DNA from: Fidelibacterota bacterium
GTDB taxonomy: Bacteria; Fidelibacterota; UBA2242
DNA: 34,799 bases
NCBI GenBank assembly: GCA_028719225.1
Contig: JAQUKI010000002.1
Location: 1-34,799 of the forward strand
Direction: 5' to 3'
Shown: one piece after another, positions 1 through 34,799 of the stretch
Layout of the letters: each line of letters opens with the position of its first letter
Numbering within the stretch: the first letter of the stretch is position 1
The notes under the pieces: model-generated
The model's database searches: none
Told to the model about the DNA's origin: nothing
The model's input: only the letters and a program-made list of their open reading frames with translations
Translations under genes and position numbers: made by a program

Positions 1-81
1 ATACCCGCCGAAACGCTTGACGCATACATCATCGAAGAAAGAAGCCTACCGATCCGGGAATGGTGGAGCAAGAAATCTTGA
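1..81 (+). CDS. 3' end of an unidentified CDS entering from the left edge
   Basis: Frame 1 is open from nt 1 to TGA at 79-81 (IPAETLDAYIIEERSLPIREWWSKKS*). It is too short for any family call. Confidence 0.25.
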   Translation: MPAETLDAYIIEERSLPIREWWSKKS

Positions 82-104
82 ACGGCTTTTTGAATAACCG
101 AAAT

Positions 105-160
105 AAGCGGGATAGGATCGCAACCGAAAAGCGGAAAGTCCTGCCGCCTGCCCGCTTTAT
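105..160 (+). terminator. Possible compound hairpin terminator after the incoming CDS
   Basis: AAGCGGG (105-111) can pair with CCCGCTT (151-157). GCGG (131-134) and CCGC (144-147) are nested inside. The structure is followed by TAT. The T-tract is weak. Confidence 0.3.
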
Positions 161-183
161 TCACTTCAGGACGCAATGAAAGG

Positions 184-972
184 ATGGTTGCAATGGAACC
201 ACTTTACAGAATATTTAATCAATGCCAAATCAGGATTGTTCTGTCTGATAATTACCTTCTTGAATTATTTGAACCCGACAAAAAAGAATATGCAGAACAA
301 TTATCTGGATATATTAACCTTCTATATGAGATTCGAGCCGACATTGCACATTTTCGCGAACACGAAAAATATTTTTCTTCTATTCGAGAAATTGAGCAAT
401 ACAAAAACCTGAAGGTCATCTTTGAATTAAAACTCCGAAGTCAAATATTTCGGGAATGGATTTTTATGATTCTGGACAATATGGCCGGACTGTTTGAAAA
501 AAGCGATATTCCCGGCTTTATAAATAGTCAAACGAATCAGGATTATTTTAACGACATTAGAGCCGATATTTCTATAATCGAATCTAAAACAATCAATGCA
601 ATCGAAAAGGCCGAAAAGGAACGTGGCCGGATTCTGGAAACATTAGAGATAACAAACCGGATAAAGGCATTAACAAGCGATACGCCCATTTTGATTCCCG
701 AAATAGAAATCAAACCAGAACAAGCCGAATCGGATCGGGATAATGCAAACAATTCTGAAACAATTGGCAAACCAAAAAAACGCGGGCGCACAAAAGGAAC
801 AAAAGATAAATCCATTATTAGCCGGAATTATTGGATAAGAAAAAGAGAAATAGAACTACAAAAGAATAGCCTTGCCCGCAATGCTATTTACTCACAGATA
901 CAAACGGAAGTCAAACAGAGATTCCACAAAGAATTATCAATAAGAACAATTAAAAATATCATTTATAAATAG
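184..972 (+). CDS. Hypothetical element protein with an N-terminal helical region carrying an Rx4H (HEPN-like) motif and a basic, HTH-like C-terminal tail
   Basis: 262-aa ORF. The in-frame ATG at 193 has better AAAGGA spacing, so the real start may be 193. Motif YEIRADIAHF lies at nt 334-351 (R51..H56). The tail reads KPKKRGRTKGTKDK...LSIRTIKNII. No confident family match by eye. Confidence 0.5.
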   Translation: MVAMEPLYRIFNQCQIRIVLSDNYLLELFEPDKKEYAEQLSGYINLLYEIRADIAHFREHEKYFSSIREIEQYKNLKVIFELKLRSQIFREWIFMILDNMAGLFEKSDIPGFINSQTNQDYFNDIRADISIIESKTINAIEKAEKERGRILETLEITNRIKALTSDTPILIPEIEIKPEQAESDRDNANNSETIGKPKKRGRTKGTKDKSIISRNYWIRKREIELQKNSLARNAIYSQIQTEVKQRFHKELSIRTIKNIIYK

Positions 973-1072
973 TCCCTTTTTAGTCCTTTTTAAAGTGTAA
1001 AAGTTCTAATTATTTTTAGTCTATTCCACGACAAATAGGCAGTCCTTTTTTAGTCCTTAAAAAGGTATAAAC
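970..1072 (+). repeat. Direct repeats with TAGTCC core upstream of the replication genes (two ~34-bp composite copies plus one extra core)
   Basis: Cores: TAGTCCCTTTT 970-980, TAGTCCTTTTT 981-991, TAGTCTATTCC 1017-1027, CAGTCCTTTTT 1040-1050, TAGTCCTTAAA 1051-1061. Composite copy A (970-1003) and copy B (1040-1072) are about 74% identical and offset by 70 bp. Confidence 0.7.
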
Positions 1073-1155
1073 TATTTCCATTTATTTCATTCTGGCCAAA
1101 ATTATTTCTGTTCTTTGAACTAAAGATTGAACTGAATTAATAAAGGATTTTTAAA

Positions 1156-1338
1156 ATGGAATTTGTACACATACGAAAAAGGATGATAAGGATTTTCCCT
1201 AAATCGGCAGAAAGCGAAATTGAAATCAGGCGCGTGATCGACCGTCACTTGGACGCTATCAAGGAAATCCAAGCCGTTTTAGATCGAAAACCCAAAGATG
1301 GAAATTGGAAGGAAAACGATGCCAAGTCCACAGATTGA
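1156..1338 (+). CDS. Small hypothetical protein (60 aa)
   Basis: ATG is preceded by AAAGGA. It overlaps the likely start of the next gene by 20 nt. No recognisable motif. Confidence 0.4.
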   Translation: MEFVHIRKRMIRIFPKSAESEIEIRRVIDRHLDAIKEIQAVLDRKPKDGNWKENDAKSTD

Positions 1339-2209
1339 AGACGATCATTTAGACCTTAACGGCGGATGGATTCGGCTTTACCGGAAGGCAATGTATTCCG
1401 ACGTTTTCCAGAATTCCGACCTGTGGAAAGTCTGGAGTTATTGTTTACTCAAAGCCTGTCATTCGGCGCAAACCGTTAGCGTCAAAACCGGACGCGGTGA
1501 AACGCTTGTCAATCTCAAATCCGGCGAATTTATCTTTGGACGTAACGCGGCAAGCAAAGAATTGAAACTGCCCGCGTCAACGGTTCGCAACAAAATAGCA
1601 AAATTAAAGTCGATGCGAAATATCGATATAAAACAGGACAACCATTTTTCAATCATTTCTATAACGAGATGGAAAGAATATCAGCCGGAAAACTGGACAG
1701 GCAAAGGACAGGCAAAGGACAGGCAAACTCAAAATTTAGGACAGGCAAATGGACAAGCAATTTCCGACGAGAAACCGGATAATCAGGACAGGCAACAGAA
1801 CAGGCAAAAAAAAGAACACCCTCAAAAAGTGGACACATACAATAATACAAGAAGTATATATAAGAAAGAGGACGATTTTATTAAATCGCTTGTCTCTCTT
1901 TTTTCCGAAATCGAATCTTCATTCACAACCGAAGACTTGAAGTACAAACAAGAGTTTCTCGCTTATTGGACTGAAAAAAATCAAAACGGTAAAAAGGAAC
2001 GTTGGCAAATGCAGAAGGTTTTCGACGTAAAACGCCGATTCAGAACTTGGCTTCAGAATCATAATAATTGGAATCATTCGCCTTCAAAACCAACGATTGA
2101 CCTAAGCCGGATTTATTCCGCTTCCGAAGTCAACCAAGTTAAACAGTCCGAACCGTCGGCGGAGTTTCGATTCACGGGTCAAACAGACCAATTCCTGAGG
2201 CTAAAATGA
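1319..2209 (+). CDS. Replication initiator-like protein (N-terminal winged-HTH, low-complexity Q/K/D linker, conserved C-terminal domain)
   Basis: The track ORF starts at 1298, but the in-frame ATG at 1319 has GGAAGGAA 6 nt upstream. The N-terminus (WIRLYRK...GEFIFGRNAASKELKLPASTVRNKIAKL) looks like a phage O/DnaD-type wHTH. It overlaps the dnaB start in ATGA fashion and carries tandem iterons in its linker. Confidence 0.6.
   Translation: MPSPQIEDDHLDLNGGWIRLYRKAMYSDVFQNSDLWKVWSYCLLKACHSAQTVSVKTGRGETLVNLKSGEFIFGRNAASKELKLPASTVRNKIAKLKSMRNIDIKQDNHFSIISITRWKEYQPENWTGKGQAKDRQTQNLGQANGQAISDEKPDNQDRQQNRQKKEHPQKVDTYNNTRSIYKKEDDFIKSLVSLFSEIESSFTTEDLKYKQEFLAYWTEKNQNGKKERWQMQKVFDVKRRFRTWLQNHNNWNHSPSKPTIDLSRIYSASEVNQVKQSEPSAEFRFTGQTDQFLRLK
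1695..1808 (+). repeat. Seven copies of an 11-bp iteron (GGACAGGCAAA) inside the initiator gene; candidate origin of replication
   Basis: Exact copies at 1695-1705, 1706-1716, 1717-1727 and 1739-1749. Degenerate copies at 1751-1761 (GGACAAGCAAT), 1786-1796 (GGACAGGCAAC) and 1798-1808 (GAACAGGCAAA). An A/T-rich stretch follows at about 1805-1870. Confidence 0.75.
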
Positions 2210-3507
2210 ACCTTACTAACCTTCACGACGAACCGACCGAACGGGCTTTACTCGGCAAACTCATAAACGATCCCGAAAGCCTTGCCCGTATTGACGGGCT
2301 TTCCGTCGATGACTTTTATTCTGACTTCGGGAAAATTATTTTTTCGGCGATTCAAAATCTAACCAAAAATGGTAAGTCTGCGGACTTGCTTGCCGTTTCT
2401 AACTATTTGAAATCGTCAGGCGATTTGCAAAAGATCGGCGGAGATTTTTTTCTAACCGGATTAGGTGAATATTTTGTTTCGTCGGGACTGATAGCGCAGG
2501 ATGCGGAGCGGTTGATCGACTTGGCTAACCGTCGGCGCGTTTATTTCGCTTTGACTTCCGGCGTTCAAAATCTGGAAACCGGTTCGGGCTTGCCCGAAGT
2601 GACTGAATCGGTTTTATCGGCTTTGCAAGAAACCGAACACAAAGACGGCGGATCGTTTAGGCCTATTTCGGAAGCGACGGACAGATTGATCGATGAACTT
2701 GACGTTGTAATGGCGGGAAAATCAACAGTCATTCCAACGGGATTTTATGACCTTGATGCCTTGATTGAAGGGCTTAGACCGTCTGATGTTATTATCATCG
2801 GAGCGCGAACAAGTGCGGGCAAGACACTTTTCGCCTTGAACGTTGCGCTTCATGTTTTAAAGTCCGGCTTTCCGGTCGGTTTGATTTCGTTGGAAATGAG
2901 TAAGAACCAGATCGCAAGACGGTTGATTTGTGCGTCCGAAAAAATTGACGTTTCTAAAATCCGACCGCGCAGGATTGACGATGACACTTACAAACGATAT
3001 TTACACGGGATCGAGAAACTTCAAGCGTTGCCATTATTCATTCAAGATTTATCGTCTGGTCGGGCTTTTCAGATTTTAACGCAGGTGGAATATTTAGTAA
3101 AGATGCGCGGCATTCGCTTGCTTATTTTCGATCACTTACAACTTATGAACAGTGGGAAATCGGAAACCAGAAACTTAGAACTTGGCGAAATCAGTCGGGC
3201 AATTAAACTTTTTGCGTTAAAAAATCAAATCCCGGTTATGGTTTTATCACAAATGAACCGTAAATCCGGCGATTCGGGAATGCCGAATCTATCCGAACTT
3301 CGGGACTCCGGAGCGATTGAGCAGGACGCCGACATTGTGCTTTTATTAAATCGAGTTTCTGAAGCGACAACGAACGGGATGAAAGATTTTCTTCAAGTAA
3401 AGGTTGGAAAAAATCGTCATGGACAAACAGGCGAAATAACCCTTAACGTCTTTTTAGATCAACAACGACTTGAAAATTTTACAACCCAAATGGAATCACA
3501 GTTTTAA
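2206..3507 (+). CDS. dnaB: Replicative DNA helicase, DnaB family
   Basis: 433 aa with a DnaB N-terminal domain (ERALLGKLINDPE), Walker A GARTSAGKT, Walker B-like LLIFDHLQLM, SQMNR and RDSGAIEQDADIV. GAGG RBS. Confidence 0.9.
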   Translation: MNLTNLHDEPTERALLGKLINDPESLARIDGLSVDDFYSDFGKIIFSAIQNLTKNGKSADLLAVSNYLKSSGDLQKIGGDFFLTGLGEYFVSSGLIAQDAERLIDLANRRRVYFALTSGVQNLETGSGLPEVTESVLSALQETEHKDGGSFRPISEATDRLIDELDVVMAGKSTVIPTGFYDLDALIEGLRPSDVIIIGARTSAGKTLFALNVALHVLKSGFPVGLISLEMSKNQIARRLICASEKIDVSKIRPRRIDDDTYKRYLHGIEKLQALPLFIQDLSSGRAFQILTQVEYLVKMRGIRLLIFDHLQLMNSGKSETRNLELGEISRAIKLFALKNQIPVMVLSQMNRKSGDSGMPNLSELRDSGAIEQDADIVLLLNRVSEATTNGMKDFLQVKVGKNRHGQTGEITLNVFLDQQRLENFTTQMESQF

Positions 3508-3563
3508 CAAGAAATGAAAAACAAACCTTTGAAAACAACAAACATTTACAAAAAAGAAAGGAC

Positions 3564-3827
3564 TTGAACATGCCTAAAAAAGGAAAAAGCAACAATCCTA
3601 ATGGAAGGCCGAAGGGCATCCCGAACAAATTAACGAAGGAACTTCGGGAATCATTGAAGACCGTGATTGCGGGACATATAGAGCAAATCGGTAAAGACCT
3701 TGACGAACTTCCGGCAAAAGATAGATTGGAAATTCTTGTTAAACTCTTGGCCTATATTTTACCAAAGGTTGAGGATGTCAATCCGGGATACGGAGAGCCT
3801 TTAGATTTTGATTTAAACGACCTTTAG
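3564..3827 (+). CDS. Small hypothetical phage-type protein (NPNGRPKG motif, DUF5681-like)
   Basis: 87 aa with an AAAGGA RBS. The basic N-terminus SNNPNGRPKGIPNK is typical of small phage proteins of unknown function. Confidence 0.5.
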   Translation: MNMPKKGKSNNPNGRPKGIPNKLTKELRESLKTVIAGHIEQIGKDLDELPAKDRLEILVKLLAYILPKVEDVNPGYGEPLDFDLNDL

Positions 3828-3835
3828 GAAATGCA

Positions 3836-4129
3836 ATGGAAAATGAAACCTTACTTTTTCAACGAATCGAGCAGATTGACCAGAAACTTGACAATTTGAA
3901 GACTGGTTTTCCGGCTTGGTTATCCGTCCGTCAACTTGCCGAATATCTAAGCCTTTCCGCATCTTCGATCCGTAAGATGATAAGCGCAGGGACGATCCCT
4001 TTTAAAAGGCTTCCAACGGCGGACGGCGGATCGATCCGGTTCAATCGCAGACAGATCGACCTTTGGTTATTGAGCGGTGACGTGAAACCAACAGCACGGG
4101 CGCGGTCAACCTTTGAGGTTTTCTTATGA
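3836..4129 (+). CDS. Excisionase-family helix-turn-helix DNA-binding protein
   Basis: 97 aa. WLSVRQLAEYLSLSASSIRKMISAGTIPFKRL...IRFNRRQIDLWL fits the MerR/excisionase HTH_17 pattern. ATGA overlap with the MTase gene. Confidence 0.6.
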   Translation: MENETLLFQRIEQIDQKLDNLKTGFPAWLSVRQLAEYLSLSASSIRKMISAGTIPFKRLPTADGGSIRFNRRQIDLWLLSGDVKPTARARSTFEVFL

Positions 4130-5016
4130 TTCCGATTAACGAAATCATTCACGGCGACGCCTATGATTTGATGCCAGAAATCGAGCCGGAAAGTGTTGAA
4201 CTGATTTTCACCGATCCGCCTTATGAACAAAGCCTTCGGGAAATTTACGCTGACTGGAATCACGGCTTAGACTGGAATCGATTAGCGTCTGAGTTTGACA
4301 GAATCCTGAAACCAAGCGGGCAGGTAGCAATGTTCTGCGACTGGACGACCGGCCAAATTCTTTCAACAGTTTTGATGCCAAAGTTCCGCTTCCGTTTTTT
4401 ATGGATTTGGCGAAAGCCGAACGGTCAACCCGTCGGGAAAAAACAACCGATAAATGAGGTTGAATTGATAATCGTTTATTCCAAAAGGAAATCAAGGATC
4501 GGCAATTTAACATTTAACTGGAAAGAGATTTCAACCGTCGGCGGCGAACCTTACCGGCGCAAATTTAGCCGAAATAATCAGACGCGGAAACCGATTAAGC
4601 CTTACGTTTCCGAATCAAGTGGTAAGCGTTACCCTAAGCAGATTTTAGATTTTCCAACGAAATGCAACCTGCCGGGAACGGAGCGAACCGATCACCCAAC
4701 GCAGAAACCCGTCGGGCTTTGCGGTTACGTCGTCAAGGCCTTGAGCAACATCGGCGACTTGGTTTGTGATCCGTTTGCTGGAAGCGGTTCAATTCCTATC
4801 GCTTGTCACCGATTGAACCGGCGATTCGTTGCCTTCGAGCGTGATCCTGAGTATTACCGGATGGCGTCGGAGCGGCTTAGGAATGAGCGGGCGCAAGGCA
4901 ATTTATTCGGGCGTGAACCAAAAATGCCAACAGACCGGCCTAATGAGCCGTTTGACGGCTTAGAATCAATCAAAATGGGCTTATATCAACCTGCGGAAAT
5001 AATGGTGAAAAAATGA
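4126..5016 (+). CDS. DNA methyltransferase, beta-class N6-adenine/N4-cytosine (N6_N4_Mtase family), orphan
   Basis: Motif IV FTDPPY is near the N-terminus. HPTQKP and motif I DPFAGSGS are near the C-terminus (IV-to-I order, which defines the beta class). No nuclease gene is adjacent. Confidence 0.85.
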   Translation: MIPINEIIHGDAYDLMPEIEPESVELIFTDPPYEQSLREIYADWNHGLDWNRLASEFDRILKPSGQVAMFCDWTTGQILSTVLMPKFRFRFLWIWRKPNGQPVGKKQPINEVELIIVYSKRKSRIGNLTFNWKEISTVGGEPYRRKFSRNNQTRKPIKPYVSESSGKRYPKQILDFPTKCNLPGTERTDHPTQKPVGLCGYVVKALSNIGDLVCDPFAGSGSIPIACHRLNRRFVAFERDPEYYRMASERLRNERAQGNLFGREPKMPTDRPNEPFDGLESIKMGLYQPAEIMVKK

Positions 5017-5420
5017 AGATAATCGTTTACGGTGATCCGAAAGCGCAAAAGAGACCGAGATTTTCAAGACGCGGTAAATTCGTAACTACATACGATCCGT
5101 CCAAATCCGACAAAGATAATTTTCTTTGTCAAGTGATTCAGAACCGACCGGATCAACCTTTGGACTGTCCGCTTAGTATTTCATGTAAATTTTATTTTCC
5201 AATTCCGAAAAGTATTTCCAAAGTGAAACGGCAATCCATGATGGCCGACTGTTTTCCCGTCACAACAAGACCAGACCTTGACAATTTGGAAAAGTTCGTT
5301 TTGGATTCTTTGTCGGGAATCTATTTTAAAGACGATTCGCAAATATTTGCCTTATCATCGAGTAAGTTTTACTCAGTAACACCGCGAACCGAAATTGAGA
5401 TAGACGATGCGCGTTTTTAG
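5013..5420 (+). CDS. rusA: RusA-family Holliday junction resolvase
   Basis: 135 aa. PRFSRRGKFVTTYDP...RPDLDNLEKFVLDSLSGIYFKDDSQI matches the RusA signature, including the catalytic Asp cluster. ATGA overlap with the MTase gene. Confidence 0.8.
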   Translation: MKIIVYGDPKAQKRPRFSRRGKFVTTYDPSKSDKDNFLCQVIQNRPDQPLDCPLSISCKFYFPIPKSISKVKRQSMMADCFPVTTRPDLDNLEKFVLDSLSGIYFKDDSQIFALSSSKFYSVTPRTEIEIDDARF

Positions 5421-5604
5421 GCGATTACAGCGTTTTATTTTCCGGCTTAGTACAAAGAGACCAATCCAACAACGAAAATCGATCCTGAGCCGTTTGGTGG
5501 CGATATTGCCTTATTTATCATACCCGTATCAATCGTTTGGTATGCCAATTGAATCAAATCAACAGGAACGGTATATTTATTTACGGTAATTTGCAAGATT
5601 ATTC

Positions 5605-5645
5605 TTGACAATTCACGAAATTATTACTATTCTACCGGTAGAATA
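5605..5645 (+). promoter_or_regulatory. Sigma70-like promoter with a palindromic operator overlapping the -10, upstream of xis-int
   Basis: TTGACA at 5605-5610, a 17-nt spacer, then TATTCT at 5628-5633. A perfect 18-bp palindrome TATTCTACCGGTAGAATA at 5628-5645 lies 23 nt upstream of the xis ATG. Confidence 0.45.
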
Positions 5646-5668
5646 TATTTAACAAATGGAGCGTAAAA

Positions 5669-5854
5669 ATGAACACCGAAAAGAAATTACTGACAATCAA
5701 AGAAACCGCTTTGATGTTAAGAGTATCCCAGAGAACGGTTTTTAACTATATTCAACAAGGTAAATTAAAACCTGTAAAACTTGGCGGAGTTAGCAAAACA
5801 GGAAAGAATTTGATCCCGGTTGGACAGGTTGAAAAACTCATTAAACAGGATTAA
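5669..5854 (+). CDS. xis: Excisionase (Xis)-type HTH protein
   Basis: 61 aa. LLTIKETALMLRVSQRTVFNYIQQGKLKPVKLG fits the excisionase-family DNA-binding domain. GGAG RBS. It sits immediately upstream of int. Confidence 0.7.
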   Translation: MNTEKKLLTIKETALMLRVSQRTVFNYIQQGKLKPVKLGGVSKTGKNLIPVGQVEKLIKQD

Positions 5855-5859
5855 TAATT

Positions 5860-6858
5860 ATGGCCGGATTGCGATTATTAAAGGGAAAATATTATATCCG
5901 TGTTTGGATCGACGGCAAGGAAAAACTCTTACCGACAGGGACGGCCAACCTTCGGGATGCCGAAGTCCAAAAGAAACGAATCGAGCGGCAAGAAATCGAA
6001 GTCAAGCAGAAAATCCGTGATGAAATAGACGCACTTAAAAACCGTCGGACGATTCAAGAAGGTATTGACTATTTTCTAAAGAACATTGGCGCGGAGCGGA
6101 ATATCACCGAATCAACTGTTAAAAGCTATCGTTTGGCGGGCAAAGATTTTCAGAACGCATTAAACAGTCTGGTTTACTTCGATTCGATCCAGAGAACGAA
6201 TTACAGCGATTTGTTGGCCTATCTCCAAAGCCGATATAATCCGACGACGGTAAACATTCGCCTGCGCGGGATTCGTTGCATATTGAATTTTCTATCTGAA
6301 AAGGGATTGATTCAATTACCCTTTAAGGTTAAACAGATCAAGACCGACCGACAACTTCCGAAGTTCATCACACCGGAAGAAATGGACACGATTTATAAAC
6401 AGGTAAACGATCCGAAGTTAGCGGCAACGTTTCGAGTTTATGAGTTTACAGGAATGCGGCTTAGTGAATTATTACACTCACGGTTGACCGGTAATTTTAT
6501 TAAGGTTGAACAAAGTAAAGGACGCAAGGAAAGAATCATTCCAATACCGGCTGAGCGGGTAACGGATTATTTATTGGCAACAAACGAGCCTTACAGCATT
6601 TATCATATTAGCCATAAATTTTCTGTGTATTGTAAACAAGCCGGATTAAAAGGCAAAACAATACATGCACTAAGACACACATTTGCACTACGGAAACTGG
6701 TTGAAACAAATAATATTCAGATAGTCAAAGAACTGTTAGGGCATTCGAGCGTAACCGTTACTGAGATTTATACAACCTTTCCGGTTGACTTTTTAATGCA
6801 AATATTTAAAGACCGGGCTATCAATACCGAGAATTACAGACCTTTAATTCAGGCTTAA
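5860..6858 (+). CDS. int: Tyrosine site-specific integrase
   Basis: 332 aa with catalytic signature R (FTGMRLSEL), K (KGRKERIIPI), HxxR (HALRHTFA) and H...Y (LLGHSSVTVTEIY). Confidence 0.9.
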   Translation: MAGLRLLKGKYYIRVWIDGKEKLLPTGTANLRDAEVQKKRIERQEIEVKQKIRDEIDALKNRRTIQEGIDYFLKNIGAERNITESTVKSYRLAGKDFQNALNSLVYFDSIQRTNYSDLLAYLQSRYNPTTVNIRLRGIRCILNFLSEKGLIQLPFKVKQIKTDRQLPKFITPEEMDTIYKQVNDPKLAATFRVYEFTGMRLSELLHSRLTGNFIKVEQSKGRKERIIPIPAERVTDYLLATNEPYSIYHISHKFSVYCKQAGLKGKTIHALRHTFALRKLVETNNIQIVKELLGHSSVTVTEIYTTFPVDFLMQIFKDRAINTENYRPLIQA

Positions 6859-6930
6859 AAATGAACGTTTGGAACCTGATTTTCGGATACCGGCGGGATA
6901 CCATTTGTTTGCCTTCGTCTGCAACATTTA

Positions 6931-6974
6931 GACTGAAAATCCCTGTGTCGGCGGTTCAATTCCGTCCCTCGCCA
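6931..6974 (+). other. att site: 3' 44 nt of tRNA-Phe(GAA), from the anticodon loop to the discriminator; not a complete tRNA
   Basis: Anticodon loop CTGAAAA 6933-6939, TCCCT, variable GTGTC, T-arm GGCGG-TTCAATT-CCGTC, acceptor 3' strand CCTCGCC 6967-6973, discriminator A 6974. No complementary GGCGAGG 5' acceptor strand or D-arm lies upstream. Confidence 0.75.
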
Positions 6975-7420
6975 CAAATCAACTTTCCCGACGTGAAACA
7001 CCCTTTTTCAGGTTCTATTTATCATAAGAGACAATTTGTTGTACTTGAAGTTTACTGCTTTATCAAAACATTTTTTATTACTCCATCGTGAACAGAAACC
7101 GGTGGAGAAGGAAACGAACAAGGCCCGGAATTCCGAACTTTAAAACACTCGCGCTTATTTGTGATTTGGATCGTAATACTGGGTTTTTTCTTCATTTTAT
7201 AACAAATTGACACAGTTAGTTATAGGGTTCTCCTTGATGATACACATTTTCCTACTAAATTAGCCAGTTCAAATATCTTAGTTTTTTGATACCATTAAAA
7301 TAAATATCGGTTAAACGGAAACAGAAACACGTTTTATACATTTACATGTTTTATAAAGAAAAATATTGCAGTTAAATCGTTATATGGTTATCTAATTACT
7401 CATGTTAAAAACTCGAAAAA

Positions 7421-9667
7421 ATGAATAAAAAGTTGCTCTCTATTTGCTTCCTCGCATTTTGTGTTACTTTACACGCCCAGATGATGTTCATCCATAAATC
7501 CGATAACGTCGCGGTCGGCGTTTCATTGTCTGAAATTAAAGAAATATCTATCGGTGAAAATAACACATGGCTGAATTTCAGTATAGGAGATACCGTTGTA
7601 CAATATGCTATGGCCAGTATCGACAGTATTTCATTTACAGAGAGCTCCGATACCGTTTATATTGCCTATAATGGTTCTTACGCATCGGTTATCAATCCCC
7701 TGGCTTTTGAAGGCGTATCGGTAGGTGTAGACGGCGCTTCTGTAACCATAAATGCTGCCGAAGAAGCCGCAGGCGTCAACTATAAAATATCCGGGTCAAC
7801 TTCCAGCGGCTCGCTCAAGATTTACAGCGAGAAAAAGTTTTACCTGTTTTTTAATAATGTAAATATTACTAATCCTATCGGTCCGGCCATCAACATTCAA
7901 TCCAGTAAAAAGGCATTTGTGACATTAATTGACGGAACGGTGAATACTCTGACCGATGGCAGTTCTTACTGCGATTCGATCGTAGTTAATGGCGAAACTG
8001 AAGAACAGGATGCCGCCTTTTATAGCGAAGGCGACCTTATTTTTGACGGTTTAGGCAGTTTGACAATCAATGGCAAAGGTTCGATTCAGCATGGCCTTTG
8101 CAGCGATGATTTCATCCAGATAGACGGCGGAAATATTATCATCACCAGCGCAGCCAAAGATGGTATGAATGCCAACGATGGAATTGTTATAGCAAACGGA
8201 ACTATCAATGTCACAGCTATCGGCGACGCCATTGATGGCGGAGAAGGTTATGTGGCTATTTCCGGCGGTAATATCACCGTAAAAAATACCGGCGCAGACG
8301 GGAACGGCATTACCTGCGATAGCACCATGGTTATCACAGACGGAACCGTCAATATGACGATCAGCGGCAATCAGTCCAAAGGATTGAAATCCGGAAAATA
8401 CATGATGCTGAGTGGCGGTGATTTCACAATCAACACATCCGGCAACGCCGTTCTGGTCCCATCCGGTTCAGGTTACGACCCGTCTTATTGCACGGCAATT
8501 AAATCTGACAGCATCTTAACAATTAATGGCGCTAATATCATATTAACAAGCATCGGTAAAGGCGGCAAAGGCATTTCATCCGATGGCAACATTAAGATCA
8601 TGAGTGGAAGTGTAGTAATTACTACTTCCGGCGCAGGCGCGACCTATAAAAATTCCAGCGGCACAACCGACGCCTACAATGCAACCTGTCTTACAGCCAA
8701 CGGCAATATCGAAATTCTAGGTGGCACCGTTACCACGCAAAGTACCGGTTCTGCAGGAAAAGGAATTACGGCTGACGGAACATTGACAATCGGTGATGAA
8801 AGTAATTCCCCGCAGGTGACAATAACGACGGCGGGTGCTAAAATAACAATCACAGCCGGTAGTGGCGGCCCCTCGGGTTCTACGGGAGATTACGCCGAAG
8901 CGAAAGCAATCAGCTGTGATGGTGCCGTGACAATTAATAATGGAACGGTTACTATTTCCTCAGCCGACGACGGCATAAAATCTGCGTCGTCGGTAACTAT
9001 CAACAGTGGAACAGTTTCAATCACAAAATCCATCGAAAGAATAGAAGCGCCAATTATTACCGTAAATGATGGCGATGTCAGCATTGTTTCCAGCGATGAT
9101 AGTTTTAATGCCACCAAAGGAAACGGCGGTGAGACCAATGACGGTAGTTACCTATACCTAAAGGGCGGAAATGTTTCTGTAAATACTTCCGCTGGCGATG
9201 GCCTCGACAGCAACGGCAATATCGTAATGACCGCCGGAACTGTTGTGGCGCATGGTCCCACATCCCAACCTGAAGTCGGCGCGGACTATAACGGAACATT
9301 CAATATATCCGGTGGATTACTACTGTTTACGGGTCCCAATTCCGGCAACATGATCGAAGCTACGAGCACAAGTTCAACTCAGTACGCAATCAAAGTAACA
9401 ATAAGTTCAACGCTAAATTCGTCCACCTTATTTCACGTTCAGGACGCCAGCGGGAATAACCTTATGACCTACAAACCGGTCAGAAATCTTTATTATATTG
9501 TCTTTTCCTCACCTGATTTAAAGAGCGGCTCGACATATTATATTTATACGGGAGGCACATCGACCGGTACTTATTCAAATGGTTTATATATCGGAGGAAC
9601 CTACTCCGGCGGAACACAAAGGAAAAGTTTTACGCTTTCCAGTAAAGTAACCAGTGTGTCATTCTAA
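7421..9667 (+). CDS. Secreted beta-helix carbohydrate-binding protein, Cthe_2159 (PF14262)-like
   Basis: 748 aa with signal peptide MNKKLLSICFLAFCVTLHAQ. It has many roughly 20-25-aa G/T/N/I-rich turns (GGNITV..DGNGI; SADDGIKSASSVTINSGTVSI; AGDGLDSNGNIVMTAGTVVAHG) characteristic of that family. Confidence 0.6.
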   Translation: MNKKLLSICFLAFCVTLHAQMMFIHKSDNVAVGVSLSEIKEISIGENNTWLNFSIGDTVVQYAMASIDSISFTESSDTVYIAYNGSYASVINPLAFEGVSVGVDGASVTINAAEEAAGVNYKISGSTSSGSLKIYSEKKFYLFFNNVNITNPIGPAINIQSSKKAFVTLIDGTVNTLTDGSSYCDSIVVNGETEEQDAAFYSEGDLIFDGLGSLTINGKGSIQHGLCSDDFIQIDGGNIIITSAAKDGMNANDGIVIANGTINVTAIGDAIDGGEGYVAISGGNITVKNTGADGNGITCDSTMVITDGTVNMTISGNQSKGLKSGKYMMLSGGDFTINTSGNAVLVPSGSGYDPSYCTAIKSDSILTINGANIILTSIGKGGKGISSDGNIKIMSGSVVITTSGAGATYKNSSGTTDAYNATCLTANGNIEILGGTVTTQSTGSAGKGITADGTLTIGDESNSPQVTITTAGAKITITAGSGGPSGSTGDYAEAKAISCDGAVTINNGTVTISSADDGIKSASSVTINSGTVSITKSIERIEAPIITVNDGDVSIVSSDDSFNATKGNGGETNDGSYLYLKGGNVSVNTSAGDGLDSNGNIVMTAGTVVAHGPTSQPEVGADYNGTFNISGGLLLFTGPNSGNMIEATSTSSTQYAIKVTISSTLNSSTLFHVQDASGNNLMTYKPVRNLYYIVFSSPDLKSGSTYYIYTGGTSTGTYSNGLYIGGTYSGGTQRKSFTLSSKVTSVSF

Positions 9668-9744
9668 AAACTTAGATAGATTGTCATATGAGAGACGTTT
9701 TCAATGTTTAAAATTATTCTATTGAATTTCCAGAAGGTTTTATT

Positions 9745-10203
9745 ATGAAAAAGATGACCTTGCTTGTATTTCTATTATTTGCAGACCTTCTTTATTCACA
9801 AACATATCATTTAAATGTATGGTCGAACGGCAGCGTAACTTCAATTCCCGTTCAGGATATTCAAAAACTTACCTTTGTAAATGTTTCGAATACGATCGAA
9901 GGCGGCGAGGAAACAACCGTAATCCAGGCCTTCAAACTATTACAGAATTATCCAAATCCCTTTAATCCGAGCACAACTATCGAATACGAGATTCCTGTAG
10001 AAGGTAAGGTTAGAATACAAATTTTCAGCCTTAATGGGCAGTTGATAAAATCGTTTGAAAATACACATACCTCTGCGGGAGATTACTCGGTTCCGTGGGA
10101 TGGCAAAGACACTGCAGGCCAAACGGTTGCCAGTGGGTTTTACATCTATCGGGTATCATTTGCCAATTCGGTAGCTGCTAAAAAAATGTTATTTTTAAAA
10201 TAA
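9745..10203 (+). CDS. Small secreted protein made up only of an N-terminal module plus a T9SS-type C-terminal sorting domain
   Basis: 152 aa with a signal peptide. The C-terminal roughly 85 aa (LLQNYPNPFNPSTTIEYEIP...FSLNGQLIKSF...WDGKD..GQTVASGFYIYRV) fits the TIGR04183/FlgD-Ig-like CTD. Confidence 0.7.
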   Translation: MKKMTLLVFLLFADLLYSQTYHLNVWSNGSVTSIPVQDIQKLTFVNVSNTIEGGEETTVIQAFKLLQNYPNPFNPSTTIEYEIPVEGKVRIQIFSLNGQLIKSFENTHTSAGDYSVPWDGKDTAGQTVASGFYIYRVSFANSVAAKKMLFLK

Positions 10204-10895
10204 TGAGATCTATGAAGAAAATGACCTTTCTGTTACTTATTTTACTGTCGTCAAATCTAATTTTTGCGCAGTCATTGATGATATACAAAACCGATCAAAC
10301 CTCAATGAGTTTTGATTTATCTGAAATCGATAGCATAACGTTTTCGGTGACAGCCCTTTCCAAGACGCTTGATTTGTCAGGCTGGAAATGCCTGACTATT
10401 GAACCTGTAACTAAAGAAATTCGTCCGGCAACCGGAGTGCTTGAAGAAGTCGCTGAAGGACTAAAAATCTTTGGTAGCGGTAATCAAATAACTAATTCAA
10501 TTCATCTCGCTTCCGTTTCTGACAATCCGATTACCGATAAGAGCGTATACCTTAAATGGAAAATGGAAGACATGGGTAACTTGATGAGTGTGGTCATCGA
10601 TCTTTATACGGATACGACCAATTGGACTGATGGCTGTCGAATTACCAATTTTACCACAGGTTATTCAACCGAAGGCCAATCGGTCATTTCCAACGATACT
10701 TGGTATTTTACAAGGATTACCGTCACCACCAACACAGCCGTCTCGACAACCTCGACAGATGACTATGATATTGATGGCGGAGTTGTAATTCAGGAATCGT
10801 TGATCAATCTCTCGGAACCAGTAAAGACCTTTACATTCGGCGCTAAAGCCAATCCCGCTTCTTACCTCCTGCTCGGCGAAGTAAGGATAGAATAA
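10203..10895 (+). CDS. Secreted hypothetical protein (possible beta-sandwich or lectin-like domain)
   Basis: 230 aa. TAATG overlap with the previous gene. Signal peptide ...NLIFAQ. The N-terminal module is LMIYKTDQTSMSFDLSEIDSITF. No catalytic motif recognised. Confidence 0.55.
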   Translation: MRSMKKMTFLLLILLSSNLIFAQSLMIYKTDQTSMSFDLSEIDSITFSVTALSKTLDLSGWKCLTIEPVTKEIRPATGVLEEVAEGLKIFGSGNQITNSIHLASVSDNPITDKSVYLKWKMEDMGNLMSVVIDLYTDTTNWTDGCRITNFTTGYSTEGQSVISNDTWYFTRITVTTNTAVSTTSTDDYDIDGGVVIQESLINLSEPVKTFTFGAKANPASYLLLGEVRIE

Positions 10896-11032
10896 TTAAG
10901 AAACAATCTTGGCGATCCAAATATTTGAACGATTTATCATTAATAAAACGTTTTGTATCTCATGTCTGTTTTTAAAATTAACTGATAAATTACATGAGTT
11001 ATAAAGCGGCTTCTCGTCGATAAAAGTGGAGC

Positions 11033-11090
11033 GGGGCCGACGGGGCTCGAACCCGCAACTTCCGGCGTGACAGGCCGGTGCTCTACAACA
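11033..11090 (-). other. 3' fragment (~58 nt) of tRNA-Asp(GUC); att-like remnant, not a complete tRNA
   Basis: The reverse complement reads GTTGTAGAGCA-CCGGC-CTGTCAC-GCCGG-AAGTT-GCGGG-TTCGAGC-CCCGT-CGGCCCC-G. That covers the anticodon arm with GTC, the T-arm, the acceptor 3' strand and discriminator G. The D-stem 5' strand and the GGGGCCG acceptor 5' strand are absent. Confidence 0.7.
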
Positions 11091-11215
11091 TTTTCTTGAC
11101 GATAGCAATGAGTAAAAGGAGGAACTGGATGGGGGAACTCATTACAATCTGACAGAATGCCAAAGAAATCCAGACCTTAATCCTGCACCTAATTTTAATA
11201 ATCCAGTTGCTCATT

Positions 11216-11461
11216 TCAGCCTTTTCTTTTGGTTACGTTTACAGATATACCAGTATCATTTTCACTAATATTCCCGAAATCCCATTCTAACTGTTGATTA
11301 TCAAATCGTGCGTAAATCTCAGTCGTTTTCACGGATGAGTGTCCAAATAGTCGACTTACCTTATAGATGTCGCGATTCTGGTAATAAGTCTTCACTGCAA
11401 AAGTATGACGCAGACAATGAAAATGACGACTCTCACCACTCGGAGTTATTGCATATTCCAT
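11216..11461 (-). pseudogene. Truncated tyrosine integrase (C-terminal ~80 aa only)
   Basis: HCLRHTFAVKTYYQNRDIYKVSRLFGHSSVKTTEIYARF holds the HxxR and H...Y catalytic boxes, but the N-terminal ~250 aa are missing. The fragment abuts the 3' end of the MFS gene. Confidence 0.7.
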
Positions 11462-11528
11462 TCGCTACCAACTAGAATTTTCAGGACATTTTCGTCGGTC
11501 AGATGAATTTTTCGCAGAGCGCGAAAGT

Positions 11529-12986
11529 TTAAAATTTTGTAGAAAAATAACGCATCACATCTTTTGCCGATAACATCAACAAACGCTCTTTCGCTTCTCG
11601 AATTCCGAATTGCTTCACGTATCGAACTTCTTTGACCAAAGGAAGCGCGAGCAGAGTCACTCCTAATCTCATTAATCCGCTAATAAAGAAAACCAGCAGA
11701 AAAACCGATATTCCGAAAAAATGAAACGGCAGAGATGAGATGAATCCACCAAGCATCGAGCCGATAAAAATACCTGTTCCGTTCAGAATTGTGTAATAAG
11801 CGACACAAATCGCCACTCGCTGTTTCGTCACCGCATCATAAATAAAATTTCCAGCGGCAAGATTGAATCCAGCCCAGGCAAATCCGCTGAGACTTTCAAT
11901 CAGTCCCAAAAAGATCATCAAAAGAATCGTACGTCCATGGAACATCGGCGAAAAACACCAGATAAACGGAACAAACGGTATTATCCAACCGCATATCCGG
12001 ATCGTCCGCAAATTACCGAACAAGTCCGCAAATCTGCCCCATGCAGGCATGAAAATCAGAGTAACGATTGGCGTGATTAAACAGATGATCGTGAATTGGA
12101 CGTAACTAAAGTGTAAGTCCTTCAACATATAAACAGCGAAAAAAGGAGCCGCAATCCAGGAGGCCAGGTTCAATAAAGACACATAAACGACGAACTTTCC
12201 GAAGTTGCTCTCCGGAATTTTTCGGATGAACTGCCATATCGTGAAGTAATATTCTTTTTGCGGATGAAAGACCGGCTCGTACTGTTTTATCAGAAAGAAA
12301 GAGTCCGTCGAGCGAGCCAGAAAGGCGATGAAGAAAAGAATCGTAAAACCGATAACAGGCACCGAAATGTTCTTGAAATATTGCAGAATGAACCCGGCGG
12401 CAAGCATCGAGGCAAGCGTAACGATTCCCATGACCCGGTTGCGGACGCCAAAGAATCCGCCGAATTCCTTTGGCATAATGTCGCTCATCCACGAGCTCCA
12501 TGCGGGGCCGACTGTCATTCCCGAAATAATTAACAGACTGTAAAACACGATTAGAAAGCCCGGCAGTATATCCGATCGGACGCTGAAATAAAAATGCAGG
12601 ATGCCGAGAGCAAGAATCGGAAACCACATCAACGACTGAATGAGCACGCCAAGAGTAGTAATTGTTTTTCGTCCGTAACCTTTTTCCATCAGGCGGAGTG
12701 ACAGGAGTTGGGAAATACTTCCGAGCAGTTGAGGGATGGAGGATAGAAAACCAATATGAGAATTAGTCGCGCCCAAGAGAAGCGCATATGGCGTGATATA
12801 GCGGAGACCACACCCATCGTGAATCGCGAACATACTACCATCCCAGATGCTCATGATCTGGGCTTTTCGTTTAAGGCCTTCTTCAGATTCCGGGTCTTTC
12901 GCTTTCTCTATCACTTTTATTTGAAATCCATCATTTTTTATTCGGGCAAATATAATAGATACACTTGTATCATTGAATCGACGCAA
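11529..12986 (-). CDS. MFS-type transporter
   Basis: 485-aa ORF, highly hydrophobic, with about 12 predicted TM segments. The annotated start is TTG; the in-frame ATG at 12854 (MSIWDGSMFAIHDG) is an alternative start. Confidence 0.7.
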   Translation of the reverse strand: MRRFNDTSVSIIFARIKNDGFQIKVIEKAKDPESEEGLKRKAQIMSIWDGSMFAIHDGCGLRYITPYALLLGATNSHIGFLSSIPQLLGSISQLLSLRLMEKGYGRKTITTLGVLIQSLMWFPILALGILHFYFSVRSDILPGFLIVFYSLLIISGMTVGPAWSSWMSDIMPKEFGGFFGVRNRVMGIVTLASMLAAGFILQYFKNISVPVIGFTILFFIAFLARSTDSFFLIKQYEPVFHPQKEYYFTIWQFIRKIPESNFGKFVVYVSLLNLASWIAAPFFAVYMLKDLHFSYVQFTIICLITPIVTLIFMPAWGRFADLFGNLRTIRICGWIIPFVPFIWCFSPMFHGRTILLMIFLGLIESLSGFAWAGFNLAAGNFIYDAVTKQRVAICVAYYTILNGTGIFIGSMLGGFISSLPFHFFGISVFLLVFFISGLMRLGVTLLALPLVKEVRYVKQFGIREAKERLLMLSAKDVMRYFSTKF

Positions 12987-13047
12987 TTTTTACTGCTGAA
13001 TAAATTTCTAAGTTTGTCAAAAATATTTTCCATTTAGCCATCAAGGA

Positions 13048-13073
13048 TATAAGACTATCATGATAGTCTTATA
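13048..13073. repeat. Perfect 26-bp palindrome TATAAGACTATCATGATAGTCTTATA
   Basis: Read directly. It lies in the 310-nt gap between the ABC ATPase stop (13297) and the MFS start (12986). Confidence 0.8.
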
Positions 13074-13296
13074 AACGCTTCAAGTAGCGCTAACCCAATT
13101 CGACACAACCTGCCATACCCGCCCCATATATCCCATGCCCCCTGCACTTACTTACCGTCGCACCGAAGTATCCTTCGAACGATGGTCGATCAGGATGTTG
13201 CCATGGCCGGTAAAACCTCCGGTTTGACATCCATTGGATTGGGAATAAATAGTTCTATGCACCTACTTAAGGCATTGTAAAAATTATGATAATTAT

Positions 13297-14382
13297 TCAA
13301 AGAACATTATGTGTATCTACATTAAAATATTTTAACTTATTTAAATTAAAATAAATTGAAACAGAATCCCCTTGTTTCAATTCGATAAATCCCATCCATT
13401 TACAGACAATTGTAATATTATTTACTTTAACATTGAGTAGGGTTTCATATCCCAAAGGTTCAAGCAATTCAATTTTTCCACTAATTGGATTTGAACATGC
13501 ACTCATGTTCTCTAAAAATATATCTTCAGGGCGAATGCCAACAATAACCTTTTTAATATCGCATTTTTTTAAATAACGGACTGTTTCTTCTGGAATATTT
13601 AGTTCAATCTCATGATCTTCGGCAAACAGCATACCATTATCATCAACCGACGTTTCTACAAGATTCATTTTAGGGCTACCAATAAATCCAGCTACAAATA
13701 AATCAGAGGGATTATTATACACTTCCATTGGAGTTCCAATTTGGTGAATAATGCCGTCTTTCATGACCACAATTCGATCACCCATGGTCATTGCTTCGGT
13801 TTGATCATGAGTTACATAGATCATGGTCGTTTTCAGATACGTATGTAATTTTTTAATTTCAGTACGCATCTGAGTTCGTAATTTTGCATCTAGATTAGAT
13901 AAAGGCTCATCGAAGAGGAACACTTTCGGTTTTCGGACAATCGCCCGCCCTAATGCGACGCGTTGACTTTGGCCTCCTGATAATTGTTTCGGTTTCCTGG
14001 CCATAAGATCCTGGATCTCTAATATTTCCGCCGTTTCCATCACCATCTTTTTGATTTCGTCTTTTTTATAATTTCTAAGTTTGAGACCGAAAGCCATATT
14101 TTCATAAACGGTCATATGAGGATAGAGGGCGTAATTTTGGAAAACCATTGAAATATTACGATCTTTTGGTGCAACTTCATTAACCAAATTACCGTCAATT
14201 AGAATGTCTCCCGCGGTGAGTTCCTCTAAACCCGCTAAAAGCCTTAGGGTAGTCGATTTGCCACATCCGGAAGGACCTATCAGTACTAAAAACTCACCCT
14301 CCCGAACATTCAGATTGAGGTTTTCGATTACCTTTGTAGCACCAAAATACTTTGTGATATTTTTAAATTCAATCTCCGCCAT
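13297..14382 (-). CDS. Sugar ABC transporter ATP-binding protein (MalK/UgpC/MsmK type)
   Basis: Walker A GPSGCGKST, signature LSGGQSQR, Walker B FLFDEPLS, and a MalK-like C-terminal regulatory domain. Confidence 0.9.
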   Translation of the reverse strand: MAEIEFKNITKYFGATKVIENLNLNVREGEFLVLIGPSGCGKSTTLRLLAGLEELTAGDILIDGNLVNEVAPKDRNISMVFQNYALYPHMTVYENMAFGLKLRNYKKDEIKKMVMETAEILEIQDLMARKPKQLSGGQSQRVALGRAIVRKPKVFLFDEPLSNLDAKLRTQMRTEIKKLHTYLKTTMIYVTHDQTEAMTMGDRIVVMKDGIIHQIGTPMEVYNNPSDLFVAGFIGSPKMNLVETSVDDNGMLFAEDHEIELNIPEETVRYLKKCDIKKVIVGIRPEDIFLENMSACSNPISGKIELLEPLGYETLLNVKVNNITIVCKWMGFIELKQGDSVSIYFNLNKLKYFNVDTHNVL

Positions 14383-14457
14383 TAAATATCCCTTAATAAA
14401 ATCTTAATATTTGCTGCAACCTCACATAAAGTGTTCGGTTATAGGCTGCAATTCCTT

Positions 14458-15456
14458 TTACTTAGGTTCCGTACATTGGGCGATCAGATCGTCGATGTGG
14501 GCTGTCGCCATGCAAATCGAAGTATCCGCTGCGCCGTAATAGATTTTTACTTCGCCGGAATCTTCAAGAATATTACCGGTAACGAAAATGACATCATTTC
14601 GATAACCACCGGTTATTTCATACTCTGCTTCGGGAGCCAGCAGGGGCTTCTTACTCATACAAACGATTTTTCTGGGATCTTCCAGATCAAGCAGCATTAC
14701 ACCGGCACAGTATCTCTTTTTCCATGTCTTTTCATAACCATTGCGCTGACGGGCTGGATCAAAATCAGATGCATGAAAAATCGTCAACCACCCTTTTGGC
14801 GTCTTTATTGGAGGAGCTCCAGGACCGATTTTTAAATTGGCAAACGGAACGTCTTCCACACCCAGCAATAGATCGGATTTGCCCCAGTATACTAAATCCG
14901 GCGACTCTGAGATCCAAATATCAAAACGTTCGGGATAGCCCGGACGGCCATAAATCGGGAACGGCCGCTCCAGGCGAATATAATTACCATTATATTTTTC
15001 CGATAGCAATACAAAATTTCTATTATCAGGAGCATCAATAGAAATGATATCAAATTTTTCAAAATCTTCCGTGACTGCGATTCCACCGCGTACTCCATGA
15101 CGAGTTTCCATTGCAAAAGTCATGTAGCATTTATCGTCAATAACTATCAATCTGGGATCGTACGTATTTAAGAATTCTTCATTTTTCATATCGAAACATG
15201 GTTGGGGCATTACATTCCACTTAATGCCGTCATCACTATAGGCAAGGCCAAGATAAAGACCCTCGTCAACAGTATATTCACCGGTTCTTTCATCGTTTCT
15301 AAACACCATCACATATTTACCATGGTATTTTGTGATACCTGCGTTCGAAACCAGATCGGATTTATAAGGCACATCACTCGCTTTTAAAACTGGATTTCCT
15401 GGATGTCTATTAATCACCGAACTCGATTTCAAAGGACCAATCAATTTTTCACTCAT
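14458..15456 (-). CDS. GH130 family beta-mannoside phosphorylase/glycosidase (cytoplasmic)
   Basis: NPVLKASDVP...VFRNDE...LAYSDDGIKW...DPRL...ERP...DIWISESPDLVYWG...KIGPGAPPIKTPKGWL...YYGAADT fits GH130. There is no signal peptide. I prefer the ATG at 15456 (AAGGAG 7 nt upstream) over the track's TTG at 15474. Confidence 0.8.
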   Translation of the reverse strand: MSEKLIGPLKSSSVINRHPGNPVLKASDVPYKSDLVSNAGITKYHGKYVMVFRNDERTGEYTVDEGLYLGLAYSDDGIKWNVMPQPCFDMKNEEFLNTYDPRLIVIDDKCYMTFAMETRHGVRGGIAVTEDFEKFDIISIDAPDNRNFVLLSEKYNGNYIRLERPFPIYGRPGYPERFDIWISESPDLVYWGKSDLLLGVEDVPFANLKIGPGAPPIKTPKGWLTIFHASDFDPARQRNGYEKTWKKRYCAGVMLLDLEDPRKIVCMSKKPLLAPEAEYEITGGYRNDVIFVTGNILEDSGEVKIYYGAADTSICMATAHIDDLIAQCTEPK

Positions 15457-15500
15457 TTTTAACTCCTTAATCAATTATTTCACTTTATTTTTCTCATCAT

Positions 15501-16778
15501 TCATTCATCGTCATCAAGTGGTTCCGGTTCTTCCGTTCCAAATCTTGATAAATATACTTTTACTTTTTTGGCCATTTCTTTGCCAATCGTTCTCTTAAAT
15601 GGCAGAACCGTAGCATTCACAATTCCCGAAGTAAAACGCACTGCGAAGTTACCGATGATCTCAAAAGCGTCCGGTGAGATATTCTCAATCGTATCGTTCC
15701 ATGAATGACCCAATCCTAGCGCCTGTCGGTAAAAATTGACGGCCGGAATTCCTTCTCCGCAAAATGGCATATTGTCGCTGGAATAAATATCATACTCGAT
15801 CGTCATATCCAAGTCTTCAATGATATTTAATGCATCGAGATAATGATAAACGGATTTACCGGCAGTCACACGAACACAATTCTTACCCAAAATCGTACCT
15901 CCGAGATCGAAATTGAAGACCATTTTGATTTTCTTTAGAGCATCTTCCGAACTCTTCAGAGATTTTACATACGCCAATGATCCTCTTAGGCCGAGCTCTT
16001 CACCGGAAAACAGGATAAATCTGACCGTTCTCATCGGCGGATTTTTCTTAAAATATCTTGCTATTTCAAGCACACTTGCAGTCCCAGCGGCGTTATCATA
16101 AATACCGGGATTCAGCGTCGAATCATAATGTCCGAAGAATACAAATTCCTCTTCCGGTCGGTAGGTTCCTTTAATTTCAGCAATCACATTTCTCCCGCTA
16201 CCCTCCAAATCCGATTCGTCTTCTATGCAGAGGTGCACTTTTGTGACATTATGTTTCACCATTTCCAGAGCATCGTTATAGCTGACATAACAAACAGGCA
16301 GTTCGCCCCATTTTTTTACATAATCCCCGTTGAACGTAATGCCTAGAAGTTCTTTATTATGTTCCATCGGAATGATAACAGCGGCGGCATGATGACGCGT
16401 CAGTCGTTCGTAAAGAATACGATCTACATTTCCTGTCGTCATAACGACCTTGCCTTTAATATCCTTGCAGAACCGCTCTCCGCCGGAATCGATATACTTG
16501 AATTCGGCCGTCAAACCCTCAGGCGGAGTTCCTCCTGAAATAACTCTTTGAGTTATTTTTACATCTTTCTCATAAGGCGACAAAATTTTCATCATGGATG
16601 AAAAACGATGACTTGTCGCCATCGGAAAATCAAAATACTTAGGTTCTAAGCCGATTTCCCGAAACTGGTTCGCGATAATCTCCGCCGCCTTTTTTTCTTC
16701 TTTGGTACCACCCACACGGATGAAATTTATTTTCTTAATGAACTCATAGCAATTCGTACCACTAAACACTTCACTCAT
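15501..16778 (-). CDS. M28 family zinc aminopeptidase with PA domain (cytoplasmic)
   Basis: FFGHYDS, DNAAGTASVLEIARYF and FSGEELGLRGSLAYV are M28 metal-ligand motifs. GAGGAG RBS. No signal peptide. Confidence 0.8.
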   Translation of the reverse strand: MSEVFSGTNCYEFIKKINFIRVGGTKEEKKAAEIIANQFREIGLEPKYFDFPMATSHRFSSMMKILSPYEKDVKITQRVISGGTPPEGLTAEFKYIDSGGERFCKDIKGKVVMTTGNVDRILYERLTRHHAAAVIIPMEHNKELLGITFNGDYVKKWGELPVCYVSYNDALEMVKHNVTKVHLCIEDESDLEGSGRNVIAEIKGTYRPEEEFVFFGHYDSTLNPGIYDNAAGTASVLEIARYFKKNPPMRTVRFILFSGEELGLRGSLAYVKSLKSSEDALKKIKMVFNFDLGGTILGKNCVRVTAGKSVYHYLDALNIIEDLDMTIEYDIYSSDNMPFCGEGIPAVNFYRQALGLGHSWNDTIENISPDAFEIIGNFAVRFTSGIVNATVLPFKRTIGKEMAKKVKVYLSRFGTEEPEPLDDDE

Positions 16779-16805
16779 AATCTTCTCCTCATTGATAATT
16801 AAACA

Positions 16806-18164
16806 TTATTGTTTTGCCGATAACATTAGATCTGTGTAAATGGTATCGTCAATTGGAAAATTTATTTTACGAAAATCCGCTCTCAAATCAGTTTCAAAGG
16901 CAGAGGATAACGCACATACCATCATCGTTGCCCGAAAAGTTGCGCCTTCAACTGAATTATTCTCGGGATCATAACGACTATGCCAATCTTTATCAAAATG
17001 TTGAAGAAAAGTCAGCATTCTTTTGACCGATTCCCGATAATCGTAGTTCCCTTTTTCAGCATACTCGAAAAACTTATAAGCGACCGTCATAAAAGTTGGG
17101 AATGTTTCGTCGCCATCAGCATTTGGATCGTTCCAGGAAGAAAACGGGCAGCCGGAATCAATGTATTTTTTGTAACATCTCGCTAGCCCCTGAAATGAAT
17201 TCTCGGCGGATAGTTGGATCTCATAAGCCAGATCGGAACTGATCCCAAATTTTTTATAATCATTTACAAGACAGTACGAGGTTGCGTGTGCAAATATTTG
17301 TGCCATCGCTTCAGAATAGATCGCGTTAGCATTACCATCAGATTTTCCACCGAAATAGTAGTCAGCCGGAGTATTCAAGGTAAAATTATGGCCCATTTCA
17401 TGGAAAAAAGACGACCACTGAATTGACCCCTGAAATCCATAATCTCCGACGCCAAAACTTACCGGATTCGTGTACCAGAGCGAGTACATTCCGCCAAATC
17501 CGGCATCTCTCAATAACACCTGTTGAAAAGTATCATTCGCCATATATACATCACTATTGACAAAATCCATTTGAATACTTGCCGCCACACCGAGGATGTA
17601 TTCAATCATCTCTCTGGATATTTCCGTAAAAAATTCATCCGGGAAAAAAGACAGAGTCTCCGAAAATTTGTACATGCCTTCCTGCGGTAAACGACTGCCG
17701 AGTTCGACTTTTGAATTCGGAATGGTGACGGTTATTTTGTTGCTGAGTGGAACAGGTTTCAACTCCAGAGAAACAAACCGGACAAACGCTTCAACGGTTT
17801 CAGATGAGGAGTCGGGATAGCAGGCTTTTACTTTAACGATATAATTCTGAGTCCGATCAGTATAAATATGTTCCTGAGGAAAACTGCCTTTAGTTACTGA
17901 ACCATCGCCCCAATTCCATAAAAATAGAGTCGTAGGTTTTCGACTATTGCCACCTCTAATGACAACGTTTCCCGTAGTTTTATCTACCGACTTAACGTTC
18001 ACGTACATCGTCGGCACTTCACTCAGGACATACTTGGAATAATTGAAAGGCTTTTTATCTTTACAATTATTGATCTGACAGAGAGAACTACAACTATAGC
18101 AAAAAACAAAACTGGATATTAAACAAAGCATCATGATCGTATTTTTCATATTCTGTCCAAACAT
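16806..18164 (-). CDS. Secreted HEMGHN zinc-metallopeptidase-like protein (gluzincin, M60-like) with an N-terminal PKD-like domain
   Basis: Signal peptide. PKD-like WNWGDGSVTKGSFPQEHIYTDRTQNYIVKVKA. HEMGHN is followed by Glu at +26 (IYSEAMAQ), which fits HEXXHX(8,28)E. The C-terminal DLRADFRKINFPID is shared with the 21615-23117 paralogue. Confidence 0.6.
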   Translation of the reverse strand: MFGQNMKNTIMMLCLISSFVFCYSCSSLCQINNCKDKKPFNYSKYVLSEVPTMYVNVKSVDKTTGNVVIRGGNSRKPTTLFLWNWGDGSVTKGSFPQEHIYTDRTQNYIVKVKACYPDSSSETVEAFVRFVSLELKPVPLSNKITVTIPNSKVELGSRLPQEGMYKFSETLSFFPDEFFTEISREMIEYILGVAASIQMDFVNSDVYMANDTFQQVLLRDAGFGGMYSLWYTNPVSFGVGDYGFQGSIQWSSFFHEMGHNFTLNTPADYYFGGKSDGNANAIYSEAMAQIFAHATSYCLVNDYKKFGISSDLAYEIQLSAENSFQGLARCYKKYIDSGCPFSSWNDPNADGDETFPTFMTVAYKFFEYAEKGNYDYRESVKRMLTFLQHFDKDWHSRYDPENNSVEGATFRATMMVCALSSAFETDLRADFRKINFPIDDTIYTDLMLSAKQ

Positions 18165-18212
18165 TTATTTACTCGATTATTCATACACTTATTCATCTTC
18201 TTAAAAGAGGAT

Positions 18213-20228
18213 TTATTCAACTTCATTAAGCAATAGGTAATCAATCCCAAACATGTTACTTTTCGCCGCTTCCGGATTCGATCCAACAATCTCCACAGTC
18301 AGTTTATGTTCACCTTTCGTTAATTGGTGAATACCCACATCTTGAATCTTAAATGGAATTACTGAAACGCTATACAAATCAATCGGATCGCCAAGTTTTT
18401 TTCCATCCAGACTGAGTTGAAAAATGCCATAGTCACCAGCTTTGGTCAGTTGCATCTCCAACCGGTATTTCCCGGCTTTTTCTACCGGCACCGATAAAGT
18501 TAACACGTCTCCGGGGAATGCATCGGTCCACCAAAGTTGAGATTCTCCGCTCCACCCCGAACCGAACATATGCAGTTTCTGCGGTCTGACTTTTCCTTTT
18601 GTCGTTCCTAAAACCGTTAAATTTTCTCCTTCCAAAACACCGTCAACTCTATAAACCGGCGGCATGATACAATAACCGATGCGCTGATCGACCGGAACCG
18701 ATTCATAAGGATCAACACCTCCCGGCGCAAGATACCAGTAAACAATACTTGCATAAAGTGTTGGAATACTGTTAGCAAAATATTTCTCAATAATTCCTTC
18801 AAAAGACTTTGTAAATGGAATGTTATCCGTAATATGCCAGCGGTTCACCGATACGTGTCCGGCGTTCTCCATGCTAATCGTTTGATTATGGAAACAGTTT
18901 GAAAACAACGTCGGACAGCACCAAGCGTAACCAAAATAATCTTCGGATCCCGTTCCGAACGTCGAAGGAAATTTTTCGCCGTCTACGAAAAACTTTTCAT
19001 CGCCCTCACCCCACCATTCGCCTTTAGGATTCCATACATGGAGCATAACTCCACAGAATCTTCCGCGACCTTTTGTCGTTAAAAGCGTCCAATCAGGCCA
19101 TCGATCATTTCTTTCAATCAAGAAGGCGTCGCGATGCCATTTTGCATGAAAACGACCGAATTCTTCGATTGGACGACTAAGCGGAGCATGCGTGACTGTA
19201 AAAGACACCTCTCGTTCAGTAGAGCCATCATTTACTAATTCGACTATAGCCGTTGAACCAAACGGCATATACCAGTTTGAATAAAATCCGTTTTCCGCCA
19301 TTCCCATTGGAAAAGATTTATATTTGTTTTCACCTGGGGCGGTTCCAAAAAAGTCACCCAACGGAGCCCAGACGCTTGGCTTTGATTCACCGTCCCAATA
19401 TATCCTCAAAGCAAGTTCACGAAGTACATCGCGATCTGCAGGAGAATCCGGTAAATTAATTTTAACCTTAAGAGAAGTAATAGCGCGTTTTCCCTTCAAT
19501 TGAATGACTTTTTGGGTGCTTCCGGGAGATACTCTCACGTTTTTTTGTTCGGTAATCTCACCAGCCTTTTCCATAACTGGACTGTCTCCACAGTGTAAAA
19601 GTTTTTCATTAGCTTTGTCAAGAGCCGCCGCTTCGGAAGGCGTAAGTTCACGCTTGAATGTCGGCAGGATAGTTTCTTTCGGATAGGTCGCATAAGTGAA
19701 ATGGTAGTATGCTCCCCAACCTTTTTCGGCAGTGATTTTACAGGATTTCTGATATGGAATCGGAATGTAGCAATTTAATCCACTACCTGTCTGATGGACA
19801 AGCGCCGGACGGGTAAACGGTTCTTTCTCACAATTAAAATATTGACTAAACGGTAAATCGACGACTGGCTCCTGATTTCCGTCTAAGTATATTTTTACAT
19901 GTCCGTCGCCTGCTTTAGCCGACCAAATTCGCCAGATCACTCCTGGACCTTCCATTTCCGCAAATACGAATTCGTCATTTTCCTGGCGGATAATTCCATT
20001 GCCGTCACTATTCGCTGCCCAATTGATATACCGGTCGTTTATCTCATCGTATTTGCTCCTACGGTCGTAGCTGGACCATTGCCCACACTTTTCACCGTCA
20101 ACGGGAAGTAATGCTAATCCTTCCAAATCGGTTAGGTTGTTAATAAGATCGATATAGGTGATTTTTTCTTTAGCAATAAGTGAGGAAAGCATGAGAACTC
20201 CAATTCCAATTATTTTAATCCTACTCAT
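18213..20228 (-). CDS. GH172 (DUF2961) family glycoside hydrolase with an extra C-terminal beta-sandwich (CBM-like) domain, secreted
   Basis: GPGVIWRIWSA..VKIYLDG and FFVDGEKFPSTFGTGSEDYFGYAW are DUF2961 hallmarks. Signal peptide present. The last ~130 aa (LEGENL...GIDYLLLNEV) look like a binding module. Confidence 0.75.
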   Translation of the reverse strand: MSRIKIIGIGVLMLSSLIAKEKITYIDLINNLTDLEGLALLPVDGEKCGQWSSYDRRSKYDEINDRYINWAANSDGNGIIRQENDEFVFAEMEGPGVIWRIWSAKAGDGHVKIYLDGNQEPVVDLPFSQYFNCEKEPFTRPALVHQTGSGLNCYIPIPYQKSCKITAEKGWGAYYHFTYATYPKETILPTFKRELTPSEAAALDKANEKLLHCGDSPVMEKAGEITEQKNVRVSPGSTQKVIQLKGKRAITSLKVKINLPDSPADRDVLRELALRIYWDGESKPSVWAPLGDFFGTAPGENKYKSFPMGMAENGFYSNWYMPFGSTAIVELVNDGSTEREVSFTVTHAPLSRPIEEFGRFHAKWHRDAFLIERNDRWPDWTLLTTKGRGRFCGVMLHVWNPKGEWWGEGDEKFFVDGEKFPSTFGTGSEDYFGYAWCCPTLFSNCFHNQTISMENAGHVSVNRWHITDNIPFTKSFEGIIEKYFANSIPTLYASIVYWYLAPGGVDPYESVPVDQRIGYCIMPPVYRVDGVLEGENLTVLGTTKGKVRPQKLHMFGSGWSGESQLWWTDAFPGDVLTLSVPVEKAGKYRLEMQLTKAGDYGIFQLSLDGKKLGDPIDLYSVSVIPFKIQDVGIHQLTKGEHKLTVEIVGSNPEAAKSNMFGIDYLLLNEVE

Positions 20229-20281
20229 CTATCCATTTCCATGAGCATTTGTATCTACTAATACAACGTATGATAATGGTT

Positions 20282-21583
20282 TCACTTTTTCCCGTCAGAA
20301 TTCATTCGATCCTGAAGCGCGAAGAAGTCCGCGACATTTTCATACATTATCTTTTTAGCCAATGCGATAGCGAAGTTAAAATCGTACAAACCACTCTGGA
20401 CTTTATCAGCCAGGACTCCTGCCAGTATTTCCCGGAAATAGAGTGTCTGCCCGAGCGCGCCTTCATAAACGCGATAACTATCTGCACCCCACATAATCTT
20501 ATTCTGCGGCACCATTTCTATCCATTCACTCAAACAACGCCGGGATAAATCCAGAGAAGTCCATTGCATACCGTTTATGTCGAGATAAGCGTTTGGGTAA
20601 TTGTTCGCCAAAACGCCAAATTCACTCGTGTACGGAATCCCTCCATGGAAGACATCGAATTTCAACTTTGGATATTTTCTCATCAAAGTAGTCAGATTAT
20701 TAGGATTTGTATTTTCGATGAACTGGAAATTCCAGGCGAGTTTACCGGTATGAAACTGGATCGGCAGATCACTCTCTTCCGTCAAGCGGCAGATTTCATT
20801 CATCACAAAATCCTGCAATATCTTTTTCTCGTTCGGCGTGATATTCTTTAGACCTTTATCGAAAATGCATTTCGCCGTTACTTCATCAACATCCGCGTAA
20901 TTAATTGTCCGGTAATAAGCCGCTACGGACTTGATAGCGACAGCGCCGCCTTCCTTGAACTGCTTAAAAACTGAGCGGATTAGATCCAGTAAATCCTGAA
21001 ACGTTCTCAGACTGACGCCAAATCTCTTCTCAAGTCGTTTTATACCTTCGGGATCCGTACCCTGCATCATCAGAAAATCCATTTTCATCGATGGAATTAA
21101 ATAATCTCTGTCGGTTGAAAGCGTATCCATATCCACAACAGCGACCTGAATATTCCCTTTCTCGCGCAAGACATAATCGATCCAATCTTCCCGTTTGTAA
21201 GCAGCAACGATCTGCTCGTTCAGCATTGCCCAATTTTCATCGTCGATATTTACATAGGGAAAATCATAAACCGCCTTAAACCCGCGCAATAATCCTAGAT
21301 AGGACACCATATTCTCGATATTCCGCATATAAGGTCCAACAACCTTCCATTTCTTGACCGAATCCGTCGTACCCTGCGGCCAGGGTGTTGCGGCGTGCGA
21401 ACCGATTCCCGGCATTCCGGATACCGTCAAGTCAGAGTTTAGGTTATGAAATAGGATGTCACAGAGATCAAATTTCGGCCATTCTCCATCTGGATTGGGT
21501 GCAAAATGGTCATGCGATTCATAAATCGGCAAAGCATCGACAACTGCTTTAATATCTGCGTAAATGTCTGACTGTTTTTTCAT
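20282..21583 (-). CDS. Amidohydrolase-fold (TIM-barrel metal-dependent) enzyme, distantly uronate isomerase (UxaC)-like
   Basis: N-terminal LPIYESHDHFAP compares with UxaC PIFDYHCHLPP. The C-terminal FREILAGVLADKV...KKIMYENVADFFAL resembles the UxaC C-terminus. No signal peptide. Confidence 0.5.
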   Translation of the reverse strand: MKKQSDIYADIKAVVDALPIYESHDHFAPNPDGEWPKFDLCDILFHNLNSDLTVSGMPGIGSHAATPWPQGTTDSVKKWKVVGPYMRNIENMVSYLGLLRGFKAVYDFPYVNIDDENWAMLNEQIVAAYKREDWIDYVLREKGNIQVAVVDMDTLSTDRDYLIPSMKMDFLMMQGTDPEGIKRLEKRFGVSLRTFQDLLDLIRSVFKQFKEGGAVAIKSVAAYYRTINYADVDEVTAKCIFDKGLKNITPNEKKILQDFVMNEICRLTEESDLPIQFHTGKLAWNFQFIENTNPNNLTTLMRKYPKLKFDVFHGGIPYTSEFGVLANNYPNAYLDINGMQWTSLDLSRRCLSEWIEMVPQNKIMWGADSYRVYEGALGQTLYFREILAGVLADKVQSGLYDFNFAIALAKKIMYENVADFFALQDRMNSDGKK

Positions 21584-21614
21584 TGTTCCTTCTTCAATAT
21601 AAATGTGAATTATC

Positions 21615-23117
21615 TTAGTTCACCGTAAGACTTTTCTTGACCAGCGGTAAGATTGTTTTATAAAATTTATTATCGATCGGGTAGTTCCATTTTTGAAACT
21701 GTTTGCGGAGATCGTGATCGGCGGCAACACTGAATGCCGTCACGAATATCGTTGTGCGTTTGGTATCGTCATTGCCAGCCAATTGATATATTTGGTCGTT
21801 CACGTCGTTCTTTAGAAATATCCTGAAAAACCCGGGAAACATTTCCCAGCCAAACTTATCTCCTAAACGAATACAAATACCGTCGAGTATGTCGGGAGTC
21901 ATTCGATCTCTACCCAGTTTCCGGGTTTCGTAAGATTCCAGGGCTGCCAAGAATTTTTCCCGCATCGATTTGTTCTCTTCGTCGACCAGATTCTTCATAA
22001 GTGGCGTTAGTTCGTTTTTATCGATTGTTTCTGCAACATAAAGACTTGCCAGAGAAGCTAGTCCTTCGGCAAAGCCATTGAAAATAGCGGTTTTATCATA
22101 GTATTCTTCTCCCAGCAGGTAGGCGAATCCCGGTAATCCTCCAAACTGGAAATTGTGCCCCATTTCGTGAAATGTGATAAAAAGTGAAAACTTGTTTTCG
22201 TTCAGGTGATTTTTCCCAAAATGGATGGGATTCCCGCTATAGGCAAAATTGATTGTGGGATCATATAAAAAGCCCTGTTTTTCTCCGGGAAGAGGCCCCA
22301 ACGAAGGGACTTGACCGGCCGAGAGTTCCTTCTCGATAGAATAACCAGTGTCCAACAGGTGTACCAAATCCATTGCATCGATTGTAGGTTCGTACCATTT
22401 TGGGAAATCCATCTGGATGTACTGCCCTTCATATCGCTGTATCTTTCCTAAATCACCAGCGGGAAGATCCTGCGGCTTACTTGTGCCGACCCATTCCGTC
22501 CCGGCCGGAAACACCCGAAGTTCCCAACGATACAAACGTTTTCTAAAACGTGAGCCGTCCTGAAAAATACCGTTAAAGGAAAAACTACACGTGTCGAATC
22601 GCCCCGATTTATAGTACTGAGTTTTATCGGTGCTGTAGATTTCGATTTCATAATTTGCGATGGCAGAATATGGACTCCACCGAAATGTCAACGGATTTTG
22701 CTCGGCGACATTTTCCAGATCGACGCTCTCGCCGTCTTGCGGATAGAGAGTTTTCACTGCAAATCCATCAACCTGTCGAAGGATTTTTTGCTGGTTTGTT
22801 TCATCGATTTTGAGATTTTTAGTCCGCCACTGGAGCGGCATCCGAACACCGACATCCGCCGGATGAGTGATCAGATAGTAATCACCATCCGGCAAATTTG
22901 AAACCACAAAAATACCGTTTGAGTCCGAATCCGTTTTACCAAAATACAGGCCGGTTGTAGCATTATGAATATTAATGCGCAAACTGCACGGTTTCTCATT
23001 CTCGAAAAATACTCCTCGGATTTCGCCGTTTGCATCACCCGCATTCGCTTCATTTATCAATAAACATGACATTGTTATAAACACCATCAAAACGTATAGA
23101 ATCTGTTTATTTCTCAT
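21615..23117 (-). CDS. Secreted HEMGHN zinc-metallopeptidase-like protein (gluzincin, M60-like) with an N-terminal CarboxypepD_reg-like domain
   Basis: Signal peptide. SDSNGIFVVSNLPDGDYYL is a carboxypeptidase-regulatory-like fold. HEMGHNFQ is followed by Glu residues at +16/+17 and by NGFAEGLA. The C-terminal DLRKQFQKWNYPID is paralogous to 16806-18164. Confidence 0.6.
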   Translation of the reverse strand: MRNKQILYVLMVFITMSCLLINEANAGDANGEIRGVFFENEKPCSLRINIHNATTGLYFGKTDSDSNGIFVVSNLPDGDYYLITHPADVGVRMPLQWRTKNLKIDETNQQKILRQVDGFAVKTLYPQDGESVDLENVAEQNPLTFRWSPYSAIANYEIEIYSTDKTQYYKSGRFDTCSFSFNGIFQDGSRFRKRLYRWELRVFPAGTEWVGTSKPQDLPAGDLGKIQRYEGQYIQMDFPKWYEPTIDAMDLVHLLDTGYSIEKELSAGQVPSLGPLPGEKQGFLYDPTINFAYSGNPIHFGKNHLNENKFSLFITFHEMGHNFQFGGLPGFAYLLGEEYYDKTAIFNGFAEGLASLASLYVAETIDKNELTPLMKNLVDEENKSMREKFLAALESYETRKLGRDRMTPDILDGICIRLGDKFGWEMFPGFFRIFLKNDVNDQIYQLAGNDDTKRTTIFVTAFSVAADHDLRKQFQKWNYPIDNKFYKTILPLVKKSLTVN

Positions 23118-23142
23118 TCCAATTCCATTAGAATCACAGGGA

Positions 23143-24531
23143 TTATACTTTCTTTTTTGAATTCACGCTTTCAAGGAACCTGTTTGTTGCATCGTGCAAT
23201 TTCAAGCAGACTTTTTTGGCATTGAGTTCCTCGCCAAAATAGAGTAATTCAGTGTTTCTACGGTAAATATCTTCCCATTCCTGATATTTACTAATGTAAG
23301 GCACAACGACACCATCCCTATGGGCTAAATCATAAAACACTTTTTTATAACTGGTCATTTTCTTCGCAATTTTGCCCTGCGGTAATCCATATTCGTACAT
23401 GGACTGTCGGCTGACAAACATTCTGCCACTTTCGCCGATGATCTTCAGATTTTCAGGATTACTGAGCATGTAGCGTGTCAATTCATAAGCGATGTGTTTA
23501 TGAGCGGCTTTTTGCGGAATGGACAGCGCCGAACCGCCGACGAATTGGAACCGTCCCTTGTTGCCTCTGGGGGTTGGCGCTACTGTCCAGTTGAATTTAT
23601 CTTCCAGCAAATCACCGAAAGCCGGAGCTCCCAAATCGAAATTAATCGCTATCACGCCATCGACAAACGGTTGAGGTCTGCCCTGAGTTAGTTCCGGAAC
23701 CGGGGCCACTTTATGCTTCCAGCGTAGATCGTTCATCCACTGATAAGCCTCGATCGTCTCGGGCAAATTAAATTTGGACTCTGTCATGTCCTCATTGAAC
23801 CAGTCTCCGCCAAACGAACGTAAGATCCAGTACTGATAACCGGCATTTGCCTCGCTGCCCAGATTGAGACCGAACTGCCGAGTTCCTTTTGTAAGTTTTT
23901 TCCCAACCCGCAGTAGATCGTCGAACGTCCAGTTTTCAGTCGGCAATTCCTCGTCGATCGTTTTGTACATATCGAGGTTTACGTACAATCCGCCGGTCGC
24001 ATAGTCGTATGGAAAACCGTACTGACTTTTATTATATTGAAAAGATTCTACCTGTGTGCCATAATACTCCTGCGGCCAGCCGTCCGGTTTGAAAAATTCG
24101 ATAAACGGATCCAAATTCTGTAACAGGTCGATCGACGCAAATGATTTGGCGCGGGTATCGTGCATCCAAACGAGATCGGGCGGTGAACCTCCGGCTAACA
24201 GAACCGGTAACTTCGTATTATAATTCGCGAAACTGATACCCCAATCCAGTTGCACCTTGATATTCGGATAATATTTCTTGAAGAACGTGTTGATGATACG
24301 TTCCCATTTTTCAAACTGAAAGGCGCTTTCCCAGCTCATTATTTTAAATGTACCGGTAATATTCGGATCAACTACGCCCATAGTCCATGCAGTTTGAGGA
24401 TACTTCACATCAAACGACAATAGTTTTGAGGATACGGCTTTTTCGGTATTTCCACAAAAGCGTAAGTAAGACAAACCATATGCCCCAATTCCCAATTGGC
24501 CAAGTTTTTTTAAAAATTCTCTTCTGATCAT
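23143..24531 (-). CDS. ABC transporter extracellular solute-binding protein (family 1, carbohydrate type) with Tat signal
   Basis: The N-terminus MIRREFLKKLGQLGIGAYG carries a twin-arginine motif. At 462 aa it has the typical sugar-SBP size and composition, and it is adjacent to two MalFG-type permeases. Confidence 0.8.
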   Translation of the reverse strand: MIRREFLKKLGQLGIGAYGLSYLRFCGNTEKAVSSKLLSFDVKYPQTAWTMGVVDPNITGTFKIMSWESAFQFEKWERIINTFFKKYYPNIKVQLDWGISFANYNTKLPVLLAGGSPPDLVWMHDTRAKSFASIDLLQNLDPFIEFFKPDGWPQEYYGTQVESFQYNKSQYGFPYDYATGGLYVNLDMYKTIDEELPTENWTFDDLLRVGKKLTKGTRQFGLNLGSEANAGYQYWILRSFGGDWFNEDMTESKFNLPETIEAYQWMNDLRWKHKVAPVPELTQGRPQPFVDGVIAINFDLGAPAFGDLLEDKFNWTVAPTPRGNKGRFQFVGGSALSIPQKAAHKHIAYELTRYMLSNPENLKIIGESGRMFVSRQSMYEYGLPQGKIAKKMTSYKKVFYDLAHRDGVVVPYISKYQEWEDIYRRNTELLYFGEELNAKKVCLKLHDATNRFLESVNSKKKV

Positions 24532-24562
24532 ATCAGTTTTCCTTCAAATATAGGTTACGCGA

Positions 24563-25405
24563 TCAGCCCTTGAGTCCTGAGGTGACAACACCTTTTACAT
24601 AGTATTTTTGGCCGATGACGAAAAGTATGAGGATCGGCAAAACAGTTGCACAGGAAGCTGCCATTATCAGGTGCCAGGGCGTCTCCGCCGCAATGCGCGT
24701 CTGAAACATTACCAGTCCCAGCGGTAATGTCTTCTTGCCGATTGTATTTATCATGATCAAAGGCCAAAAGAAATTGTTCCAAGTCCCCATGAATGTAAAG
24801 ATGCCCAAAGTCGCAAAAACCGGCTTGCATTGCGGCACGATAATCTTCCAATACAGCTGCCAATAATTGCACCCATCAATTTTAGCCGCATCTTCAAGCG
24901 CCCTTGGAATTCCCATCATAAATTGACGCATTAAAAAAGTACCCCAGGCGCTAAACAAACAGGGAACAATTAAGGATTTGAGCGTGTCCGTCCACCCGAG
25001 CGACTGCATGATAATGAATAACGGGATCATCAACACCGGGAAAGGAATCATCATCGTTGCCAGATACATAAGGAATAATTTATCACGTCCCGGAAACCGT
25101 AGACGAGCAAAGGCATATCCGCCAAACGAACATGTAAACAACTGCCCGACTGTCACACAAACCGTCACAAAAATCGAATTAAATAAAAACCGATCGAATG
25201 GAAGCGCATTCCATGCATCTATATAGTTAGACCACTGAAATTTCTTGGGCATGAACACCGGTGGAAATGTCCAGATTTCTCCGGCCGTCTTAAAAGACGA
25301 AAATATCATCCAAACAAACGGCAGAATTACCGCCATACTAGAAATTATCAATATTGTGTATGTGATAAAATTAGCAATATAATTTTGGGTATTTTTATTC
25401 AACAT
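24563..25405 (-). CDS. Carbohydrate ABC transporter permease (MalG-like)
   Basis: 6-TM profile. EAA loop LEDAAKIDGCNYWQLYWKIIVP. Confidence 0.85.
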   Translation of the reverse strand: MLNKNTQNYIANFITYTILIISSMAVILPFVWMIFSSFKTAGEIWTFPPVFMPKKFQWSNYIDAWNALPFDRFLFNSIFVTVCVTVGQLFTCSFGGYAFARLRFPGRDKLFLMYLATMMIPFPVLMIPLFIIMQSLGWTDTLKSLIVPCLFSAWGTFLMRQFMMGIPRALEDAAKIDGCNYWQLYWKIIVPQCKPVFATLGIFTFMGTWNNFFWPLIMINTIGKKTLPLGLVMFQTRIAAETPWHLIMAASCATVLPILILFVIGQKYYVKGVVTSGLKG

Positions 25406-25411
25406 GACGGA

Positions 25412-26317
25412 TCATTCCACCCCTTCATCGAAAACCCATTTGTTTGAAAAATGCCACTGGATAAGAGTTAATATGAGAACGATAATGAACAACATCATCG
25501 CAACTGTTGCGGCATATCCCATTTTGAACCACTCAAAGGCGTTTTGAAAAATATAATATACTAGAGTCGTCGTTGCTCCGGAGGGGCCGCCACGGGTCAT
25601 GATGTAAAATTGGTCAAAACCCTGAATGGAGCCAATTGTCGTCGTTACAATCACGAAGAATGTCGTGGGTGAGATCAATGGAATCGTGATGTGAACAATT
25701 TTATGCCACCAGTTGGCGCCGTCGATTTCGGCCGCTTCGTAATATCGTTCCGGTATACCTTGCAGTCCTGCCAAAAAGATCAACATTGAATATCCGGTAC
25801 CTTTCCAGATGCCCATTATTATAATCGCCGGCATTGCCCACTCCTTGCTTTGTAACCAGCGTGGGCCGGTTATACCGATTTTCCCCAGAAAATAATTGAA
25901 CAATCCGAAGTCGGCATTATACAACCACGACCATACTATCGCAATGGCGACAAGCAGAGTAACGCTCGGTAAAAATTGCAGAGTCCGAAAGAACACAACT
26001 CCACGAATTTTCCTGTTTAGCAAGTACGCCAGGGAAAAGGCCAGGATGACCGTTAGCGGTATCGTACCGATGGCATAGTAAAACGTATTCCAGAGATATG
26101 TCCAGAATAGTTCATCTTTGAGAACGTTTGCAAAATTCTCAAATCCTACGAACTTTGGACTTGAAGCAAGATTCCAACTTGTAAAAGTGAGAAATACACT
26201 GGCAATAATCGGTATTAAACTAAAGATCAGAAACCCAAGTAAATTGGGAGATAGAAAGCTATAGCCAGCAATTTTTTCTTTTTGAATATAGTTCAGTTTA
26301 AACAATTTGTTTATCAC
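25412..26317 (-). CDS. Carbohydrate ABC transporter permease (MalF-like)
   Basis: AGYSFLSPNLLGF N-terminus. EAA loop YYEAAEIDGANWWHKIVHITIP. GTG start as annotated, with no clear RBS. Confidence 0.85.
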   Translation of the reverse strand: MINKLFKLNYIQKEKIAGYSFLSPNLLGFLIFSLIPIIASVFLTFTSWNLASSPKFVGFENFANVLKDELFWTYLWNTFYYAIGTIPLTVILAFSLAYLLNRKIRGVVFFRTLQFLPSVTLLVAIAIVWSWLYNADFGLFNYFLGKIGITGPRWLQSKEWAMPAIIIMGIWKGTGYSMLIFLAGLQGIPERYYEAAEIDGANWWHKIVHITIPLISPTTFFVIVTTTIGSIQGFDQFYIMTRGGPSGATTTLVYYIFQNAFEWFKMGYAATVAMMLFIIVLILTLIQWHFSNKWVFDEGVE

Positions 26318-26385
26318 TTAAGTTATAATTTAGAAATCATTAACGATTTTCAAATAAATCTGTCCGGATCTATTTGGCTCCAAGT

Positions 26386-27378
26386 TTAGGCGATATCGAT
26401 TACCACCTTGAGCGTTTCGTGTAAATCATTCAGGCATTTGTTCAAACCCTTTTCTATGTCCTCCAGAGGAAAATGATGCGTAATCAGTTCATTGACTTTT
26501 AGTCTTCCGGATGCAACTAATTCAACAACAAAATTCGCGAGGTTTTTTGTTCTGTCGATCCCAGGTTCAAATCCTCTCATCGTAATGTCTTCGTTACTCA
26601 CATACCAAGTATTTACGAAGTCATTCAGCCGGCGATGGCCGAAAATAATATATCTTCCGTGCCGTTTCAACAGGTTTAATCCCAATTCGACCGAATTTCC
26701 TTTAGCCCAGCGATTGTCACCCATTGCATCGATTACCATGTCGAGTTGCCCGACTTTCTGCTGAAGAATCTCAAGCGCTTCATCATACGTTTTACAGGAT
26801 AAATTCAATGTATAATCAGCCGCCAATTCTCTGGACTTTGCAAGACGGTTATCGTACAAATCGACCGTGTAAATTTCAGCGGCACCAGCCAATTTCGCTT
26901 CCTGTGCTAAAAACAATCCAGCAGGACCTTGCCCGAATATTAAAACTTTATCTCCAATATGCAAACCGGAATCATAGATCAAACGAATGGTACCACACGC
27001 TAATTCTAACAGCGCTCCTTCATCGTAGGTCATGCCATCCTTCATTTTACAGACTCCAAGCACGTTAGGCTTAATTGTGTTATATTCCGCAAATCCTCCA
27101 GTCATCTTGACCCAATAACCGACACGATCACCTAATTTATAATCATTAGAACATTCTTTACCAACCTCAATGACCTCTCCACAGCATTCATGTCCTAAAA
27201 TATGGGGCATCGGTGGAGTGGCTCTTGGGCGAAAATCACCTTGCCAAATATGAGTGTCTGTTGTATTACATATCGCAGAACGGTGAACTTTTATAAGCAA
27301 TTCGTCCGGACCGCATTTCGGTATCGGAACATCATCGATGGACAATTGTATCGGTTTGTGCAGGACTGCCGCTTTCAT
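26386..27378 (-). CDS. Zinc-dependent medium-chain dehydrogenase (sorbitol/threonine dehydrogenase-like)
   Basis: GHECCGEV zinc site, GQGPAGL Rossmann motif, 330 aa, AAGGAG RBS. Confidence 0.85.
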   Translation of the reverse strand: MKAAVLHKPIQLSIDDVPIPKCGPDELLIKVHRSAICNTTDTHIWQGDFRPRATPPMPHILGHECCGEVIEVGKECSNDYKLGDRVGYWVKMTGGFAEYNTIKPNVLGVCKMKDGMTYDEGALLELACGTIRLIYDSGLHIGDKVLIFGQGPAGLFLAQEAKLAGAAEIYTVDLYDNRLAKSRELAADYTLNLSCKTYDEALEILQQKVGQLDMVIDAMGDNRWAKGNSVELGLNLLKRHGRYIIFGHRRLNDFVNTWYVSNEDITMRGFEPGIDRTKNLANFVVELVASGRLKVNELITHHFPLEDIEKGLNKCLNDLHETLKVVIDIA

Positions 27379-28256
27379 TTACATTCTCCTTGTTTTAATA
27401 TTTGAATTGTATTGTGCACATTTTCCATGAATATCTTTTTTAGATAATTCGGATGAACATGCGGTTCCATAGTATAGTATCCATTATATCCGTCTTTTAT
27501 CAGGTGTTCTATCAGCAATGAATATGGAATCACTCCTTTTCCTACCTCACAGCAAAGATAATTCGCCGACATATCCTGCCATAGAAATCCATCACCGGGA
27601 TAATCATATAAACTCTTATGATATTTCATACCATCTTTTATATGGACATATCCGATATATTTTTTAAGCAAATTATATGCATATGGATATGGTTCCTCGC
27701 CCGCAAAATAAAAATTACAGGCATCGAAAGTCAGTCGGAAATGTGGCGAATTCACTATTTCCACAAGTTCTAATACATTTTCGGCCTTGCGCGTAGGATC
27801 GACACCCGTAACATCAAACTCATTTTCGAGCACGATAGTGATATTTTCCTTCTCAGCGAATTCCAGGCATATAGCAATATTTTCTTTGTACAACTGTATT
27901 GCCTTTTGCGGTGTTCTATCCGGATGAGCGCCAAAATAAGTATTGACTATAGGAGCCCCGAGCTCTTTCGCGGCTTTGATACTTCGTATTATCTCAGCCT
28001 GTCTTTGACCGACATTTCCGGGAAGATTAAGTTGTGTCCAGGTAGAAATGCAAATCGCCTGTAATTTCTGCTTCTCAAGGTCATCTTTTATTATTCCAAC
28101 CTGGTTATATTCGAAGTTATGAGGAATCCATAATTCTAAATTCGATACACCCACATATTTTGCAATATCATAAATCTCTTCAATCGGTCGGTACGGATAC
28201 TCTGTGCCAGAGATAGCAATCTGGTTCATTATTTGTGTAGACTTAGTAATTTTCAA
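27375..28256 (-). CDS. Sugar phosphate isomerase/epimerase (xylose isomerase-like TIM barrel, AP_endonuc_2 family)
   Basis: IVLENEFD and YVHIKDG metal-site-like motifs. GGAGGA RBS. TTG start. ATGA overlap with the dehydrogenase gene. Confidence 0.7.
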   Translation of the reverse strand: MKITKSTQIMNQIAISGTEYPYRPIEEIYDIAKYVGVSNLELWIPHNFEYNQVGIIKDDLEKQKLQAICISTWTQLNLPGNVGQRQAEIIRSIKAAKELGAPIVNTYFGAHPDRTPQKAIQLYKENIAICLEFAEKENITIVLENEFDVTGVDPTRKAENVLELVEIVNSPHFRLTFDACNFYFAGEEPYPYAYNLLKKYIGYVHIKDGMKYHKSLYDYPGDGFLWQDMSANYLCCEVGKGVIPYSLLIEHLIKDGYNGYYTMEPHVHPNYLKKIFMENVHNTIQILKQGECK

Positions 28257-28311
28257 TCCTCCTTCTTACATATACAAATAATCTGTTAAACTCATTACAC
28301 TGGCGGTGTCA

Positions 28312-29325
28312 TTAAAATGAAACCGATAAACCGGTCTGATGCTGAAGATCGAAGTCTCGCAGATTTAGTGTAGCATAATCAAACTCAAAGCGGATATTTT
28401 TTATATGAAAGCGGACTCCAGCTCCCACACTCCAATCATATCCTTCATGTTCAAATTGATAGCCTCCACGCAGTATGTAGTTTTCCATAAAGCTATATTC
28501 CAGCCCGACATTTTCGCTCTCGCCAATATCGCTTGAATAATAGATACTGCTCATAACCGCCAGTTTATGATAATTTACTCTGACAAGGTCATATGCTCCT
28601 CCGAATCGAAAGCTCATCGGCAGAGCCAGTTTTTTCGGGACATATCCCAATGTAACTTCATCGACATTCTCTTCCGGATATATCTGGTAATCGAATTCTA
28701 ATTGTGTTCCGGAAATATCCTGTTTCATTCCAAAGTTCGAAAAGGACATTCCAACGTGAAATTTATTGTAATTATATATCAACCCGACGTCAAACGCCCA
28801 ACCATCCGAAACAAGGTCCCAGATTTGTTCATTGATATATTTCACGGAAATGGCAGCCATGAATCGGTCCGTGACACGGCGTCCATAAGTCATCGTGAGC
28901 GCATAGTCGGCAGCGGAAAAATACTTGCCCGTTCCTTGCGGATCGGTAATCGTCGTCTCTTCCATTTCGCCCATATTAACAAATGTCAGAGAGGCCCCGA
29001 GATAATCATTACTTGTAACCGGAACTGTAGCGCCCAGAAAACTGTGATTGATATTTGCTATCCATTTGTTGTTAAAAAAGGTCACTTCCATTTTATCGCG
29101 GGCACAGATACCAGCCGGATTCCAGTACATGGAATATGGACCATTGGCTGTGGAAACATTGGCGCCGCCAAGAGCATTACCTCTCGCACCTACGCCGATT
29201 TTTAAAAACTGAAAACTCGTCGTTCCAACCTTATTATCAATTTGTTTGGCGAATAGAACCGTGAATAAGGATAGAATTAGGACCATGATCGCTATTTTAT
29301 TTCTCATTGAATACCTCATCAACAT
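28312..29325 (-). CDS. PorV/PorQ-family outer-membrane beta-barrel protein
   Basis: Signal peptide, then GTTSFQFLKIGVGARGNALGGANVS...YWNPAGI (PorV/PorQ N-terminal signature). Alternating beta-strand pattern with a C-terminal ...GLSVSF. Confidence 0.7.
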   Translation of the reverse strand: MLMRYSMRNKIAIMVLILSLFTVLFAKQIDNKVGTTSFQFLKIGVGARGNALGGANVSTANGPYSMYWNPAGICARDKMEVTFFNNKWIANINHSFLGATVPVTSNDYLGASLTFVNMGEMEETTITDPQGTGKYFSAADYALTMTYGRRVTDRFMAAISVKYINEQIWDLVSDGWAFDVGLIYNYNKFHVGMSFSNFGMKQDISGTQLEFDYQIYPEENVDEVTLGYVPKKLALPMSFRFGGAYDLVRVNYHKLAVMSSIYYSSDIGESENVGLEYSFMENYILRGGYQFEHEGYDWSVGAGVRFHIKNIRFEFDYATLNLRDFDLQHQTGLSVSF

Positions 29326-29336
29326 ACTTATGATTT

Positions 29337-32129
29337 CTACCTTATCACCGCAAATTTTCCGACATCATTTCCAAAGGGAGAATCCAGATAAAACACATAG
29401 ATTCCCGTGGCAACTTTCTGATTGTTGTTAGTCATCAAATCCCAGAAGGCTGTACCGGCTGTTTGGCCGGAAAAACCGGCTTCATAGGCCTCCTTATGAC
29501 GGATCGTCTTTACCAAATCACCCGCAACCGTATAAATTCTCAGCGTACATTCCGTGGGGAGATTGATAAACTGGATTCTTTGATAATCGTTATCAATGTC
29601 CCAGGAAGCGCGAACCAAGTATGGATTCGGCACAACCTTGACATCTATATCAGCGTGATAATCGATCTGTCTGCTTACCGTAGAAAACTGGTATGATTCT
29701 CCAAACATCGGGGCGCGTACGCCGGAAAGTCGGACATACATCACATCTCCACCGACAATCTCTCTATTAAGATCCTCGATAAAAATGAATGCGCCGGGGA
29801 TATAGATTTTAAAACCGTCGGAAGTATTATCTATTTTATTCTTGAATCCTGTCGGGTAATTATACCACGTCCATGTAGTATCACCGGTTGTCGCATTTAC
29901 GGAACCAACAGATCTCTCATAGTTAGCAATCGAGAAGGTCCGACCAAACGACCGCATTACATATTCAAGCGTATCCGGAGTATCGAGATCGTAAACATAT
30001 ATTCTTCGGCTGCCGCTCAACTCATAGAATTCGATTTTATATAGATGGGGCATGAAGTATGACCCAAACGGATAGTCGCGTGGAATACATGTCTGAGCGG
30101 TTGTAAAATCATCATATTCTGTTATCGCACGTATCGTTACGGTCGATTTTGGTGACTCAAAATATACCGTATCGATTTTATTCTTTAAAAGATTCGGGCC
30201 TGTATATAACAACCGCATACCATCGAACAATTCTGATTGGACAGTACTTATCGGATTACCAACCGGAAAATTCAGTGTCGTAACAATCGTATCCCCGGTT
30301 GATTGGTCGACGAGATATATATCCGGTCCTAACTGAGTCACATCCTTGTCATATCGAAAAGTGGATACCTCCGAGAACTGAATCTGGAACGTTTTATCTT
30401 TAACACTATCCGCTATCAAATACTCGGGAGTGATACTGAAATCTATTTCTTCACTATTTTCACTCGTTACTTGCAGTCCTTCCATCTCCGGATCCGTAAA
30501 ATTGGATGGCGGCGGATTTGGAACGGCCGCAGTTAAATTTACACCAAATACCATACCGGTTTCCTGAGGTGGAACGACTTCAAAATCGGAAACGCCATAT
30601 CCGCCTGCCTGATACTCGCCCTTATCATAAGCCGTGACCGCGTAAAAATAGGTCTTGCCATTAATTAGATCGGTATCTATATAATTATGTGTCAAACCGG
30701 TATTCTTACCTATTGCGTTGCCCAGATCATCGAAACTTACCTTATCCCATTGACCCAATAACTCAAAATCTCCCTCTTGACCGGTTAAACTCTTCCACAG
30801 TTTATAACCCTCAAAATCGAGTGAGTCGGAAAAATCCGGTAATGACAGGATTCTCTCGACCGTCTTTTCAGCAACGTCATCCCATTTAATTACAATTTTC
30901 TGATCAATGGGAAATAACTCAAGTTTTGGCATGTCCGGCGGTTGAGGAAACTTATAATCATTATCGTATACAAACTGGGCGTTTTCGGCAACCAATTTAA
31001 GATAATCGGCGTAGTGTTCCGGCTCGTTTTTAACAGAAGGATCGTAATAATATTGCGGCCACGCAAAACAGATGGCTACAACAAATTTTGTCGAATCGCC
31101 ATAAGCCAGATTAAATGGGCCGGATGATAGAAAAATCCTCTTGTCAGCCGGGTCGGTATCTTCCAGATCATAGGTTCCGGCAGATAAGATATCGTAACGC
31201 GCTTCATCGTTATTCGGATCTGTTTCCCAGCGCCTGAATGATGACATCTTTGCTTTCCCGGTTTCGGGATCACGGGCGGGACCATCCAGAAATTTAATTC
31301 CCACATAACCGGGTATATGTTCAAGATCTTTTTCTATTCCGGAAAGTGTGGCTGCACTGTACGCAAAACCGATATTCAAATCTGGAAAACAACCCGTCAG
31401 ATCATTGGTTGGATCACCTATATCCGGATCCATTGAAAAGCCAATATAGGCATCTTCCCATGTCTTATGGTCGGCATTTATATTTTTAATCGTGTAAGAT
31501 AAGAAAGCGATGTCCCAAACATCCCGAAAACTGCTGTTCCATGAGTAGGTTTCTGTCGTCAGCAAAACTCCCAGTGATTTTCCTGCTTCAAATTGTCTGG
31601 ACGGATCAAGATCATTGCACTGAGCATAGGAATCCATTTGAGATTTTGCAATCGGAGTTCCATCTTCATTATATCCCATCGGCCATGGCGGCAATGCGGC
31701 GTTCGGGTAATCCGTGCTTATATAAACAATTTCGGTTGGATCACTATATCCCGGCTCATTGGGAAGATTTCCCGGAACCATCTCGGTCTGTACATTTGCA
31801 GAATTATAACCAACTGTCACCTGTTTTGCATTATCAATCTTGGCGCCGATCCAAATGCCGGCTCCAAAAATATAGCCTTCATCGGTTCCGCGAAGCCAGC
31901 GCCCACCACCCGGAGTCTGAGCACTTGGATCCCAGCCAAAACGCCCGTCGTTAGTTATTGGTATTTCATATCGAGCATAAATCGTACGCAAATCACTAAC
32001 AGTCGGCTTCTTGAGACTTTTATTCTGTCCGTTGCCTGGTAATGCAAATATTTGAGTAGTAAAAAGAACTGACACAATAAAAGGCTTGAGTCCGATGCGG
32101 ATTTGCGGGCACATTCGTCTATGATTCAT
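29337..32129 (-). CDS. Large (930 aa) secreted protein of unknown function with a T9SS-type C-terminal sorting domain
   Basis: Signal peptide ...TTQIFALPG. No catalytic motif recognised. The C-terminal ~100 aa (VKVVPNPY...LRIYTVAGDLVKTI...WDL...VATGIYVFYL...GKFAVIR) align with the CTD of the 9745-10203 protein. AAGGAG RBS. Confidence 0.7.
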   Translation of the reverse strand: MNHRRMCPQIRIGLKPFIVSVLFTTQIFALPGNGQNKSLKKPTVSDLRTIYARYEIPITNDGRFGWDPSAQTPGGGRWLRGTDEGYIFGAGIWIGAKIDNAKQVTVGYNSANVQTEMVPGNLPNEPGYSDPTEIVYISTDYPNAALPPWPMGYNEDGTPIAKSQMDSYAQCNDLDPSRQFEAGKSLGVLLTTETYSWNSSFRDVWDIAFLSYTIKNINADHKTWEDAYIGFSMDPDIGDPTNDLTGCFPDLNIGFAYSAATLSGIEKDLEHIPGYVGIKFLDGPARDPETGKAKMSSFRRWETDPNNDEARYDILSAGTYDLEDTDPADKRIFLSSGPFNLAYGDSTKFVVAICFAWPQYYYDPSVKNEPEHYADYLKLVAENAQFVYDNDYKFPQPPDMPKLELFPIDQKIVIKWDDVAEKTVERILSLPDFSDSLDFEGYKLWKSLTGQEGDFELLGQWDKVSFDDLGNAIGKNTGLTHNYIDTDLINGKTYFYAVTAYDKGEYQAGGYGVSDFEVVPPQETGMVFGVNLTAAVPNPPPSNFTDPEMEGLQVTSENSEEIDFSITPEYLIADSVKDKTFQIQFSEVSTFRYDKDVTQLGPDIYLVDQSTGDTIVTTLNFPVGNPISTVQSELFDGMRLLYTGPNLLKNKIDTVYFESPKSTVTIRAITEYDDFTTAQTCIPRDYPFGSYFMPHLYKIEFYELSGSRRIYVYDLDTPDTLEYVMRSFGRTFSIANYERSVGSVNATTGDTTWTWYNYPTGFKNKIDNTSDGFKIYIPGAFIFIEDLNREIVGGDVMYVRLSGVRAPMFGESYQFSTVSRQIDYHADIDVKVVPNPYLVRASWDIDNDYQRIQFINLPTECTLRIYTVAGDLVKTIRHKEAYEAGFSGQTAGTAFWDLMTNNNQKVATGIYVFYLDSPFGNDVGKFAVIR

Positions 32130-32148
32130 AAGAATAATACTCCTTTAC

Positions 32149-34770
32149 CTAAAATTTTATCTCTATCCCAACCGTAAAAGTCCTCGGGTTTGGATAATGA
32201 TTTTTCAAATCAAGCATATCGTTCTGATAATTCAGATATGCTGCCAATCTTTCTGCCGGTGTCAAAACTCCATCACCGTCAAAATCAGACCATTCCGAAT
32301 ACAACTTACTTTCACCCTTAACATACGTATCGCTGGATAAACTACCTATCGTCAGATTGTACAACGGGTCATCAGGATCTCCGGATCCTTCAAAAACCGA
32401 AGTCGGCGCTTGTAAATTAAAAAGATTGTACACTTCAAGAAGCAGCGTTACATCCTGTTTCAGCACCTTAATGTCCTTATAGAACTTACCATTGACGTAA
32501 TATGTCCAGGGATATCGGGCGGAATTGAACCTGTCAGTCGTCACATCAACCGTGTAAGAAGTGACTGGCGTGTAAGGTCTTCCGGAACTGACGTTTGACA
32601 TGATATTCGCGCCGAATCCGGATAATAACTTCGTACCAAGAATCGACGGTCCTTCCTGGGCAGGAATGTAGAAATCGAGATTAAAATTAAAAGTATGACG
32701 CTGATCGAAATCCATCGGCATCGTATCCTGCGGATAGATCGGTTCATATCCCAATTGCTTAGCATACGTTACACTTGTTAACGGATAACGCGAAATCTGT
32801 GTCACGGTCGATGAAGTACCGTCCGCAATCGCAAAAGAATAACTCATCGAACCACCAATATAATGGTTTATCCGTTTCCGCAGCGTTAGTTCCAAACCTT
32901 TCGATTCGGCATATTCCTCGTTGAAAGCCTGAAAATACCAATCCAGATCCGGCGATCTTCTGATTCTATAACCTTCAAGATTGAACATATTCTTCTGATA
33001 AAGCGTCACATCCATTGCAATATCATCCGTCAAAATTGTCGATAGACCGACTTCGTAGGCAATTGTCTTCTGAGGTTCGATATCCGGATTTCCCATATTT
33101 ACGTCGCCCTGATTTCTATCAAGCCACAAATAGGCAAACATGCGCTCCATCGGAGGCGTTTGGAAAAAGTAACCATAATTAAATCTAAACATTGTCTTTT
33201 CCGTAACGGGAAATGAAATTCCCAATCTCGGACTGATCTGATATTTCGCATCCGAAGACGTACGATCCTGTAAAAAAGGATTGGAAGGATCGGTCTGAAT
33301 CGGATTAATTCGATATTCGGTAAATGTATCAAAATAGTCGAAACGCAATCCCATGTTCACGAATATATTTTTCATCTGAAACTGATAATTCAAATAACTT
33401 GCGAATTCAAGTGGTTGATAACCCTCACCCAGATCGTCCACGCCTGTAATACTTAAAGCAGTATCACTGGGCGATGCTTCATAATAATCGATTAAAGGAT
33501 ATGTAACACCAACTCCGTTATAAGCCGCCATGGCTCCAATCGCAAAGCGATTGACATTATGCCGTTTTAATTCAAATCCGGTCTTTACTTCACCATTCAA
33601 AAACAACTGACTGGTAAGGTCGAATTTTAGAGTTACGCACCGATCTCTATTCTGAGAATACCAATCATTATCACCACTATATATGAAACTACCGAAATAA
33701 TCGGCATCCATTGTATTCTGTATACCACCGGTAATTCCATATGGATTGGATGCAGATACCGCGCTCGAAGTCGTCTGCGAATATACATCGCCAATACCCT
33801 TGCTATCGCGAAGGCGCCATTTACTATATGTGTTCGTATCACCCATAATGTGATAATCGGTATCAAGAAATGGTTCGCGGAATGTATAATCCTCCCAAAA
33901 AGCACAATTAGACCCGACTTTGTTGCCAGACCATTCTGACCGATCTCTTTGACCGCTAATAGATACCCAATCTGTAATTCCGGCTTTTAACGTATAAAAA
34001 GTTTTTGAACTAATTGTATGGTCCAGTGTAATCGTTCCATACTTTGTTTTATTTAAATAAGCTCCCAGCCGATCCAATTGATTTTCATCATTCCCAAAAC
34101 GCCAGAGTAGGTTGTAATTAAGTCCCTGGGATCTATTAATTGATCCGGTAACTTTCAATTTCATCGACGGAGTAATCGGAACGCTCAATTTTAAATTTGT
34201 ACGATATTCCTGATATCCCTGGTGAGGATGTCTTCCAATATTTGTCCCGTCCGGAGCAAATACTTCCCGTCCCGGAACCATATCATAGGAATTTAGGTAG
34301 GTAGTCAGAAAAAATCTGCTCTTCTTAATTAAAGGTCCGCCAAAGGTAAAATCCAGGATGTTAGCGTTCTGATAATACTGGCTTGATGAACTCAGTTTAT
34401 CCGTTTTATAACGCATACTTCCTTCGTATTTAGATCCACCCTCCTTGGTCACGACATTGAGTACACCACCCATGGCATTGCCGTATTCTGCGGAAAATCC
34501 ACCCGTTTGCACAACGATCTCGTCAACGGCATTCTTGCTGATATCGGTAAGGATTCCACCGCTAATCGGATTTGTCAACGAAAGACCATCTACCATATAA
34601 CTCACATCGGTCGAGCGACTACCACGGATATAATTGCCACTGGCAACTCCTGCAGTCGTATTAAGAACACTGGACACAGACTCGATCGGCAGATTTTTAA
34701 ATTCATCGGATGAAATCGTCTTGGTGGAAGCCGATACATCTTTATGAATTAAGGGGCGTTCCGCAATGAC
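32149..34770 (-). CDS. TonB-dependent outer-membrane receptor (plug plus 22-strand barrel); N-terminus interrupted by an in-frame TAA and running off the window
   Basis: Plug motifs (NLPIESVSSVLNTTAGV, IRGSRSTDVSYMVDGLS, EIVVQTGGFSAEYGNAMGGVLNV). Barrel ends ...TFTVGIEIKF. The frame stays open above the annotated GTG (34677) up to TAA at 34771-34773, and receptor-like sequence continues beyond it. Confidence 0.85.
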   Translation of the reverse strand, partial: VIAERPLIHKDVSASTKTISSDEFKNLPIESVSSVLNTTAGVASGNYIRGSRSTDVSYMVDGLSLTNPISGGILTDISKNAVDEIVVQTGGFSAEYGNAMGGVLNVVTKEGGSKYEGSMRYKTDKLSSSSQYYQNANILDFTFGGPLIKKSRFFLTTYLNSYDMVPGREVFAPDGTNIGRHPHQGYQEYRTNLKLSVPITPSMKLKVTGSINRSQGLNYNLLWRFGNDENQLDRLGAYLNKTKYGTITLDHTISSKTFYTLKAGITDWVSISGQRDRSEWSGNKVGSNCAFWEDYTFREPFLDTDYHIMGDTNTYSKWRLRDSKGIGDVYSQTTSSAVSASNPYGITGGIQNTMDADYFGSFIYSGDNDWYSQNRDRCVTLKFDLTSQLFLNGEVKTGFELKRHNVNRFAIGAMAAYNGVGVTYPLIDYYEASPSDTALSITGVDDLGEGYQPLEFASYLNYQFQMKNIFVNMGLRFDYFDTFTEYRINPIQTDPSNPFLQDRTSSDAKYQISPRLGISFPVTEKTMFRFNYGYFFQTPPMERMFAYLWLDRNQGDVNMGNPDIEPQKTIAYEVGLSTILTDDIAMDVTLYQKNMFNLEGYRIRRSPDLDWYFQAFNEEYAESKGLELTLRKRINHYIGGSMSYSFAIADGTSSTVTQISRYPLTSVTYAKQLGYEPIYPQDTMPMDFDQRHTFNFNLDFYIPAQEGPSILGTKLLSGFGANIMSNVSSGRPYTPVTSYTVDVTTDRFNSARYPWTYYVNGKFYKDIKVLKQDVTLLLEVYNLFNLQAPTSVFEGSGDPDDPLYNLTIGSLSSDTYVKGESKLYSEWSDFDGDGVLTPAERLAAYLNYQNDMLDLKNHYPNPRTFTVGIEIKF

Positions 34771-34799
34771 TTACACACCTTTCATATCAATTACTTGTG

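Follow-up and report, generated by a model that had tools for sequence, protein, structure and literature searches.

Oligosaccharide capture for the TonB-dependent receptor is the role of the SusD lipoprotein in Bacteroidia. Alternate lids in Bacteroides, such as BtuG, XusB, DUF4876 and others, are non-SusD lipoproteins encoded beside non-SusC TonB-dependent transporters, and a capping or feeding role has been proposed for them (Price et al., bioRxiv 10.1101/2023.03.17.533168). In Proteobacteria, a receptor, a surface capture protein and a dedicated display barrel are encoded together in the case of TbpA/TbpB and Slam (DUF560), and a receptor gene is also present in 120 of the 185 lipoprotein-containing Slam clusters (PMC5449769). 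Cognate PorV-like barrels keep uncleaved cargo tails, and the genes of such barrels and cargo cluster (PMC10202324). Furthermore, the FadL-like barrel BamG of the Bacteroidota BAM packs on BamA, and a surface protein is held by the BamG loops (PMC12578637).

The window analyzed here is an entire contig of 34,799 nt from a bacterium of the FCB group outside Bacteroidia, probably a KSB1-like organism rather than one of the classical Bacteroidota. Three ORFs on its minus strand encode, in this order, a TonB-dependent receptor (TBDR), a 930-aa secreted protein, hereafter the cargo, and a 337-aa barrel of the PorV/PorQ family (Table 1). Gaps of 19 nt (32130-32148) and 11 nt (29326-29336) separate the receptor stop from the cargo ORF and the cargo ORF from the barrel ORF; this layout, with its coordinates and spacing, had been described in an initial annotation and was reproduced by an ORF check. 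The trio stands at the head of a long sugar-utilisation operon. This operon has no SusD gene; the same annotation had noted the lack of one after the receptor, and profile searches of the major ORFs in the window gave no SusD-family match. The downstream genes comprise, in order of transcription and by Pfam assignment, a sugar isomerase/epimerase-like TIM barrel, a Zn-dehydrogenase, two ABC permeases, a solute-binding protein, a 500-aa unknown, an amidohydrolase/UxaC-like protein, a DUF2961 protein, a 452-aa unknown, an M28 peptidase, a GH130 protein and a MalK-type ATPase. No convincing terminators were seen between these genes, and a matching set is present at the orthologous loci L001, L087 and L089. 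The three genes may well form the entry stage, at the outer membrane, of a locus for glycan uptake, an explanation that, taken as a whole, we consider to have about an even chance of being correct. The trio is probably a so far undescribed alternative to SusC/SusD in sugar capture; no published description of such a receptor/cargo/barrel trio was found.

Table 1. Features of the trio and its operon (window coordinates)
Feature	Position	Strand	Basis
TonB-dependent receptor, 5'-truncated by contig end	32149..34799	-	Pfam Plug, TonB_dep_Rec_b-barrel, OMP_b-brl_4
In-frame TAA in receptor TonB-box region	34771..34773	-	Translation compared with L087 and L088 orthologues
930-aa cargo: signal peptide, all-beta multi-domain body, C-terminal sorting-type domain	29337..32129	-	
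Cargo N-terminal domain, aa ~45-390, beta-supersandwich	30960..31997	-	AF2 pLDDT mostly >85; Foldseek
Cargo fibronectin type III (FN3) domain, aa ~400-505	30615..30932	-	Motifs; Foldseek matches to FN3 arrays
Cargo variable middle beta-sandwich region, aa ~506-830	29640..30614	-	23-25% mean identity
Cargo C-terminal domain, aa ~831-930	29340..29639	-	Family-level homology, predicted fold
337-aa PorV/PorQ-family outer-membrane barrel, proposed cargo-tail anchor	28312..29325	-	NF033709, 182 bits
Downstream genes	13297..28256	-	Same strand as trio; Pfam

The receptor ORF was listed as 32149..34677, and its reading frame runs on to the end of the window. Its initial identification as a TBDR is correct, with the amendment that the gene is cut by the contig end and the product is short of about 125 N-terminal residues. 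Despite the truncation, the plug and the 22-strand-type barrel are retained, and the orthologues (880-1000 aa) carry an N-terminal CarboxypepD_reg domain that is among the residues missing here. The TAA at 34773-34771 takes the place of a Val in the orthologues (KGV*VIAERP in the window, GEVVVVAERP in the orthologues) and is probably an assembly-end error, because it lies only 27 nt from the contig end. A SusC-type identity was rejected: of five full-length orthologues, four scored 45-79 bits on the SusC/RagA model TIGR04056 (cut-off 368) and the fifth gave no match. The receptor is a TonB-dependent transporter of the plug-and-barrel kind that falls outside the SusC family, although its orthologues share the N-terminal CarboxypepD_reg domain with SusC (RagA).

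Conservation was assessed at 80 genome loci from more than ten phylum-level lineages, 72 of which were testable for neighbours. The receptor lies immediately upstream of the cargo in 70 of these 72 and the barrel immediately downstream in 71, which bears out the supposed synteny of the trio. The loci are labelled as KSB1, WOR-3, Marinimicrobia, Calditrichota, Ignavibacteria/Melioribacter, Rhodothermales/Balneolales, Stahlbacteria, Eisenbacteria, Kryptonia and Chlorobiales. One exception, L019, is an orphan cargo gene with neither receptor nor barrel. Five additional contexts at 25-50% identity have the identical order, and in a reciprocal search from the barrel all homologues (4/4, down to 30% identity) sit in trios, as confirmed by a cargo HMM, one of them in a complete Gemmatimonadota genome. 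In several genomes there are at least two paralogous trios with one barrel per trio, and in these the barrel is accordingly not a sole housekeeping copy, as had been anticipated. The distance matrices of the three proteins correlate across 58 trios (r = 0.75-0.89; TBDR versus barrel, 0.89), and domain-specific mirror-tree signals are weak (tail versus barrel given TBDR, partial r = 0.15). Receptor, cargo and barrel are an almost invariant, co-inherited gene unit in many phyla, within carbohydrate-active loci. As in SusC/SusD, the transporter gene is directly followed by that of a putative non-enzymatic extracellular partner, in loci of glycoside hydrolases, binding proteins and regulators and in several paralogous copies per genome. 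However, the trio has an obligatory third gene, that of the barrel, and occurs mainly outside the class Bacteroidia, and its partner protein is an all-beta protein of 800-1300 aa with a sorting-type tail and no lipobox, whereas SusD is a TPR lipoprotein.

The neighbouring genes point to carbohydrates of several kinds. A sorting tail is present in 23 of 46 downstream neighbours, and the same 46 include CBM20/48/53, GH94, glucoamylase, GH16, GH66 and solute-binding proteins; the upstream neighbours include tail-bearing proteins, SurA-like PPIases and LacI regulators. In the cultured Melioribacter sp. OK-6-Me, genes for a CBM20 protein and an alpha-amylase come after the trio, and the predicted substrates differ between loci (starch, beta-glucan and uronic-acid glycans). 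The SurA-like PPIase genes found before the trio at 14 of 51 loci, together with the few loci that adjoin glycosyltransferase or housekeeping genes, would also suit a trio for envelope biogenesis or export, such as surface-layer or adhesin display, with the 'receptor' as a structural barrel. We consider this very improbable: the receptors have Plug domains and a TonB-box-like segment, read directly from the orthologous sequences, exbB-exbD-exbD-tonB precedes the trio at a WOR-3 locus, and most loci hold glycoside hydrolases, binding modules, LacI regulators and inner-membrane sugar transporters.

The cargo is all-beta, exported by Sec and not a lipoprotein; both its FN3 domain and its sorting-type tail are conserved. 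The N-terminal residues (MNHRRMCPQIRIGLKPFIVSVLFTTQIFALPGNG) look like a Sec signal peptide that does not end in a lipobox cysteine, in agreement with the earlier statement that a lipobox is lacking. No Pfam or NCBIfam domain above threshold and no PDB sequence match were found, and the sub-threshold matches are confined to the tail (CHU_C, 18.4 bits; PorZ C-terminus, 20.6 bits). The family (800-1300 aa) has no Pfam or NCBIfam model and comprises at least 4,385 cluster representatives; chance is excluded for the 930-aa ORF because homologues were found at E = 0 down to 50% identity. The AF2 model is confident (pLDDT 85) and all-beta. The FN3 domain (motifs DFEGY[RK].YK and YYYAVTAYD) and the tail are the most conserved parts, each with a mean pairwise identity of 49%, whereas the middle region is missing from the Gemmatimonadota orthologue and, in the second L096 protein, gives way to BNR repeats (domain gaps at L093 and L096).

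The N-terminal domain (mean pairwise identity 34% over aa 45-330) carries the conserved acidic motifs TNDGRFG, DIGD..DD and PADKRF..SGPF, which could be a catalytic or metal site. Its conservation across loci of different predicted substrates would suit structure or catalysis no less than binding, and such identity would be unusual for a substrate-specific binder. With the invariant or near-invariant D173, D234 and D243 alongside the DIGD..DD consensus, and with glycoside hydrolases and phosphorylases as fold relatives, the cargo might be a surface-anchored enzyme of a new class, a SusG-like glycanase or other hydrolase that sits on the barrel and cuts polymer beside the receptor. However, the about 400 columns aligned by Foldseek with GH116, GH94 and a dextran dextrinase are, in our reading, non-catalytic N-domains of GH116, GH94 and GH15-type enzymes matched to the cargo N-terminal domain, and AF2 and Foldseek revealed no catalytic TIM-barrel or (alpha/alpha)6 domain in the cargo model. 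Furthermore, a single conserved active site is hard to square with starch, beta-glucan and uronic-acid glycan loci. Given also the lack of Pfam, NCBIfam and PDB sequence matches, an enzymatic cargo seems unlikely. By these searches the protein has no known hydrolase or protease fold, in keeping with the earlier statement that no catalytic motif is recognisable.

The barrel, whose start is placed six codons later by public gene callers (331 aa), belongs to the PorV/PorQ family, yet is neither a PorV nor a PorQ orthologue. It matches NF033709 (PorV/PorQ family; cut-off 90) and Pfam PorV (46.8 bits, cut-off 27). At the equivalog level PorQ scores best (98 bits; PorV, 76 bits), a ranking repeated in three orthologous barrels, and the barrel stays below the NCBIfam cut-offs for PorQ, PorV and PorV2. 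Membership of the superfamily that includes FadL, the weak TodX and FadL matches and the JGI label 'long-subunit fatty acid transport protein' on some relatives would allow a channel of the FadL type that takes up some small molecule, hydrophobic or amphipathic, the 930-aa protein being unrelated and periplasmic or secreted. Nevertheless, PorV is clearly closer, both among PDB sequences (6h3i_F at E = 3e-30 versus 2e-3 for TodX/FadL) and by Foldseek of the AF2 model (pLDDT 88; TM 0.70 versus 0.51-0.58 for FadL-type barrels), so that the clustering with PorV/PorQ foreseen earlier stands. In addition, the barrel consistently adjoins a sorting-tail protein (in 71/72 testable loci and in the reciprocal search), and the loci are those of carbohydrates rather than lipids or aromatics; a FadL-type channel is therefore extremely unlikely.

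The tail of the 930-aa protein itself falls below every curated threshold and is recognisable through family-level homology and predicted fold; the initial 'clear' type IX tail is of the sorting type by these measures, but not clear in this protein taken singly. By sequence models, the cargo tail is a conserved subclass of its own among type IX sorting domains, and its nearest counterparts are the retained PorZ and PorU tails. Among 40 cargo proteins, the tail matched the PorZ model in 24, PorU in 17 and generic type A in seven, whereas the tails of 46 ordinary neighbours matched generic (23), PorU (11) and PorZ (six) models. Our own cargo-tail HMM gave a median of 128 bits for cargo tails versus at most 36 bits for neighbour tails, and in a comparison of conservation the identity is 47% versus 39%, a modest difference. 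At L096, a BNR protein has a cargo-type tail (92 bits), and after it comes a second barrel that shares 99.7% identity with the first. The duplicated stretch spans the tail end and the barrel, and the next protein, with an ordinary tail (15 bits), has no barrel. Cargo-type tails and barrels pair one-to-one; the dedication of the barrel claimed at the outset is supported by this locus, while the holding of the cargo itself stays presumptive.

The same evidence bears on whether the cargo is merely a usual type IX substrate that has its own shuttle, as SprB has in SprF, to be released or attached elsewhere, with the receptor linked by co-regulation. Cargo clustered with a cognate PorP/SprF-type barrel is already known, the barrel marginally passes Pfam PorP_SprF (24 versus 22.3 bits), and many neighbours are ordinary tail-bearing secreted proteins. 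However, co-regulation alone is insufficient for a fixed receptor-cargo-barrel order in about 97% of loci from different phyla, other tail-bearing proteins at these loci vary freely, the three proteins co-diverge (the TBDR and barrel most clearly) and one barrel per cargo-type tail at L096 suggests stoichiometric rather than catalytic use. We regard a private shuttle as rather unlikely. The initial comparison with the PorV shuttle holds for family membership, but barrel and tail look nearer to the PorQ/PorZ anchor pair. Like PorQ-PorZ, PorV-PorU, SprF-SprB and other PorP/SprF-type B tail pairs, the trio has a PorV-superfamily barrel dedicated to one tail-bearing protein, with adjacent genes and a tail thought to be retained as an anchor. 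Unlike these, its barrel meets no PorQ or PorV equivalog cut-off, its cargo lacks the PorZ propellers and the PorU peptidase domain, and the pair lies outside the secretion machinery, being linked to a TonB-dependent receptor and present in multiple copies per genome within nutrient loci.

We infer a surface location and a physical complex for the trio proteins, in which the cargo, by analogy with SusD, would be a barrel-anchored, type IX-exported surface partner of the receptor; this role appears about evenly balanced between right and wrong. The cargo would pass the outer membrane via the type IX pathway, although one review confines type IX sorting tails to Bacteroidota, which counts against such export here. 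Its tail would escape cleavage and stay attached to the co-encoded barrel at the extracellular loops, in the manner of PorZ with PorQ and of SprB-type cargo with SprF. Because the barrel is proposed to lie beside the receptor, the cargo would be kept over or beside the receptor mouth. The variable middle region and the N-terminal supersandwich could then catch an oligosaccharide and pass it to the receptor, import would be energised by TonB, and the sugar would be taken inward by the periplasmic binding protein and the ABC transporter that the operon encodes. The arrangement resembles the Slam clusters in its components, without homology: Slam is a translocon with lipoprotein clients and iron sources as substrates, whereas the trio has a probable anchor, a non-lipoprotein client with a sorting tail and glycans as its predicted substrates. 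The alternate lids are likewise non-SusD proteins beside non-SusC transporters, but nearly all are from Bacteroidota and serve small substrates, whereas the cargo is unlipidated, needs a barrel and is spread over other FCB phyla. BamG-BamH offers a likeness in geometry, a 14-stranded FadL-superfamily barrel being a structural subunit against a larger barrel and its loops holding an extracellular protein, although there the machine inserts proteins and the held protein is a lipoprotein. The BamG entries 9hjm_F and 9n2d_B are among the Foldseek matches of the trio barrel, with a fold match (TM about 0.50) weaker than that of PorV.

The module proposed in the initial annotation comprised three tightly spaced minus-strand ORFs, namely a TonB-dependent receptor (TBDR), a 930-aa secreted protein (hereafter the cargo) and a 337-aa barrel, and this arrangement, with gaps of 19 and 11 nt, was confirmed from the ORF listing. 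The absence of SusD was also borne out, since none of the major ORFs in the window gave a SusD-family Pfam match. The cargo begins with a Sec signal peptide and, as had been claimed, lacks a lipobox. Since the window is the whole contig and the receptor frame reaches its end, approximately 125 N-terminal residues of the receptor are missing. An in-frame TAA located 27 nt from the contig end (window, KGV*VIAERP; orthologues, GEVVVVAERP) stands for a Val of the orthologues; it would most simply be an assembly-end error, the other possibility being a genuine pseudogenising mutation.

Features of the window and of related loci. Identities are mean pairwise values over 77 members of the cargo family.
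Sequence	Feature	Position	Strand	Remark
Window	TBDR	32149..34677	-	ORF and Pfam; frame runs on to the window end
Window	In-frame TAA in the TonB-box-like segment of the receptor	34773-34771	-	Translation compared with orthologues
Window	Cargo ORF, 930 aa	29337..32129	-	19-nt gap after the receptor
Cargo	N-terminal domain	aa ~45-390		Identity 34%
Cargo	FN3 domain	aa ~400-505		Identity 49%
Cargo	Middle region, further beta-sandwiches	aa ~506-830		Identity 23-25%
Cargo	C-terminal tail	aa ~831-930		Beta strands throughout (AF2); identity 49%
Window	Barrel ORF, 337 aa	28312..29325	-	11-nt gap after the cargo
Window	Operon part with GH130, DUF2961, amidohydrolase/UxaC-like, M28 peptidase and two no-family proteins, mixed	13297-23117	-
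Window	DnaB-type helicase	2206-3507
Window	N6/N4 DNA methylase	4126-5016
Window	RusA	5013-5420
Window	Tyrosine integrase	5860-6858
Window	Cthe_2159 carbohydrate-binding-domain protein, 748 aa	7421-9667	+
Window	152-aa ORF, largely type IX sorting tail (FlgD_ig/Por_Secre_tail)	9745-10203	+	78 nt later, different frame
L019	Orphan full-length cargo homologue	5857-8910
L087	GDSL lipase gene and 277-aa outer-membrane-barrel fragment	7872-9700
L093	792-aa cargo	5610-7988
L096	First and second barrels	7001-8038 and 10819-11862

The receptor contains the Pfam Plug and TonB_dep_Rec_b-barrel domains and qualifies as a generic TonB-dependent receptor. Three features speak for its TonB dependence: the plug, the TonB-box-like segment that was read ahead of the plug in the orthologues and is broken by the TAA in the window, and a WOR-3 locus in which exbB-exbD-exbD-tonB is followed by the trio. 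Against the SusC/RagA model (TIGR04056; cut-off 368 bits), four of five full-length orthologues scored only 45-79 bits, in partial matches limited to the N-terminal CarboxypepD_reg and plug part, and neither the fifth, from the orthologous locus L001, nor the truncated window receptor gave any match. Judged by these profile scores, the receptor is a TonB-dependent transporter outside the SusC family. In addition, no SusD-family Pfam match was present among 97 flanking proteins of related loci.

The syntenic conservation of the trio, a check that had been suggested with the initial annotation, was investigated in 80 fetched loci, which were searched with HMMs made from the first six trios. The receptor lies directly upstream of the cargo in 70 of the 72 loci where the contig permits this to be seen, and the barrel lies directly downstream in 71 of 72. 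In five contexts in which cargo identity is 25-50%, the order receptor-cargo-barrel was always retained (5/5), and a scan of one genome per species gave at least 556 cargo relatives. The fetched loci are labelled as KSB1, WOR-3, Marinimicrobia, Calditrichota, Ignavibacteria (including the cultured Melioribacter sp. OK-6-Me), Rhodothermales, Balneolaceae, Rubricoccaceae, Stahlbacteria, Eisenbacteria, Kryptonium, a Chlorobiales MAG and others, the labels of many MAGs being the submitters' own. The sole true orphan among them is a full-length cargo homologue without an adjoining receptor or barrel in locus L019. The reciprocal search, starting from the barrel, led to the same arrangement: all four homologues, down to 30% identity and including one in a complete Gemmatimonadota genome, sit in trios, and the middle gene was identified as the cargo in each by the cargo HMM. 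Four assemblies, including the complete chromosomes OZ245730 and OZ244993, contributed two loci each; several paralogous trios can therefore occur in one genome, each with its own barrel. Furthermore, the pairwise distances of the three proteins correlate with r = 0.75-0.89 over 58 trios, and the three proteins have therefore been inherited together. Mirror-tree partial correlations of the cargo domains with the receptor or barrel reflected this shared history and gave no convincing domain-specific signal. In L087, a close relative (73% cargo identity), a lipase gene and a barrel fragment separate the receptor from the cargo. This cargo also occurs on a second contig (L088), where the spacing is normal and tight, and the interruption is either a local insertion or an assembly chimera.

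The cargo itself had no family match above threshold in Pfam or NCBIfam, with weak matches to the tail only, and a profile search of its family against PDB sequences returned a single marginal match, to the PorU tail. Its AF2 model (pLDDT 85, pTM 0.69) is almost wholly beta with hardly any helices. SusD/RagB identity was rejected because the protein is predicted to be all-beta and lacks both a SusD Pfam match and a lipobox, and PorZ identity was rejected on a score of 20.6 bits against the cut-off of 260 of NF052228, just the tail positions 673-740 of the model being matched. The initial annotation had allowed that the cargo might simply have a known glycoside hydrolase fold. Foldseek did match it to GH116, GH94 and dextran dextrinase, with approximately 400 columns aligned and a TM-score of ~0.2 normalised to the query; in our reading, the matched part would be the cargo N-domain against the non-catalytic beta-supersandwich N-domains of these enzymes, the aligned residues being absent from the output. 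Neither a TIM-barrel nor an (alpha/alpha)6 catalytic domain is present in the all-beta model, and since matches to Pfam and to PDB sequences were likewise nil, membership of the glycoside hydrolases or phosphorylases (GH116, GH94, GH15-like) was discarded. A less likely rival explanation is that the cargo belongs to a new class of enzymes anchored at the surface, against which stands the lack of these two catalytic folds. In the Gemmatimonadota locus L093 (CP070758.1), a shorter cargo dispenses with the variable middle and retains the N-domain, FN3 domain and tail. An exhaustive profile search gave 4385 cluster representatives at E <= 1e-30, rising to 11 862 when the threshold was relaxed to E <= 1e-10; the family is very large and without a curated model. 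Almost none of its members has a name or a Pfam domain; among those that are named, the closest belong to candidate division KSB1 (68% identity), and WOR-3 is also represented. The closest public homologue (P0002, 81% identity) bears the submitter label 'archaeon', and its contig is almost certainly a mis-binned bacterial one.

The assignment of the 337-aa protein as a PorV/PorQ-like barrel held: it scored 182 bits against the cut-off of 90 of the PorV/PorQ family model NF033709 (orthologues 163-200 bits) and also passed the Pfam PorV model. The rival identification as a FadL-type channel, which had been raised together with the original assignment, finds some similarity in fold and little in sequence. 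In Foldseek, the AF2 model of the barrel (pLDDT 88) gave a TM-score of 0.70 to PorV, its best match, versus 0.51-0.58 to FadL/TodX, and a profile from 35 trio barrels matched Flavobacterium johnsoniae PorV (6h3i_F) in the PDB with E = 3e-30 versus ~2e-3 for TodX/FadL; the channel reading was dropped on these scores. None of the equivalog cut-offs was reached by the barrel (PorQ NF033711, 98/220; PorV2 NF052325, 86/325; PorV NF033710, 76/250 bits), nor by three orthologous barrels, for which PorQ was again the top score. Trio barrels are also shorter, at ~335-350 aa, than PorV, whose PDB chain has 402 aa. Against PF11751 (PorP/SprF), the barrel scored 24 bits (cut-off 22.3), over its C-terminal half only.

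The tail of the cargo may provide a link to this barrel family. The window tail had no match to TIGR04183/PF18962 at E <= 0.01, and its weak matches were to CHU_C (type B; 18.4 bits against a cut-off of 27) and to the PorZ C-terminus (20.6 bits). Across the loci, the NCBIfam PorZ tail model was matched by 24 of 40 cargo proteins versus six of 46 ordinary neighbours and the PorU tail model by 17/40 versus 11/46, whereas the generic type A model TIGR04183 was matched by 7/40 versus 23/46. With a cargo-tail HMM, the cargo tails scored a median of 128 bits and the ordinary sorting tails of the neighbours 15-36 bits. By these profiles, the cargo tail is its own subclass of sorting tail; the conservation of cargo tails (47%, versus 39% in neighbours) differs only modestly, and the subclass scores and the PorZ/PorU bias are more informative. 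Two proteins of the type IX system, PorZ and PorU, keep their tails uncleaved and held on PorQ and PorV, and it has been proposed that cognate PorV-like barrels protect and retain such tails, as SprF does with type B cargo, the genes being clustered (PMC10202324).

A less likely rival explanation is that the barrel is a private secretion shuttle and that the cargo makes no contact with the receptor. Locus L096 bears on how tails and barrels are matched. In this locus, the usual trio is followed by a BNR-repeat protein, which starts at the FN3 region and has a cargo-type tail (92 bits), and directly after it by a second barrel, 99.7% identical in protein sequence to the first; the next protein along, whose tail is of the ordinary kind (15 bits), is not accompanied by a barrel. 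There is thus one barrel per cargo-type tail, which favours stoichiometric anchoring over a shared shuttle. The underlying DNA duplication (95% over 1278 nt) covers the last ~75 tail codons, the spacer and the barrel, and looks as though tail and barrel travel as a cassette. The Pfam matches of the fetched loci included no type IX core gene.

The window trio is followed on the same strand by genes for a sugar isomerase/epimerase-like TIM barrel, a Zn-dehydrogenase, two ABC permeases, a solute-binding protein, an amidohydrolase/UxaC-like protein, a DUF2961 protein, an M28 peptidase, GH130 and a MalK-type ATPase, with two proteins without a family match (452 and 500 aa) interspersed. A terminator scan gave 25 terminator-like sites versus 16.3 expected (s.d. 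4.3), none of them convincing between genes, and 49 promoter-like sites were found versus 50 expected. From the same-strand sugar genes and the lack of convincing intergenic terminators, the trio therefore heads a long sugar-utilisation operon. The GH130, DUF2961 and peptidase genes may point to a glycopeptide or an unusual mannoside as its substrate; an M61 peptidase and an amino-acid permease replace the ABC system in the orthologous locus L001. Elsewhere, sorting tails occur in 23 of the 46 immediate downstream neighbours of the trio, and these 46 include CBM20, CBM48, CBM53 and X25 starch-binding modules, GH94, glucoamylase, GH16, GH66 and solute-binding proteins. Of the 51 upstream neighbours, 20 are tail-bearing and 14 are SurA-like PPIases; LacI regulators and CBM9 proteins also occur. 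In Melioribacter sp. OK-6-Me (locus L048), the order is PPIase, receptor, cargo, 'PorV/PorQ family protein', CBM20 protein and alpha-amylase, by which gene content the region is a starch locus, and the GH88 and heparinase II/III genes adjoining the trio in L093 suggest a uronic-acid glycan. Since the trio is constant amid varying neighbours, it represents the outer-membrane core of variable loci resembling polysaccharide-utilisation loci. An export or biogenesis role of the trio is a further, unlikely rival explanation, to be weighed against these sugar genes; the SurA-like double-PPIase gene lies directly ahead of the receptor in 14 of 51 loci (e.g. L010, L012, L027, L036, L045, L048 and L096), and its product may serve the cargo or the two barrels as their own chaperone in the periplasm.

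Our assessment is evenly balanced as to whether the cargo, exported by type IX secretion and anchored by the barrel, acts as a SusD-like surface partner of the receptor. The cargo would pass through Sec first and the type IX pathway second, and its PorZ-like tail would stay on the loops that the co-encoded PorQ-like barrel exposes outside the cell. With the barrel beside the receptor, the cargo would be placed at the receptor mouth, where it would capture an oligosaccharide, probably via the variable middle region and N-domain, and hand it to the receptor, which is the task of SusD in Bacteroidia. Because of the gene content, onward sugar transport is ascribed to the binding protein and ABC transporter of the operon. 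A structural precedent is BamG-BamH, in which a FadL-superfamily barrel packs on a larger barrel and holds a surface protein (PMC12578637). More tentatively, and with slightly greater doubt than belief, we propose that the trio is an assembled three-protein outer-membrane machine and a widespread SusCD counterpart outside Bacteroidia, in which a non-SusC transporter is combined with a type IX-delivered lid or capture subunit whose PorZ-like tail is retained in a dedicated PorQ-like barrel.

Loci of the SusCD type are the paradigm of glycan foraging. The trio would resemble SusCD in function and logic; however, its receptor fails the SusC model and its partner is not a TPR lipoprotein. The cargo and barrel would work in the same manner as the PorZ-PorQ and SprB-SprF pairs, yet they fail the equivalog models of these. 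Proteobacterial clusters of a receptor, a surface lipoprotein and Slam are similar in logic only: a receptor gene is carried by 120 of 185 lipoprotein-containing Slam clusters (PMC5449769), and the Slam domain DUF560 was not matched by any of eight trio and downstream-operon proteins scanned, the barrel included. The alternate lids of non-SusC transporters in Bacteroides are lipoproteins, and lids are nearly confined to Bacteroidota, for which the authors, asking why, propose that other diderms cannot export such lipoproteins (bioRxiv 10.1101/2023.03.17.533168). Anchoring by tail and barrel would solve the display of a lid differently. No description of the trio was found in the literature searched, which comprised titles outside subscription, and a September 2026 review of glycoside transporters makes no mention of PorV, T9SS, Ignavibacteria, Gemmatimonadota or Rhodothermales. 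Such clusters are not described in the Caldithrix abyssi genome paper either. In the 2013 genome paper of Melioribacter roseus, Mros0761-0759 of a 'sus operon' are named SusC, SusD and SusE, and these may be a trio named by position. The logic of transporter and partner is already known; what would be new is its realisation with type IX parts, for a TonB-dependent transporter and a surface partner dedicated to it.

Counted in genomes that each represent one species, the trio occurs in at least 556 places, and the cargo family comprises thousands of sequence clusters, with carriers that include Marinimicrobia, Calditrichota, Ignavibacteria, Rhodothermales, KSB1, WOR-3 and Gemmatimonadota, lineages of importance to the turnover of carbon in the ocean, in sediments and in soil. 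Were it to be functionally equivalent to SusCD, the trio would allow glycan use to be predicted in these phyla, most of whose members are uncultured, a role would be given to a very large unannotated protein family, and type IX tails with PorV/PorQ-type barrels would constitute a general surface-anchoring device in nutrient uptake. A three-protein machine would, furthermore, explain capped glycan importers in FCB lineages without surface-lipoprotein export of the Bacteroidia type and would add a second function, outside secretion, to the PorV/PorQ barrel family. Since a starch-linked copy is present in a cultured Melioribacter, the idea is directly testable.

At the other end of the window, the 152-aa sorting-tail ORF indicates that the organism has ordinary tail-bearing proteins; together with the Cthe_2159 protein ahead of it, it possibly represents one gene broken by a frameshift. 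The left end (1-6900), with its helicase, methylase, RusA and integrase genes, looks mobile or prophage-like, and its GC content is uneven (0.37-0.49).
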